Assembly (NCBI GenBank): GCA_964542925.1
Contig: CAZIWG010000003.1
Span: 10,763-74,762, forward strand
DNA from: an uncultured Granulosicoccaceae bacterium
GTDB lineage: Bacteria > Pseudomonadota > Gammaproteobacteria > AKS1
Length of the DNA stretch: 64,000 nucleotides
Reading direction: 5' to 3'
Part shown: positions 1 through 64,000 of the stretch, one piece after another
How positions within the stretch are numbered: position 1 is the first letter of the stretch
Layout of the letters: each line of letters opens with the position of its first letter
Notes under the pieces: model-generated
Seen by the model: the letters and a program-made list of their open reading frames with translations, nothing else
Told to the model about the DNA's origin: nothing
The model's database searches: none
Made by a program: the position numbers and the translations under genes

Positions 1-31
1 GGGTTATCTGGATGAATTTCAAAAAATTGGC

Positions 32-877
32 TCATAAATTGTCTTCAGGCCAAAATTCACTTTCCCAGACCGTTTTACAATTATCAGGCATCGGTCTTAA
101 ACGCCCTAACTCAATCCATTGATTTTCAGGACCATGGTAATCACTGCCTTGCGAAGCAAATAAACCGGCCTTTTTAGCATGATTCGCCATCGTTTGGGTT
201 TCATCTGCACTGTGGCTACCCGAGACAACTTCCATACCAAGACCACCGATTTTTTTGAACTCTGCCAATAACTTACGCAATCGACCTGCTGTTAGGCGAT
301 AGCGAGCAGGATGAGCAATAATCGGAATACCGCCAGCACCTCGCACCCACGTTACCGCTTCCTCAATATCCGCCCACTTTCCAGGCACATAGCCCGGTTT
401 TCCTCGAACCAGATATTTCCTAAAGACCTCACGAATATCTTTACAATAACCGGCATCCACCAAAAAACGAGCATAATGGGTACGCGCAATCAAAGCACCT
501 TGCGCGAAGGCCTTCGCCCCTTCGTAGCTACCTTCGATACATTTTTTAGTCAATCGTCGCCCAATTTCTTCTGCCCGCCAAGCTCGATACTCACAGATCT
601 TCTCTAAACCATCGAGTAAAGGTTGGTACGTCGGATCAATACCCAAGCCGAGCATATGAATGGTTTGGCCATTCCAACTCGTCGATATTTCAACACCGTT
701 AATTAACGTGATACCAAGCTGTTTAGCCGCTTCAGCTGCCTCGGTAAGACCTTCCACACTGTCGTGATCCGTTAACGCAAGCACATTGACCTCTTGTTTT
801 GAGGCGTGAGCCAACAGTTCGCTAGGCGACAGCGTGCCATCTGAAATCGTGCTATGTGAGTGAAGATCAATAATCAT
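32..877 (-). CDS. yciV: PHP-domain metal-dependent phosphoesterase (TrpH/YciV, RNase AM-like)
   Basis: Translation starts MIIDLHSHSTISDG...LALTDHDSVEG, the PHP-domain His/Asp metal motifs. About 281 aa. The ORF-track start at 907 is a TTG; the first ATG in the family-typical position is 877. Lies next to yciB/yciI as in enterics. Confidence 0.85.
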   Translation of the reverse strand: MIIDLHSHSTISDGTLSPSELLAHASKQEVNVLALTDHDSVEGLTEAAEAAKQLGITLINGVEISTSWNGQTIHMLGLGIDPTYQPLLDGLEKICEYRAWRAEEIGRRLTKKCIEGSYEGAKAFAQGALIARTHYARFLVDAGYCKDIREVFRKYLVRGKPGYVPGKWADIEEAVTWVRGAGGIPIIAHPARYRLTAGRLRKLLAEFKKIGGLGMEVVSGSHSADETQTMANHAKKAGLFASQGSDYHGPENQWIELGRLRPMPDNCKTVWESEFWPEDNL

Positions 878-1027
878 TGCGGGCACATTGTATAGGGATA
901 ATGCCAAAACACGAACATTTCTTGCTCGTAGGCGAATTCAGGCAGACAAAAGGCCACTTGCTCGGGCATAATAAGGTTCAAATTTGACCTAGTTGGAGTA
1001 GTGGCGATACCGCCAGACATTCATATT

Positions 1028-1594
1028 ATGAAAATGCTGTTCGATTTTTTTCCAATTTTGCTATTTTTCATTGCGTTCAAAACCTATGACATTTATGTGG
1101 CAACTATTACCGCCATTGTCGCGACCTTCATTCAAGTCGCCTTATTCTGGCTCAAATACCGTCGTTTTGAAAAAATGCATGTCATCACGTTGGTGCTGAT
1201 TAGCGTCTTTGGTGGTATCTCCATCTACTTACAGAACCCACTGTATATAAAATTAAAAACAACCATCCTTGAATGGGTGTTTGCACTGGTCTTTATCGGC
1301 AGCCAATACATCGGTGATAGAAACATCGTCAAAAGAATGATGAGCAGTGCCATGGAAGCCCCTGAACATATTTGGAAACGACTCAACTTCGCTTGGGCTG
1401 GTTTCTTTATTCTTGTGGGTTTTGTTAATTTGTATGTCATCTATAATTTCGATACCGATGCATGGGTTGATTTCAAAACCTTTGGCATGCTCGGCATGAC
1501 CATTGCATTTGTCATCTTACAAGGTATATTTATGGCGAAATACGTTATCCAAGACGATGACGATGAAAAATCAAACGAAGAAGAAACAAAATAA
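1028..1594 (+). CDS. yciB: Intracellular septation protein A (YciB/IspZ family inner-membrane protein)
   Basis: [26 protein letters not shown]... is the typical YciB N-terminus. About 5 TM segments and an acidic C-tail. ORF-track start 1001 is GTG; the ATG at 1028 fits family length. Confidence 0.88.
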
Positions 1595-1893
1595 TGCTCT
1601 ATGCCATCATTAGTGAAGATGTCTCTGACAGTCTCGAAAAACGCTTAAGTGTGCGTCCCGCACATGTTAAGCGGTTAAACCAATTAAATGACCAAGCTCG
1701 TTTGATATTAGCTGGCCCTCACCCTGCGATTGATAATGAAGATCCGGGACCTGCAGGATTTACCGGCAGCCTGATTGTTGCTGAATTTGAATCACTGCAA
1801 GCCGCACAACAATGGGCAGATGCAGACCCCTATATTGAGGCAGGCGTTTACCAACGTGTTGTCGTTAAACCCTTTAAAAAGGTACTACCATGA
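1594..1893 (+). CDS. yciI: YciI-like protein
   Basis: 99 aa, [10 protein letters not shown]...[12 protein letters not shown]...LILAGP, a YciI-family pattern. The start overlaps the yciB stop (TAATG). Conserved yciB-yciI pairing. Confidence 0.8.
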
Positions 1894-2162
1894 TCGATAA
1901 CAGCAAACGTATCCCTCGCATCAAACAATTACTTTCAGATGGCCTTAACGCAGACAGTGTCGATGTCATTGATGAAAGCCACAAACATGCGGGTCATGCC
2001 GGTGCTAAAACAGGCATGGGTCATTTTGAAGTACACATCGTTGCCAGCGCCTTCGCTGACAAGTCCTTACTAGAAAGACACCGCATGGTGTACGACGCAT
2101 TAGGTGATATGATGCAAACAGACATTCATGCTCTCAGCATTACAGCTTCAACACCCTCGTAA
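1890..2162 (+). CDS. BolA-family protein
   Basis: 90 aa with ...[11 protein letters not shown]...[27 protein letters not shown], a BolA-family signature. ATGA overlap with yciI. Confidence 0.85.
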
Positions 2163-2170
2163 CCACAGGA

Positions 2171-3124
2171 ATGGATATGAAAAAAATAAAATTAATTCTC
2201 ATTGGTCTTACTATCACAGTACTGCTTTCAGCATGTGGTGGTGGCGGTGATAAAACAACGGCATCAGAAACTGACGGGAAAAAAGACATCGCAGAAACAA
2301 TCAGCAAGACCACCGACCCAGAGAACAATAAATCCAGTGATATCATTGCGGTTGTTAATGGTGAAAATATTTTAGAAGAAAATTTTGCTGCTTACGTCAA
2401 ACAACGCAAAGCAGGAAAACCCAAGGGTAGCGAAATATCCGATGCACGCATGCTTGATGAATTTATTAATTTTGAACTTGCGGTACAAGATGCAGAAAAG
2501 AAAGGTCTGCAAAATAATACAACAATAGTGAAAGAGCTAGAAAACCAACGTAGAACCTTGCTTGTTAATGCCGCGTTTAATGATTTCGTTTTAAACAACC
2601 CACTAACCGATGAAGAAATGCGCAAAGACTACGAGTCAAGAATGTCTGAACTAACATTAACAGAATACCGTCTTCGTCATATCCTTCTTGATAAAAGTGA
2701 TGACGCTACTGCTGCCATGAAAGAGCTTAATAATGGTAGCAATTTTATTGCTATGGTTAAGAAATATTCCACCGGGCCTTCAGTAAATGAAGATGGCTTG
2801 CTCGGCTGGCAATCAGAATTTGACTTGCTTCCAGAGTTCCGCGCACCGATCAGTAAATTAAAAAAAGGTCAATATGCAAGAACACCTATTAAAACCCAAT
2901 TTGGTTGGCATATTGTTTATCTTGATGATATCCGCGTTACTCCACCACCCAAATACGAAGAAGTCAAAGATCGTGTTCGCGTTGTATTACAGCGCCGACA
3001 GGTCGAAGACTATTTTTTAAAATTACGCACATCAGCAAACATCAAAATCATTGAGTTTGAAGATAGCAACCCTAATATCCCTCAACATCAAGGCGTGAAT
3101 ATTAAAAGTTATTCTAATAACTAA
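2171..3124 (+). CDS. Parvulin-type peptidyl-prolyl cis-trans isomerase, lipoprotein (PpiC/PrsA-like)
   Basis: Signal peptide with lipobox LLSAC|GGGG. C-terminal rotamase motif GPSVNEDGLLGW...FGWHIVYLDD. Confidence 0.8.
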   Translation: MDMKKIKLILIGLTITVLLSACGGGGDKTTASETDGKKDIAETISKTTDPENNKSSDIIAVVNGENILEENFAAYVKQRKAGKPKGSEISDARMLDEFINFELAVQDAEKKGLQNNTTIVKELENQRRTLLVNAAFNDFVLNNPLTDEEMRKDYESRMSELTLTEYRLRHILLDKSDDATAAMKELNNGSNFIAMVKKYSTGPSVNEDGLLGWQSEFDLLPEFRAPISKLKKGQYARTPIKTQFGWHIVYLDDIRVTPPPKYEEVKDRVRVVLQRRQVEDYFLKLRTSANIKIIEFEDSNPNIPQHQGVNIKSYSNN

Positions 3125-3158
3125 GGCAATGATGTAAATATAGATTTGGTCTAAACAC

Positions 3159-3491
3159 ATGCGTAAATACTATTTAATAATTTTGTTACCTCTATTATCG
3201 TCGTCGCATGTATTAGCTGACAATGATCCATATGCTATTTGTTCTATCGGTGGCTTCTTTCGTGGCACCAATAACAAATTCATGTCTGGTATCACTACCC
3301 ACATCATTAGCCGCAAAAAGATATTTAATAACCCAACCTGCATTAAGCTGCACAATAAATCATTCAAAATAGGCAGGAAATTAGTTGCCGGTGACAACAT
3401 CAATAATCAACAAGAAATAAAGATCATCAATAGCGCCAATGACTTTAGAGAAAAAGTCTACAAAACTATTAGTATTCACATGGGTTATTAA
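3159..3491 (+). CDS. Hypothetical small secreted protein
   Basis: 110-aa ORF with an N-terminal signal-like segment MRKYYLIILLPLLSSSHVLA|DN. No recognisable family. AT-rich. Confidence 0.4.
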   Translation: MRKYYLIILLPLLSSSHVLADNDPYAICSIGGFFRGTNNKFMSGITTHIISRKKIFNNPTCIKLHNKSFKIGRKLVAGDNINNQQEIKIINSANDFREKVYKTISIHMGY

Positions 3492-3596
3492 AATAGATCG
3501 ATCTCATTATCCGTTTTAGTAGAACTCACTACGGTATTAATTAATTTAACAAAACCACAAAAAACACATGAGATAATAACCATGCGAAAATAAAAA

Positions 3597-5654
<2,058 letters not shown>

Positions 5655-5705
5655 TTATTTTTAGGCTATCATTCAACTAATAATATCAATAAATAGGGTT
5701 CGAAT

Positions 5706-7406
5706 GTGCAGTTAGTCCATGGTATTCACTTTAATAATATTCGAGGGGATATTTATGGTGGTCTAACCGCTGCAGTGGTTGCATTACCTCTCGCGCTGGC
5801 AATGGGCGTTTCCTCTGGTGCAGGTCCTATCGCAGGAGTTTACGGGGCTATTTTTGTTGGTTTCTTTGCAGCACTATTCGGTGGTACCCCTTCTCAGGTA
5901 TCAGGTCCTACCGGCCCAATGACCGTAGTCATGGCTGTTATTTTTACTGAATATACCAGTATGTTTCCCGATGATCCTGCTCATGGTGCATCGCTCGCCT
6001 TTACTGTCGTTATTATGGGAGGTTTATTTCAGATTTTATTTGGTGCGCTCAAACTTGGCAAATACATTAATCTTATCCCCCACCCTGTTACATCCGGCTT
6101 TATGTCAGGAATTGGTGTCATTATTATCCTTCTGCAACTTGGGCCTTTATTCGGTCATATCGCACAATCCGGCACACTTGATTCACTAGAAGCAGTACCT
6201 CATATATTTAGTAATCCTGTTTACTCCTCTGTCTTCATCGCGGGTCTGGCTCTTATTATTGTTTATCTCTCACCAAAAAAAATAAACGCCTTAATTCCCT
6301 CTCCACTGCTTGCGCTTATCATTGGGACAATGGTGCTTTATTTTTGGCAAGGCGGCGATATTACGACCAACATCGAACACGGCAAAACCATCTATAAACT
6401 GGGTGATGTATCTGTACTTGGAAATATACCTACCGGATTTCCTATCCCCCATTTGCCTATTTTCGAAATAGGTCTTATAGCAGGTATGGTTAAATCAGCC
6501 ATCATTCTTGCCGCACTAGGCGCCATTGATTCATTACTCACTTCTCTAGTTGCAGATAGCATGACGCGTACCTACCATGAATCAAATCGTGAGTTAATCG
6601 GTCAAGGCATTGGCAATACAATTGCGGGACTTTTTGGCGGCCTTCCCGGTGCCGGTGCCACCATGCGTACCGTCGTAAATATCCGTGCAGGTGGCGTTAC
6701 CCCTATCTCCGGCGTATTGCATGCACTTGTTTTGCTCAGCATCATATTGGGTGCCGGGGTTGTTGCAAAATATATCCCTCATGCCTTACTAGCGGGAATT
6801 TTAATTAAAGTCGGCACTGATATTATTGATTGGGATTATTTAAAACGCATTAAACACGCCCCAAAAGCAGGTGTGTTAATTATGTTTACGGTGCTATTTA
6901 GCACGGTCTTCGTAGATCTTATTTTTGCAGTGGCACTCGGCATGGTCATGGCATCGTTCTTGTTTATGCAGCGCATGGCAACACTACAAATAGATTCCAT
7001 GACCGTCATGACATCCGCAGATGATGTGGCGCATCTTAATGATGAAGAATCGGCACTCTTGGATACCGCTGACGGCCGAGTACTTTACTTCCATATATCA
7101 GGACCCATGAGTTTTACCGCTGCCAAAGGTATTGCAAGACGCTTAGTCGGTTTTGATGGCTACGATGTACTGGTTATCGACCTATCTGATGTACCGCAAA
7201 TTGATTTCACCTCCACACGAGCGCTTGACGACATTATTCATGATGCACAAGATAGTGGGCGTAAAGCCTACCTTTCAGGATGCCGCGACCAAATTTGCTC
7301 AATGTTGATGAATCAAGGCGTCATTGCAGCAGACCAAGTTGCTGAAGCTCGCATGAGTCGAATTGCAGTCCTTAAAAAAGCCCTGCAAACAATCAAAGAC
7401 AAATAA
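5706..7406 (+). CDS. SulP-family anion transporter with C-terminal STAS domain
   Basis: 566 aa with a GTG start. GDIYGGLTAAVVALPLALAMG..., then GTPSQVSGPTGPMTVVMA and a C-terminal STAS-like region (VLVIDLSDVPQIDFTSTRAL). Substrate (sulfate, bicarbonate or other) cannot be read from the sequence. Confidence 0.88.
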   Translation: MQLVHGIHFNNIRGDIYGGLTAAVVALPLALAMGVSSGAGPIAGVYGAIFVGFFAALFGGTPSQVSGPTGPMTVVMAVIFTEYTSMFPDDPAHGASLAFTVVIMGGLFQILFGALKLGKYINLIPHPVTSGFMSGIGVIIILLQLGPLFGHIAQSGTLDSLEAVPHIFSNPVYSSVFIAGLALIIVYLSPKKINALIPSPLLALIIGTMVLYFWQGGDITTNIEHGKTIYKLGDVSVLGNIPTGFPIPHLPIFEIGLIAGMVKSAIILAALGAIDSLLTSLVADSMTRTYHESNRELIGQGIGNTIAGLFGGLPGAGATMRTVVNIRAGGVTPISGVLHALVLLSIILGAGVVAKYIPHALLAGILIKVGTDIIDWDYLKRIKHAPKAGVLIMFTVLFSTVFVDLIFAVALGMVMASFLFMQRMATLQIDSMTVMTSADDVAHLNDEESALLDTADGRVLYFHISGPMSFTAAKGIARRLVGFDGYDVLVIDLSDVPQIDFTSTRALDDIIHDAQDSGRKAYLSGCRDQICSMLMNQGVIAADQVAEARMSRIAVLKKALQTIKDK

Positions 7407-7426
7407 CACGCTAATTATAGCCCTGA

Positions 7427-7456
7427 TGTACATATATTAGCATTTCATGTTATAAT
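7427..7456 (+). promoter_or_regulatory. Candidate sigma70 promoter with extended -10 upstream of the eptA-like gene
   Basis: TGTACA (7427-7432), 18-nt spacer, TGtTATAAT (TG at 7448-7449, TATAAT at 7451-7456), about 115 nt upstream of the ATG at 7572. Pattern match only. Confidence 0.3.
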
Positions 7457-7571
7457 GTCGCGATAGGTATTTAGGCTGTTACAACATGCCTATTCGCACA
7501 TCCAATCCTCTGTGATAAATCACCTATTTCATATATTTATTGAGTAATATTTTAGTACGTGGACTTTTTTT

Positions 7572-9206
7572 ATGATGCTCACCGACTCTAAAAGCCAGAG
7601 CTGGTTGATTATAATATCAACGTTATTTCTGATGTTATTTACTAATGTCGCCTTTTTTAAAGGTGTTGTTGGTGTGTACCCGTTTGTCCTGGAAAATATT
7701 GCCTTTTTAATATCTGTTTTTATCTTATTTTATTGCTTAACTGCCATTATTTTATCGCTGTTTTGTTACCGATACACCATTAAACCCGTACTCATTATCA
7801 TTTTACTGCTTTCATCTTTTACTGCCTATTTCATGGATAGTTACTCAAGCATCATTGATGAAACGATGATTGAGAATATTCTGCAAACGAATATGCAAGA
7901 AGCCATCGATTTATTTAGTATCAAACAAGTGCTTTATGTTTTTTTTCTTGGTGTATTACCCTCATTATTTATTTATAAAACAACTATTACTAAAACGTCA
8001 TTACTACGAGCGACTATTTCAAAAATAAAATTAATTGGCGTGCTAACCATGATTTCAGTTGCTATTTTATGGTTATTTTCTGACTACTATTTCTCGTTCT
8101 TTCGTGAGCACCGTTCATTACGATATTACATCAACCCTGTTTACTACATGATGTCTATTAGTAAATACGCTACTCGATCATACCGCCACCCCGAACTCCC
8201 CCTGCAGAAAATCGCAACGGATGCAGAAATATCTTCCGGAGACGATGATCGTGAATTAATCATTTTTGTTATCGGTGAAACTGCACGCGCCGATCATTTT
8301 TCACTAAATGGCTATAAGAAAAAAACCAATCCATTACTAGAAAAACTAAACATTATTAACTTCACAAATGTTAGTTCATGCGGAACATCAACTGCACATT
8401 CAGTCCCTTGTATGTTCTCAATCTACACACGCGATAATTATGATAAGAACAAAATCAAGAACACTGAAAACATTTTAGATATTCTTCAAAAAGTTGGTGT
8501 TAATGTACTTTGGTTAGACAATAACTCAAGTTCCAAAGGTGTTGCAGACAGAGTTCCTTATCAGGATTTTCGTACAGCAGAAAATAACCCTTTATGTGAT
8601 ATAGAGTGCCGCGACGAAGGTATGCTAGTTAATTTACAGGATTATATTGATAGCCACCCTACTGGTGATATTTTCATCGCTTTACATCAAATGGGGAATC
8701 ATGGCCCTGCTTATTACAAACGTTACCCTAAAGCGTTTGAAAAGTTCACGCCAACCTGTAAAACAAACCAATTCGAATCTTGTTCGAAACAACAAATTAG
8801 TAACGCCTATGATAATGCGATTATTTATACCGATTACTTCTTATCTAAGGTCATTGAATTACTTAAGAACAATTCAAATAAATTTGAGTCCGCCCTATTT
8901 TATGCCAGCGATCATGGTGAATCATTGGGTGAAAATGGTTTATACCTGCATGGTCTACCCTACATGATGGCACCCGATGCACAGAAAAAAATACCCTTCA
9001 TACTTTGGTTTAGTGAAAGCTTTGATGCTGATGACATTAATATGCATTTGCTAAAATCTAAAGTAAACACACCCTTATCTCATGACAATATCTTTCATAC
9101 TTTACTAGGTTTATTTGAAGTCAACACCCATGTTTACGAAAAAACCCTTGATTTAACCGAATACAAAAATTCACCACATAACAGCAATACTGACGACAAT
9201 AGGTAG
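7572..9206 (+). CDS. eptA: Phosphoethanolamine--lipid A transferase (EptA/PmrC/MCR family)
   Basis: 544 aa. About 5 N-terminal TM helices plus a sulfatase-fold domain. Family motifs are IGETARADHFSLNGY (nucleophile Thr), HQMGNHGPAYYKRYP and YASDHGESLGENGLYLHGLPY, all near-identical to the motifs I recall for EptA/MCR-1. Confidence 0.9.
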   Translation: MMLTDSKSQSWLIIISTLFLMLFTNVAFFKGVVGVYPFVLENIAFLISVFILFYCLTAIILSLFCYRYTIKPVLIIILLLSSFTAYFMDSYSSIIDETMIENILQTNMQEAIDLFSIKQVLYVFFLGVLPSLFIYKTTITKTSLLRATISKIKLIGVLTMISVAILWLFSDYYFSFFREHRSLRYYINPVYYMMSISKYATRSYRHPELPLQKIATDAEISSGDDDRELIIFVIGETARADHFSLNGYKKKTNPLLEKLNIINFTNVSSCGTSTAHSVPCMFSIYTRDNYDKNKIKNTENILDILQKVGVNVLWLDNNSSSKGVADRVPYQDFRTAENNPLCDIECRDEGMLVNLQDYIDSHPTGDIFIALHQMGNHGPAYYKRYPKAFEKFTPTCKTNQFESCSKQQISNAYDNAIIYTDYFLSKVIELLKNNSNKFESALFYASDHGESLGENGLYLHGLPYMMAPDAQKKIPFILWFSESFDADDINMHLLKSKVNTPLSHDNIFHTLLGLFEVNTHVYEKTLDLTEYKNSPHNSNTDDNR

Positions 9207-9209
9207 ACT

Positions 9210-10937
9210 ATGAAACTCGAATCACTTTTCCCGTTCATGCTTTGGTTCAAATTTGTAACTAAAGAAAGCATTAGAGCAGATTTCTTTGCCGGACTTACCG
9301 GTGCTGTTATTGTTTTACCTCAAGGTGTTGCTTTCGCAACCATCGCTGGTTTACCTCCTGAATACGGATTATATACGGCAATGGTAACGCCTATCATTGC
9401 TGCATTATTTGGTTCATCGTTTCATTTGGTCTCTGGACCGACAACCGCTATTTCCATCGTAGTGTTTTCAGCTATTAGTCACCATGCTACACCTGGCACA
9501 CCTGAGTTCTTATCATTAACTCTTACATTGACCTTTCTTGCCGGTGTTTACCAATTAGCATTTGGTCTGGCGCGAATGGGATCATTGGTTAACTTTGTAT
9601 CACATACGGTCGTTATTGGTTTTACCGCAGGTGCAGCTATATTAATTGCTACAAGCCAACTAAAACACATAACAGGTATTGCTGTATCAAAAGGAAGCTC
9701 ATTCATTAGCACTTGGATTGATTTGTTTGCAGGTATAGGTTCGCTTAATATTTATCTTTTAATTATTGCACTAGCAACGTTAATAACAGCGCTCTTATCT
9801 AAAAAATTCTTCCCTAAAATGCCAAACCTATTATTTGGTATGATAGTGGGCAGTGTGATTGCATTACTTCTTAAAGATATGGCAACAGATATTAAGCTGG
9901 TTGGAGAAATTCCTGCGCATTTACCACCACTGTCTGTACCCGATTTTTCTCTAACAACTATAAAATTACTTGCACCAGAAGCGTTTGCCGTAGCGCTACT
10001 TGGTCTCATTGAAGCAGTTTCAATTAGTCGTGCTGTTGCATCAAAATCAAATCAACGCATCAACCCAAACCAAGAATTCATTGGACAAGGTATGTCTAAT
10101 ATAGCAGGCAGTTTTTTATCCAGTTATGCAGGCTCAGGTTCGTTCACACGTTCAGGTATCAACTATGAAGCGGGTGCTAAAACACCTCTTTCTGCAATCT
10201 TTGCGGCCATTATATTAATGATTATTGTGCTACTAATTGCACCATTAACGGCATACTTACCCGTTGCATCTATGGGGGGAGTCATTCTGCTTGTTGCTTA
10301 CAACTTAATAGACATTAAACATATTTCGCAAATAATTCGTTTTAGTAAACCTGAAACATCAATCTTAGTAACGACATTCTTTGCTACCTTATTCCTGGAA
10401 TTAGAATTTGCTATCTATTTGGGTGTAATACTATCACTCGTTATGTTTCTAGCAAAAACATCAACGCCACGTATTCCTACACTTTCAGTCGACATTGATC
10501 CTGGAACTGATAAGCGAAAATTAATTAATATTAATAAAAAACCTGTTAAACAATGCCCACAATTAAAGATAATTCGCATTGATATGTCTATTTACTTTGG
10601 CTCGGTCAATCATATACAGAAACGCATCGCTAAAATTTCTGAATTTGAAAACATAAATCACATACTGATCGTTGCTAGTGGCATTAACTTTATCGATATT
10701 GCCGGTGCTGAAGCCCTCGTCTCAGAAAACAATCGCCTTAAAAAATCAGGTGGCGGTTTATACTTTGTTGGACTTAAATCATCTGTCTATGAATTTGCGG
10801 CCCGCTCTTGCTTTATTAAGCATATTGGTAACACGCAATTTTTTGACACCAAATCACAAGCAATTGCCAGCATTTATAGACAATTAGATAAAACCATTTG
10901 CTCACAGTGTGATGCAAAAATATTTAAGGAGTGCTAA
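9210..10937 (+). CDS. SulP-family anion transporter with C-terminal STAS domain
   Basis: 575 aa. RADFFAGLTGAVIVLPQGVAFATIAGLPPEYGLYTA, SGPTTAISIVVF, and a STAS-like C-terminus (ILIVASGINFIDIAGAEAL). The start is 3 nt after the eptA stop. Confidence 0.88.
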   Translation: MKLESLFPFMLWFKFVTKESIRADFFAGLTGAVIVLPQGVAFATIAGLPPEYGLYTAMVTPIIAALFGSSFHLVSGPTTAISIVVFSAISHHATPGTPEFLSLTLTLTFLAGVYQLAFGLARMGSLVNFVSHTVVIGFTAGAAILIATSQLKHITGIAVSKGSSFISTWIDLFAGIGSLNIYLLIIALATLITALLSKKFFPKMPNLLFGMIVGSVIALLLKDMATDIKLVGEIPAHLPPLSVPDFSLTTIKLLAPEAFAVALLGLIEAVSISRAVASKSNQRINPNQEFIGQGMSNIAGSFLSSYAGSGSFTRSGINYEAGAKTPLSAIFAAIILMIIVLLIAPLTAYLPVASMGGVILLVAYNLIDIKHISQIIRFSKPETSILVTTFFATLFLELEFAIYLGVILSLVMFLAKTSTPRIPTLSVDIDPGTDKRKLININKKPVKQCPQLKIIRIDMSIYFGSVNHIQKRIAKISEFENINHILIVASGINFIDIAGAEALVSENNRLKKSGGGLYFVGLKSSVYEFAARSCFIKHIGNTQFFDTKSQAIASIYRQLDKTICSQCDAKIFKEC

Positions 10938-11193
10938 TAAATTCTAAAATGCAGGTCATTGAAATTAATAAAATTGTTATATTGTATTAATGAGTGATAT
11001 TATTCGTGGCTTTATTTGCATATAAAGCAAATATTTGTAGATTTTACGCTATTTTAGGTGATGGCGTAACTCAGTAATTTAACATCACGCCGTGTTCAAT
11101 CACACAGGGAATGACGACCATCATTAGAGAGTCGTTATACGTTATCGATGCTAAATTACTGTAACACCAACTTTTATTTTTAAGGACACGACT

Positions 11194-13179
11194 ATGATCG
11201 CCCTAGCTGATGAAGAAACAACTAGCCTAGCTCCAACAATATCTAGAAAACAGATTATTGCTGCCGTCATATTCACTGCGCTATCGCTCTACCTTGCTTG
11301 GATAGTACCGACAACACAAATTGCCTGGGTTTCTGCAATTTTAGTGCTAACAATTTATTTGTTTGCTTTTGAACTTGTAGATGTTGATGTTGCGGCTGTT
11401 TCAATCATGGTATTGCTTGGACTCACCTCGTTGTTCGCACCGTTAATGGGGCTTGATACAGGCTTGGTTGACAATAAACATCTTTTCGATGGATTTGGCT
11501 CAAATGCGGTCATGTCTATCGTTGCTGTAATGATCATTGGGGCAGGTTTAGACAAAACGGGGCTAATGAGCAAAGTGGCTACATTCATCCTCAAGGTTGG
11601 TGGCACCTCTGAAAGTCGTATTATCCCTATTATCTCATCCACCGTTGCCGTAATTTCTTCATTCATGCAAAACGTTGGGGCAGCGGCATTATTCTTACCC
11701 GTTGTATCTCGTATTTCAGCACGTTCTGGTTTGCCTATGTCACGGTTACTGATGCCCATGGGTTTTTGTGCCATTCTCGGTGGCACCATGACCATGGTCG
11801 GTTCGAGTCCATTAATTTTACTTAACGATTTAATCCTGACATCGAACCAAGCTCTTCCTGCCGAACAACAAATGGAAACATGGGGCTTGTTCTCAGTTAC
11901 GCCTATCGGTCTAGTGCTTGTCGCTGCTGGTATTATTTATTTCGTTGTTGCAGGCCGCTTTGTTTTACCCACAACAAAAAGTGAAAGCAGCACCAGTGGT
12001 TCAGACCCAATGCAATATTTTCGTGATGTATATAAAGTAGATTACTCCATGTCTGAAGTTGTTGTCTCAGATGATAGTGAACTAGTAGGGCATAACCTAA
12101 ACAGCATAGAAAAAAGTAATCGTATTCGTGTGATTGCGAGTAAACGCGCAGGTGGTGATAGTCGTGTTGGTCCAGGTTCACTTGCGCGCGACACTGAAAT
12201 AGAAGCCGGCATGGTATTGGGTGTTGTTGCGGATCCAAATGATTTAAATACTTTTGTTAAAAAATATAATTTAAAGAAACGTGAATCACTACGTTCATTC
12301 TCTGACTCATTATCACCCAACAAAGCAGGTATCGCAGAAATTGTTATTCCACCTGGCTCAACGCTCATTGGGAAAAGTGCTTGTGATTTATGGATGCGTA
12401 AAAAATATGGCCTTGCCATGATCGGTCTTCACCGTAATGGTGAAACAATGCGTGAAGGTGATGATATTCGTAACATCCCATTCGAAGCTGGCGATACACT
12501 TGTAGTTCATACCCATTGGGATATGCTTGAGCGCGTTGAAAACGATCGCAATTTTGTTGTTGTTACTACTGAATATCCTCGTGCAGAAAAACTTCGTCCT
12601 GAAAAATTAGCTTGGGCTTCATTTTTCTTCGCTATCGCATTGTTACTCGTGCTGTTCACTGATTTACGTTTATCCGTATCTTTATTAACAGGTGCCGTTG
12701 GTATGATTTTATCGCGTGTGCTATCAATTGAAGAAGCCTACGAAGCAGTTAGTTGGAAAACCGTATTCCTGCTTGCCTCACTTATTCCTCTCGGACTTGC
12801 AGTTGAAACATCCGGAACGGCTAAATGGATTGCTGATCAAGTTCTCAGTGTTATGGGTAACCAACCTGTGTGGGTTATTCAAGCGGCTATTGCAGTACTT
12901 GCGACCTTCTTTACGTTGGTTATGTCTAATGTTGGTGCAACAGTATTACTCGTTCCTCTTGCTGTTAATATCGCAATAGGAATTGGTGCGAGCCCTGCAA
13001 TGTTTGCATTGACCGTGGCACTAGCAACATCTAACTCCTTCCTGATACCGACTCATCAGGTTAATGCGTTAATCATGGGCCCTGCTGGCTATAGAGTATC
13101 TGACTTTATGCGTGCTGGTAGCATCATGACCGTCTTATTCCTAGTTATAATGCTAACCATGATGAACATCGTTTTCTGA
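11194..13179 (+). CDS. DASS/SLC13-type permease with two central TrkA-C (RCK_C) domains
   Basis: 661 aa. Two multi-TM halves flank a soluble insert of about 200 aa with RCK_C-like repeats (LVGHNLNSIEK...IRVIASKR... / LIGKSACDLWMRKKYGLAMIGLHRNGE...), an architecture typical of YfbS/SLC13-like IT-superfamily transporters. Confidence 0.8.
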   Translation: MIALADEETTSLAPTISRKQIIAAVIFTALSLYLAWIVPTTQIAWVSAILVLTIYLFAFELVDVDVAAVSIMVLLGLTSLFAPLMGLDTGLVDNKHLFDGFGSNAVMSIVAVMIIGAGLDKTGLMSKVATFILKVGGTSESRIIPIISSTVAVISSFMQNVGAAALFLPVVSRISARSGLPMSRLLMPMGFCAILGGTMTMVGSSPLILLNDLILTSNQALPAEQQMETWGLFSVTPIGLVLVAAGIIYFVVAGRFVLPTTKSESSTSGSDPMQYFRDVYKVDYSMSEVVVSDDSELVGHNLNSIEKSNRIRVIASKRAGGDSRVGPGSLARDTEIEAGMVLGVVADPNDLNTFVKKYNLKKRESLRSFSDSLSPNKAGIAEIVIPPGSTLIGKSACDLWMRKKYGLAMIGLHRNGETMREGDDIRNIPFEAGDTLVVHTHWDMLERVENDRNFVVVTTEYPRAEKLRPEKLAWASFFFAIALLLVLFTDLRLSVSLLTGAVGMILSRVLSIEEAYEAVSWKTVFLLASLIPLGLAVETSGTAKWIADQVLSVMGNQPVWVIQAAIAVLATFFTLVMSNVGATVLLVPLAVNIAIGIGASPAMFALTVALATSNSFLIPTHQVNALIMGPAGYRVSDFMRAGSIMTVLFLVIMLTMMNIVF

Positions 13180-13187
13180 GAAGCATT

Positions 13188-14603
13188 ATGAACTTGTCTA
13201 AGCCTCTAACAGGAGGCGTAATATTTGCCATCCTTGCCACACTCCCAAACATGGCAATGGCAGTAGATGCAATGCCGGTTGATCTAACCGATAGCAATAT
13301 TGGTTTTTTTGCCATTGGTGTTTTTATACTCGCTTACATTTTTGTTATGGCAGAAGAATTTACTCATTTACGTAAATCCAAGCCAGTTGTTCTCGCTGCG
13401 GGTATTATCTGGGCTGCGATTGCATGGACTTATCATGTTAATGGCTTCCCTCCAGAATTACCGGAACAAGCGATACGTAATAATCTTCTTGAATACGCTG
13501 AATTGATGTTATTTTTACTTGTTGCGATGACTTATGTTAATTCGATGGAAGAACGAAAAATATTTGAAGCGCTTCGTACAAAGCTGGTTGCCTCTGGTTT
13601 TAGTTTTCGCGCACTTTTCTGGATTACAGGTGTATTAGCATTCTTTATATCGCCTATAGCCGATAACCTAACAACCACTTTACTAATGTGCGCTATCATA
13701 CTTGCCGTTGGTGGTACAAATACAAAATTTGTCTCACTATCTTGTATCAATATTGTCGTTGCGGCTAATGCAGGTGGTGCATTTTCACCTTTTGGTGACA
13801 TCACCACATTAATGGTATGGCAAAAAGATGTCGTTAATTTTTGGGACTTCTTTGCACTATTTATCCCTTCCGTAGTTAACTTTATTGTGCCTGCTGCAAT
13901 TATGCATTTTGCTGTCCCGAATGATCAGCCAACTTCAACAAATGAAGCAGTACAAATGCAACGTGGTGCGTGGATAATTATCATGCTGTTCCTGCTAACT
14001 ATTATCTCCGCAGTATCATTCCATAACTTTCTTCACTTGCCACCCGTTATCGGTATGTTAACGGGGTTATCTTACCTACAATTTTTTGGCTATTACTTAA
14101 AGAAAACTGTACATAAAGATAATACGAAAAAACATTTAGATTCCAACATAGGTAGCCCAGTTGCATTTGATATTTTCCAGCCTATTGCCCGAGCCGAGTG
14201 GGATACATTGCTTTTTTTCTACGGGGTTGTTGCTTGTGTAGGAGGGCTTGGCTTCTTAGGGTATCTCGGTATGGCTTCCGAAATTATGTACAACCAATGG
14301 GGGGCAACTAATGCAAATATTGCTATCGGTGTACTTTCTGCCGTTATTGATAACATTCCCGTCATGTTCGCTGTCTTGACTATGAACCCGGACATGTCCA
14401 TGGGACAGTGGTTACTCGTCACACTCACTGCCGGTGTAGGTGGCTCAATGTTATCGATTGGTTCAGCAGCGGGTGTTGCACTAATGGGGCAAGCACGAGG
14501 TCAGTACACCTTCTTTGGGCATCTTAAATGGATGCCTGCAATTGCACTAGGTTATGCAGCCAGTATCGCCACACATTTCTGGGTAAACTCCGAGATGTTT
14601 TAG
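13188..14603 (+). CDS. nhaD: NhaD-type Na+/H+ antiporter
   Basis: 471 aa polytopic protein with N-terminal signal-like segment; length and blocks (FVMAEEFTHLRKSKPVVLAAGIIW, NAGGAFSPFGDITTLMVW, SAVIDNIPVM) fit NhaD within the ArsB/NhaD superfamily. Start is 8 nt after the DASS stop. Confidence 0.7.
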   Translation: MNLSKPLTGGVIFAILATLPNMAMAVDAMPVDLTDSNIGFFAIGVFILAYIFVMAEEFTHLRKSKPVVLAAGIIWAAIAWTYHVNGFPPELPEQAIRNNLLEYAELMLFLLVAMTYVNSMEERKIFEALRTKLVASGFSFRALFWITGVLAFFISPIADNLTTTLLMCAIILAVGGTNTKFVSLSCINIVVAANAGGAFSPFGDITTLMVWQKDVVNFWDFFALFIPSVVNFIVPAAIMHFAVPNDQPTSTNEAVQMQRGAWIIIMLFLLTIISAVSFHNFLHLPPVIGMLTGLSYLQFFGYYLKKTVHKDNTKKHLDSNIGSPVAFDIFQPIARAEWDTLLFFYGVVACVGGLGFLGYLGMASEIMYNQWGATNANIAIGVLSAVIDNIPVMFAVLTMNPDMSMGQWLLVTLTAGVGGSMLSIGSAAGVALMGQARGQYTFFGHLKWMPAIALGYAASIATHFWVNSEMF

Positions 14604-14685
14604 ACTTTATATATTTTCTAAACTATATAAAACGAAGCCTATTAACTTCGTTAATAATAAGTTTGGTGTTTTGAGGTAATACAAG

Positions 14686-16044
14686 ATGGAAACCAACCTT
14701 TTCAATGAAGTTCTGATTTGGGACACCCCTATGGCGGTGTCTGCAGTTATTCTAATTTTTACTTTCATCGGCATCTTCACCGAGGGGGTACATGGCTTTC
14801 ATCGTACCAAGTTTGCCATGGGTGGTGCTGGAGTAATGATATTGGCTGGCCAATATTTTGGATTTTATAGTCCAGAGAAAGCCATCGAAGCTATTGACTG
14901 GAATGTTGTATTCCTCCTCGGTGGAATGATGACCATTGTTGCTATCATGATCCCAACCGGAGGCTTTCAGTCACTTGCTTATCGTATAGCCGATCTCAGC
15001 CGTGGTCGCTTGTTCATGCTAATGGTTATGTTGGGCACAGCCGTAACCGTTATTTCTCTACTGTTAGATAACGTTACTACCGTGGTAATTTTCGGACCGC
15101 TAATTGTGTTAATTAGCCAAGCACTCAAAGTTAGTCCCGTGCCATATTTACTAGGGGCTGCGCTACTATCCGACACCGGAGGTGTAGCAACACTGGTTGG
15201 CGACCCACCAAACCTAATGATCGGTTCAGCTGCCAACATTGATTTCAATACCTTTTTTATTCACATGGGTGGGATCGTATTGGTTGCTTGGCTTACTATC
15301 CTTTTTGCACAGAAGTGGTTATTCGCAAAAGAGTTGGCTATCATTCCTGCAAAACAGGATTTCTCTGACAAAGGTGAAATCACGGATAAACATACTTGGT
15401 ACGCATCTCTTGCTGTGCTAGCTGTGATGGTCGTGCTGTTTATCTTTCATCACACACTCGGTTGGGAACCCTGGTTCGTTGCCGCGCTAGGTCTCACACT
15501 ACTCATATTTATTGGCCGAAGTGTCGAACTGGACAGTTCTTTTGAAGATGTTGAAATGAGTCTACTCATGTTCTTCATTTCCCTGTTTATCGTGGTTGGT
15601 GGTGTTCAAAATAGTCACTTCCTTCAATATCTGGGTCAATTTATTCTGCCATTTGTACAATCAGATTTGCTGCTAGCCTGCCTGCTTCTGATGTGGGGAG
15701 CAGCAATACTTTCGGCCATGATCGACAACATACCTTTTACCGCTGCTATGGTTCCCATCATTCTGGGGATGGAATCGCAAGGTGTTAATGTGACGCCCTT
15801 ATGGTGGTCGCTAGCAATTGGTGTCGGTATGGGGGGTAACGGTACCCATCTGGGATCCACTGCCAACGTATTCATTGTTACTCTATCTGAACGCCTAGCC
15901 AAAGACACCGGAGATGATAGTTTACGCATTACACCTGGAATGTGGTTTCGTAAAGGGACGCCAGTAATGCTGCTAACGCTAACTACGTCATCTATTATTA
16001 TGTGGTTATTCTTCGATTTTTTCAGCAAACCCATCGTACATTAA
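14686..16044 (+). CDS. ArsB/NhaD-superfamily permease (YbiR/citrate-transporter-like)
   Basis: 452 aa polytopic. LLLDNVTTVVIFGPL, SDTGGVATLVGDPPNLMIG and SAMIDNIPFTAAMVPI are ArsB/NhaD-type motifs. Substrate unknown. Confidence 0.75.
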   Translation: METNLFNEVLIWDTPMAVSAVILIFTFIGIFTEGVHGFHRTKFAMGGAGVMILAGQYFGFYSPEKAIEAIDWNVVFLLGGMMTIVAIMIPTGGFQSLAYRIADLSRGRLFMLMVMLGTAVTVISLLLDNVTTVVIFGPLIVLISQALKVSPVPYLLGAALLSDTGGVATLVGDPPNLMIGSAANIDFNTFFIHMGGIVLVAWLTILFAQKWLFAKELAIIPAKQDFSDKGEITDKHTWYASLAVLAVMVVLFIFHHTLGWEPWFVAALGLTLLIFIGRSVELDSSFEDVEMSLLMFFISLFIVVGGVQNSHFLQYLGQFILPFVQSDLLLACLLLMWGAAILSAMIDNIPFTAAMVPIILGMESQGVNVTPLWWSLAIGVGMGGNGTHLGSTANVFIVTLSERLAKDTGDDSLRITPGMWFRKGTPVMLLTLTTSSIIMWLFFDFFSKPIVH

Positions 16045-16070
16045 ACATGATAACTGAGTTGAATAAAGAA

Positions 16071-16091
16071 AGGGGCTAATAAGCCCCTTTT
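16071..16091. terminator. Bidirectional rho-independent terminator between the transporter block and zipA
   Basis: AGGGGCT-AATA-AGCCCCT hairpin (16071-16088) with a T-run on the plus strand and an A-rich run upstream (T-run for the minus strand). Sits between convergent genes. Confidence 0.75.
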
Positions 16092-16168
16092 GACGAAAAA
16101 CGATAACAAATCTAAGCATAAGCAACACGATATTGTATGCCAATACAATGCTAACTCGAGCTACAAAA

Positions 16169-17101
16169 TTAAATCGTATTTAATTCAGTTCGCAATTCGT
16201 CAATAGCCTGACGAGTTAGTACACTTCTTGTTTCATCACATAAACGACCATTCAATGCATCCGTTAATGAACGTGCCGCGTCAAGCATACTGTCATAGGC
16301 TTCTAAAGCAGAAACCGAAGTAGGTAAAGAAAGTATAAATAACAAGGCAGGTGACGACATTTCATTCATTGTTGCCAAATCAAAAACGCCGGGTTCCACC
16401 GCATTGGCAAGACTGAAAATAGGCTTATTGTTCACATCAAGACGATCGAAAGTATTCATTTCACCGAACTGTAAATCTAAATCAATAAGTTTATTCATGA
16501 TATCTGCACCACTAAAGCTTGAACCTTCTCGGGCTAACACATGAATAGCAATTATTTGTTCAGGTTGAGTTATATCCGGTTCAGTGGATAAATCTAAATC
16601 CCCCAATTCCATTTTATTTTGTTCTGGTTCATGGGAAATAATTTCTTCCAGCGCTTCTAGTTCAGAAGTAATATCTTCAATAGGATTTACACTTATTTCT
16701 GGATCTGAATCTAAATCAGGCTCAAGATCGTCAACAACAACATTATCTTCGAGGTTAGCATGAACTTCTGATTGCCAATCATCATTTTCTTCACTAACAA
16801 GATCGACTAACTGATTGTCAAATTCATTAGCAGTATCAATATTATCATCAATTTCTTTATCAAAATCATCTTCATAAGCAGCGTCATAAGACTCTGTTTC
16901 ATAGGCAGTCGACACTAATTTCGAATCTGTTTCAGGGTCGCCACTATTCCTGCCAGTGACGTGTGTTTCAGAACCATCATCTGCCACACCCCAACGTTCA
17001 TAACGATTCTTATTTTTGCCTCGCTTAAAGCGATCCCAGAAATAAACGGCTGCAATAAAAACAGCACCAATAATAAGTAATATTATGCGCAACGAGTCCA
17101 T
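16169..17101 (-). CDS. zipA: Cell division protein ZipA
   Basis: 310 aa. N-terminal TM anchor MDSLRIILLIIGAVFIAAVYFW, a long charged linker, and a C-terminal FtsZ-binding-type domain (IIAIHVLAREGSSFSGADIMNKL...FSLANAVEPGVFD). Immediately downstream of smc. Confidence 0.88.
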   Translation of the reverse strand: MDSLRIILLIIGAVFIAAVYFWDRFKRGKNKNRYERWGVADDGSETHVTGRNSGDPETDSKLVSTAYETESYDAAYEDDFDKEIDDNIDTANEFDNQLVDLVSEENDDWQSEVHANLEDNVVVDDLEPDLDSDPEISVNPIEDITSELEALEEIISHEPEQNKMELGDLDLSTEPDITQPEQIIAIHVLAREGSSFSGADIMNKLIDLDLQFGEMNTFDRLDVNNKPIFSLANAVEPGVFDLATMNEMSSPALLFILSLPTSVSALEAYDSMLDAARSLTDALNGRLCDETRSVLTRQAIDELRTELNTI

Positions 17102-17164
17102 CAGCGCTCCAGAATAATTTTATTATTATGAGTACATATAACTCATTATTAAGTTAATGTGATA

Positions 17165-20100
17165 TTACATTGCAGCCAATGTTGCGGCTTCATCAACATC
17201 AACCGTCACCAAACGGGAACAACCCGGTTCATTCATGGTAACACCCATCAACTGCCCGGCCATTTCCATTGTTACTTTGTTATGTGTAATGAAAACGAAC
17301 TGAATACGATCTGACATTTCTTTTACTAGTTCACAGAAACGTCCAACATTAGCATCATCAAGCGGCGCGTCCACTTCGTCTAGCATACAGAAAGGTGCAG
17401 GGTTGAGTTCAAAGATTGAAAATACCAATGCCACAGCCGTCAGTGCTTTTTCTCCACCTGATAACAAATGAATCGTACCATTACGTTTACCTGGAGGACG
17501 TGCCATGATAGTAATGCCTGTATTCAATAGATCATCACCTGTTAATTCCATGTACGCATGACCACCGCCGAATAAACGCGGGAACGTTTTCTTTAGACCA
17601 TCATTAACCTTGTCATAGGTTTCTTTAAAACGTGTACGTGTTTCACGATCAATTTTAGCAATTGCATTTTCCAGGGTCGTCAACGCAGCAACCAAATCTT
17701 CAGTTTGCTTATCAAGATATTCTTTACGTTCAGAACGTTCTTTAAACTCATCGATCGCCGCCAGGTTAATCGCCCCTAAGCGCTGAATACGACTCTCAAG
17801 CTTGGTCACCAATTCAATCCAGCCAGATTCAGTGGCATCTTCTGGTAAACCTTCAAGCAGTTCCTGTAAGGCAAATCCTGTTTCTTCAATTTGTTCCTGC
17901 AATGTTTGCAAACGAACATTGATACCCTGGAAATCCATACGTAACTGCTCAAGCTGACTACGCACTTCTTGCACTTTGCGATCAGCGTTACCACTGTCAT
18001 CAGTAGTTTCACGCATACCGTGCTCAATATCTTGTACCGACTTACGCGCAGCATTCAAGCGCTCTTCAACTTCCTGACGCATCTTCAAGGCACTGGAAAG
18101 TTCCTGTTCCATTTCTTTTAATGGCGCGTCACTATCAGTAATTTGTTGCTGCAATTCAGCACTACGCTGGCGTAAAGAGTTTAATTGCGATTCAATACGT
18201 TGCATCGCATGTCGAGTAGAACTCAACTCAGTATTAATTGATTCCATTTTCAACGCAAACTGATGTGCTTCATCATGATCTTGTCTTGCTTGCTCACGCA
18301 CCTGTTCTAATTGTGCGCGCAAATTATCACGACGTTGTTCCAGTTCTGCGCGTTGTCCTTCAATCGTCGCTGCTTCAGTCTCTGCTTGTTGTAAACGCTG
18401 TTTCGCAGAGTCAACCGCTTCGGTATCAGAGTCAAGCAAGCCACTTAATTCTGATAATTGAGTTTGAATATGTGCCGCACGCGAACGTAATTGCTCCAAA
18501 CGTGTTTCACGGTTCGCTAATTCAGATTTAATCGCTGACACTTGTTGGTTAGTAGTATCTAGCTCAATTTGCAATTCATCACGGCGTTGTTCGTGTCCAT
18601 GCAATGCATCACGTCCTTGATCTAATAATTGCTGTTGCTCTGCAACCTGATTACCCAATGTTTCTATTTGTTTCTCACAATCACGAATTTCTTGCTCACG
18701 TTGTAAAACACCAGCACGTTCATCGGCATTACGCGTCATACGCAACCAGTTAGGACCAACCCAAACACCGTCTGCTGTGACAACAGATTCATGGGAAGCC
18801 AAGCTGCCACGTAAAGATAATGCTTGTTCAACCGTTTCAGCGGTATAAACACCCGCCAATAAAGAATTCAATGACCAATCAGAGGTCACAAATTGCGACA
18901 ATGCAGGCGCAATATTATTGTTTGTAGCGGTATTTACATTCGCTGACTTATCAATAATCCCAAGCACACCTTTATCTAACCCAGATAACGCCGTGCCGAG
19001 ATTTCCTGTTTGCTCAACACCAATTGCCTGTAAGTGAAAACCTAAAACAGTTTCAACGGCTGTTTGCCAATGTGATTCCACATTGATTGATTCTGCTAAT
19101 CGTTTTGCATCATTAAGGCCGTGTTCACTCAACCAATCCGTAATACCTGCATCACTTTTACCTAAGGCTTCTTCTTGTAATGCTTTTAAGGATGCATGAC
19201 GGCCTTGCTGTTCTTGCAATCCACGACGCGCGGCATCTAACGCTGTCACATGCGTTTCATTTTGTTCGCGTTGGTTTGAAATCAACTGCTGGCATTCTGT
19301 TAATTGTTCGGCCTTACGTGCCACATCTGACGTTGCATTACTTTGTTGTTCACGTAAACCGCCAATCTCGCGCTCAAGATCATCCGACCCGAGTTTCTGC
19401 AACTCTTCTTGGTAGCGTGTTAGCCGGGTGTGCAATTGTTGCTGGTGATCTTCAAGATGTTGAATGCGAGTTTGCTCAACTTGAACTGTTTTGCCTGGCT
19501 CGGCAGCATTGCGGTTAAAATCTTCCCAGTCAATCTGCCAGTCTTGCATTGCCTCTTCAGCAGCGGCATGCGCTTGCGCAGAGGCTTGTTCGGTTTCGCG
19601 CGCTTGCTCCATTGCCGGTTTGATTTCAGCATGGTTGGCATTGAGTTCAGTAATACGTGCTTCATCCGCAGCTAACGTTTGCTGCGCTTCATCTAATGTT
19701 TGTTTTAATTCTGCCGCATCATTTTGTAATTGCTGACGCTTTTCTTTACTATGTTGAATAGCTTGTTCAACACGCGCCACATCAGCACCGAGCTTATAAT
19801 AATCACCTTGTACTTCGTTAAAGTGATCATGTGCTTCAGTATGCTGCTCACGCATGCTTTCCAGTTTTGATTCAACACCGCGCAACGCTGCCACTGCTGC
19901 TTCGTAAGCGGTTTCTTTTGCTGCAATGGCTTTCTTTTGCGACTCAGCATTTTCATCAACACCACGATGGCGTAATGCTAGTAATTGTGCTTTTGCAATA
20001 CGTTCTTCCTGTTTTAAGACTTTATATTTTTCAGCCGTGTTCGCTTGGCGTTGCAAGTGAGCAAGTTGTTTACCTAACTCATCACTTAAGTCATTAATGC

Positions 20101-20677
20101 GCTCTATGTTTTCACGTGTATGTTTAATACGATTTTCAGTTTCACGACGACGTTCTTTGTATTTTGAAATACCGGCAGCTTCTTCAATGAAGTGACGCAT
20201 TTCTTCAGGCTTGGCTTCAATGAAACGCGAGATCATGCCCTGTTCAATAATTGCGTAACTACGTGGCCCCATGCCGGTACCGAGGAACACATCCATGACG
20301 TCTCGGCGGCGACAGCGCGTATTGTTCAAATAATAAACGGATATACCATCGCGACTCACTGTGCGCTTAATTGAAATTTCATTGTAGTTAGCATATTGAC
20401 CGCCTACGCCACCGTCGGAGTTATCAAATAGTAACTCGACACTGGCTTGCCCTACCGGTTTACGTGTCGATGAACCGCTAAAAATGACATCAGCCATGGA
20501 TTCGCCACGAAGATACTTGGCAGAACTTTCACCCATCACCCATCTCACCGCATCAATGGTATTGGATTTACCACAACCGTTCGGGCCGACGATGCCGGTT
20601 AAATTACTGGAAAATGAAATCGTGGTCGGGTCAACAAAGGATTTGAAGCCAGACAATTTAATCTTATCGAGACGCAT
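17165..20677 (-). CDS. smc: Chromosome segregation protein SMC
   Basis: 1170 aa. N-terminal Walker [10 protein letters not shown], long coiled coils, a hinge, and a C-terminal signature [15 protein letters not shown] plus Walker [13 protein letters not shown]. Confidence 0.97.
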
Positions 20678-20782
20678 GCTTTGGTATCTTGCTCTACTCT
20701 AGTTCTTGTTAGGTGTGTTACTTGGCAGCATCATATCATCATCACTTGTCAGCCGCATCAGGAATCCTGTATCTTTCGCATC

Positions 20783-21172
20783 ATGAGCACACAACCTACA
20801 AAAATACTTGAAACATTCGAGAATCCGCATTCTGGGCGTGATTATACTATTCGGATCCGGCTCCCAGAATTTACTTGCCTTTGCCCAAAGACAGGACAAC
20901 CCGATTTTGCGACGCTGCACATCGAGTACATTCCAGAAAGTCTTTGTATCGAATTGAAATCATTAAAACTCTACGTTTGGGCTTTCCGAGATGAAGGGGC
21001 ATTTCATGAAGATGTGACAAATCAAATCCTGGCCAATCTGGTTAATTCTTGTTCACCTCGCTTCATGCGACTTACGGCTGATTTTAATGTTCGTGGCGGT
21101 GTTTACACCACCGTCGTCGCTGAACATCAGGCTGAAGGCTGGGTGTCGACACCACCCGTGCAATTGCCTTAA
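20783..21172 (+). CDS. queF: NADPH-dependent 7-cyano-7-deazaguanine (preQ0) reductase, unimodular type I
   Basis: [15 protein letters not shown]...[23 protein letters not shown]...[20 protein letters not shown] carries the QueF motif and catalytic Cys. The ATG at 20783 gives 129 aa; the longer ORF-track N-terminus is not family-like. Confidence 0.92.
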
Positions 21173-21208
21173 TTTCCGTCTTCGATAAATCATAGTCTTT
21201 AAGAGTCA

Positions 21209-22504
21209 GTGTTTAATAAAAACATTAACTTTTTGAGCATTGGTGTTGATCTAGGTACATCTGCCTGTCGAGTCGCGGTTATCGACGAATCTGGGCAGGT
21301 GCAGCACTTATCATGCACTGAATTACCTGAACCAAGCAATAACGGATCACACTGTGAACAATCACCTGATGACTGGTGGCGCGCCTGCCAACAGACACTC
21401 ACAGACGCCCTCAGTCACGTTGATAAATCTAAGGTAGCGCGTATTGCCGTTGATGGCACCTCATCAACCCTGCTGCTCTGCGACAAACAAGGGCACGTAG
21501 CAAGCCCTGCCCTCATGTATCGTGATCAACGTGCTCACACCCAAGCTGAGCATCTCGCCTCAATAGCTCCCGACACGACAGCCGTTCATAGCGCTTCAAG
21601 CGGTTTAGCTAAGCTACTTTGGTTCAAAGATAATGGCTATCTGACAGAGGGATTAATCGCCCTTCATCAGGCTGACTGGATAAGCGGTCAATTACAGGGG
21701 CAATTTCAGACCACCGATGAAAACAATGCACTCAAACTTGGTTATGACGTGATAAACCGTCGCTGGCCAGACTGGCTCACTGCTTGCCATTTACCTCCAC
21801 ATTGCCTTCCTGAAGTCGTGCCTACGGGTCGGTCATTAGGAAATATCGATCCCATCATTGCTGAGCAATTAGGCTTACCATCAATCTGTCAGGTTATTGC
21901 GGGAACCACAGACAGTACCGCTAGTTTTATTGCCTCTGGTGCTAAAGCTGTTGGCGATGCTGTCACCGTGCTTGGCTCCAGTCTCGTGGTGAAAATACTT
22001 AGTGATAAGCCTCTCTTTAAGCCTGAAATGGGGGTTTATAGCCACCGCTTAGGTGATCATTGGCTGGTCGGCGGTGCATCCAATACCGGTGGCGCAGTCT
22101 TAAAGCACTACTTTAGTATCGAGCAAATCGAGGTGCTCAGCCGAGACATGAATCCAACAAAACCAACACAGCTCAATTACACGCCACTTCTGGGTACCGG
22201 TGAGCGCTTCCCTACTAATAATAAGGACTTACAAGCTAATTTTGAACCTCGACCTGAAAATGATGTCGATTTCCTACAAGCAATATTTGAGTCAATGGCT
22301 AAGATTGAACTACACGCATACGAAGTATTAACAGAATTAGGCACACCAAGACCCAAATCAATTCGAACCTGTGGAGGGGGAGCAAAAAATAAGGCATGGC
22401 AAACTATTCGCCAACAAATGCTCAGATACCCTTTTTTAGCATCAGACCATGACGAAGCGGCTATTGGTACAGCAATATTGGCAGCATCAATACAAATACA
22501 TTAA
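21209..22504 (+). CDS. FGGY-family carbohydrate kinase
   Basis: 431 aa. N-terminal LSIGVDLGTSACRVAVID (actin-like ATPase phosphate-1 motif), GTTDSTASFIASG and a C-terminal GGGAKNKAWQ. Start uncertain (GTG 21209 or TTG 21233). Sugar specificity unknown. Confidence 0.8.
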   Translation: MFNKNINFLSIGVDLGTSACRVAVIDESGQVQHLSCTELPEPSNNGSHCEQSPDDWWRACQQTLTDALSHVDKSKVARIAVDGTSSTLLLCDKQGHVASPALMYRDQRAHTQAEHLASIAPDTTAVHSASSGLAKLLWFKDNGYLTEGLIALHQADWISGQLQGQFQTTDENNALKLGYDVINRRWPDWLTACHLPPHCLPEVVPTGRSLGNIDPIIAEQLGLPSICQVIAGTTDSTASFIASGAKAVGDAVTVLGSSLVVKILSDKPLFKPEMGVYSHRLGDHWLVGGASNTGGAVLKHYFSIEQIEVLSRDMNPTKPTQLNYTPLLGTGERFPTNNKDLQANFEPRPENDVDFLQAIFESMAKIELHAYEVLTELGTPRPKSIRTCGGGAKNKAWQTIRQQMLRYPFLASDHDEAAIGTAILAASIQIH

Positions 22505-22523
22505 ATGGGAACAGGAAACAAAC

Positions 22524-23288
22524 ATGATTAAAGACAGTATTCAGGGCGTCAAGTATTTTCTACATGGCTTTTCGCTTATTAGCAAACCCGGTATACGCCG
22601 CTTTGTGATTATTCCTTTTCTGCTTAACCTGCTCGTTTTTGCTTTGCTGATTAATTACAGTTACCAGCAATTTGGCGATCTACTCAGTTGGTTAATCCCT
22701 TCTGAAGACAGTTGGTTAAATTGGCTGCGCTGGATTCTAATACCGATCTTTTTCACTGTCGTTGCAGTAATCATGTTTTTCTTATTTACGATTGTCGCCA
22801 ATATTCTGAGTGCCCCCTTTGCTGCACCACTGGCAAGTGCTGTTGAGTTATACCTAACCGGAAATAAAGACGATAGTGCTTTTATCTGGCGTGATTTCAT
22901 TGCTTCAATCATTCCCAGTATTCTTTCTGAATTACAAAAAATGCTCTATTACATTGTGATCACATTACCGTTTATTATTTTATTTGTGATTGCCTTTTTT
23001 ATTCCATTACTTAATATCATTGCATCGATTGCCTGGCTGCTTGTCACTGCATGGATTTTGTCGGTGCAATATGCAGACTATGCTTTTGATAATCACAATA
23101 TTGCATTTAGCGATCTACGCCAGCGTTTAGGAAAACGACGCTTTCTCGCTTTTGGCTTTGGAGGTTCTACGATGTTAATGATGTCTATTCCAGTGCTAAA
23201 TTTTTTTCTTATTCCGGTTGCGATTGCAGGTGCAACCGCTATGTCACTGGATGAATTCAATATTGAAAAGAAATTAACTAAAACATGA
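22524..23288 (+). CDS. cysZ: CysZ-type sulfate transporter (EI24/CysZ family)
   Basis: MIKDSIQGVKYFLHGFSLISKPGIRRFVIIPFLLNLLVF... is a typical CysZ N-terminus. About 4 TM hairpins, 254 aa from the ATG at 22524. Confidence 0.85.
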   Translation: MIKDSIQGVKYFLHGFSLISKPGIRRFVIIPFLLNLLVFALLINYSYQQFGDLLSWLIPSEDSWLNWLRWILIPIFFTVVAVIMFFLFTIVANILSAPFAAPLASAVELYLTGNKDDSAFIWRDFIASIIPSILSELQKMLYYIVITLPFIILFVIAFFIPLLNIIASIAWLLVTAWILSVQYADYAFDNHNIAFSDLRQRLGKRRFLAFGFGGSTMLMMSIPVLNFFLIPVAIAGATAMSLDEFNIEKKLTKT

Positions 23289-23662
23289 GCCAAGAACACC
23301 TTCGCGAAGTAACTTGTGGTTTACAGCAAGATGGTAAGCTCCACAAGCGTTGGTTTAATTGTCAGTCAGCCGATTTATTTGCATGGCATCACGAAAAAAA
23401 ATTAGTTTGCTTTGAATTTTGTTACAACAAACATCGTGACGAACATTCTTTACGCTGGGAACATGGCGTTGGTTTTAGCCATGCACGCATTGATGATGGC
23501 GAAGACTATGCCTCAAAAAAATCATCACCTATCCTAGTTGCCGACGATCATATTAACAGTGATTATATTTACAAACAGTTCAAAAAACTTTCAAATAAAA
23601 TCGATATTGATATCCGGCTTTTTATTATGCGGAAATTACTGGGTATCGTTGTTGAGTACTAA
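23285..23662 (+). CDS. Hypothetical Cys/His-containing protein
   Basis: 125-aa ORF. ATGA start/stop overlap with cysZ suggests translational coupling. No family recognised. Confidence 0.45.
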   Translation: MSQEHLREVTCGLQQDGKLHKRWFNCQSADLFAWHHEKKLVCFEFCYNKHRDEHSLRWEHGVGFSHARIDDGEDYASKKSSPILVADDHINSDYIYKQFKKLSNKIDIDIRLFIMRKLLGIVVEY

Positions 23663-24831
23663 GCAACAAAGTCTTTTAATCTCTGTACGCCTTCATGTAA
23701 ATTTTCCATACCGGTTGTATAAGCAAAGCGAACATGTTTATTAGCTGCATAATCACCAAAATCAATGCCTGGTGTTATCGCTACACCTGCTTTTTCTAAT
23801 AACTCGCTGACAAATTGGTAACTATCTGAAGAAAATTTTTCACAGTTCGCGTACAAATAAAAAGCACCGTCAGGTGTTACAGGTATGTCAAAACCTATTT
23901 CACGCAATGCTGATAACAAATAATCTCGGCGCGCAGCAAATTCATCACGGCGCTGATCTAATAAACGTATTGTTTCAGGCTTAAAGGCAGCCAACGCTGC
24001 ATATTGCGCCACAGTAGGTGCTGCCAGAAATATATTTTGTGCCAGCCTATCTACAGCATCAATATAAGACTCTGGTACGACTAACCAACCTAAACGCCAA
24101 CCCGTCATCCCAAAATATTTAGAGAAACTATTAATCACAAAAATATCATCAGCAATCGCTAATGCAGTGTTCACTTTTACATCATAGGTTAAGCCATGGT
24201 AAATCTCATCCACGACCAAACAACCACCTTGCCCCTGCGCAAATTTATGCATGGCTTTTAGTTCGCTATCACTAACGACTGTGCCGGTTGGGTTTGAAGG
24301 TGATGCCAGCATTGCCGCCACGGTGTTACTTGTCCATGATGCTTTTAATAATTCACTGGTTAGTTGATAACGCGACTCAACGCCTACCTTGATCGCAATA
24401 CTTTTACCTTCATTGAGTCGAACGAAATGACGATTACATGGGTAACCCGGATCAGCTAACACCACTGCATCATCCGGGTTAATTAATACACTAAAAGCAA
24501 GCTGCAAGGCTCCCGATGCACCGGGGGTAATAATAATCCGCTTAGCGGGTACATCAACGTCATAATGATGTCGGTAATAATCGCTTATCGCTTCACGTAA
24601 TACTGGTAAGCCCATCGTCGGCGTGTAGTGTGTTTGTCCTGCCTGTAATGCTTCAATACCCGCATCGATAATTGGTTGTACCGTAACAAAATCTGGTTCA
24701 CCAATTTCCATGTGAATAATCGATCGCCCCTGCGCCTCCAGTTCACGTGCGCGCCCTAACAAGGCCATAACGTGAAATGGCTGAATATCATCAAGCCGAT
24801 CTGCGATGTGTGGCTTAAAACCGGATGCCAT
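23659..24831 (-). CDS. PLP-dependent aminotransferase, class I/II (aspartate/aromatic-type)
   Basis: 390 aa. ...ITPGASGALQLAF..., NPSNPTGTV, and SFSKYFGMTGWRLGW (PLP-Lys motif). Confidence 0.88.
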   Translation of the reverse strand: MASGFKPHIADRLDDIQPFHVMALLGRARELEAQGRSIIHMEIGEPDFVTVQPIIDAGIEALQAGQTHYTPTMGLPVLREAISDYYRHHYDVDVPAKRIIITPGASGALQLAFSVLINPDDAVVLADPGYPCNRHFVRLNEGKSIAIKVGVESRYQLTSELLKASWTSNTVAAMLASPSNPTGTVVSDSELKAMHKFAQGQGGCLVVDEIYHGLTYDVKVNTALAIADDIFVINSFSKYFGMTGWRLGWLVVPESYIDAVDRLAQNIFLAAPTVAQYAALAAFKPETIRLLDQRRDEFAARRDYLLSALREIGFDIPVTPDGAFYLYANCEKFSSDSYQFVSELLEKAGVAITPGIDFGDYAANKHVRFAYTTGMENLHEGVQRLKDFVA

Positions 24832-24833
24832 GA

Positions 24834-25592
24834 TTATTTAATGAGTGTCTTTAATAAATTAACATTCACAAATGACGCGTCACCTGCATCACCAGCCAGT
24901 ACAGTAAAGGCTTTATCCGGATCGCCTAAGTTGTCTAACACCAGACTCGCCTTAGAAAAATCATCTTGCTTCGTGTAGCCATTCACTGTCACGATTGTTT
25001 TTAAATTTGCACCCGCAGAAGAAAGTATACCGTTAAGAGAATCTTCAAAAGCGAGACATTCTTCCGCTGCCAATCCCATTTGTTCAAGTGCATAATCATA
25101 AATATCTGGCGCCGGTTTTTTTGCCGGAACAATATCGCCAGCCGCAATCACTTCAAACCAGTCCATAGATTCTGCACCCAATGTATGCGTCAACAAGGCT
25201 TCAACATTAACCGGTGTTGTAGTGGTCGCAATAGCTAAACGTAATCCTGCCTGACGCACTTCATCCAGTAATCGACGCACACCTGTTCGTAATGGAATCG
25301 CGCCTTTTTCAAGTAATTGGGTATAGTGCTTTGTCTTGGTTTTATGCAACTCAGCTATATAGGCCGCATCATCACCCGGCAATTCAATATCAGTACGGAA
25401 GTTATCCAGATAATAACGAATACGCTCCTTGCCTCCGGTAACGGCTAATAACTCCCCATAGAGCTCCTCGCTCCATTCCCAGTCCAATCCAGATTCTGCG
25501 AATGCCATATTGAAAGCCACACGATGCCCATCTCGCTCGGTATCCGCTAAAGTGCCATCCACATCAAATATTAGTGCTTGTAACGTCGTCAT
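24834..25592 (-). CDS. HAD-superfamily hydrolase, CbbY-type
   Basis: ALIFDVDGTLADTERDGHRVAFNMAF...GGKERIRYY... matches the CbbY/phosphatase subfamily of HAD (DxDGT motif I). 252 aa. Confidence 0.75.
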   Translation of the reverse strand: MTTLQALIFDVDGTLADTERDGHRVAFNMAFAESGLDWEWSEELYGELLAVTGGKERIRYYLDNFRTDIELPGDDAAYIAELHKTKTKHYTQLLEKGAIPLRTGVRRLLDEVRQAGLRLAIATTTTPVNVEALLTHTLGAESMDWFEVIAAGDIVPAKKPAPDIYDYALEQMGLAAEECLAFEDSLNGILSSAGANLKTIVTVNGYTKQDDFSKASLVLDNLGDPDKAFTVLAGDAGDASFVNVNLLKTLIK

Positions 25593-25690
25593 AATCTATA
25601 AACCTATGCAATCTAAGGAAATTATTAATAATCTAGCTATCATACCACCTGCCCAAGATATTTATTAGTTTCAACAATCTTTGATAGTTA

Positions 25691-25719
25691 TTGCTCAAAA
25701 GGCGATATTTTGGTATAAA
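25691..25719 (+). promoter_or_regulatory. Candidate sigma70 promoter of dksA
   Basis: TTGCTC (25691-25696), 17-nt spacer, TGgTATAAA extended -10 (25711-25719), about 50 nt upstream of the dksA ATG. Confidence 0.35.
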
Positions 25720-25767
25720 TCCCTGCTTAATTATTTGCAATCAATGCAAGAAACAGGACGCAAGTGT

Positions 25768-26505
25768 ATGGCTACAAAGAAAAAAGTGGCAAAGAAATCG
25801 ACAGCTAAGAAAGCGACAACAAAAAAGGCTACGACAAAAAAAGCCCCTGCGAAAAAAGCAGCGACGAAAAAGACAACGAGCAAAAAGAAAGTGGCTAAAA
25901 AAGCCCCTGCTAAGAAAGCGGCTGCGAAAAAAGCAGTGACTAAGAAAGCCCCTGCGAAAAAAACGGTCGCTAAAAAAGCAGTCGCCAAGAAAGCCCCTGC
26001 GAAAAAAACGGTCGCTAAAAAAGCAGTCGCCAAAAAGGCACCTGTAACAAAAGTAGCTCGCAAAGCAGCCTCGATCTCAACGCAAAATATAGAAGTACAA
26101 CCTCTCTATGGTGACCCTTATAAGTTCAAAAAGGGTGAGGAATATATGAACGATGCACAAGTTAAGCATTTTCATAATATTCTCAACGCGTGGAAAGCAG
26201 ATTTAATGCAAGAAGTAGATAGAACCGTGCATCACATGCAAGATGAGGCTGCCAATTTTCCTGACCCGAATGATCGCGCCTCACAAGAAACTGAGTTTGC
26301 ACTTGAGCTTCGTTCTCGTGACCGTGGCCGCAAACTGGTTAAGAAGATTGACGAGTCTATTGCCATGCTAAAAGTTGACGACTATGGCTACTGCGAAGTA
26401 TGTGGGGTCGAAATTGGTGTGCGCCGCCTTGAAGCCCGCCCGACGGCTAATCAATGTATCGATTGTAAGACACTTGATGAAATTAAAGAAAAACAGATGG
26501 GCTAA
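25768..26505 (+). CDS. dksA: RNA polymerase-binding transcription factor DksA with N-terminal Lys/Ala-rich (histone H1/AlgP-like) extension
   Basis: The C-terminal ~150 aa is canonical DksA: coiled-coil tip DEAANFPDPNDRASQETEF and Zn finger CEVCGVEIGVRRLEARPTANQCIDC. The N-terminal ~95 aa is AKK/TKK/PAKK repeats. AGGA lies 10 nt upstream of the ATG at 25768. gluQ is downstream as in E. coli. Confidence 0.93.
   Translation: MATKKKVAKKSTAKKATTKKATTKKAPAKKAATKKTTSKKKVAKKAPAKKAAAKKAVTKKAPAKKTVAKKAVAKKAPAKKTVAKKAVAKKAPVTKVARKAASISTQNIEVQPLYGDPYKFKKGEEYMNDAQVKHFHNILNAWKADLMQEVDRTVHHMQDEAANFPDPNDRASQETEFALELRSRDRGRKLVKKIDESIAMLKVDDYGYCEVCGVEIGVRRLEARPTANQCIDCKTLDEIKEKQMG
25942..26031 (+). repeat. 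Perfect 45-bp tandem duplication inside the dksA N-terminal repeat region
   Basis: aagaaagcccctgcgaaaaaaacggtcgctaaaaaagcagtcgcc occurs twice back to back (25942-25986 and 25987-26031). It encodes KKAPAKKTVAKKAVA twice. Confidence 0.9.
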
Positions 26506-26533
26506 GATGCTCATCAAACAGCAACAACTTAAA

Positions 26534-26562
26534 ATAGCGAGACAATGTCTCGCTATTTTTTT
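26534..26562 (+). terminator. Rho-independent terminator between dksA and gluQ
   Basis: ATAGCGAGAC-AAT-GTCTCGCTAT is a perfect 10-bp stem followed by T7. It lies 29 nt after the dksA stop and just upstream of the gluQ ATG at 26572. Confidence 0.85.
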
Positions 26563-26571
26563 AATATATGT

Positions 26572-27483
26572 ATGAATAAAAATTCGTACATAGGGCGGTT
26601 TGCCCCTTCTCCAACAGGGCCATTACACTTTGGCTCACTGGTTGCCGCCGTCAGTAGTTTCGCACAAGCCCGTGCTCACCAAGGTCAATGGTTAGTACGC
26701 ATTGAAGATGTTGATCTTCTGCGTTGCGATACCACTTCAACAACACTGATTCTCAATACACTGGCAGCCTACGGTATGCATTGGGATGACGAAATCATTT
26801 ATCAAAGCCAACGTGATGATGCTTATCAAACAGCACTCGATATACTGAAAAATAAAAACCTAAGCTATGGTTGCGCATGTAGCCGAAAAGATATTAACGA
26901 AAATACGACCTCTTCTGATACTGCATTGATCTATCCAGGTACTTGCAAACATGGTTTAGCAGAAGGGAAAATAGCTCGCTCTGTTCGATTACGCACCGAT
27001 GATCAGGAAATAAGTTTTAACGACATCGTGCAAGGATATTTTATACAACATATTTCTAAACAGGTTGGTGATTTTATTATTAAACGCACAGATGGGTTAT
27101 TTGCCTATCAACTTGCCGTAGTCGTTGACGACGCTGAGGAAAATATAACCGAGGTTGTACGTGGCAGCGATATGCTTGACTCCACACCACGACAAATATT
27201 ACTGCAACGATTATTAGGCTATTCAACACCGACTTACATGCACACACCCTTAGCGGTTAATTCTGATGGCCGTAAACTAAGCAAGCAAAACAGAGCGCCG
27301 GCGATTGAAGTTAACGATCCACGCCCAACACTACTAAAAGCACTTAATTTTCTTGGCCAACAGCCCCCTGGCGAACTACGAAACAGCGATATTGATAGCA
27401 TCTGGGAATGGGTAATTAAACATTGGTCAGCTGTGGCTATTCCCGCGCAACACAGCATCACCTATAATGAAAGCCATGAATAA
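26572..27483 (+). CDS. gluQ: Glutamyl-Q tRNA(Asp) synthetase
   Basis: YIGRFAPSPTGPLHFGSL (HIGH-type motif), truncated GluRS catalytic domain of about 300 aa, KLSKQ motif (GRKLSKQN). Conserved dksA-gluQ synteny. The start at 26572 avoids the terminator hairpin. Confidence 0.92.
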   Translation: MNKNSYIGRFAPSPTGPLHFGSLVAAVSSFAQARAHQGQWLVRIEDVDLLRCDTTSTTLILNTLAAYGMHWDDEIIYQSQRDDAYQTALDILKNKNLSYGCACSRKDINENTTSSDTALIYPGTCKHGLAEGKIARSVRLRTDDQEISFNDIVQGYFIQHISKQVGDFIIKRTDGLFAYQLAVVVDDAEENITEVVRGSDMLDSTPRQILLQRLLGYSTPTYMHTPLAVNSDGRKLSKQNRAPAIEVNDPRPTLLKALNFLGQQPPGELRNSDIDSIWEWVIKHWSAVAIPAQHSITYNESHE

Positions 27484-27904
27484 TTCGCACCCGTATAAAG
27501 TTGCCAGTCTCGGATTCCTAAAAGGTGTCAAACACTGGCATGAATTTGATACATTCTGGGAAAAACTGGAAACTCTCAACGATGGCCAATGGTACCTATA
27601 CGACACACATAAAACGCCGCCTACAACTACAATCAATGAAACTGATTTTTTAACTTTTCTAACATATACAAATCAATTACTTCATGAAAAACACAACGAA
27701 GAATATTGCGGCATTGTTTATGTCGATGACATAGAAAAACCTACGTTTATCAAGATTTATGATCCTGCAGACCTTGGTGTTGTCTGTGGCTTTAGTGATA
27801 ACCCTCCCCTCCCCGGATGGATCCTCTCTAAAATAAAGCCTTGCGATTTACACAAACCAGAACCTATTTCAGTGTGGAAGAAATACCTACACCGCTTTAC
27901 CTGA
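27467..27904 (+). CDS. Hypothetical protein
   Basis: 145-aa ORF that overlaps the gluQ 3' end by 17 nt. No family recognised. Confidence 0.45.
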   Translation: MKAMNNSHPYKVASLGFLKGVKHWHEFDTFWEKLETLNDGQWYLYDTHKTPPTTTINETDFLTFLTYTNQLLHEKHNEEYCGIVYVDDIEKPTFIKIYDPADLGVVCGFSDNPPLPGWILSKIKPCDLHKPEPISVWKKYLHRFT

Positions 27905-27908
27905 AAAT

Positions 27909-28304
27909 ATGTCAAACACAAAACCGTTCAAACCTGTATATTGTTTGTCGAACCCACATTTTCAAACTCTCTGGCCAAGTTTGTTTCGCCGCCCCATCAA
28001 ACTATCTCTACGACGAGAACGCATTGAATTGCCAGACGGTGATTCTATTGATCTCGATTGGGGATCCAACCCCAAAGGCTCGATAGCGATTATCTTTCAC
28101 GGCCAGGTCGTCATAGCCATTAATACTCCTACATTAATACTGCACGCTGAGGACGACCCTTTCCTTGAAAAATCAGCCATACCTGATGCATCAAACATCC
28201 CTGAACCCGTCTCACTTGAGCTTAGCCAGCATGGTGGGCACGTTGGTAAACAGGGATATTGGCTTGAGTAACGAATTCCTGATTTTTTAAGCCCTTTTAT
28301 TTAG
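27909..28304 (+). pseudogene. Alpha/beta-hydrolase (YheT-like) pseudogene: internal deletion plus in-frame stop
   Basis: The N-terminal ~65 aa (NPHFQTLWPSLFRRP...RIELPDGDSIDLDW...IIFHG) joins directly to the C-terminal ~50 aa (PTLILHAEDDPF...HGGHVG). The nucleophile-elbow region is absent. TAA at 28269-28271 interrupts ...YWLE*RIPDFLSPFI, which continues in frame. Confidence 0.75.
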
Positions 28305-28384
28305 ATAATTAGACAGTATTTTTTGTCTCAAGCGGCATTTTGAGATACATTATTCATTCAATAACAATAATATTAAGGTCAATA

Positions 28385-28867
28385 ATGCGTCGTTCCATTT
28401 CTAACATTAAAACCCACTTCATCACCGTTATATGCGTTGTATTATTAAGCATTAATTATACATCTGTCAGTGCGGATGAGCTCACTACAGACAACCTGCA
28501 ACAAACGGAATTTAGAGCATTAGCTAAACAAGTACTCAATGTCATGGATAAATGGGCGCGCTCGTGGGCTCAATTAGATCCCGTTGGTTATGTATCTAGT
28601 TATAGCCCTGATTATGTCGGCAAAGGCTTTCCTTCACATTTTGCATGGGCGGCCAATAGACAACAACGTTTACAGCAACAACAACAAATTCAACTCTCAT
28701 TAACTGATGTTTCGTTACGTTCAACAAAACAAGGCTATTTTACTGTTACATTTACACAAAAATACACTTCTGATACGTATAAGGATGTCACCGATAAAAA
28801 ATTAGAGTTTAAATTAATTGATGGTCAATGGTACATCGTAGCTGAAAAGATACTCACTAAAAAATAA
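28385..28867 (+). CDS. Secreted hypothetical protein, possibly NTF2-like fold
   Basis: Signal/TM segment THFITVICVVLLSINYTSVSA|DE. AAGG lies upstream of the ATG at 28385 (the ORF-track start 28340 is TTG). The C-terminal pattern ...FTVTFTQKYTSDTY...LIDGQWYIV resembles NTF2/SnoaL-like domains; weak. Confidence 0.5.
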   Translation: MRRSISNIKTHFITVICVVLLSINYTSVSADELTTDNLQQTEFRALAKQVLNVMDKWARSWAQLDPVGYVSSYSPDYVGKGFPSHFAWAANRQQRLQQQQQIQLSLTDVSLRSTKQGYFTVTFTQKYTSDTYKDVTDKKLEFKLIDGQWYIVAEKILTKK

Positions 28868-28874
28868 ATCTAAA

Positions 28875-29759
28875 ATGCAAAAAAATATAAAATATATTCT
28901 ATGTTCATTTTTAATCAGCACGTCACTAACTGTATATGCTGACCCCTTCCGTGACGGCATCGTTGCTTATCAGAAAAAACAATACCAACAAGCTCTCGAA
29001 GCTTGGCTACCGTTAGCAGAATCAGGACATGTACTCGCACAAACACTTGTCGGCAGTATGTATGCCTACGGTGAAGGTGTTGAGAAAAACGATAACGAAG
29101 CCTTAAAATGGCTATCTCTCGCTGCGAATACGGGTTCTGCGCAAGCGCAATACAATCTCGCAATTCTTTATGAAAAGGGTTTCGGCGTTAGTGCCAATAA
29201 AGAGCAAGCACTGAAATGGTTTAAAGCCGCTGCCGATCAAGGTCGCAAAGATGCTGCAACACGTCTTGCTTTGCTTGAAGACGAATCAGAGGCCGACAAG
29301 GTAACGACTCTAGAAACCCAATCAACTGAAACAGACAAACAACCTAACGACACTATCAATTTAGAACCTAAACCAACAAAACAACGTATTCATATTGTGC
29401 TCAATAGCAACGACCCTGAGCTATTGGGGCCACCTAACGTACAACCTGTTTCTTCTAATATATCAGAAGGTTACGGCAAAGATTGGGTAAATCAACAACC
29501 AATCAGCAACTACACGATACAACTTGCTGCCAGTATCGAGCCACGCTTAATTAAAGCCTTTAAAAAACACATTAACTTATCCGTACAATACGCAGACACC
29601 ACCTCAACACATAATGGCCGACAATGGCACGCGCTTATTTATGGTAGTTATGAAACAGTGCGGGAAGCAAAACAAGCCATAGCCGAATTCCCCGATGATT
29701 GGAAAACTTGGCAACCGTGGATTAAAACATTTTCATCAGTGAAGCATATTAAAGAATAA
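28875..29759 (+). CDS. Sel1-repeat (TPR-like) protein with C-terminal SPOR domain
   Basis: Signal peptide; three Sel1-type repeats (AQTLVGSMYAYGEGVEKNDNEALKWLSLAANTGSAQAQYNLAILYEKGFGVSANKEQALKWFKAAADQG); low-complexity linker; C-terminal SPOR-like YTIQLAAS...WHALIYGSYETVREAKQAI. Confidence 0.75.
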   Translation: MQKNIKYILCSFLISTSLTVYADPFRDGIVAYQKKQYQQALEAWLPLAESGHVLAQTLVGSMYAYGEGVEKNDNEALKWLSLAANTGSAQAQYNLAILYEKGFGVSANKEQALKWFKAAADQGRKDAATRLALLEDESEADKVTTLETQSTETDKQPNDTINLEPKPTKQRIHIVLNSNDPELLGPPNVQPVSSNISEGYGKDWVNQQPISNYTIQLAASIEPRLIKAFKKHINLSVQYADTTSTHNGRQWHALIYGSYETVREAKQAIAEFPDDWKTWQPWIKTFSSVKHIKE

Positions 29760-29794
29760 TGTCGTGAGCCTTTCAATTGGGTCAGACTCGATTG

Positions 29795-29825
29795 AAAAAA
29801 AAAGCCGCATAAGCGGCCTTTTTTA
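29795..29825. terminator. Bidirectional rho-independent terminator (downstream of pnp and of the Sel1/SPOR gene)
   Basis: A9-GCCGC-ATAA-GCGGC-CTTTTTT between convergent genes. Confidence 0.8.
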
Positions 29826-29844
29826 GAACCAATGTCAGTTAAGC

Positions 29845-31932
29845 TTACGCGTCACCATCACCAATCGCTTTCATACTTAAACGAATACGACCTTGCTTAT
29901 CAACTTCAAGCACTTTGACTTTGATAGTATCGCCTTCGGTTAACTTATCACTGACGTTCTCAACACGTTCGTTAGAGATTTGTGAGATGTGAACCAGGCC
30001 ATCTTTACCAGGAAGAATCGTTACGAATGCACCGAAGTCCATGATCTTGGCGACCTTGCCTTCGTAAATCGTACCGACTTCCACGTCTGCAGTAATCTGC
30101 TCTACACGTTTGCGTGCTGCCAAGCCTGCTGCGTTATCAACCGATGAAATCTTCACGGTGCCATCGTCAGTTAAGTCGATGCTAGCGCCTGTTTCTTCAG
30201 TAATTGAACGGATAGTTGCACCGCCTTTACCGATAACATCACGAATTTTATCCGGGTTGATCTTGAAAGTGATAATGCGTGGTGCGTAGTCAGACAGTTC
30301 TTCACGTGGCTTATCAAGAACCTTAGCCATTTCACCAAGGATGAAGATACGTGCATCGTATGCTTGTGTCAGTGCCGCTTGCATGATGTCTTTAGTAATA
30401 CCTTCAATCTTGATATCCATCTGCAAGGCAGTAATACCTTCAACTGAACCGGCTACCTTAAAGTCCATATCACCAAGATGATCTTCATCACCCAAAATAT
30501 CAGTCAGAACGGCAAACTTATCGCCTTCTTTAATTAAGCCCATTGCAATACCTGCAACCGGTGCTTTTAGTTCAACACCCGCATCCATCATGGCAAGTGA
30601 GGCACCACAAACAGAAGCCATTGAGCTTGAACCGTTTGATTCAGTGATTTCAGATACAACACGAACTGAGTATGGGTATTCTTCCATGTTAGGCATAACA
30701 CCTAAAACACCACGCTTAGCAAGACGGCCATGACCGATTTCACGACGACCAGGATTACCAACACGACCTGTTTCGTTAACACTGTATGGAGGGAAGTTGT
30801 AATGCATCATGAAGGCATCTTTAGTTGAACCTTCTAACGCGTCAATAATTTGTGCATCACGGTTTGTACCCAGTGTAGTCACAACCAAGGCTTGAGTTTC
30901 GCCACGTGTAAACAAGGCTGAACCATGTGTACGTGGTAATACACCTACGCGTACATCAATCGCACGAACTGTTGCTGTATCACGACCATCAATACGCGGG
31001 TGACCATCGATAATGCGACCACGAACCACTTTCTTTTCAAGTGAACCAAATGCACCAGAAATCTCTTCAGCAGTTGGACCATCGTCAGTCGCTAGTTTTT
31101 CGATTGTTGCTTGACGTACTTCATCAATCTTAGAGTAACGCGCTAGCTTTTCGGCAATTTGGTAAGCTTCAGTTATACCATCAGTTGCGATACTAGCCAC
31201 GGATGCAGCAAGCGCTTCGTTTGTTGCAGGTGCTGTCCATTCCCATTTTTCAGTGCCAACTTCAGCAGCGAATTCAGCAATAGCATCAATGACAACTTGC
31301 ATTTTTTCATGACCGAACATCACTGCGCCGAGCATTACGTCTTCTGATAAACAGTTAGCTTCAGACTCAACCATCAGTACTGCGCTATCTGTACCGGCAA
31401 CAACCAAATTAAGATCAGAAGTTTTCAGTGCTTCAAAGCCTGGGTTAAGAAGGTATTCACCGTCTTTGTAACCAACGCGTGCTGCGCCGATTGGACCATT
31501 GAATGGTGCACCTGAAATAGCTAGTGCAGCCGACGTACCAATCAGTGCGGGAATGTCAGGATCAATATCTGGGTTTAAAGAAATAACCGCTGCGATAACT
31601 TGTACTTCGTTCTTGAAACCTTTCGGGAACAAGGGGCGAATCGGACGATCAATCAGACGTGATGTTAGTGTTTCTTTTTCACTTGGACGGCCTTCACGAC
31701 GGAAGAAGCCACCAGGAATTTTACCAGCAGCGTAGGTACGCTCTTGGTAGTTCACAGTGAGAGGGAAAAAGTCGCGACCTTCAGCTGCGGTTTTTTGTGC
31801 AACTGCGGTAACTAATAATACAGTGTCATCAACACTGATCATGACGGCACCACTTGCCTGACGTGCTATTTCACCCGTTTCTAGGGTGACAGTATGATCG
31901 CCATACTGAAACGATTTCTTGATCGAAGCCAC
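29845..31932 (-). CDS. pnp: Polyribonucleotide nucleotidyltransferase (PNPase)
   Basis: 695 aa with a GTG start. [19 protein letters not shown], two RNase PH domains, then KH and S1 ([18 protein letters not shown]). Confidence 0.97.
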
Positions 31933-31970
31933 AAGGGAATCCTTACGTGTAGAGTTTTAAAAATGTTTTC

Positions 31971-32240
31971 TTATTTACGCAGACCAAGGCTGGCAATAAG
32001 TTCACGGTAACGTGTTACGTCTTTACCTTTCAGGTAATCAAGCAACTTGCGACGCTTGTTAACCATTCTTAGCAAACCTTGACGTGAATGATGATCGTGA
32101 ATGTGTTCTTTGAAGTGTCCAGACAAATCATTGATGCGTGCGGACAAAATAGCTACTTGCACTTCCGGAGAACCGGTGTCGCTGTCGCTACGCTTATGGT
32201 CAGAAACTAGCTGACCTTTTTGTTCAGTACTGATACTCAT
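31971..32240 (-). CDS. rpsO: 30S ribosomal protein S15
   Basis: 89 aa, ...[40 protein letters not shown]. Confidence 0.97.
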
Positions 32241-32322
32241 TTAATACTCCTGATCCGGCCCCATGCAGGATTTTCGAAGGCGCGTATTTTAAACCGCAAC
32301 TACTCAATAAACAAGGAAAAAA

Positions 32323-33264
32323 TCAGCTTTCAGCCGTTTCTGTTGGGATATTTAGTAGTCGTTTTGGCGTGACACGGCCATCATCTAGAATTTGCCCTAC
32401 GCCAATGAAGTTTGTTTCTTCTGCAAACAGGCTAACCAAGCCTGATGTGGGCGCGTGAGGCACGGTGACAGCCTGTCCCTGACGCAGGTAATACGCCGCA
32501 TCGGGTGATAATCTGACCTCAGGCCACTCTATTAAGGCACTTTCTATGGGTTTAACAAAACTATTGAGTTTTTCACGGTCGTTCTGCTCTGCATCGATAA
32601 GTGTGTCCATGCTGACCATGTCTTGCTCTGTAAACACGCCTAATGCCGTACGTCTAAGATCGCTGGCATGCGCCCCACAGCCCAATTCAGCACCTATATC
32701 CTCAAGAAGCGTACGGATATAAGTGCCTTTGGAGCAAACAATATCAACCGTAAAGGTCGTTTCGGTCATATTGAGCAAGGTAATGGAGTGAATGCTAATA
32801 GGACGCGCCTCTCGTTCGATCACAATACCTTGCCGAGCCAGCTTATAAAGTGGCTCACCCTCATGTTTCAGCGCCGAATACATGGGGGGAATTTGCATAA
32901 TTTCGCCCGTGAACTGGGCTAATATAAATTCTAGTTGCGCTTTATCAAATGCGGGAACCGGCTTTTCGTCAAGAATATCACCTTCCCGATCGCCGGTAGC
33001 CGTCGTCACACCCAGTTGTGCAGTGGCGCGATAGTGCTTGTCTGTATTGACAATATAAGTAGCGAGTTTAGTAGCTTCACCAAAACAAATCGCCAATAAA
33101 CCGGTTGCAAGCGGATCTAAGGTACCCGTATGGCCGGCCTTTTTAGCAAATAAGAGATTTTTAACCGTTTGTAAGGCCTTGTTAGAGGTCATTCCGAGTG
33201 GTTTGTCTAACAACAAGACACCATTCACATTCCTGCCACGATTAGCACTACGACGTCTACCCAC
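32323..33264 (-). CDS. truB: tRNA pseudouridine(55) synthase
   Basis: GVLLLDKPLGMTSN...AGHTGTLDPLATGLL (catalytic Asp motif). 313 aa, GTG start, 3' PUA-like region. Confidence 0.95.
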   Translation of the reverse strand: MGRRRSANRGRNVNGVLLLDKPLGMTSNKALQTVKNLLFAKKAGHTGTLDPLATGLLAICFGEATKLATYIVNTDKHYRATAQLGVTTATGDREGDILDEKPVPAFDKAQLEFILAQFTGEIMQIPPMYSALKHEGEPLYKLARQGIVIEREARPISIHSITLLNMTETTFTVDIVCSKGTYIRTLLEDIGAELGCGAHASDLRRTALGVFTEQDMVSMDTLIDAEQNDREKLNSFVKPIESALIEWPEVRLSPDAAYYLRQGQAVTVPHAPTSGLVSLFAEETNFIGVGQILDDGRVTPKRLLNIPTETAES

Positions 33265-33269
33265 GAAAA

Positions 33270-33638
33270 TTAATCTTCGTCGTGTCGATCGTTTTTAACA
33301 GCATCATGAATCAATTTTGCCATAGACATGCCCTTTTCAAGTGACTCATCATATTTGAATTTGAGCTCAGGAACTATTCTAAGACGCATTGCTTTGCCGA
33401 GTTCACGGCGCAAAAAGCCATTGGCTTTGTGTAACACTTTGAGAATTTCTTTGTGACTGTGTTTATCTGTCAAGCTAGTCACAAAGACAGTGGCATAAGC
33501 CAGATCACGCGTCACCTCAACGGCAGAAACACTTAAAAGATTTAAGCGTGGATCCTGCATATCACGTTGTATCAGTTGCGCGAGTTCACGCTGGATCTGA
33601 TCGGCGACTCGTTCGCTACGCGAAAATTCTCTAGCCAT
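33270..33638 (-). CDS. rbfA: Ribosome-binding factor A
   Basis: 122 aa. RSERVADQIQRELAQLIQRDMQDPRL...VEVTRDLAYATVF. Confidence 0.95.
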   Translation of the reverse strand: MAREFSRSERVADQIQRELAQLIQRDMQDPRLNLLSVSAVEVTRDLAYATVFVTSLTDKHSHKEILKVLHKANGFLRRELGKAMRLRIVPELKFKYDESLEKGMSMAKLIHDAVKNDRHDED

Positions 33639-33641
33639 GCC

Positions 33642-36173
33642 TTACAGCTTACGCTCAACCAAAATACGTTCATAAACTTCAATCTGATCACCCGGTTTAA
33701 CGTCATTGTAATTCTTAACGCCAATTCCACATTCAGTACCAGATTTAACCGACTCGACATCGTCTTTGTGTCGACGTAATGATTCGAGTTCACCTTCGTA
33801 AACAACCACATCATCACGCAATACACGAATTGGGTTGGTACGCTTGATGGTACCTTCGGTCACCATACAACCTGCAATTGCACCGAGTTTAGATGAACGG
33901 AACACATCGCGCACTTCGGCAAGACCAATAATTTCGTCTTTGTAAATAGGTTTAAGCATACCCAAGACCGAACTTTTCACTTCATCAATCGCGTCGTAAA
34001 TAATGCTGTAATAATGTAAGTCGACTTCTTCATCTGCGATCATTTTCTTTGCAGTGGCATCGGCACGTACATTAAAACCAATCATAATAGCTGAGGATGC
34101 AACCGCTAACTGAACGTCAGACTCATTAATACCACCTACACCACTCGATACAATATTCACACGTACTTCGTCATTTGAAATGTCACGCAGTGCCTCACCT
34201 AATGCTTCAGCAGAACCATGTACGTCGGCTTTAAGGACAATGTTAAGTGAATCAACATTACCGCCTTCCATTTGCGAGAACATGTTTTCAAGTTTAGCCG
34301 CTTGTTGACGAGCCATCTTGGTATCACGCTGCTTAGTACCACGGAACTGCGCTACTTCACGTGCTTTACGCTCACTATCTACAACAATCATTTCATCACC
34401 GGCACCTGGTGTGCCAGATAAACCTAAAATCTCAACCGGAATAGATGGTCCAGCAGATTCAATAACCTTGCCATTTTCATCCATCATGGCACGAACACGA
34501 CCGAACTCAGAACCACATAAAACAATGTCGCTCTTTTTAAGTGTACCGTTTTGAATCAAGATACTGGCAACCGTACCGCGACCTTTATCTAGTCGTGCTT
34601 CAATCACCACACCGGATGCTTTTGAATCAACAACGGCTTTCAGCTCGAGTAATTCAGCCTGCAGTAAGATGGCATCAAGTAACTCAGGAACACCTTCACC
34701 AGTATGCGCAGAAACTTTCATAAACATCACATCGCCGCCGTACTCTTCAGGTACCACTTCTTCAGCAACCAATTCATTCGTAACTTTGGCAGGATCAGCT
34801 TCAGGTTTATCAATTTTATTAATTGCAATAATCATGGGAACACCGGAAGCACGCGCATGTTGAATCGCTTCTTTGGTTTGTGGCATCACACCATCTTCTG
34901 CCGCAACCACAATCACAACAATATCGGTTGCTTTAGCACCACGCGCACGCATTGCCGTAAAGGCTGCATGGCCGGGTGTATCAAGGAAGGTAATCATGCC
35001 TTTATCTGTATCAACATGATAAGCACCAATATGCTGAGTAATACCACCCGCCTCGCCTTCAGCTACATTGGCTTTGCGAATATAATCAAGTAATGATGTC
35101 TTACCGTGATCAACATGACCCATAATCGTCACAACCGGTGCGCGACTTACTTCATTACCTGTCAGTTCTTCATGCAAAGAAAGCACTTCATCTTCCGCTA
35201 CACTTTCAGCCATCATCTTCGGCGTGTGACCCATTTCTTCAACCACAATTGCAGCTGTTTCTTGGTCTAGCATTTGATTAATCGTCACCATGCTACCCAT
35301 GCCCATCATAACTTTGATCACTTCACCGGCTTTGACCTTCATCTTTTGGGCAAGTTCACCAACAGTAATAGTTTGTGGGATTTGCACATCATGAACGATA
35401 GGCGCTGTTGGCATTTCAAAGCCATGTTCTTCTGAACCACCCGTTGAAATAGGACGACGTTTACCCTTAGTGCGTTTTCTACGACGACCTGATTTATCAC
35501 CAGCGACATGTAATTCTTTACGGCCGTACTTAGTGCTACCTGAAGATTTTTCTTTATCTTTGGCGCGACCTTTTGCTTTACGAGGATCACCTGTGGGTTT
35601 CTTTTCTGGTTCTGCGCTAGTTTTAGTTTTCTTCTCTCCACTCGCTTTAGCTTCCACATCAGATTTTAACTTCTCTGCTGCTTCTTTTTCAGCTTGAACG
35701 CGTGCCGCTTCATCTTCTTCGGCTTGTTTCGCTTCCGCTTCTTGCTTCGCTTTCGCTTCGTCTATGACGCGCTGCTCAGCTTCTTGCTTCAAACGAGCCT
35801 CTTCTTCAACACGCACCTGTTCTTCACGTACTTTTTCTTCTTCTGCCTGAACCACACCACGTTTTACATAAGTACGCTTTTTCCGTACTTCAACATTAAC
35901 CGTTTTCCTCTTCGCGCCACTACCAACACTTAGTTCACTGACTGTACGGCGTTTCAAGGTGATCTTTTTCGGCTCAGCGCTTACCATTTCTTCTTTTACT
36001 GCCTCTTTGCCGTGTGACTGGCGCAAATGACCAAGCAATTTGGTTTTATCCTTATCAGAAATTTCTGAAGCTGCATCTTTGGCAGACAGACCGGCATCGA
36101 CGATCTGTGCGAGTAATCTCTCAACTGAGATTCCTACAACTTCTGCTAACTGTTTTACTGTTACGTCAGACAT
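33642..36173 (-). CDS. infB: Translation initiation factor IF-2
   Basis: 843 aa. Charged N-terminal region, G domain [17 protein letters not shown] / DTPGHAAF / NKID, and C-terminal IF2 domains. Confidence 0.97.
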
Positions 36174-36203
36174 TCATCACTACTCTTATAAGTTGTCTTG
36201 TTA

Positions 36204-37715
36204 TTAACCTTGGTTTTCTTCTTCAGCAAACCATGGTTCACGTGCTTTCATAATTAACTGTGCGGCACGCTCATCATCAAGCCCATCAATATCTACAATC
36301 TCGTCAACAGATTGTTCAGCCAGATCTTCCATGGTGATAATGCCCTTGGCTGCCATCTTATGTGCTAACTGTTCATCCATGCCTTCCATGTTAAGCAGAT
36401 CATCGGCTGGTTTATCATCACCTAATAATTCTTCAGAAGCGATTGCCTTAGTGAGCAATACATCTTTCGCTCGATTACGCAGCTCTTCAACCATATCTTC
36501 ATCAAATTCTTCAATCTCGATCATCTCTTCAATCGGCACGTAAGCAACTTCTTCAAGTGAAGTAAAGCCTTCTTGAACAAGAATGACAGCAATTTCTTCA
36601 TCCACATCCATTTGTTCCATGAATAGTTTTTGAACTTTATCGGCTTCTGAATCGCTCTTTTCTTCCGCTTGCGCTTCAGACATCACATTCAGTTCCCAAC
36701 CCGTCAATTCACTCGCAAGGCGTACATTTTGACCACCACGACCAATCGCTAACGACAATTGATCCTCTGCAACGGCGATATCCATCATGTGTGAGTCTTC
36801 ATCAATCACAATCGATGCCACTTCTGCGGGTGACATGGCATTAATTACATACTGCGCCGGATTTTCATCCCACAAAATAATGTCAACTCGTTCGCCAGCG
36901 ATTTCACTTGATACTGCTTGTACGCGTGAACCACGCATACCGACACAAGCACCGACGGGGTCAATGCGTTGGTCATTACTTTTTACTGCAATTTTGGCAC
37001 GCAAACCCGTATCACGCGCTGCACCTAAAATTTCAATTAACTCGTCGCCAACTTCAGGTACTTCAAGTTTAAATAGTTCAATCAAGAACTCAGGGCTAAC
37101 ACGGCTAATAAATAATTGTGGCCCACGTACTTCAGAACTCACTTCATACAGGTAACCGCGTATCCGATCACCTGAACGAATCGGTTCACGTGGAATCATA
37201 TCTTCACGTGAAATTAAACCTTCAGCATTATTGCCGAGATCAATAATGACATTGCCACGCTCAACACGTTTCACGATACCCGTGACTAATTCACCAACGC
37301 GATCTTGGTAGGCTTCAACAACCTGCGCTCGTTCCGCCTCACGTACTTTTTGCATAATCACTTGCTTAGCCGTTTGCGCTGCAATACGACCAAAGGCTTC
37401 TGATTCCATTGGTTCAGAAATGACATCGCCAACTTGCACATCGGGATCGCGTAATATCGCTTCTTCGTAGGTCAAAACAGAATCACGTGTTTCTGGATCG
37501 AAATCCATGATGTCAATCACGTCCCAAGTTCGGAACGTATCGTATTCACCCGTTTCGCGATCAATTTCAACGCGCACACCAATTTCGCCTTCGCTTTTGT
37601 GACGTTTCTTTGTGGCTGTTGCTAATGCTGCTTCAATCGCACCAAAAATAACGTCTTTCTCAACGCCCTTCTCATTTGATACTGCATCAACAACCATTAA
37701 TATTTCTTTCGACAT
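36204..37715 (-). CDS. nusA: Transcription termination/antitermination factor NusA
   Basis: 503 aa. N-terminal domain, S1, KH1/KH2 (IGRGGQNVRLASELTGW) and C-terminal acidic AR repeats. Confidence 0.97.
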   Translation of the reverse strand: MSKEILMVVDAVSNEKGVEKDVIFGAIEAALATATKKRHKSEGEIGVRVEIDRETGEYDTFRTWDVIDIMDFDPETRDSVLTYEEAILRDPDVQVGDVISEPMESEAFGRIAAQTAKQVIMQKVREAERAQVVEAYQDRVGELVTGIVKRVERGNVIIDLGNNAEGLISREDMIPREPIRSGDRIRGYLYEVSSEVRGPQLFISRVSPEFLIELFKLEVPEVGDELIEILGAARDTGLRAKIAVKSNDQRIDPVGACVGMRGSRVQAVSSEIAGERVDIILWDENPAQYVINAMSPAEVASIVIDEDSHMMDIAVAEDQLSLAIGRGGQNVRLASELTGWELNVMSEAQAEEKSDSEADKVQKLFMEQMDVDEEIAVILVQEGFTSLEEVAYVPIEEMIEIEEFDEDMVEELRNRAKDVLLTKAIASEELLGDDKPADDLLNMEGMDEQLAHKMAAKGIITMEDLAEQSVDEIVDIDGLDDERAAQLIMKAREPWFAEEENQG

Positions 37716-37725
37716 ATCCTCGCCT

Positions 37726-38184
37726 CTACCATTCCGGTTTCAGTTTCGCCTTATCTATATCCGCTAATGAAAGCAAAACACTTTCATCGTTTTCTAAATT
37801 CAGTGACAACTTGTTATCTTCAACACCCGCAAGCTGCCCTACAAATTTTCGTTGTCCGTCTATCGGGGTATGCATACGTATTTCTGCACGCTCACCGGTA
37901 AACCGTTCGTAATGCTGAGCCGTAAATAACGGTCGCTCAAGCCCTGGTGATGATACTTCCAAGGTGTACTGCCCCGATAACGGTTCTTCAACATCCAGCA
38001 CGCCACTAATTTGATGGCTAGCTTTCTGACAATCTTCTACATCGACACCCGTTGGGCTATCAATATATATCCTTAGTATGGAGTGCTTACCCTGAGCCGT
38101 GTACTCGACACCAACCAACTCATAACCCAGCGCATCCAGTGATGGCTCAATCATTGCCGCTATTTTGACTGTCTGTTGACCCAT
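37726..38184 (-). CDS. rimP: Ribosome maturation factor RimP
   Basis: About 152 aa from the ATG at 38184, with GGAAGGA upstream. ...LGYELVGVEY...ILRIYID...LEVSSPGLERPL is the RimP pattern. The longer ORF-track start (38247) would run through a terminator hairpin. Confidence 0.9.
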   Translation of the reverse strand: MGQQTVKIAAMIEPSLDALGYELVGVEYTAQGKHSILRIYIDSPTGVDVEDCQKASHQISGVLDVEEPLSGQYTLEVSSPGLERPLFTAQHYERFTGERAEIRMHTPIDGQRKFVGQLAGVEDNKLSLNLENDESVLLSLADIDKAKLKPEW

Positions 38185-38202
38185 TTCATTCCTTCCGGAA
38201 AC

Positions 38203-38224
38203 AAAAAATGGGCGCAAGGCCCAC
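38203..38224 (-). terminator. Hairpin plus U-tract immediately upstream of rimP (terminator/attenuator)
   Basis: Minus strand reads GTGGGC-CTTGC-GCCCA-TTTTTT. It ends about 18 nt before the rimP start codon. Confidence 0.6.
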
Positions 38225-38268
38225 TCCAAAAACCGCTTTCTAACCACAAATACCGTGAAAGCGCGCTG

Positions 38269-38274
38269 ATTATA
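38269..38274 (-). promoter_or_regulatory. Candidate -10 element (TATAAT) with GC-rich discriminator upstream of rimP
   Basis: Minus strand reads GGCTATAATCAGCGCGC, a perfect -10 hexamer followed by the GC-rich CAGCGCGC. No convincing -35. Confidence 0.25.
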
Positions 38275-38488
38275 GCCCCGAGGACGGTAAAACGCTAGTA
38301 CTTCATGGGTTTACTGGGTATTTTCTGGCTATTTCACGTAAGACAGAAGAATTGTTCTAAATAAATAGCCGCGATTTTACTCAAAATCAGCATAATTCCT
38401 TTAATATCAATGAGTAATTAAAAAAATATCACCTCAATATAAAAGACATCTCGATAGAGAAGCTTTAAGATCATCTAGTTAAGATGAT

Positions 38489-39529
38489 TCAAGCAGTATT
38501 TATTATCGTGGCCGAATCAGGTATGTCGTTTATACTGCGGTAGTGTTGTAAAGTCATGCGTACACCATCACTAAAAGAAGTGAACTTGGGTAATTGAATT
38601 AATCCCCTAAGTTTACTGATATCAGAAATATAATCTCCTGTTTCCACCTGCCTGTAATCATCAGGCCATGGTACATTGTTTATTGTAACGTCCTTAACTT
38701 GACTGGCAATCGTTGCAGCAGCTTCAGATAAACTTATACCGCTACTCCCACCTAGATTGAATATCTGATTCAGACATTTTCGAGTTGCAGTTGCAGTAAG
38801 AATTGCAGAGACAGTATCATTTATATAGATATAATCACGTTTCTGATCACCTTTCCCGAAAATAGAAATTTCACGGCCTTCCGCTGCATATTGAATGAAT
38901 CTATTAATAATTCCGTATCCGCTAGACTCTACTTTTTGATGAGGGCCATATGGGTTAGATATTCTAAAAATCATGTAATCAAGTTTTCCTACCTGAGAAA
39001 ATAGTCGCAGATAATTTTCAACTGTAATCTTATTGACCGCATACATGCTCATTGGTAGTAAAGGATGAGATTCATCAACAGGAAGATAATCAGGTTTCCC
39101 ATATACCAGACGGGTACTTGAAAAAACAATTAGTGGCTGCGTCATCGTTTTAGAACATTCGTGAATCAATCTCATATGTATTCGACATTCTGCATCAAGA
39201 CTATCTTCAGGGCTCCGATTGCTCTCTACTGAAGAAGAAACACCCGCAAAATTAAATATAATATCCTGATTTTTTATCGCTTCACGTAATAGTGAAGTAT
39301 CACCAATGTCACCATGAAATACCCGATGCAATTCACCACCAGCACGAGGTCGTTTACGGCGACTAATTATTGAAACTATTGCACCTAACTGCTGAAGGGC
39401 ATGTATTGTGTTAACGCCCAGAAAACCATCTGCACCAGTGACTAGCACTCTCATATCCTTAAAGTGCTCAGATACTAGTTTGTTTTCTGTAACCCAGAAG
39501 CTATTAAGTTTGGTATTAACCATATGCAT
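38489..39529 (-). CDS. NAD-dependent epimerase/dehydratase (extended SDR)
   Basis: VLVTGADGFLGVN (Rossmann GxxGxxG) and SMYAVNK (YxxxK). The start could instead be the ATG at 39454 (MRVLVTG...). Confidence 0.85.
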   Translation of the reverse strand: MHMVNTKLNSFWVTENKLVSEHFKDMRVLVTGADGFLGVNTIHALQQLGAIVSIISRRKRPRAGGELHRVFHGDIGDTSLLREAIKNQDIIFNFAGVSSSVESNRSPEDSLDAECRIHMRLIHECSKTMTQPLIVFSSTRLVYGKPDYLPVDESHPLLPMSMYAVNKITVENYLRLFSQVGKLDYMIFRISNPYGPHQKVESSGYGIINRFIQYAAEGREISIFGKGDQKRDYIYINDTVSAILTATATRKCLNQIFNLGGSSGISLSEAAATIASQVKDVTINNVPWPDDYRQVETGDYISDISKLRGLIQLPKFTSFSDGVRMTLQHYRSINDIPDSATIINTA

Positions 39530-39552
39530 AAACCATCGATTCTCAGTTAAAT

Positions 39553-40509
39553 CTATTTACCATCTTTCCCAAGTATTACAACTACCCATGGATTTATTGG
39601 AGATCCTCGCAGAAATTTAAACACTGTTCGTGATACGAGCCAAAATGAAAATCTGACAGGAAGTCCAAACAGATACCCTAATAAATTATGCTTACTGCGA
39701 ATAAACCCCCAATAATTTTCAACAGGCAGAGAATCAGAATAATTACACCCTGCTTCAAAAAACATATTTTTATAATCACCAATTGATAATAAAAATGGAT
39801 CAGTTGGCCTAGATGGGCGAATTTTATAACTCCCTTCATCACGCCCATGAAATATGTCGAAAGGGAAATAACGATTTGGACTACTGACAATAATTCGACC
39901 ATCAGGCTTTAGTACACGCGTCATTTCTTTGGCAAGTGCCAAGCGATCTTCTTTATACGTTTCAGAGACGATAAAACTATCTCCAACGACACCAACATGT
40001 GGAAAAACACAACCACAATAAACCGCGTCAAACGACTCATCATCAAAGGGTAAATGTAACCCATTTGCCATCAATAATCGCTCGTGATAAGAACGTCTTG
40101 GCCATACGTCAGTTCTATTACCATTATCAATCCCGATACAGTTATAACCATCATCCGTAAGCAAATCAATATCAACACCCGTTCCACATCCAACTGAAAG
40201 CAGCCGTTTAGGCGAATTGGATTTTGGCCATATTTTATTAAATAACGGAATCCAGTAATTATTAGTCAGATCTTCGTTTGAACGCTCTTCATACAACATT
40301 AAGCTTTCATCTGTCTCATCTTCAAAACGACCTCCAACAACTAGATCTCTAAACCCTAATGTAATATTAAAATCCTCATTGCAATCAAGACATTTAATAA
40401 CGGTTGTTTCTTCCTCTAGCCGTCCATGACAACAAGGGCATACAAGTTCAACTGGGCATGGCATTAATGTCTTGATAGTTTCATTCACTGATTCAGTCCC
40501 TATATTCAT
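39553..40509 (-). CDS. Class I SAM-dependent methyltransferase with N-terminal Zn-ribbon (Trm112-like)
   Basis: N-terminal CPCCHGRL...IKCLDCNEDF zinc-ribbon. MT motif I LLSVGCGTGVDIDLL, then DAVYCGCVFPHV...LKPDGRIIV. Confidence 0.8.
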   Translation of the reverse strand: MNIGTESVNETIKTLMPCPVELVCPCCHGRLEEETTVIKCLDCNEDFNITLGFRDLVVGGRFEDETDESLMLYEERSNEDLTNNYWIPLFNKIWPKSNSPKRLLSVGCGTGVDIDLLTDDGYNCIGIDNGNRTDVWPRRSYHERLLMANGLHLPFDDESFDAVYCGCVFPHVGVVGDSFIVSETYKEDRLALAKEMTRVLKPDGRIIVSSPNRYFPFDIFHGRDEGSYKIRPSRPTDPFLLSIGDYKNMFFEAGCNYSDSLPVENYWGFIRSKHNLLGYLFGLPVRFSFWLVSRTVFKFLRGSPINPWVVVILGKDGK

Positions 40510-40538
40510 ACTATTCCTATATTTCCAAGATTAATAAT

Positions 40539-41429
40539 TTAACTAAACTTATTCGATGCCAACAAGAGCAGTGCTCGCGTAAACAACGTACTTGCAGCAA
40601 ACCACCGACGCATACTAATTAAACCAAGGTTATAATGTTCGCAATAACAACGATATGCGCCTTGATGGAAATCAATAATGTGCCATTTCCTTACTTTATA
40701 TGGTCGCTTCCCGCTACCTTTGCCTTCATAATGAATGATTTTTGATTGCGGGTGCAAATATACAGATTTACCGATTTTCCTAATCCGATCACAAAAAATT
40801 GCTTCGTGCCAGTAATAATAATCTTCAGCAAAACCTCCTATCGTATGGAAATCATCTTTACGAACCATTAATGCAGCGGCAGATACCCAATCTGCGGAAA
40901 AAGGAATGCCTTTATTCACCTTATCACGATACAAATAATCGCTGAGAACCTTCACATTTGGTAATAATTTACTCAAGTAGGAACGCCTGCCAAGAATTGC
41001 ATTTAAAGGTGTAGGAAAACGTCGGCCTGACCATTGATCAGTCATATCAGTATTCAATAATCTGCTACCAACGACGCCTATCTCTGATGACTTATCAAGG
41101 TAATCGACTAGCATGGCAATAGCATCATCAATAACTATCGTATCGTCATTCAAAAAATAATAATAACGGCTATTAGAAATATCTGCGCCCTGATTCGCTG
41201 CTTTACAAAAACCATAATTACCGGGGTTCTCAATCAACCGCACTTCAGGAAAATCTTTCTTACACATTGCTATTGAGTCATCAGATGAATCATTATCGAC
41301 ATAAATAATCTCGTATGATTTATCCAGCCAATTTGCCTTATTTAATGATTCAATACATTCACGAATAAAATCTGAAGCATTTAATCCAACAAGTATTATT
41401 GAAATATCATTTTGTTCTGATGTGTGCAT
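40539..41429 (-). CDS. Glycosyltransferase family 2
   Basis: ISIILVGLNASDFIRECIESL...IIYVDNDSSDDS...FLNDDTIV (DxD), a GT-A fold pattern. Confidence 0.88.
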   Translation of the reverse strand: MHTSEQNDISIILVGLNASDFIRECIESLNKANWLDKSYEIIYVDNDSSDDSIAMCKKDFPEVRLIENPGNYGFCKAANQGADISNSRYYYFLNDDTIVIDDAIAMLVDYLDKSSEIGVVGSRLLNTDMTDQWSGRRFPTPLNAILGRRSYLSKLLPNVKVLSDYLYRDKVNKGIPFSADWVSAAALMVRKDDFHTIGGFAEDYYYWHEAIFCDRIRKIGKSVYLHPQSKIIHYEGKGSGKRPYKVRKWHIIDFHQGAYRCYCEHYNLGLISMRRWFAASTLFTRALLLLASNKFS

Positions 41430-42900
41430 AATTCTTGTACATCCCTGTATTATTTTCTTTTAAATAATTAATTGCTATCTGATGCATAACCCAAGTCAGC
41501 CCTGCAACTAACCACCACCCTTTTAATGGAAAATGAAAAACATCTACCTGTAATCCATAAACAATTACTGCCAACATAGTTATCTGCACCGAAACCATAA
41601 ACCAATACATTTCATGTGTATTTTCTCCCTCCTTAAATACTTGTGCAGCCTTATAACTATACGACAATATTAGCAGAATAAATGCCATATAAAAAAGCCA
41701 ACCAAATATACCGACCTCAATAAATGTCTGGAGATAGTCATTATGTACCGAGGTTTTAACTCCACCAATATCTTTAGTGATATATTTTGGAATCGTCAAT
41801 TCATCGCCAGTACCAATACCGGTAAAAAAATTATCTCCAGCTACTTCCAAACCCACTTTCCAATACTCTAAGCGAATCTGCAAAGTACTTGAACGTTCCA
41901 AGCTATAATTTGAAGGGTCAAGAATTCGCTCATACACTGAAGACGGCATAAAAGGTAATATCATAAGCGAGACACTGAGCATGATCATAAGAACTTTAGG
42001 TGACATATGATACAAGCGCCGGTGTGCTGCATATATCAAGACTAAGCCAGCCAATATAATTGCTGCGCGTGTATTCGCAAGAAAAATGTTATACAAAATA
42101 ATCAACAGCCCACTAAAAATTAAATAACGTCCTATTTTTGATCTTTCAAAGCGTAAAAAAAATAGCATAAAAGGGAGCGTCATTATAAGATTAATTCCAT
42201 ACACTGCGGCATGAGATGTGGGCCCAATAGCTCGCTTAACATCACTTAGTGCGGCCCATTCAGCATTATCAGAATGTACGGTGCTAAACCTGGAATCGCT
42301 AATACCAATCTGTGAATCAGAAAGCGAACTGCCACCAAAGTGCCAATCATAAATGGTATAAGTGCCTATCAACACAGATGATAGCAACCAAATAGCAACA
42401 GCCGTTTTAGCTGTTTTCCAATTATTGACAATATTTATTACTAAAAAAAAGAATACTATATTACCGAGAATGGCGGCGCTTCCTTGTAGCCCACCGTGTT
42501 CATCAATAGCATAAAACATCGTCAGGACTGTCACTCCCCAATACAAAGTGTATAAAGAAAATGCAACACCAAACCTCAGTTGATGTTTCTTTATAGCCGC
42601 ATGAAGCAATAAACTTCCCAACGCCATAACGCCGATAATTCTCATTAGAGAAATAGTATAATCACTAGTGTCTTCGGTTAAACGACCTATTCGTTCCATT
42701 GGAATCACGGCAGCTGTCATTAAAAAACCCAGCATAGGTGAACGCAAAATAAGTATCGCTATAACAACACCAGCGGCCAGTACTAAGGTTGCAAGAGGAG
42801 AAGTACTGCTCGCAATAAATGCAATTAATGCTCCACCACCAATACCTACCGCCAGAATAATGAGGACTTGCTGAGTACGGGGTAAATTAAGGGCGTACAT
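41407..42900 (-). CDS. O-antigen ligase/polymerase-like membrane protein (Wzy family)
   Basis: About 12 TM protein with the Wzy_C-like block IFLANTRAAIILAGLVLIYAAHRR and a large loop. Start ambiguous (42900 or 42933). Confidence 0.75.
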   Translation of the reverse strand: MYALNLPRTQQVLIILAVGIGGGALIAFIASSTSPLATLVLAAGVVIAILILRSPMLGFLMTAAVIPMERIGRLTEDTSDYTISLMRIIGVMALGSLLLHAAIKKHQLRFGVAFSLYTLYWGVTVLTMFYAIDEHGGLQGSAAILGNIVFFFLVINIVNNWKTAKTAVAIWLLSSVLIGTYTIYDWHFGGSSLSDSQIGISDSRFSTVHSDNAEWAALSDVKRAIGPTSHAAVYGINLIMTLPFMLFFLRFERSKIGRYLIFSGLLIILYNIFLANTRAAIILAGLVLIYAAHRRLYHMSPKVLMIMLSVSLMILPFMPSSVYERILDPSNYSLERSSTLQIRLEYWKVGLEVAGDNFFTGIGTGDELTIPKYITKDIGGVKTSVHNDYLQTFIEVGIFGWLFYMAFILLILSYSYKAAQVFKEGENTHEMYWFMVSVQITMLAVIVYGLQVDVFHFPLKGWWLVAGLTWVMHQIAINYLKENNTGMYKNYAHIRTK

Positions 42901-45900
42901 TCTTAAAGACCCCCCCACCTTCCGTGCCCGCATAAACTATGTTTGAATCAATTTCATCTATCTCAATACTAGTAATATTTTTATTAAACAAACCTGTATT
43001 TAATACAGACCAGTTGTCTCCACCATCTTCAGAAATAAAAACACCACCAAGCGAGGTTCCGGCGTATATGGTGTTAGGAACAATAGGATTAACTGCCATA
43101 GTAAGTACAAACAGATTACTCAAACCATTATTCTTTTGCTGCCATGTGACACCACCATCGACACTCTTCAACACACCTAATCCACCACTACCTATATAGA
43201 CGATGTTTGAATTAGTTGGATCGTACTTAGCTACCAGTGAAAAAGGCCTTATGAGTGATTTATTTATGGCCGTCGACCAGCTTTGACCACTATCTGTTGT
43301 CGTAACAATTCCGCTACCAAGGCTTCCTGCTAAAACAGTATTTGCCTGCGTACCTGCAATTAAATTTCTTATAGGTGAAATCCCGACACTAATTGATGTA
43401 GGTAACCATGTCTGTGCCGCATCCGTGCTCTTATAGACCTCACCTGTACTCGTACCAGCATATATAATATTACTGTTTCCAGTATCAATAAGCATACTGG
43501 CTACCGCTGTCCCTGTACCGATACCAGAATTTACAGCTTGCCATGTCATTGCATTATCAGTTGACTTAAAAATACCATTTTCAGTAACCGCATAAAGTCT
43601 ACCAACAATACCTGCATCAACAACAACCCGATTAACAAAAGACGATGTAAGTCCATTGCTGAATGCTTCCCAGGAGAGATTAGTTGTATTTAGACGGTAA
43701 ACACCAGGATTACTAGTGACCGAATCAAATACGCTAGCAAATACATTATTGTTATTATCAATCGTAACCGATGTTACAACGAGACTAGCCAGTCCACTGT
43801 TTATCTGTCCCCAATTAACGCCATTGTCTGTACTTCGATATATACCTGAACCATCTGTCACAACAAAAATATCACCATTAGTTACATTAATTGTAATATC
43901 GGTAAATTGATGACCAAACGTACCTGCTTTCAATATTTCTACCCAGCTATTACCATCATCAGTACTTTTATAAAGCGTGCTGTCCTCAAGCCCCAAGAAC
44001 AAATTCTTGCTAACAGGATCCATGGCAAGTGATATTGCATTCGCTGCTGGCAGCTCTGCTGAACGGCTAACCCAAGTCATTCCAGAATCAGTGCTTTTTA
44101 GAATACCTGTGCCAGCTTCAGCGCCAAGGTAAAGGATATCCGCATTTGTTGGATCAGTAATTAACGAGTGAACATAGGCTGTTTGTTGGCCGGGTAAAGA
44201 CCAGTTCACGCCTTTATCTGTGCTTCGCATTATGCCGGAAGAGGTCGAAACAATAACATTGGATGGATTTGTTATAGAAACCTCAAGGTCAAAAATTTCA
44301 CCACCGTTAGTACTAGCCACATGTTCCCAGTTATCACCTCCATCCTGTGTACGAAATACTCCATTTGCCAGTGAACCTACATACATATTAAATGGATTTA
44401 TTCGATCGACACCCAGACCACGAACAAACAACGTCATACCATTGCTACTACTGCCCCAACTAGTTCCTGAATCAATAGTTTTGTATATGCCTTTCTTATC
44501 TGTACCTGCATACAATATCTGTGTATTCCCAGGGTTCAGTGCTATAGCCGTATTTCCATTTGTTGGAACGCTAACACTATTTGGTAACCAACTATTTCCA
44601 CCATCTGTGCTTTTATAAACACCATTTAATTCAACTGAAGCATAAATAACCTGACTATTGGTATTATCTATACTCAAGCTAAGTACATTAGCATCAGGCA
44701 AACCGGTTGAGTTCGATAGCCAATTGGCGGCACCATCAGTAGTTTTGTAAACAACACCTACCCCACCAGCGTAGACAGTATCTGGCATCGATGGATCAAG
44801 TGTAACTGCAAAAATATAGCCATTATCAATACCCGAAGATGACTTTTGCCATTCTATAGCTCCCGAGACGCTTTTATAAACACCACCTCCAGCTGTCCCT
44901 AAATACATAATCCACGGTAATGATGGATTCAAGTCAACAGCTAGAACAGGCTCCGCTACACCCGTGTTGGCAGCAAACCATTCAACCCCGCTATTATTGG
45001 AAACATACAGCCCTCCCCCTGAAGTAACTGCATAATGATTACCCCAAGGCGCAATTTTAAGTGCTGAGACATTTTCATCCGGTAATGATTCTGACAACAG
45101 GTATACCGTATTGCCACCATCAATGGTGGTATATATTTGGCCACCGGCAGCACCAAAATAAGCTACTTTATTGAGTACCGGATCCGGAGCAACACTGAAA
45201 ACAAGTTGAGGCAATCCTGCTACTGTACCCTTTACCCAGCTATCACCATCATCTTGGCTGACAAATAGCCCCGAACTTGTGCCTGCATATAAAGTCCTAG
45301 GTAACGTTGTTGACTGCTCAATAGAAAATATTCTATTAGGAACCAGCCCATTAGTTTTTTGCAACCAAGTCGCTCCCCAGTCTATACTTTTCCATACGCC
45401 TGTCTTCTCTGCACCAGCAAATAATGTACCAATATCAGATGGATGGGTTTCAAGAGAAAATATGGAATCATTCAGGTTATCATCCTCAACCCAAACCTGT
45501 TGACCTGTTCCAGTTGCGAAAAAATCTGATGTATATTCGACACCTGAATCGGCACCCGCATACAGAACTGAAGTGTTTCCTACAGGCATACTTGTTAATG
45601 CACCAACAAACATATTCTGCAGACCATCGTTAGCGGGAAACCAGGTCGCCCCATTATCTATCGTCGCAAAAATAGTACCACTAGTTATCGCTGCATGAAA
45701 AATACTTGCCGATTCATCGATGAGCAGTCGTCTCGTTGGCGCATCTAACCACTTAATCCAACTATTAAAACCCTCTGCTGTCTGGCTTCGAAATATTCCA
45801 ACATCTGTTGCTGCAAACAATTCACCCGTAACAGGTTGTTGAACAACTTCATAGTAAACTGCATCAGGAATATCGTAACTGATATCATCCCAAGTATCTG

Positions 45901-46627
45901 TAGCAATATTGAGAAGATAATATCCATCACTCATCGTGGCATAAAGCTTGAAACCATTGCTGTTATAACTATTAAAACGGGTGACTTCACCTATGCCCAA
46001 CCCTGCATCGTATACTTGCCAAGTGACTCCACTATCCGTACTCCTAAATACCTTTTCTGTTGGTGTTGCTGCATAAACAGTGCCAGGCTGTCCGGGATGA
46101 AATGCAAAATCATGCACGCCAAACTGAATACCGATACCAGCCACTGCCCAACTATTGCCAGCATCTGTACTGCGATAAATTATTCCTGTGGTAGCTGCTA
46201 AAAGATTATTCTCGTTAAATGGATCAATCGAAATAACACTAATATTCAGATCGCTAAGACCTATGTTGGCAGTATTCCAGGAAATCCCATGATCTGTCGA
46301 CTTGTATATCCCCTCACCAAATGTTGCTACATATATTGTATCTGGGTTAGCTACACCTATTGAAATATCAAACACAGCCGCTTCAGAAAATGGTCCATTA
46401 ATATGAGCCCACGAAACGCCATAGTCGATACTTTTGTAGATGCCACCAAAATATGTTCCAAGAAACATTTCACCTGCAACAGTTGGATGCCTAATAGATG
46501 AAAAAACTGTGCCTCCATTTGGACCATAAGGTTCCCAAGGTGAATCAGTTACCGCAGAAAGACCTTGTGAAAAAAACAACAGCACCAGAGTGAAATATAT
46601 TTTTATTTGAATCATTTGGTGTGTCAT
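42887..46627 (-). CDS. Giant secreted BNR/Asp-box repeat protein (about 27 predicted beta-propeller blades)
   Basis: Signal peptide MTHQMIQIKIYFTLVLLFFSQGLSA|V. AGGGAG RBS upstream of the ATG at 46627. About 21 good S/T-x-D-x-G-x-(T/S)-W Asp boxes (e.g. STDSGVTW, STDGGNSW, SVDGGVTW, SEDGGDNW) plus about 6 degenerate ones, spaced about 45 aa apart and embedded in ...IYAGT..GG[VI][YF]KS.D.G..W... Confidence 0.85.
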   Translation of the reverse strand: MTHQMIQIKIYFTLVLLFFSQGLSAVTDSPWEPYGPNGGTVFSSIRHPTVAGEMFLGTYFGGIYKSIDYGVSWAHINGPFSEAAVFDISIGVANPDTIYVATFGEGIYKSTDHGISWNTANIGLSDLNISVISIDPFNENNLLAATTGIIYRSTDAGNSWAVAGIGIQFGVHDFAFHPGQPGTVYAATPTEKVFRSTDSGVTWQVYDAGLGIGEVTRFNSYNSNGFKLYATMSDGYYLLNIATDTWDDISYDIPDAVYYEVVQQPVTGELFAATDVGIFRSQTAEGFNSWIKWLDAPTRRLLIDESASIFHAAITSGTIFATIDNGATWFPANDGLQNMFVGALTSMPVGNTSVLYAGADSGVEYTSDFFATGTGQQVWVEDDNLNDSIFSLETHPSDIGTLFAGAEKTGVWKSIDWGATWLQKTNGLVPNRIFSIEQSTTLPRTLYAGTSSGLFVSQDDGDSWVKGTVAGLPQLVFSVAPDPVLNKVAYFGAAGGQIYTTIDGGNTVYLLSESLPDENVSALKIAPWGNHYAVTSGGGLYVSNNSGVEWFAANTGVAEPVLAVDLNPSLPWIMYLGTAGGGVYKSVSGAIEWQKSSSGIDNGYIFAVTLDPSMPDTVYAGGVGVVYKTTDGAANWLSNSTGLPDANVLSLSIDNTNSQVIYASVELNGVYKSTDGGNSWLPNSVSVPTNGNTAIALNPGNTQILYAGTDKKGIYKTIDSGTSWGSSSNGMTLFVRGLGVDRINPFNMYVGSLANGVFRTQDGGDNWEHVASTNGGEIFDLEVSITNPSNVIVSTSSGIMRSTDKGVNWSLPGQQTAYVHSLITDPTNADILYLGAEAGTGILKSTDSGMTWVSRSAELPAANAISLAMDPVSKNLFLGLEDSTLYKSTDDGNSWVEILKAGTFGHQFTDITINVTNGDIFVVTDGSGIYRSTDNGVNWGQINSGLASLVVTSVTIDNNNNVFASVFDSVTSNPGVYRLNTTNLSWEAFSNGLTSSFVNRVVVDAGIVGRLYAVTENGIFKSTDNAMTWQAVNSGIGTGTAVASMLIDTGNSNIIYAGTSTGEVYKSTDAAQTWLPTSISVGISPIRNLIAGTQANTVLAGSLGSGIVTTTDSGQSWSTAINKSLIRPFSLVAKYDPTNSNIVYIGSGGLGVLKSVDGGVTWQQKNNGLSNLFVLTMAVNPIVPNTIYAGTSLGGVFISEDGGDNWSVLNTGLFNKNITSIEIDEIDSNIVYAGTEGGGVFKNVRP

Positions 46628-46664
46628 TATAAATCTCCCTTTAGATATTACTTCATCAATAATT

Positions 46665-48134
46665 TTACTTATCAATACGAAACTCACCAATATAATTCAA
46701 ACCCTCGATAGATGTAATATCTCGAGGTTTTCTAACAAGGTTACCAAAATACTCCAATATAATAGCGAGACCTATTCCTAACAAAAGCCCTAGTGGTATT
46801 GAAATCCCAATAATAAGAAGCTTTCTAGGATAAACAGGTTCGGCTACCACGTAAGGTTTCTCCAAAATTGTTATATTCGAAACTCTCCTCAGATCCATTT
46901 CATCTGAAATTCGTGCTTCTTCTCGACGCTTTTCGTATATAAAATAACTTTCTTCAGCAACTTTGTGCTCACGATTAACAGAGGATAATTTCTCATCAGC
47001 ATGGTTTAAACTATCTAATTTTATTTTTAACGATGACGCTTGAGTTCTGAGCCTGTTGATTTTCGTATTAAGTGTACGTAACAATACGTTTTCGAGAGCA
47101 ACAATTTCTTTATCAAGATTCAAGATAGGCTTGGAATCTAATTTGTAGCTCCGAATAAGCTTAATCCGTTCCAATCTTAATATTGTAATACGTTTTTTTA
47201 TTGTTTCAATCGATAAAACTGTTGATGTAGATGCAGCGACAGGATCTCCCATCTCACTCTTGTCATCGAATTTTACGGGGTCTTCAGAATCACTAATATT
47301 CAACAACTTTATTTCGTTCTTAAGGTTTTGTATTTCACTATACAACTTGTGCAACCTCTTCAGCACAATTGTACTTTCATCCTTAACGGAACTAACATTA
47401 AGATTGCTTTTTAAAGATTCCCTGTCTTCCTCAATAGCATTAAGACTATCGCGATATTTTTCAGCTTGTGTGTCAAAAAAGTTTTTAATATCTGGATTGC
47501 GTCTAACTTCTATGTGTTTTTGTAGATAACGTGACAAATACTTTTCAATAATAATAACTGCCATCGACGGATCAGGCGACCTCAGACTAATATTAATTAC
47601 ATCTGAACGCTTTGCTCTGTCAATGACTATCACTCTTTGCAAAGACCTGATTAATTTATCTTTATTCGATATTTCTTTTTTAAGATTCAAAGCTATTAGT
47701 AAATTAACGATCTGTTCTTTACCCCAATGAGCAATTTTTTTTGTGTGATATTTTATTAACTTGAATATACCTTCAGGCTTCGCTGGCTCAGATAAGAGCA
47801 CATCTACTCCAATTTCATCAACCACATAGTTTATTAATTCTCTGGAACGAAGTAATTGAATTTCTGAATTGATATCTTCTTCACGAACGCCTGTTGTATA
47901 AACACTCGATATCTGAAGTGCATCAGGCACTTCTGTGTTCTCACGTCCAAGCTTAACCAATAGGCTAGACTGTGCTTCATACAGTTCTGTCATCAATTGA
48001 AGGCTGACATAAGCACTTAAGATGGTGATGACCATCACAACAATGATCATCTTCCTATAGAACATCAACACATGAAAAAGGTCTTCCCAGGTCTCAGTAT
48101 GTTGTTTTAGTTCATCGATATTTAAAAAACTCAT
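46665..48134 (-). CDS. Polysaccharide chain-length determinant (Wzz/PCP family, kinase-less)
   Basis: 489 aa. N-terminal TM with Wzz block (YRKMIIVVMVITILSAYVSLQLMTELYEAQSSLLV), long coiled-coil periplasmic region, and C-terminal TM (LLIIGISIPLGLLLGIGLAIILEYF). Confidence 0.82.
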   Translation of the reverse strand: MSFLNIDELKQHTETWEDLFHVLMFYRKMIIVVMVITILSAYVSLQLMTELYEAQSSLLVKLGRENTEVPDALQISSVYTTGVREEDINSEIQLLRSRELINYVVDEIGVDVLLSEPAKPEGIFKLIKYHTKKIAHWGKEQIVNLLIALNLKKEISNKDKLIRSLQRVIVIDRAKRSDVINISLRSPDPSMAVIIIEKYLSRYLQKHIEVRRNPDIKNFFDTQAEKYRDSLNAIEEDRESLKSNLNVSSVKDESTIVLKRLHKLYSEIQNLKNEIKLLNISDSEDPVKFDDKSEMGDPVAASTSTVLSIETIKKRITILRLERIKLIRSYKLDSKPILNLDKEIVALENVLLRTLNTKINRLRTQASSLKIKLDSLNHADEKLSSVNREHKVAEESYFIYEKRREEARISDEMDLRRVSNITILEKPYVVAEPVYPRKLLIIGISIPLGLLLGIGLAIILEYFGNLVRKPRDITSIEGLNYIGEFRIDK

Positions 48135-48351
48135 ATTTACGACTTCCCTTCCCGCTTTAATACTATTATCGATCTATTGAAAAATATCCCGAATAAGTTA
48201 GATATGGTTCAATAAATGCTTAGCGCCCCCTTTACTGACACTACAATATTAAACGCTTTTAAGCTCTGACACCATCTATAATTTTCATTTAAGCCTATGT
48301 TTTTAATGTATTTTTATCAAAATCAAACATACACTTAAATATTGTCTGGTA

Positions 48352-49674
48352 TTACGGTAACTCACGAGGCGTAGCAACATCTGTGTCAAATGCAGAATCC
48401 CACTTCATCCCCTCCTCGGTAATTGGGGTGGTGACTCTCGTATAAGGCAATACCACTATCTGAACAATGACTGCTTTGACAAGTCTTGAAATCCCACCGA
48501 CCCAAGCCGCACCCACAGCACCGTATTCTGGTATATATTTCATATACAGCAACAGCAGGATAGGAAAAGTGATTAAATCAAGCCACAAAATAAAACGGGG
48601 CTTAACAAACATAATAAACGAAACAGTCGCAGGGAAAATAGCCATACTAGCCAACGTTCCCATAAATAAACCTAACATTACATCCATCGAAGCCATAAAA
48701 GAAGGTGGCAACAATAATGGAGCGATAAACTGTAGTGCAAACAACAATACAAGGTAACCACTAATAGCTGTTAACCATAAAATACTCTGAATTTTTTTAT
48801 AAAACAGAAAAAAATCACCTGCCACATATAAAGGCATAATCTTAGGGCTAATAATAATCGCTAGATATATACCAAAGAGTTCTGGAATCATCGCATAAAC
48901 ATAACCACCAGCAAAAATACCTACGTCAGTAAGATTTCTAAGACCCGTTAATAAGAAAATATCCATCCTGCTTATCGCCGCAGCAATCATGAATGTAATC
49001 AAGTACCATTTTATGTAGCCAAATAATTCTCCAAATACACTTAGCTGCCCTGCAAATGAGCCGAGAAGCTGTTTGTGATTCAATGCAAGTCCAATCACAA
49101 AAGCCACGCCAGGTCCAAATACAAAAAACAATAATATATTTTCAGGCGTTACTTTAGAAAGCAATATTAATGATGCAATTCCTCCATATTTAATAGCAAT
49201 ATGAATAAAATCTAACTTTCCATACATTAGGAATTTTTCATCTACCTGCAGGTGGACAAGTACGCTTCGGAACATCAGAACGAAAATAGCCGCGACAAAA
49301 GTAATAAAAAATGCATCCATATATTTGACACTATCGAAAAGAAACAGATTTATAGCATTGGCATAAAATATAACTATGCTGAATACCAATAGTGACAAAA
49401 ACAACTTAAACGAGAGTGCTGCTTTCTCGATATTGATGGAACGTATATGGTTCGTTGAACGATAAAGTGGTGATAGGCGCAATACACCCATATCAATAGC
49501 AGATCCGATAATAGCATCTGTCAGTAATATGGCTGATACACACAAGGTATACACACCAAATTCTTCAATACTTAGATAACGAAGAAGAACTATATTAAAT
49601 AACAAGGTTAGAGAACCGGCTAACACCTTAGGCAATGCTATATAAGCAAAGTCAATAAACCCTTTTTTCAACAT
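48352..49674 (-). CDS. Polysaccharide flippase (Wzx, MOP superfamily)
   Basis: 440 aa, about 12 TM. The N-terminus LPKVLAGSLTLLFNIVLLRYLSIEEFGVY is typical of Wzx/polysaccharide biosynthesis proteins. Confidence 0.8.
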   Translation of the reverse strand: MLKKGFIDFAYIALPKVLAGSLTLLFNIVLLRYLSIEEFGVYTLCVSAILLTDAIIGSAIDMGVLRLSPLYRSTNHIRSINIEKAALSFKLFLSLLVFSIVIFYANAINLFLFDSVKYMDAFFITFVAAIFVLMFRSVLVHLQVDEKFLMYGKLDFIHIAIKYGGIASLILLSKVTPENILLFFVFGPGVAFVIGLALNHKQLLGSFAGQLSVFGELFGYIKWYLITFMIAAAISRMDIFLLTGLRNLTDVGIFAGGYVYAMIPELFGIYLAIIISPKIMPLYVAGDFFLFYKKIQSILWLTAISGYLVLLFALQFIAPLLLPPSFMASMDVMLGLFMGTLASMAIFPATVSFIMFVKPRFILWLDLITFPILLLLYMKYIPEYGAVGAAWVGGISRLVKAVIVQIVVLPYTRVTTPITEEGMKWDSAFDTDVATPRELP

Positions 49675-49753
49675 ATCGCATCCCTACATGGTGACGTTGT
49701 ATATTTATTTAACCATGCATGGTCAAGAAACCGTACAATTCATACACCCAGTT

Positions 49754-50572
49754 TTAATTAGAGTTAGTGTTAAACTTAGTTTCTGAATGTAACTGGTATG
49801 TAAATGACAATCCCAAGTTACGATATATTGGCACAATATTATTGAAGTACTGCTTAAAGAAATCGGATATCTTGCCTATTTCAGTTTGAGGCACATAAAC
49901 AATATCAAATGGTTCAAGAAATATATCTGTAGCCGGATTCATCTTAAAAATACCATCTTGATTACAGCCATCACAGGAATTACTAGATGCATTGACTGCT
50001 ACTAAACCGACATGATCACGCAGGTTAAGTGTAATAAATTGGGGAGTACTGGTTCCACTATTACGAAGAATCACTATATTTCTTCGTTCTGCATCATGAT
50101 CAAAACCACCGGCTTGCAAAATAGCCTGAAGAGCTGTCATGTTACCACTAATTATCAGCGCACCAGGTTTACTAACTTCTCCACCAATATAGACTTTCTG
50201 CTCTGAAAAACTTCGAACAATAACTGCGACCTCGGGACGACGTAATATTCCTACATATTTTTTTACTAATACTTTACGAAGTTTACCTGGTACTAATCCT
50301 ACTGCATGCACCTCACCAATCAATTGTAATGAGATTTTTCCATCTGGTCGTATAACAACTGATTCATTTAATTCCTTGTTATAAAAAAACTTAATATCAA
50401 TTTTATCTCCTACCTGCAAATAATAGGGATGAATAATTGGCTGAGCAGACAACTTTACAGATTCATTAACATATTTTCTCGAATCAGGTGCAGTATTAAG
50501 CGGAACAGTATGCTGCATACAGCCGATAAGCAGCATAGATGTAATAACTAAAAGTATGATACGTATTTTCAT
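49754..50572 (-). CDS. Polysaccharide export protein (OPX/Wza-like, Poly_export + SLBB), lipoprotein
   Basis: Lipobox LLIGC. YYLQVGDKIDIKFF...IRPDGKISLQLIGEVHAVGL...(Poly_export) followed by the SLBB-like VYIGGEVSKPGALII. Confidence 0.85.
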   Translation of the reverse strand: MKIRIILLVITSMLLIGCMQHTVPLNTAPDSRKYVNESVKLSAQPIIHPYYLQVGDKIDIKFFYNKELNESVVIRPDGKISLQLIGEVHAVGLVPGKLRKVLVKKYVGILRRPEVAVIVRSFSEQKVYIGGEVSKPGALIISGNMTALQAILQAGGFDHDAERRNIVILRNSGTSTPQFITLNLRDHVGLVAVNASSNSCDGCNQDGIFKMNPATDIFLEPFDIVYVPQTEIGKISDFFKQYFNNIVPIYRNLGLSFTYQLHSETKFNTNSN

Positions 50573-50958
50573 ATCAGTTAAATTATCCGTATTAAACCTG
50601 ATGTTTAGAATTCATTCCGCCAACACCATTTTGTTATAAATCACAAAATATCTTCCCCGACAAATACCCGTTCGGAAAAAAGTGCCTCTTAACATATGTG
50701 AACTTACACAAGAAGATTAGACCTTCCCCCAAGATGTTTAAGGATATATTAGTAAAACCTTAAAATCAATCTAATAATCTAACATAACAAATTGTTTTTA
50801 TAGATTATTTCCTTAGAACAGCAATTTGGTAACTAACGCTAAATAATCCATTTTCGGAACCTAAATTGGTTTATTATGTCTGAGCAATATAGATACTAAA
50901 ATGCAACAATAAGTCTATACATTCCAGGAAAATACAAAAACAAAGGATTGATACAGAT

Positions 50959-53169
50959 ATGAAAAAGAGATTGATTTCCACTACTTGCTTTCTTCTTATC
51001 TCAAGTGTTTTGTATATGTTTCAGTTAATTCTGAATCCATACAGTAATCAAGCACAAGCATCGTCAAACCCCGAGACTCCTGTGATTGCTTCGCCCTACT
51101 ATGGCTTTACACCCTTTCCATACGATACGACCCCGTCAGCAATTCGTAATACACAAATGATTATTGAAAAAAATTCAGACTTATATGCTATTCATCTTGA
51201 CGAGTGTCTTCCATGGCGTCAGATGCTTGATAATGCCCCCTTCCCTAGATATAAGCAAAATGATTGGGATGGGATAAAATACAACATACCTAATGGGCAT
51301 AAAGTTTATGTTGCACTGGCTTTTCTTGGTACCGATCGAGAAACACTGGCACCAACCTGCGGCCAAGAAAGAGATCAATTTGAGTCTCTACCATCTCCTC
51401 TTCGCAGTACCAGTTTCAAGGACCAGCACGTTAAAAGTGCATACCTAAACTATGTTAGAAAAGCTATTAGACAATTCAACCCTGATTTTCTCAATCTCGG
51501 AATTGAGCTAGAAGGTCTTGCTCATCGTTTCCCCTCTCGCTGGAGAGAGTTCGAGGATCTGTTTTTTTATATTCGAGATACCATAAAAAAAGAAAACCCA
51601 AATATAAAAATCGGAATATCACTTGGCTTACAACCACTTCTTGATCCTGCTGTTGCAGCCCGAGTCAAATCCGTTGTTGAAGGTAGCGACTATTTCGGGT
51701 TGAGCTTTTATCCTTACGCATCGTCATTTCATGAAAAGCTAGGTGCACCTGCACTAAACCAGGGAACTGCAAGCTGGATCAAGCCGCTAGAGTGGGCACG
51801 CAACTTCACAAACAAACCCATTGCAATATGTGAAACTGGCTATACAACCAAAGACATCCACATACGAAAATATGATCTGCATATGAAAGGTAGCACACAA
51901 GAGCAAGCCGACTATGTGCGAGACTTATTGACCATATCAAAAAGAGATAATTATATGTTCGTCGTATGGTTTTTAGCTATAGATTACGACAAGCTCTACC
52001 AGAAAATGCCTCAAAATGATGAAACAGAAATTAATCTTTTATGGCGTAACATTGGCCTTCTAGACGGTAATACCCAGCCAAAACCTGCGTGGAATATATG
52101 GAAGCAATACAAAACTCTGGGTAAATCTGAAGCTAAAACAACTTCAAGCCAACGCAGACAAACAGCTGCCCCCCAAGCTGCTCCAGTAATTACTCAAGAA
52201 TCTCGCCATGTAGTGGAATCCAGTGGCATAAAAATCGGTTTCTCGCAGAATAATGAGTTACCTGCCTGTGCGTCAGGAACAAATGTAAATATTTCTACAT
52301 CTGACACACCCAGCAAAAATATGTCATCAATGCAATGGAAATATCAGAGCACTGGAGATTGGCAATGGTGTGTAAAACAGATAAATACAGGACGCGTAAC
52401 TGGCACTGATAAATTGAAATTCTGGGTGCGTGCAAATACTGCTCGACAATTTTTCATCACACTTAAAGAAGATAACGGCGAAGCATTCACTAAAAACTTT
52501 AGTGTATCAACAAACTGGTCACTAAAAACACTCGATCTAAAAAAACTCACAGCAGATCGGGGAGAAGTACAAGATAACAAATTAGATACCAGTAAAATTA
52601 CATCCATGATTATTTCCGACCCAACCTCAAGCGATGACGAACTGACCCTGTTAATTTCAGACATGACGTTTACAAAATCGAATAATAATACAGTGTCACT
52701 GCATAACCGTTCTATTCAACTTGAGTTTAATTCTGACAAAGATTTATTTAATTGTGGTTCGGGAAGCAGCCCAAAGATTGTCGCAAGCCTGCCAGGCACT
52801 GATGGAAAATCGATGCAGTGGGAGATTCATTACAATGGTAAGTGGCAGTGGTGTCTAAAACAATTAGACAGAGGAAAGCTTGCCGGGACGCATAAAATTG
52901 GATTCAAAATCCGTAGTAACCGCGATGGCCCTATTTTTGTCAATCTCACAGAAGATAGCGGCGAGGCATTCTATGCCATAATAGATACAAATACTGTATG
53001 GAAAGATGTAGAACTAAAGCTTGATTCATTGACTCTAGATAATGGAAAAAAGAGAAACAATAAAATTGAACCCGATGATCTAATAGAAATTATGTTTGCA
53101 GACCCCGAAGGGCCCAATAACAATAGTGGAGAACGAAAAGTCTGGATATCAGATCTAAGGTTCATGTGA
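50959..53169 (+). CDS. Secreted glycoside-hydrolase-like (clan GH-A TIM barrel) protein with two tandem C-terminal binding-module-like domains
   Basis: Signal peptide. Candidate acid/base NLGIELEG and nucleophile IAICETGY about 110 aa apart, the spacing and order expected for a (beta/alpha)8 GH-A enzyme. Two homologous C-terminal domains are offset by 161 aa (MQWKYQSTGDWQWCVKQINTGRVTGTDKLKFWVR... / MQWEIHYNGKWQWCLKQLDRGKLAGTHKIGFKIR...). Confidence 0.7.
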   Translation: MKKRLISTTCFLLISSVLYMFQLILNPYSNQAQASSNPETPVIASPYYGFTPFPYDTTPSAIRNTQMIIEKNSDLYAIHLDECLPWRQMLDNAPFPRYKQNDWDGIKYNIPNGHKVYVALAFLGTDRETLAPTCGQERDQFESLPSPLRSTSFKDQHVKSAYLNYVRKAIRQFNPDFLNLGIELEGLAHRFPSRWREFEDLFFYIRDTIKKENPNIKIGISLGLQPLLDPAVAARVKSVVEGSDYFGLSFYPYASSFHEKLGAPALNQGTASWIKPLEWARNFTNKPIAICETGYTTKDIHIRKYDLHMKGSTQEQADYVRDLLTISKRDNYMFVVWFLAIDYDKLYQKMPQNDETEINLLWRNIGLLDGNTQPKPAWNIWKQYKTLGKSEAKTTSSQRRQTAAPQAAPVITQESRHVVESSGIKIGFSQNNELPACASGTNVNISTSDTPSKNMSSMQWKYQSTGDWQWCVKQINTGRVTGTDKLKFWVRANTARQFFITLKEDNGEAFTKNFSVSTNWSLKTLDLKKLTADRGEVQDNKLDTSKITSMIISDPTSSDDELTLLISDMTFTKSNNNTVSLHNRSIQLEFNSDKDLFNCGSGSSPKIVASLPGTDGKSMQWEIHYNGKWQWCLKQLDRGKLAGTHKIGFKIRSNRDGPIFVNLTEDSGEAFYAIIDTNTVWKDVELKLDSLTLDNGKKRNNKIEPDDLIEIMFADPEGPNNNSGERKVWISDLRFM

Positions 53170-53174
53170 TTCAC

Positions 53175-53828
53175 TCAGTTACTATTACATGACTGCATAA
53201 CATATGTGTCATATACATGAGAGCGACCAGACAAACTCTCAAACACAACATGCTTATCGAATGCTAATGGTGACGTGTGTTTAAAACAATCCTGCATATC
53301 TGCGTACGCTACAGGTTCACTAATAACTTCTAGTGGCCAACCGATAATAAGCAAACCATTTTCAATTAAAATTCTATAAACTGACTGTATTGTATTGGTA
53401 ACAGTTTCTTTTTCGTTGATACCATAACCAAAGACACCATTTGCAATGACAACATCGAAAGAATTAACCGGAAAGTGCTTTTCAAGTTCTTGCGCATCAC
53501 AGACAACATGATGTCCCGGTTCACCCCATTTAGCTATTTCCGGGTTAATGTCCATCGTCCAATATTCTGTACCTGTACCAGCAAAAACATCACTATAGTG
53601 AGTAGTAAATGAATCAACACCGATGAAAAGGATCTTTTTAACCCCTGCTTCCTTCAATGCTGGAAGAATTTCATTCATCATATACACTCTGTCCGGTAAT
53701 TTTGATACCATACGTTTAAAAATAACGCCACGTATCAAACTTAGGATGCTTCTAGGAACAACCTTTTTAACGTAAGGAACAAAAGGTAGCAGGCGAACAA
53801 TAATTTCGAAAAATAATTTTCTTAACAT
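53175..53828 (-). CDS. Class I SAM-dependent methyltransferase
   Basis: 217 aa. KILFIGVDSFTTHY..., DVVIANGVFGYG and ENGLLIIGWP give a Rossmann MT pattern. Confidence 0.7.
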   Translation of the reverse strand: MLRKLFFEIIVRLLPFVPYVKKVVPRSILSLIRGVIFKRMVSKLPDRVYMMNEILPALKEAGVKKILFIGVDSFTTHYSDVFAGTGTEYWTMDINPEIAKWGEPGHHVVCDAQELEKHFPVNSFDVVIANGVFGYGINEKETVTNTIQSVYRILIENGLLIIGWPLEVISEPVAYADMQDCFKHTSPLAFDKHVVFESLSGRSHVYDTYVMQSCNSN

Positions 53829-53913
53829 ATAATTCCTTTTAAGCTTTATAGTTAGTTAAATTAAATACTGTACTAACACTGAGTATAACATCCTGTAATT
53901 AAGGACCATCTAT

Positions 53914-55035
53914 ATGGATATTGGAATATTCCTGGTTATGGCTGGGCGTGAAGCTGGGGGCCCTGAAACCTATGAAACATCCCTGGTTCGTCATTTGGCG
54001 ATGCTTGATGGTGAGACAAACTATCACATTTACTGTCTTGACAAAAATGCACCTGCATCGCTCAACATCCAACAAGACAATATAAATATACATACATTTG
54101 CGATTAAATCTCGCTGGATCAACATACCACTTAGCTTACCACTGGCAATGTATCGTGATGGTATAAAGCTAATGCATAATACTTTCATCCCCCCCCCTTT
54201 TTCACCAAAGGATTACGTCTTTACCATGCACAGCTCTGTACATTTTGTACACCCTGAATTCTATCCGACAATAATACGCTTACGTCTAAACTCATCAATT
54301 AAAAAAGGTATTAACAAGGCAAAAAATATCATCTGCGTATCTAACAATGTCAAGGACCTTACTGCTGAATATTATGGTGTATCCCTCGATAGACTATCAG
54401 TAATTTACCATGGTGTTGATCCTATATACAAGCCATTAAACTCTGATAAAACATCTTTACATTTGAGTGAATACTACAAAATAAATGATCCATATATATT
54501 AGTCGTTGGAAAAATACAAAAAAATAAAAATATCATTCGTATCCTTGAAGCTTTCTATAAATTAAAAAAAGATTCAAATATTCATCCTCAACTTAAACTG
54601 GTACTGGCGGGGAAACGCACATGGACCTCAGAAGGTATCGATGAAACCATCTTAAAATATAAACTACAGAATGATATTATCGAATTAGGACATATACCAC
54701 AGAATGAGCTTCCTATACTGTATAACGGTGCTCAACTTCTTGCCTTCCCAACCTTATGGGAAGGTTTTGGACTACCTGCCCTAGAAAGCATGGCATGTGG
54801 AACACCTGTTGTTACATCAAATAATTCCTGTATGCCTGAAATAGCCAGTGGTGCAGCAATACTAACTGATCCATATAACACTGACAGTCTCGCTTCCGGG
54901 ATGTATAAAGTCTTAACTGACCAAAATACCGCATTAACACTTCGAGAAGCTGGACTAAAACGTGCTGCAAATTTCACTTGGGAAAAAACTGCGCAACAAA
55001 CACTAGCAGTCTACCAAAAAGTATACAGCGGATAG
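53914..55035 (+). CDS. Glycosyltransferase family 4 (GT-B)
   Basis: C-terminal EGFGLPALESMACGTPVVTSNNSCMPEI (E-x7-E motif). Confidence 0.88.
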   Translation: MDIGIFLVMAGREAGGPETYETSLVRHLAMLDGETNYHIYCLDKNAPASLNIQQDNINIHTFAIKSRWINIPLSLPLAMYRDGIKLMHNTFIPPPFSPKDYVFTMHSSVHFVHPEFYPTIIRLRLNSSIKKGINKAKNIICVSNNVKDLTAEYYGVSLDRLSVIYHGVDPIYKPLNSDKTSLHLSEYYKINDPYILVVGKIQKNKNIIRILEAFYKLKKDSNIHPQLKLVLAGKRTWTSEGIDETILKYKLQNDIIELGHIPQNELPILYNGAQLLAFPTLWEGFGLPALESMACGTPVVTSNNSCMPEIASGAAILTDPYNTDSLASGMYKVLTDQNTALTLREAGLKRAANFTWEKTAQQTLAVYQKVYSG

Positions 55036-55039
55036 AAAC

Positions 55040-55762
55040 GTGGAAATCGTTATATTATCTCCCCACCTAGATGATGCCGCTCTAAGCTGCAGTGATCATA
55101 TTCATAGATGGAATACTGCCGGTCATAACACTACAGTTGTGAGCATATTCAGCTCTTTCAATACCCCTGTTGTATCAGATTACCTAAATCATTTTATGGA
55201 AACATCAGGGATCGCCTCTGTTCATGAACTAGAAAAACTAAGAAAACAGGAAGATATTAATGCTATGAAACTAATGGGATGTCATATGACACACCTAGAC
55301 TTTATTGATGCAGGGTATCGCCAATTTAACGGTATTACTATATATCCTGATTACAAAGAACTGTGCCCATTCACACTACCCCAAAAAGAAAATATTACGA
55401 TGACTGAAGTCTCTAATCGACTATCAGAATATAAAGAAGCAGATATCATTCTTGTACCACTAGGTATTGGCGGGCATGTGGATCACATAATAACAAGAGT
55501 TGCAGCAGAAAAAATGGGGATAGACAATAAGCTTGCATATTACATCGATTTTCCATACGCCTTAAATCCACTAAAGTGGCGTGTAAATCATATTAAAAGT
55601 CTCTTTTCGTATTCATGTTCTCTTTACTGGATAAGTATATTCAAACGTAGAATTCTTGAATGTTACCCTTCACAAATACCTTATTTGTTTAAAATGAAAC
55701 CACAATATCCTGAAATCATCCTATTCAAATATAAAAATATAAAATCGCAATTCATGATGTAG
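55040..55762 (+). CDS. PIG-L/LmbE-family N-acetylglucosaminyl deacetylase
   Basis: GTG start. VILSPHLDDAALSC (PIG-L motif) and a later GGHVDH metal-binding motif. Confidence 0.8.
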   Translation: MEIVILSPHLDDAALSCSDHIHRWNTAGHNTTVVSIFSSFNTPVVSDYLNHFMETSGIASVHELEKLRKQEDINAMKLMGCHMTHLDFIDAGYRQFNGITIYPDYKELCPFTLPQKENITMTEVSNRLSEYKEADIILVPLGIGGHVDHIITRVAAEKMGIDNKLAYYIDFPYALNPLKWRVNHIKSLFSYSCSLYWISIFKRRILECYPSQIPYLFKMKPQYPEIILFKYKNIKSQFMM

Positions 55763-56140
55763 CGACAATCTAGTACTTAATAGTAACTGCGTATTGGGTA
55801 AACCCGCATTAATGTAAGTCAACCAATTATTAAATCTCTCATTCATGATATATGCCTAATACCATTCCGGGAAAATAGGGGCGTAAAGAAAATTTGGCCG
55901 ATATACAAAAAGATTCTCTTAAACTTCTCTGAGCTGTGGCACCCCAAGTTCTCGCTGTTGTCTATGAAACCAGCTCTTTTAAAATATCCACAAATAAACC
56001 ACAAGAAAAGGTTCTACATAAATAACACGATTTTCTGGGACAAAATGGTATGCAACATACTGCGATACTGTCCATACATTATCCTAAAATTGTGCACCTA
56101 GATAATAAATCGTTTTACCTTGCAACATACTCATTTCAAG

Positions 56141-57319
56141 CTACCCATTTTTCATCATTTGGCCATACAGCGATCCAACATAACCAACTGCTGTTTCAAG
56201 TGAATAGTCATTCTCAATGAAATAACGCGCATCTCGCCCTAGTCGATTTTGCAAAGACTGATCACCAATAACATTACTAACCGCCTCAATAAATCCTTCG
56301 TCATCATCGGGTGGCACTAATATACCTGTCTTATTATTATGAATTACTTCAGATAAGCCGCCAACATCAGAGACAACAATAGGTATACCCGATGCCATAC
56401 CTTCACATATTGCCAGTGGGACGCCTTCCAAATAAGATGGATGAACCTGAATATCAACTTGGGCTACCAATTTTGGCAAATCAGGCACAAAACCTAGAAA
56501 ATCAACTTTTTCATTAAGTCCTAATTCAGCACATAGTGATTTAAGTTTATCCTCAAGTGGGCCAACACCTGCAATCCATAACCGTGTATTTGGGTAACGC
56601 TCATTAATTATTTTAAAAGCCTGTAATAAAAAATCCTGACGTTTTACCGGGTAAAAACGTGCAATATTACACAACACGATCTCATCATCAGACACACCCC
56701 TCTCCGCACGTAATTGTGTACGCTCAATAGTCGTTAATTCAACTCGGTGTGTTTCAAATCCACATATAAGAAGAGGTGTTTTCGCCTCATCTATCCCACG
56801 CTCAATACTACCGATACGTGTTCTTTCACAATGAGCAGAAACAACATCAAATAATCGAAACAAATATTTCTGAATCACCTGAAATACAGCAACAGGCCAA
56901 CCTTTTTCTCCCCACACATACATTGTTGTAAGAAGCTTTACACCTGCTATACGTGCAGCAAATAAACCAACAAATTCAGCATAAAAATTATGCGTATGAA
57001 GAATGTCAATATTATGCCTGCGTATTAATTTAATTAATGCTCGCGTTGAACTTATCACGGGTTTATGACGCCCCCATGGTATCTTGCTTATGCTAATACC
57101 ATTCCTTTTTGCAGCCTCAACAAATGGCTCTTCAGAATTTCCCGGATTTGCGAAACATACTAAGTGAATTTTATAGCGCGAATTGTCAATTTTTTTTAAC
57201 CAATTAATCAAAGCTGTTTCTATCCCACCATATGCCATGGTATGAATAAGATGCATAACCCTAATTGGTTTTTCTGAAACAGGTGTAACTATTTTGTCCT
57301 CGGCAATATTATTATTCAT
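56141..57319 (-). CDS. Glycosyltransferase family 4 (GT-B)
   Basis: IRVMHLIHTMAYGGIE... N-terminal domain. EGVPLAICEGMASGIPIVVSDVGGLSEVI (E-x7-E). Confidence 0.9.
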   Translation of the reverse strand: MNNNIAEDKIVTPVSEKPIRVMHLIHTMAYGGIETALINWLKKIDNSRYKIHLVCFANPGNSEEPFVEAAKRNGISISKIPWGRHKPVISSTRALIKLIRRHNIDILHTHNFYAEFVGLFAARIAGVKLLTTMYVWGEKGWPVAVFQVIQKYLFRLFDVVSAHCERTRIGSIERGIDEAKTPLLICGFETHRVELTTIERTQLRAERGVSDDEIVLCNIARFYPVKRQDFLLQAFKIINERYPNTRLWIAGVGPLEDKLKSLCAELGLNEKVDFLGFVPDLPKLVAQVDIQVHPSYLEGVPLAICEGMASGIPIVVSDVGGLSEVIHNNKTGILVPPDDDEGFIEAVSNVIGDQSLQNRLGRDARYFIENDYSLETAVGYVGSLYGQMMKNG

Positions 57320-57341
57320 TATTAGTCACAATTACTGACAC

Positions 57342-58229
57342 CTAAAACTGTTGCCTCGAGCCACTCAATCTGGAACCCAAGTTGCCGAATTTCGTATATA
57401 ACGTTTGAAGACTAAATTTCGGTTTATCAGGCTCGTATTCATGCTTACTCAGGATGACACCCATAATTTTACTGTTAACACTACCAAGTATTCTTTTCAT
57501 TTCCCCAACTTCTTGCTTACTTCTGACTCCATTAGAAACGACAATAATAGTGCTATCAGCATGACTGGCAATCACGGGAGCATCGGGTGCTTCCAGAATC
57601 GGCGGCGCATCAACCAATATATAACGGTACCGGGAACGCAATTCATTAAATGTATTGCCACATTTATCAGATAGTAAAAGAGACAAGAAATTTACGACAA
57701 CATCACCGGATGTCAGTAATGATAGATATGGTATTTCAGTTGTTGAAATTGCTTCACCAAGTGTACATTTATCTGATAATACGTCAGATAATCCTGGCAC
57801 CTGTTCAACACTGAAATATTTATGTAGAGATGGTGCGCGCAGATTTGCATCGACAATAAGAACTTTATCCTGACTCATCAACGATAGTGATACTGCAATT
57901 TGCCTAACAATAGTACTGTTTCCTTCAAACCTACGGCCACTTACAAAAGCCATCACTTTCTCTTCTTCAGTAAGGCTAGCCTTAAATCTTGCTGCCAACC
58001 GTATAGCATCATCAGAAATAGGTAAGTGGTTATCTTTGTATTGAGTAAGAATACTGAGTAACTGTTCTGCAGTAAGTATACCCATTTCCTCCATAACTAA
58101 ACCAATGAGAGCATTCTTCTCACCACGTGACATCCTTGACTGCTGTTCATTTAACGCAATCTGAATCTGATCAGATGTTGCATAGCCTAATCTTACTGCT
58201 ACTACACCAAGCGGTTCGGTAGATTTCAT
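57342..58229 (-). CDS. BY-kinase-like (CpsD/CapB-type) P-loop protein with substituted catalytic residues and N-terminal GspE-N/MshEN-like domain
   Basis: Residues ~92-275 align by eye with CapB/CpsD. The Walker A is VSGRRFEGNST, with Asn104 (AAC, 57918-57920) where the invariant Lys is expected. The Walker A' is LIVDAN, with Asn129 where Asp is expected. Walker B ILVDAPP is kept. There is no C-terminal Tyr cluster. N-terminal residues 6-63 resemble tandem T2SSE_N motifs (PLGVVAVRLGYATSDQIQIALNEQ / LIGLVMEEMGILTAEQLLSILTQ). Confidence 0.75.
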   Translation of the reverse strand: MKSTEPLGVVAVRLGYATSDQIQIALNEQQSRMSRGEKNALIGLVMEEMGILTAEQLLSILTQYKDNHLPISDDAIRLAARFKASLTEEEKVMAFVSGRRFEGNSTIVRQIAVSLSLMSQDKVLIVDANLRAPSLHKYFSVEQVPGLSDVLSDKCTLGEAISTTEIPYLSLLTSGDVVVNFLSLLLSDKCGNTFNELRSRYRYILVDAPPILEAPDAPVIASHADSTIIVVSNGVRSKQEVGEMKRILGSVNSKIMGVILSKHEYEPDKPKFSLQTLYTKFGNLGSRLSGSRQQF

Positions 58230-58286
58230 ATTAAATCCTATTGTAAATACTTAAAGTTTCTGCGTAATGTTTCTGTTTACCAAACA

Positions 58287-59408
58287 TTACTTCTTATTAA
58301 CAATAACAGGAAATTCTTTATAACTATTTTTACTTGGATGCTGCAGGAAAATATCACATCCATCACATACTGATCTGACATGATCTTCCAATACCTTACT
58401 GGAAAAAAGTGAACGTGCTGATTGATAGACTGGACTATTCCATAACTGACGCACATTGATCTCAGAACTATTAAGATTTACAAAGTCGTTTTTCTCTCGA
58501 TATACTTCACAACATGGTGATACTCCACCATCAGCATTCACAACCATAGAACGGTATAAATAGAAACATGGACTTGGCCGCGAGTCCTGCCCATATTTCT
58601 GTTCTTCATGTGTACTTTCCACCTTACCTTTAACCTTTTCTGGAAACCATTTATCAGCTAATTCTTTTCTATTTTTAAAATCATAGGGCATACCAACAGG
58701 TATGAATCGCATCACATCAACACCCATTTTATCTGCAATCTTCTGAGCATCTGAAACCTGATGCTCATTCTGTTTCATAACAATAAATTGCCACTCAACA
58801 ACGGGGATCTTTTGACCTCTGAGATTTCGGCGGCGAATAATCTCAGACATATTATGCATAACACGTTCATATGAGCCACGTACACGATATTGCCCATAAG
58901 CTTCCTGACTAGTACCGTCTAACGAAACAACAAGATACTCAAGCCCGCAATCCAATAGATTATCAATACCTTCTGAATTAAGTGTAGCCAGATTTGAGCT
59001 CAGGTTAGTGCCTACATTCTTATTTGATGCATATTCAATCATTTTATAAGAGTCCTTATTTAATAATGACTCCCCCCAATTATGCATATACGCTTCAAAT
59101 AGGTAAGGTGATAACGGATCAAAATATTTCTTAAATGATTCAAACGACATCATACTTTGCTCTCGACCAAGGTCTTTTACACCGGTTGGGCATAACGGGC
59201 AACGGAGATTACAATAATTACAAGGATCGATAATCAGGATATATGGAAAACTTTTCAACTCTATACATCGACGTTTACGCTCTAACTCTGCACGTACAAG
59301 ATTACTCCATTTGGATATAGAACCATGTTGAATTACAGAACGAAGATGGCGACTATTTCGAGTATATTGAGGTATCTTTTTTAAAAATCGTTCTACTACA
59401 GACATCAT
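58287..59408 (-). CDS. Radical SAM enzyme with C-terminal Cys-rich SPASM/twitch-like region
   Basis: CNLRCPLC (CxxxCxxC) within DPCNYCNLRCPLCPTG. The C-terminal cysteines are ...SPCFYLY...VSPCCEVY...VCDGCDIF. 373 aa. Confidence 0.8.
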   Translation of the reverse strand: MMSVVERFLKKIPQYTRNSRHLRSVIQHGSISKWSNLVRAELERKRRCIELKSFPYILIIDPCNYCNLRCPLCPTGVKDLGREQSMMSFESFKKYFDPLSPYLFEAYMHNWGESLLNKDSYKMIEYASNKNVGTNLSSNLATLNSEGIDNLLDCGLEYLVVSLDGTSQEAYGQYRVRGSYERVMHNMSEIIRRRNLRGQKIPVVEWQFIVMKQNEHQVSDAQKIADKMGVDVMRFIPVGMPYDFKNRKELADKWFPEKVKGKVESTHEEQKYGQDSRPSPCFYLYRSMVVNADGGVSPCCEVYREKNDFVNLNSSEINVRQLWNSPVYQSARSLFSSKVLEDHVRSVCDGCDIFLQHPSKNSYKEFPVIVNKK

Positions 59409-59427
59409 CTTACCTTTATGCTTATTT

Positions 59428-60408
59428 TCATCCTGCCTTAACGGCTGAAGAACTATTTATTTCTGATATGTAATCAATGGTTCGATGTAAACCAGCACAC
59501 AAATCAACTTCCGGACTCCAATCCAACAAATTTTTTGCTTCCTGATTATCACAAAAACTACGTTTCATATCTGTTGGACGCATTTTCTGTTCATCTATTA
59601 CTACTGGAATATTACTAGCCATCAAATGAGTAACTTCTTTGGCAAGTGATTCAACTGTCCGCTCATGACCACCACCAATGCTTATTACGTGCCCATTAAT
59701 TTCTTTAGCATTCGCCGCAGCAAGTAGATAAACAGCGACGGCATCATCGATATATAAAGGATCACGAGTCTGGCCTCCTCCCATAAGTCTTACCTCAGAT
59801 TTTCCGTCAAGAACTGACTCTGTCACATAATTTATTAGATTAAATGGTTGACCAGGACCATAAATCAAGGTTGGTCGAACTGACACAATATTTATTCCAT
59901 ACAAGATTTTATAAAGCTTACACATTTGCCATGCAGTAGACTTACTAATAGCATATGAGCCAAGTGGTTCATCAACCATCGCTTCTCGATAGGGGACTGC
60001 ACAATCACCATAGTCTTTAGTACTATCACCAAAGACAAGTACTTTACAACCACTTTGGCGCATCCCTTCCAGTACATTAACTGTACCAATAATATTACTG
60101 GAGATAGCATGGCAAATCTGCTGATGAGACTCCATGCCATCAGGATGTGCGGCAAGATGTATAACAATGTCAGGAGGAAACTGATTTAAAACACTAATCG
60201 TATCATCCGCATTTTCAAGATTACAACCAACATATCTACATTTGGGTTTATCAACTAATCCCATCGGAATTACTCGATCCAGGGCTGTAATATTTGCCCC
60301 CATGGCAAGCATGTGCTCCACAACATGTCGACCAATAAACCCACAGGCTCCTGTCACGAGCACGTTGCTATGTTGGTATATCGTTATCAATGACTCAGAA
60401 TATTTCAT
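59428..60408 (-). CDS. NAD-dependent epimerase/dehydratase (extended SDR)
   Basis: VLVTGACGFIGRHV (GxxGxxG) and GSYAISK (YxxxK). 326 aa. Confidence 0.88.
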   Translation of the reverse strand: MKYSESLITIYQHSNVLVTGACGFIGRHVVEHMLAMGANITALDRVIPMGLVDKPKCRYVGCNLENADDTISVLNQFPPDIVIHLAAHPDGMESHQQICHAISSNIIGTVNVLEGMRQSGCKVLVFGDSTKDYGDCAVPYREAMVDEPLGSYAISKSTAWQMCKLYKILYGINIVSVRPTLIYGPGQPFNLINYVTESVLDGKSEVRLMGGGQTRDPLYIDDAVAVYLLAAANAKEINGHVISIGGGHERTVESLAKEVTHLMASNIPVVIDEQKMRPTDMKRSFCDNQEAKNLLDWSPEVDLCAGLHRTIDYISEINSSSAVKAG

Positions 60409-60439
60409 AATTATTTACCTGAGTTAACTAACCAGTTAT

Positions 60440-61192
60440 TTAAAATGCACCATCACCTAGCAATACTTGCTTCAGAGTCTGGTACAATATTTTCAGATCA
60501 TAGGTAAATGATCGGTTACGTATATATTCAAGATCTAGTTCAACAGTATCGTAAAATCCAAGACGCCCACGACCTGACACCTGAGCAAGTCCCGTTACAC
60601 CAGGGCGAACCGAGAATTTTTTAAGCATCTCGCCCTTGTAATATGGCAACATTTCCGGAATCTCGGGGCGAGGACCAACCAATGCCATATCACCAGTAAT
60701 TACATTCCAAAAATTTGGTAGTTCATCCAGACTGATCTTACGTAGCCACTCACCCTGTGGTGTAACCCGTGGATCATTTTCAACTTTGAATTTTAATTCC
60801 TGCATATCCTGCGGAGTATATTGATAGGTATACAATTCAGGAAAACGCTCACGAGCGTCAACATACATAGTGCGAAATTTAATAAATGGAAATAACTTGC
60901 GGCCTAAACCCACTCTACTTTGTCGAAATAAAACAGCCCCTGAAGTGCCAAATTTTATAATGACAGCAGTGAAAAACATTACGGGCAAACTAATTAAAAG
61001 AGCAATACTTGCAAAGACAACTTCGAAGACCCGTGTCCGAAATTCAATCTTGATGCGATTATTTTGAAATTTATCTGTTGCATTAATGATATAAGTATCT
61101 ACATCAGCATTCGTACTGACTTGCACTGTATCGACTAATTCTTCAACCCCTTTTTTATCGATCTCTTTAGCCGTATTAGTTTCGAGTAACAT
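60440..61192 (-). CDS. Small monotopic phosphoglycosyl transferase (bacterial sugar transferase, PglC/WbaP-C-like), initiating enzyme
   Basis: Single hydrophobic helix VVFASIALLISLPVMFFTAVIIKF, then DELPNFWNVITGDMALVGPRP and RPGVTGLAQVSGR motifs. Strong RBS AAGGAGAG upstream of the ATG at 61192. Confidence 0.88.
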   Translation of the reverse strand: MLLETNTAKEIDKKGVEELVDTVQVSTNADVDTYIINATDKFQNNRIKIEFRTRVFEVVFASIALLISLPVMFFTAVIIKFGTSGAVLFRQSRVGLGRKLFPFIKFRTMYVDARERFPELYTYQYTPQDMQELKFKVENDPRVTPQGEWLRKISLDELPNFWNVITGDMALVGPRPEIPEMLPYYKGEMLKKFSVRPGVTGLAQVSGRGRLGFYDTVELDLEYIRNRSFTYDLKILYQTLKQVLLGDGAF

Positions 61193-61870
61193 ATTCTCTC
61201 CTTAACTCTAAAATCTTCCGTAGCTTTACTAAATGACTACTTAATCACCAAATCAATTAGGCTTCCTAATTTAAGACAAGATGGCAATTCCCCCAAATTC
61301 AAACTAGTACTTTTGTATTACAAACAAACCTAACAACATAAAATAGAGCAAACCCCAAGCTAATGCCCTTATTTTACAGATGCACTGCAGTTAGGTTATC
61401 AACAAGATAACTCAACAACAAAGACATCTTCCTTCCAGTATATTGACGTAAGAAACGTACAGCGAAAACCCAATAAAATTTGGCAAATAAGATAGATATG
61501 AAAAAAGTAACGCCACATGCGTACCACTTTTAGTAAGTACTATCCTTTGCGTATTTCCCCGATGCGTTCCACACACCTATATATCGTTACTATTATTTTT
61601 TTTATGAACGACTATAACTAAACTCTACCAGTAGTTATGAAGGATCACAAACAAAATCTATCTTAATATTCACATATTACTTAACTAATTTACTGGGATA
61701 TTCTACTAAAGTTGAGCTTAATCTGAGCCTACCGTTTAGCCCCAAAATAACAACACTACTTTTACTCTACAGTTCGTAGATTTCCATTAATTATGCTCAT
61801 CTACATACAACATTAGCCTCGGCACCAACCCATCTTATTTTCTGACAACCTTCTCATAAAACTAGCACCA

Positions 61871-62675
<805 letters not shown>

Positions 62676-62761
62676 CTTATCTAAGGACAAATATTTGTTT
62701 TTTGCTCAATTAAATTGTTATTAACAGCTATTAAGCTGAATAACTAAAAATAGTGCCCTGC

Positions 62762-62791
62762 AAAAAGAAAAAGCCGAGCAAAGCCCGGCTT
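62762..62791 (-). terminator. Rho-independent terminator downstream of the DsrE-like gene
   Basis: Minus strand reads AGCCGGG-CTTTG-CTCGGCT followed by TTTTTCTTTTT (one mismatch in a 7-bp stem). Confidence 0.65.
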
Positions 62792-62813
62792 TTCCAACCC
62801 TTGGGAGGATTAC

Positions 62814-63284
62814 TTAAGGCTTAATGTAAACATAGCCTTTGTACTGTAATTCAGCTACTTCAGCTACGCCAGAAGGAACGATTTCAGCATTCAAGTTGAT
62901 CTTATCTTTAGGGATCTTCTTACCGCGTACTGTGTTTGCACAAAGGGCAAATTTAACACCACGGTTAGCAAGTGCTTGGATTTGATCACCGAAAGTATGA
63001 CCTTTCTTGTCTTTCTTACCGTCTACAACGATGAAACCGCCAGAGCTATGGAAAACCATAACCGCTTTCAAGTTTTTGTCGCCTAGAGCGTTAAGGTGAT
63101 TCTTCATGTTGCGTAAACCACGGTATCCCCAATTGATGTCATTCATGTGGTAAACAACTTTTTGAGCTTTGTAGCCGTTCTTAGCTGGAGCACGGTTATC
63201 AGCGCCACCACCCGATGCACAGCCAGTTAATGCTACTGCTAACACGCCAGCTGCAGCCAGCTTCAAAGTATTTTTAATAATCAT
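62814..63284 (-). CDS. DsrE/DsrF-like family lipoprotein
   Basis: Lipobox ALTGC|ASGG. KVVYHMND...AVMVFHSSGGFIVV...FALCANTV...VPSGVAEVAELQYKGYVYIKP resembles the DsrE/DsrF-like (COG1416-type) fold family. Strong RBS AGAGGAGAAG. Confidence 0.65.
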   Translation of the reverse strand: MIIKNTLKLAAAGVLAVALTGCASGGGADNRAPAKNGYKAQKVVYHMNDINWGYRGLRNMKNHLNALGDKNLKAVMVFHSSGGFIVVDGKKDKKGHTFGDQIQALANRGVKFALCANTVRGKKIPKDKINLNAEIVPSGVAEVAELQYKGYVYIKP

Positions 63285-63531
63285 TATTTACTTCTCCTCT
63301 CTTTATTATATTCTCAAAGCAACAATATTGTCGTTTGCGCAGTACTGATTTAACACTCATCCAAGCCCGATTGCCAGCAACATGGACAAATATTCATATC
63401 AATTCATTATTGTAATATTTATCAATAAGTTAAGTATTATTATACGTTTTTCTGTTATTAGCTCGCATTGCAAAAAGCACTGCATTACGCACCATTTATA
63501 GCTAATACATTGTAATTTACAATGATTTCAC

Positions 63532-64000
63532 TTACTCCTGAGTACTTCGTTTCAATTTGCGCCAAAGTGTTGTCTTATCTATGCCTAATATTTGGGCAGC
63601 GCGGGTCTTTTTACCCTTTGCATGACTCAAAACATGGCTAATATATGCCTGTTCAAGTTCTTCTAAGCTAACAAAGTTGGAGCCAGAAAATAGATCTTCT
63701 TTGAACGCCTTTTCACTTCCGTCGTCAGAAGAATCATACGACCAATTAAGCACTGCGTTATCCGCTAAAATAACACAACGCTCAACAACATTACGCAACT
63801 CACGTATATTCCCCGACCATGGTGCATCATATAAGCGCCTCATCGAAGCAGAGTCAAATCCTTTAACTTGCCTATCGTAACGGGTGCTAAATTCTTCTAC
63901 GAAATACTCAACAAAAGAAGGTATATCTTCCCTACGTTGTTCTAAGGTCGGCACATGAATATTAACAACGTTCAAACGATGATAAAAATCATGTCTGAAC
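63532..64000 (-). CDS. Sigma-54-dependent transcriptional activator, C-terminal part (gene continues beyond window end)
   Basis: End of the AAA+ domain (LNVVNIHVPTLEQRREDIP...YDAPWSGNIRELRNVVERCVIL) plus a C-terminal Fis-type HTH (KTRAAQILGIDKTTLWRKLKR). The reading frame is open to position 64000. Confidence 0.88.
   Translation of the reverse strand, partial: FRHDFYHRLNVVNIHVPTLEQRREDIPSFVEYFVEEFSTRYDRQVKGFDSASMRRLYDAPWSGNIRELRNVVERCVILADNAVLNWSYDSSDDGSEKAFKEDLFSGSNFVSLEELEQAYISHVLSHAKGKKTRAAQILGIDKTTLWRKLKRSTQE

Follow-up and report, generated by a model that had tools for sequence, protein, structure and literature searches.

A probable BY pseudokinase with an MshEN_N-type domain encoded in a Wzx/Wzy-type EPS cassette

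Genes at the locus

The window (the whole 64-kb stretch of DNA that was analysed) carries a Wzx/Wzy-type EPS cassette (Table 1). Encoded in it are an epimerase, a methyltransferase, a GT2, Wzy, a 1267-aa BNR/Sortilin-repeat protein, a PCP, Wzx, Wza, a 736-aa protein, a second methyltransferase, a GT4, a PIG-L deacetylase, the GT4 considered below as a partner (GT4a), the pseudokinase, a radical SAM (rSAM) enzyme, a further epimerase and the initiating sugar transferase. Pfam scans found no exosortase in the cassette. A version of roughly 13 genes is common to Burkholderiales and Phycisphaerae. The pseudokinase gene is an ORF present as the sequence-only reading had described it, and no other ORF of the window is BYK-like.

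Table 1. Features of the EPS cassette, the pseudokinase gene and its product, with positions in the window
Feature	Position	Strand	Basis or remark
Wzx/Wzy-type EPS cassette	38489..61192	-, four genes on +	Pfam scans; tblastn synteny to loci L007-L012
PCP-2-type co-polymerase, 489 aa, candidate membrane partner	46665..48134	-	Pfam Wzz + GNVR only
GT4 glycosyltransferase (GT4a), candidate direct partner	56141..57319	-	Pfam Glycos_transf_1 + Glyco_transf_4
Pseudokinase gene (MshEN_N-like + BY-pseudokinase)	57342..58229	-	ATG start, stop codon included, 295 aa
BY-kinase-fold P-loop domain, residues 67-262	57444..58031	-	Foldseek against PDB
Alpha1 helix, residues 73-85, SDDAIRLAARFKA	inside BY-kinase-fold domain	-	model
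Degenerate Walker A, GRRFEGNST, residues 98-106	57912..57938	-	sequence
Degenerate Walker A', VLIVDANLR, residues 123-131	57837..57863	-	sequence
Walker B, ILVD, residues 204-207, retained	57609..57620	-	sequence
MshEN_N-like four-helix domain, residues 5-66	58032..58217	-	profile, NCBIfam, fold
Hairpin/motif I, residues 6-29, PLGVVAVRLGYATSDQIQIALNEQ	58143..58214	-	relaxed Wang 2016 motif
Hairpin/motif II, residues 41-64, LIGLVMEEMGILTAEQLLSILTQY	58038..58109	-	clade alignment
Radical SAM/SPASM enzyme, directly upstream, same operon orientation	58287..59408	-	Pfam Radical_SAM + SPASM

The gene order of the clade is sugar transferase-epimerase-rSAM-X-GT4, where X is the pseudokinase. The upstream rSAM gene is conserved at 63 to 82% identity in proteobacterial loci and is absent from the Phycisphaerae loci examined. 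Downstream, the gene for GT4a begins only 22 nt from that for the pseudokinase, and an orthologue of it lies directly 3' of the pseudokinase gene in every examined locus that extends past it (L001-L004 and L007-L012). In a further locus (L013) the two are one fused gene. Single polypeptides joining pseudokinase and GT4 were found in representatives of three diverged lineages (P0146, P0156 and P0167), with an identity of 49% and 44% for the first two, respectively; one of the fusions was verified inside the same cassette on a 53-kb NCBI genome contig. By this invariant adjacency and the three fusions, the downstream GT4 is the strongest genomic link of the pseudokinase that was found.

A Wzz-like PCP had been put forward as the partner in the sequence-only reading. 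The PCP does lack a kinase domain, has a cytoplasmic tail of about 26 aa after TM2 (read from the translation) and is encoded some 9 kb away, and it has orthologues in the same cassette in L007-L012 and L013. As the main partner, however, it gives way to GT4a, for which the link is stronger. Both GT4a and the PCP are candidate physical partners on genomic grounds.

The N-terminal MshEN_N-like domain

In the AF2 model of the 295-aa protein (mean pLDDT 87) four N-terminal helices (residues 7-13, 19-34, 42-48 and 54-66) form two hairpins. The Pfam model that had been named for this region, PF05157 (T2SSE_N), gave no match to the protein even at E ≤ 1, and the assignment to MshEN therefore rests on NCBIfam, profile and fold comparisons. 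These agree with one another, and the view that the first ~65 residues form an MshEN_N-type two-hairpin domain is borne out. A profile made from the N-terminal region of the clade matched only the N-domains of PilB, PilF and MshE in PDB (E 6e-4 to 2.5e-3), and its alignment to Geobacter PilB covers both hairpins. Foldseek placed 5HTL (MshE with c-di-GMP) first for the N-terminal model (probability 1.0, TM 0.65), and the best eight matches were c-di-GMP-bound MshE and PilF GSPII-B; E-values for a domain of 80 residues are weak (best 0.056), though the ranking is specific. NF053729, the NCBIfam model of the MshE-related c-di-GMP motif, scores 22.7 bits with the window protein against a curated cutoff of 38, and matches 14 of 14 clade members at E ≤ 0.01 (best E 2e-8).

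The MshEN_N consensus consists of two tandem 24-residue motifs, RLGxx(L/V/I)(L/V/I)xxG(L/V/I)(L/V/I)xxxxLxxxLxxQ, which are separated by a 5-residue spacer and make up a 53-residue unit (PMC5013675). It has a relaxed form, [RKPN]hGxxhhxx[GAS]hhxxxxhxxxhxx[QNKRYWST] (Wang et al. 2016, PMC5013675). The motif-like stretch that had been noticed at residues 6-29 is real and fits the relaxed motif at every position. The regular expression alone is weak and non-specific, as it also matches within a transporter of the window, at a transmembrane helix (0.07 matches are expected in shuffled ORFs), so the case for the domain rests on profile and fold. Invariant in motif I across the clade are G8, A11, V12, L14, G15, L26 and Q29. 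Motif II keeps G43, Q56 and L61 as invariant residues and G50 and E48 at 90% or more, and it departs from the consensus by Leu at position 1, Glu at position 7 and Tyr at position 24, failing even the relaxed motif at the first two of these. Tyr64 occupies the slot of the consensus Gln, which binds ribose/phosphate, and Gln63 is shifted from it by one position. Motifs I and II are set apart by a spacer of 11 residues (30-40) instead of the canonical five; that of Geobacter PilB in the profile alignment is likewise longer than five. On average in the clade alignment, identity to distant members is higher in the MshEN_N region (42%) than in the BYK core (35%).

The GSPII domains of MshE, PilB and PilF (5HTL, 5TSG and 8PDK) share with the window protein the four-helix, two-hairpin fold and the same Gly/Leu/Gln pattern. 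They differ in including an MshEN_C (T2SSE_N1) subdomain, whereas here there is MshEN_N only, and in preceding a hexameric T2SSE ATPase rather than a SIMIBI-class BYK fold.

Binding of c-di-GMP by the N-terminal domain is plausible and slightly more probable than not. Binding in MshE depends most on hydrophobic residues and glycines (Wang et al. 2016, PMC5013675). Their counterparts here (L7/I22/L26/I42/L57/L61 and G8/G15/G43/G50) do not vary in the clade or are exchanged only conservatively. Alternatively, the hairpin pair may be a degenerate relic of MshEN_N that has no nucleotide ligand and serves for protein-protein contacts, for instance by holding the pseudokinase to GT4, to PCP or to some other product of the cassette; the pseudokinase would then be a constitutive scaffold like EcpK or HfsB (see below). 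Several observations are consistent with such a relic: the score for NF053729 below threshold and the failure of Pfam T2SSE_N to match, the lack of an in-register terminal Gln and the Glu at a hydrophobic position in motif II, and the 11-residue spacer. MshEN-like domains that do not bind are on record in XpsE, GspE and P. aeruginosa PilB (Wang et al. 2016, PMC5013675) and in PilF GSPII-A, where one good and one degenerate motif are combined and binding can fail (PMC11731258). The N-domains of Xanthomonas PilB (7lkm and 7lkn), which bind PilZ, are among the fold matches. Genes for GGDEF, EAL or HD-GYP proteins, which would point to c-di-GMP turnover nearby, were found neither in the window ORFs scanned (those other than at ~22.4-29.8 kb and a few outside the cassette) nor in the examined flanks of related loci.

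Nevertheless, a relic is rather unlikely. In a clade diverged to about 30% identity, the positions that have remained invariant are the ligand contacts of MshE, namely the Gly at position 3 of both motifs, the Gly turns, the Leu triads and Q29, and the nearest structures are ligand-bound forms of true binders. Furthermore, each deviation at the start of the motifs (no Arg, with Pro or Leu at position 1) occurs in a proven binder. PilF GSPII-B, whose two motifs open with Lys and Leu, has an affinity of 6 nM for c-di-GMP, and a weaker site of PilF (KD2 460 nM) is attributed to GSPII-C, which has Pro at position 1 of motif II (PMC11731258). Motif I of NfrB, which starts PLG, goes with a Kd for c-di-GMP of ~1 uM (PMC8669469). 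The missing Arg is counted as tolerable because PilF and NfrB bind without it.

The BY-kinase-like domain has lost catalytic residues

The homology to BY-kinases claimed in the sequence-only reading is confirmed. TIGR01007 scores 122.4 bits with the 295-aa protein, above its cutoff of 108.05, and Foldseek against PDB returned CapA/B (4jlv, 2ved and 3bfv), Wzc (3la6), BceF (6z0p), VpsO (6u1q) and Etk (3cio) at E-values from 1e-16 to 1e-13. The best 50 Foldseek matches (E from 1e-16) are CapB, Wzc, BceF, VpsO or Etk throughout. The P-loop fold of the domain is canonical and is modelled at very high confidence by AF2.

Both catalytic substitutions were confirmed by reading the codons directly. 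Asn104 (AAC, 57918-57920) replaces the P-loop Lys of the Walker A motif GxxxxGK[ST], and Asn129 (AAT, 57843-57845) replaces the second Asp of the Walker A' DxD (hhhhDxDxR). The Tyr-rich C-terminal cluster is also missing, as had been said, since the final 25 residues hold a single Tyr; this tail shows no conservation and has low pLDDT.

Loss of the Walker A Lys extends over the whole clade. None of ~50 clusters with the full architecture (representatives at 50% identity) retains it, and position 104 is V in 18, A in 17, T in seven, S in four and N in two of these, with others in the remainder (V/A/T/S/N/L/G/H/Y across the architecture; N/A/V/D in the hit-list alignment of clade members). The substitutions are not peculiar to the window protein, and Asn is one of several residues at position 104. 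DAN at Walker A' accompanies Lys loss and absence of the Tyr tail in most sequences of the homologue survey; a few DAN sequences retain the P-loop Lys. Walker B Asp207 is kept in about half of the clade representatives. None of the ten P-loop positions is conserved at 90% or more in the clade alignment, and several lineages have a deletion in the P-loop and no Walker B Asp, yet retain the N-terminal domain and the gene context. Pfam scans and a check of the ORFs revealed neither a phosphotyrosine phosphatase nor a second BYK in the cassette.

As the Walker A Lys, the second Asp of Walker A' and the Tyr tail have been lost, the P-loop domain should no longer phosphorylate. The alignments thus support a BY-kinase homologue that lacks catalytic residues and Tyr tail and is putatively non-phosphorylating. 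Labels of the NCBIfam type, for example 'tyrosine autokinase' or 'tyrosine kinase EpsG', probably misname the Lys-less families.

Could the domain still work by means of ATP? In such a scheme Asn104 would be tolerated, and the protein would be a nucleotide-dependent switch (a MinD/ParA-like ATP-binding dimeriser or ring-former) or a weak kinase, with its cycle driven by binding of ATP and not of c-di-GMP. The window protein and the relatives closest to it keep G98, G103, S105-T106, D127 and D207 intact, the P-loop fold is canonical at very high model confidence, and MinD and BcsQ models match weakly. However, the P-loop Lys is missing in every surveyed member and there is neither a Tyr tail as substrate nor a phosphatase gene. 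Free variation at position 104, together with P-loop deletions and loss of the Walker B Asp in lineages that keep the N-terminal domain and its context, indicates relaxed selection on nucleotide chemistry. An ATP-driven cycle is accordingly improbable.

That the substitutions are sequencing or assembly errors, or that the gene is a functionless, decaying pseudogene, is effectively refuted despite the source being a metagenome assembly: the 295-aa product is identical in independent assemblies (NCBI GCA_006243245.1 and Logan SRR6439372), its reading frame is intact, Asn104 and DAN at Walker A' recur in orthologues of 70% identity, the architecture is common to ~50 diverged representative clusters, and 27 columns of the clade alignment are invariant and synteny is kept. 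The clade-wide loss of catalytic residues is therefore evolved, as the sequence-only reading had argued. It is highly probable, overall, that the protein is a BY pseudokinase with an MshEN_N-type domain acting in an EPS pathway.

EpsG is a sister subfamily

The same two-domain architecture has been listed before. The supplement of Wang et al. 2016 (PMC5013675) describes EpsG of Methylobacillus as MshEN_N plus a non-T2SSE ATPase, a 'proposed chain length determinant tyrosine kinase', and its binding of c-di-GMP was predicted there from motif conservation only. Literature searches pairing MshEN with BY-kinase, EpsG or co-polymerase yielded nothing relevant, and the EpsG precedent stands only in this supplement.

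EpsG and the window protein have much in common. Both have, in ~290 aa, a pair of MshEN_N-type hairpins and, C-terminal to it, a BYK-like P-loop domain; both have the DANLRxP form of Walker A'; both have lost the P-loop Lys (replaced in EpsG, DGVS/DGAS), with no Tyr tail in EpsG either; and both are encoded in Wzx/Wzy EPS loci where the PCP is a protein of its own. Profile-profile comparison matches them over their full length at 99.7% probability. Their identity is only ~25%, however, and EpsG has the canonical 24+5+24 spacing and an Arg opening motif II, in contrast to the 11-residue spacer here. The first hairpin of the window protein aligns best with the second hairpin of EpsG. The EpsG locus has the order Wza-PCP-EpsG-exosortase EpsH-EpsI, whereas here there is no exosortase and the gene lies between those for rSAM and GT4. 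Fusion to GT4, seen in some members of the clade, is a further contrast with EpsG.

The window protein was rejected as an orthologue of EpsG, since TIGR03029 (the EpsG equivalog) gives 95.3 bits against a cutoff of 313.8 and the gene context differs. Its subfamily is distinct and unnamed, and sister to EpsG, which is found in EPS loci of the methanolan/exosortase type. In work on promonan of Sphingomonas the name 'EpsG' stands for a glycosyltransferase, which is unrelated.

Comparison with other polysaccharide systems

In Wzx/Wzy-dependent synthesis of capsules and EPS, the pace is believed to be set by cycles of BY-kinase autophosphorylation. Two BY pseudokinases with kinase-less PCP-2 partners are EcpK of M. 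xanthus (partner EpsV) and HfsB of C. crescentus (partner HfsA) (Blocher et al. 2025, PMC12004946), which are proposed to be phosphorylation-independent scaffolds in Wzx/Wzy pathways. As far as their description allows them to be likened, they resemble the window protein in having a BYK fold without catalytic Walker residues or Tyr tail, and in belonging to a pathway whose PCP-2 has no kinase domain. Unlike the present clade, they are described with no MshEN_N or other sensor domain, no link to c-di-GMP and no GT4 fusion (PMC12004946). What drives their binding and unbinding was left open (Blocher et al. 2025, PMC12004946), as was what replaces the phosphorylation cycle; a lineage with a decayed active site and an MshEN_N-type module is a concrete candidate answer. 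The claim of a 'new control logic' made for the window protein was overstated, given that the architecture of EpsG was listed in 2016 (PMC5013675) and BY pseudokinases partnering PCP-2 in 2025 (PMC12004946); the interpretation is new in part.

NfrB of E. coli is a GT2-MshEN protein in which c-di-GMP activates the glycosyltransferase (Junkermeier & Hengge 2021, PMC8669469). As here, an MshEN-type domain is coupled to a glycosyltransferase for a secreted polysaccharide, and motif I opens with PLG in both proteins. The likeness goes furthest in P0146, P0156 and P0167, where a single chain, as in NfrB, joins the glycosyltransferase to the MshEN_N-type domain. NfrB differs in having the full MshEN (both subdomains, N and C), which follows a processive GT2 synthase anchored in the membrane, in having no BYK-like domain, and in serving a synthase-dependent pathway, unlike the Wzx/Wzy pathway here.

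Enterobacterial cellulose secretion offers a parallel in BcsE-BcsQ(R), where a c-di-GMP sensor and a P-loop protein of the MinD/ParA class regulate a secretion machine. There, sensor and ATPase are not one polypeptide: BcsE, which senses through its GIL domain, and BcsQ, which still binds nucleotide, come from unrelated families, and the pathway is synthase-dependent. A c-di-GMP sensor working with a MinD/ParA-class P-loop protein on polysaccharide secretion is also what is proposed here, and several clade members give weak matches to the BcsQ model.

A possible c-di-GMP-gated pseudokinase

The pseudokinase is probably a cytoplasmic protein and a regulatory or scaffold subunit of the conserved Wzx/Wzy-dependent EPS cassette. 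Its hairpin pair would bind c-di-GMP through hydrophobic triads and the backbone amides of two Gly, as in MshE and PilF, and occupancy by the ligand would alter docking of the BYK-like body onto its partners. Candidates for these are the downstream GT4, which some lineages carry as a fusion with the pseudokinase, and the kinase-less PCP-2, by its cytoplasmic face or tail. Binding of the second messenger would then gate synthesis of the repeat unit and/or assembly of the co-polymerase, in place of a tyrosine phosphorylation cycle; the direction of this regulation we infer. Taken as a whole, a c-di-GMP-gated pseudokinase acting on GT4 and PCP-2 has somewhat better than even prospects of being correct. 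Its broadest form, in which c-di-GMP occupancy has replaced phosphorylation and dephosphorylation of Tyr both in this clade and in EpsG-type systems, and drives assembly and disassembly of a kinase-less PCP-2 in coupling with a dedicated GT4, is speculative and rather doubtful.

If true, the mechanism would mean that a second messenger directly gates a Wzx/Wzy-dependent polysaccharide pathway at the post-translational level. Post-translational control by c-di-GMP would thereby extend from synthase-dependent systems (cellulose, PGA, Pel, alginate and NfrB) to Wzx/Wzy. The GT4 fusions suggest a specific effector enzyme. Among the carriers of the same cassette is a cultured bacterium, Roseateles toxinivorans DSM 16998 (locus L011), which is usable for genetics.

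The kinase-like domain and its lost catalytic residues

The ORF at 57342-58229 starts with ATG and encodes 295 aa, the C-terminal two thirds of which had been likened to CapB/CpsD-type BY-kinases in the sequence-only reading. This homology was borne out, as the protein scores 122 bits against TIGR01007 (NCBIfam, polysaccharide biosynthesis tyrosine autokinase domain; cutoff 108), although AAA_31 is its only Pfam match. AlphaFold2, run with 100 homologues, gave a model of mean pLDDT 87, whose top 50 Foldseek matches among PDB structures were all BY-kinase domains (CapA/B, Wzc, BceF, VpsO, Etk; E 1e-16 to 1e-12). The predicted BY-kinase fold is thus a secure assignment. Both catalytic substitutions proposed earlier were found in codons read on the reverse strand (Table), and the Tyr cluster is indeed missing, a single Tyr occurring among the C-terminal 25 residues.

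Table. Features of the pseudokinase locus and its surroundings
Feature	Position	Strand	Comment
Anion/metal transporter gene run	5706-16044	+	upstream
rimP-nusA-infB	from 38247
Putative EPS island	38400-62650		
Wzx/Wzy cassette (23 kb)	38489-61192 (38.4-61.2 kb)		coordinate order: epimerase, methyltransferase, GT2, Wzy, 1267-aa BNR/Sortilin-repeat protein, PCP-2 co-polymerase (Wzz + GNVR, without kinase domain), Wzx, Wza, 736-aa protein without Pfam match, methyltransferase, GT4, PIG-L deacetylase, GT4, pseudokinase, radical SAM/SPASM enzyme, epimerase, initiating sugar transferase
1267-aa repeat protein	42887-46690	-	BNR/Sortilin-Vps10/YCF48-like beta-propeller repeats
PCP-2 co-polymerase	46665-48134		
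736-aa protein	50959-53169	+	signal-peptide-like N-terminus
Candidate GT4 partner	56141-57319	-	
Pseudokinase	57342-58229	-	
Walker A', second Asp of DxD to Asn129	57845-57843	-	codon AAT; VLIVD-A-N-LR
Walker A, Lys to Asn104	57920-57918	-	codon AAC; GRRFEG-N-ST vs GxxxxGK[ST]
Radical SAM/SPASM enzyme	58287-59408	-	directly upstream of pseudokinase
IS3-family transposase remnants	61893-62153 and ~62163-62400		first is an rve fragment
161-aa 'ORF'	62163-62648	-	spurious; reads through tRNA-Met gene and IS3 OrfA-like remnant
tRNA-Met	62558-62634	-	
DsrE-like protein	62814-63284		

An N-terminal hairpin domain and putative c-di-GMP binding

In the model, helices 7-13, 19-34, 42-48 and 54-66 form two helical hairpins, with alpha1 of the kinase-like domain coming next. 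Assignment of the hairpin pair to the MshEN_N subdomain is supported by three independent tests. A profile built from the first 80 residues of the clade (relatives sharing the hairpin pair and the BY-kinase-like architecture) gave six matches at E<0.02 among all PDB sequences, every one an MshEN/GSPII domain (Geobacter PilB 5ZFR, 5TSG and 6OLJ; Thermus PilF 6F8L and 6EJF; V. cholerae MshE 5HTL), with the PilB alignment covering both hairpins. When residues 1-80 were modelled separately (pLDDT 80), the best fold match was c-di-GMP-bound MshE (5HTL; Foldseek prob 1.0, TM 0.65, 29% identity), followed by c-di-GMP-bound PilF GSPII-B entries, with E-values that are weak given the short length of the domain. 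NF053729 (NCBIfam, 'cyclic di-GMP-binding domain-containing protein, MshE-related') aligns to residues 6-62 and matches 14/14 clade members (best E 2e-8), although the pseudokinase itself scores 22.7 bits, below the curated cutoff of 38. The MshEN/GspE-N-like N-terminus suggested earlier therefore stands on profile, fold and family match, but not as Pfam T2SSE_N (PF05157), which had no match in the pseudokinase.

Of the two proposed motif copies, the first (PLGVVAVRLGYATSDQIQIALNEQ, residues 6-29) fits the relaxed motif (Wang et al. 2016, PMC5013675) at all positions. The second (LIGLVMEEMGILTAEQLLSILTQY, residues 41-64) retains both Gly and the hydrophobic positions but deviates at three others, positions 1 (Leu), 7 (Glu) and 24 (Tyr for the expected phosphate/ribose-binding Gln). 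The spacer between the motifs is 11 residues, compared with the canonical 5. In MshE the hydrophobic residues matter most (>10-fold affinity loss per substitution), while substitution of Arg9 or Gln32 changes affinity <5-fold (Wang et al. 2016, PMC5013675). PilF GSPII-B, whose two motifs start with Lys and Leu, has an affinity of 6 nM for c-di-GMP, and the second, weaker PilF site (KD2 460 nM) is credited to GSPII-C, in which motif II starts with Pro (PMC11731258). Motif I of E. coli NfrB begins PLG, as does that of the pseudokinase, and NfrB binds with a Kd of ~1 uM (PMC8669469). Because some of its motif deviations occur in proven binders, c-di-GMP binding by the hairpin domain is plausible. 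Alternatively, the domain may be a ligand-free interaction module; PilF GSPII-A, with one good and one degenerate motif, does not bind c-di-GMP (PMC11731258). We regard this as the less probable reading, though one with a real chance of being correct.

The nucleotide site decays while the hairpins are kept

Among 100 database matches, proteins with GK[ST] mostly have DxD and a Tyr-rich tail. In most of those with DAN, Lys is replaced by V/A/C/T/N, although a few groups keep it, and a Tyr-rich tail is absent from all of them. When 1.84 billion representatives were searched exhaustively with a profile, 561 proteins passed E<=1e-30, and about 50 of the best 150 have the full architecture of N-terminal hairpins and BY-kinase-like domain. 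Loss of the P-loop Lys is common to all of these (V18, A17, T7, S4, N2, others) and is hence a family trait; two 'K' in the raw count are canonical kinases mis-scored by a crude architecture filter. Only about half retain the Walker B Asp. In the 14-member clade alignment, 0/10 P-loop positions are >=90% conserved, while the hairpins have invariant G8, A11, V12, L14, G15, L26, Q29, G43, Q56 and L61. On average the pseudokinase is 42% identical to distant members over residues 5-66, vs 35% in the kinase-like core. Judged from these alignments, the N-terminal module and overall fold are under maintaining selection and nucleotide chemistry is not. The pseudokinase has an unaltered Walker B (ILVD207) and might still be an ATP-dependent switch, but this is improbable, as the P-loop varies freely or is deleted across the clade.

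That the changes evolved, as had been argued, rather than arose by sequencing error is clear for practical purposes, since the identical 295-aa product is present in independent assemblies (NCBI GCA_006243245.1 and Logan SRR6439372) and Asn104 and DAN recur in orthologues at 70% identity; an artefact or pseudogene can be dismissed as extremely unlikely.

Further large BY-kinase-like lineages without the P-loop Lys were seen among the database matches (e.g. proteins P0057, P0065, P0018 and P0037), including 'GNGCSW...DANLR' with the C-terminal end RTFPIPDSLYKKL, 'GEGTST' and the 'DGVS' of EpsG. In their source records these are still called tyrosine kinases or capsular EPS family proteins; it appears that BY pseudokinases are widespread and that their annotation is systematically wrong.

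The EPS cassette and candidate partners

The pseudokinase gene lies in a Wzx/Wzy cassette with no phosphotyrosine phosphatase gene, and no second BY-kinase-like ORF was found anywhere in the 64-kb window. As had been stated, a Wzz-like PCP is encoded in the locus, a constant cassette member with a ~26-residue cytoplasmic tail after TM2. In split CapA/CapB systems a segment like this tail reportedly docks the kinase (Olivares-Illana et al. 2008).

A GT4 orthologue is directly 3' of the pseudokinase gene at all examined related loci reaching past it (L001-L004, L007-L012). In three diverged representative clusters MshEN_N, pseudo-BY-kinase and GT4 form one chain (proteins P0146, 664 aa; P0156, 651 aa; P0167, 656 aa), with GT4 halves 49% (P0146) and 44% (P0156) identical to that of the window. 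The P0156 fusion is encoded without interruption on a 53-kb NCBI genome contig, in the same cassette and adjoining Wza-PCP-BNR. These 'Rosetta stone' fusions, a link absent from the sequence-only reading, are the strongest pointer to a candidate physical partner.

Near-whole cassettes were detected by tblastn in three Burkholderiales genomes (Rhodoferax, Roseateles toxinivorans DSM 16998 and a Burkholderiaceae MAG), one uncultured betaproteobacterial MAG and two Phycisphaerae MAGs. Carriers at loci L007-L013 (Burkholderiales isolates/MAGs and Phycisphaerae MAGs) share ~13 genes at 30-65% protein identity, among them those for the sugar transferase, epimerase, pseudokinase, two GT4s, 736-aa protein, Wzx, PCP, 1267-aa protein, Wzy, GT2 and Wza. 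From this distribution and identity the cassette appears to be horizontally shared, as a mobile EPS module.

The radical SAM/SPASM gene is the best conserved of the module in Proteobacteria, with 82% identity at L001 and 63% at the Burkholderiales-type loci L008-L011, where the pseudokinase has 70% and 35%. Phycisphaerae cassettes lack the gene, and no obvious precursor peptide was seen for the enzyme. The 1267-aa protein, whose L003 orthologue is fused to GH31 domains, and the 736-aa protein have no obvious biosynthetic role and may act in polymer processing or binding.

The whole cassette looks like an island inside the canonical metY(tRNA-Met)-rimP-nusA-infB operon, IS3 remnants being followed by the cassette and then rimP-nusA-infB. 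Its GC content is 36-39% vs 42-46% in housekeeping DNA. Outside it, the transporter run comprises two SulP/STAS sulfate permeases around an EptA-like phosphoethanolamine transferase, then three tandem CitMHS/ArsB-type transporters; with the DsrE-like protein, this would fit a sulfur-oxidising way of life. By its PNPase, which clusters at >=90% identity with that of a Sulfuriflexus sp. MAG, the window appears to derive from a Sulfuriflexus-like gammaproteobacterium.

Proposed function and relation to known systems

The best-supported reading is a phosphorylation-independent BY pseudokinase whose MshEN_N-type module would sense c-di-GMP and so control how the protein docks to, or activates, the adjacent GT4 and the PCP-2. 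The data show the two folds, the conserved motif residues, the decayed nucleotide site, the synteny and the fusions; ligand binding, partners and sign of regulation are as we infer them. The earlier structural reading was largely right, but its claim of a new control logic must be reduced, since a 2016 catalogue already lists the MshEN_N and BY-kinase-like architecture and BY pseudokinases are not new. EpsG is among the c-di-GMP binders predicted by motif conservation alone (Wang et al. 2016, PMC5013675). EcpK and HfsB are BY pseudokinases that scaffold PCP-2 proteins without kinase, and what replaces the phosphorylation cycle was posed as a question (Blocher et al. 2025, PMC12004946); that paper mentions neither c-di-GMP nor MshE. 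An MshEN domain activates the glycosyltransferase of NfrB (Junkermeier & Hengge 2021, PMC8669469). No publication uniting MshEN, BY pseudokinases and glycosyltransferase control was found in the searchable library.

The EpsG family has the textbook 24+5+24 layout (SMGVLLLDSGKLTPEDAERVLRMQ - KELGI - RFGEAAVRLGLVSEDDVQQALARQ), with the canonical spacer of 5 in contrast to 11 in the pseudokinase, and the gene order Wza-PCP-EpsG-exosortase EpsH-EpsI-Wzy-Wzx. Profile-profile comparison matched the clade to EpsG at 99.7% probability over nearly the full length, with the first hairpin of the clade aligned to the second of EpsG. This shift, with only 95 bits against TIGR03029 (EpsG equivalog; cutoff 314), rules out an EpsG orthologue and indicates a sister subfamily in which the hairpin unit is rearranged. 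What is new is this distinct, unnamed pseudokinase subfamily, the clade-wide conservation of its sensor module during nucleotide-site decay, the conserved and apparently horizontally shared cassette, and the pseudokinase-GT4 fusions.

The long-spacer hairpin pair also occurs in zinc-ribbon proteins P0217 (745 aa), P0230 (864 aa) and P0257 (411 aa), as 4-6 repeats between zinc ribbons (FGxxAVRxGYxxxxQVDxCLxEQ, ~11 aa, RIG/LGxLLVE...Q) with faint DUF4388 matches. These may be multi-site c-di-GMP binders with the MshEN_N variant of the pseudokinase.
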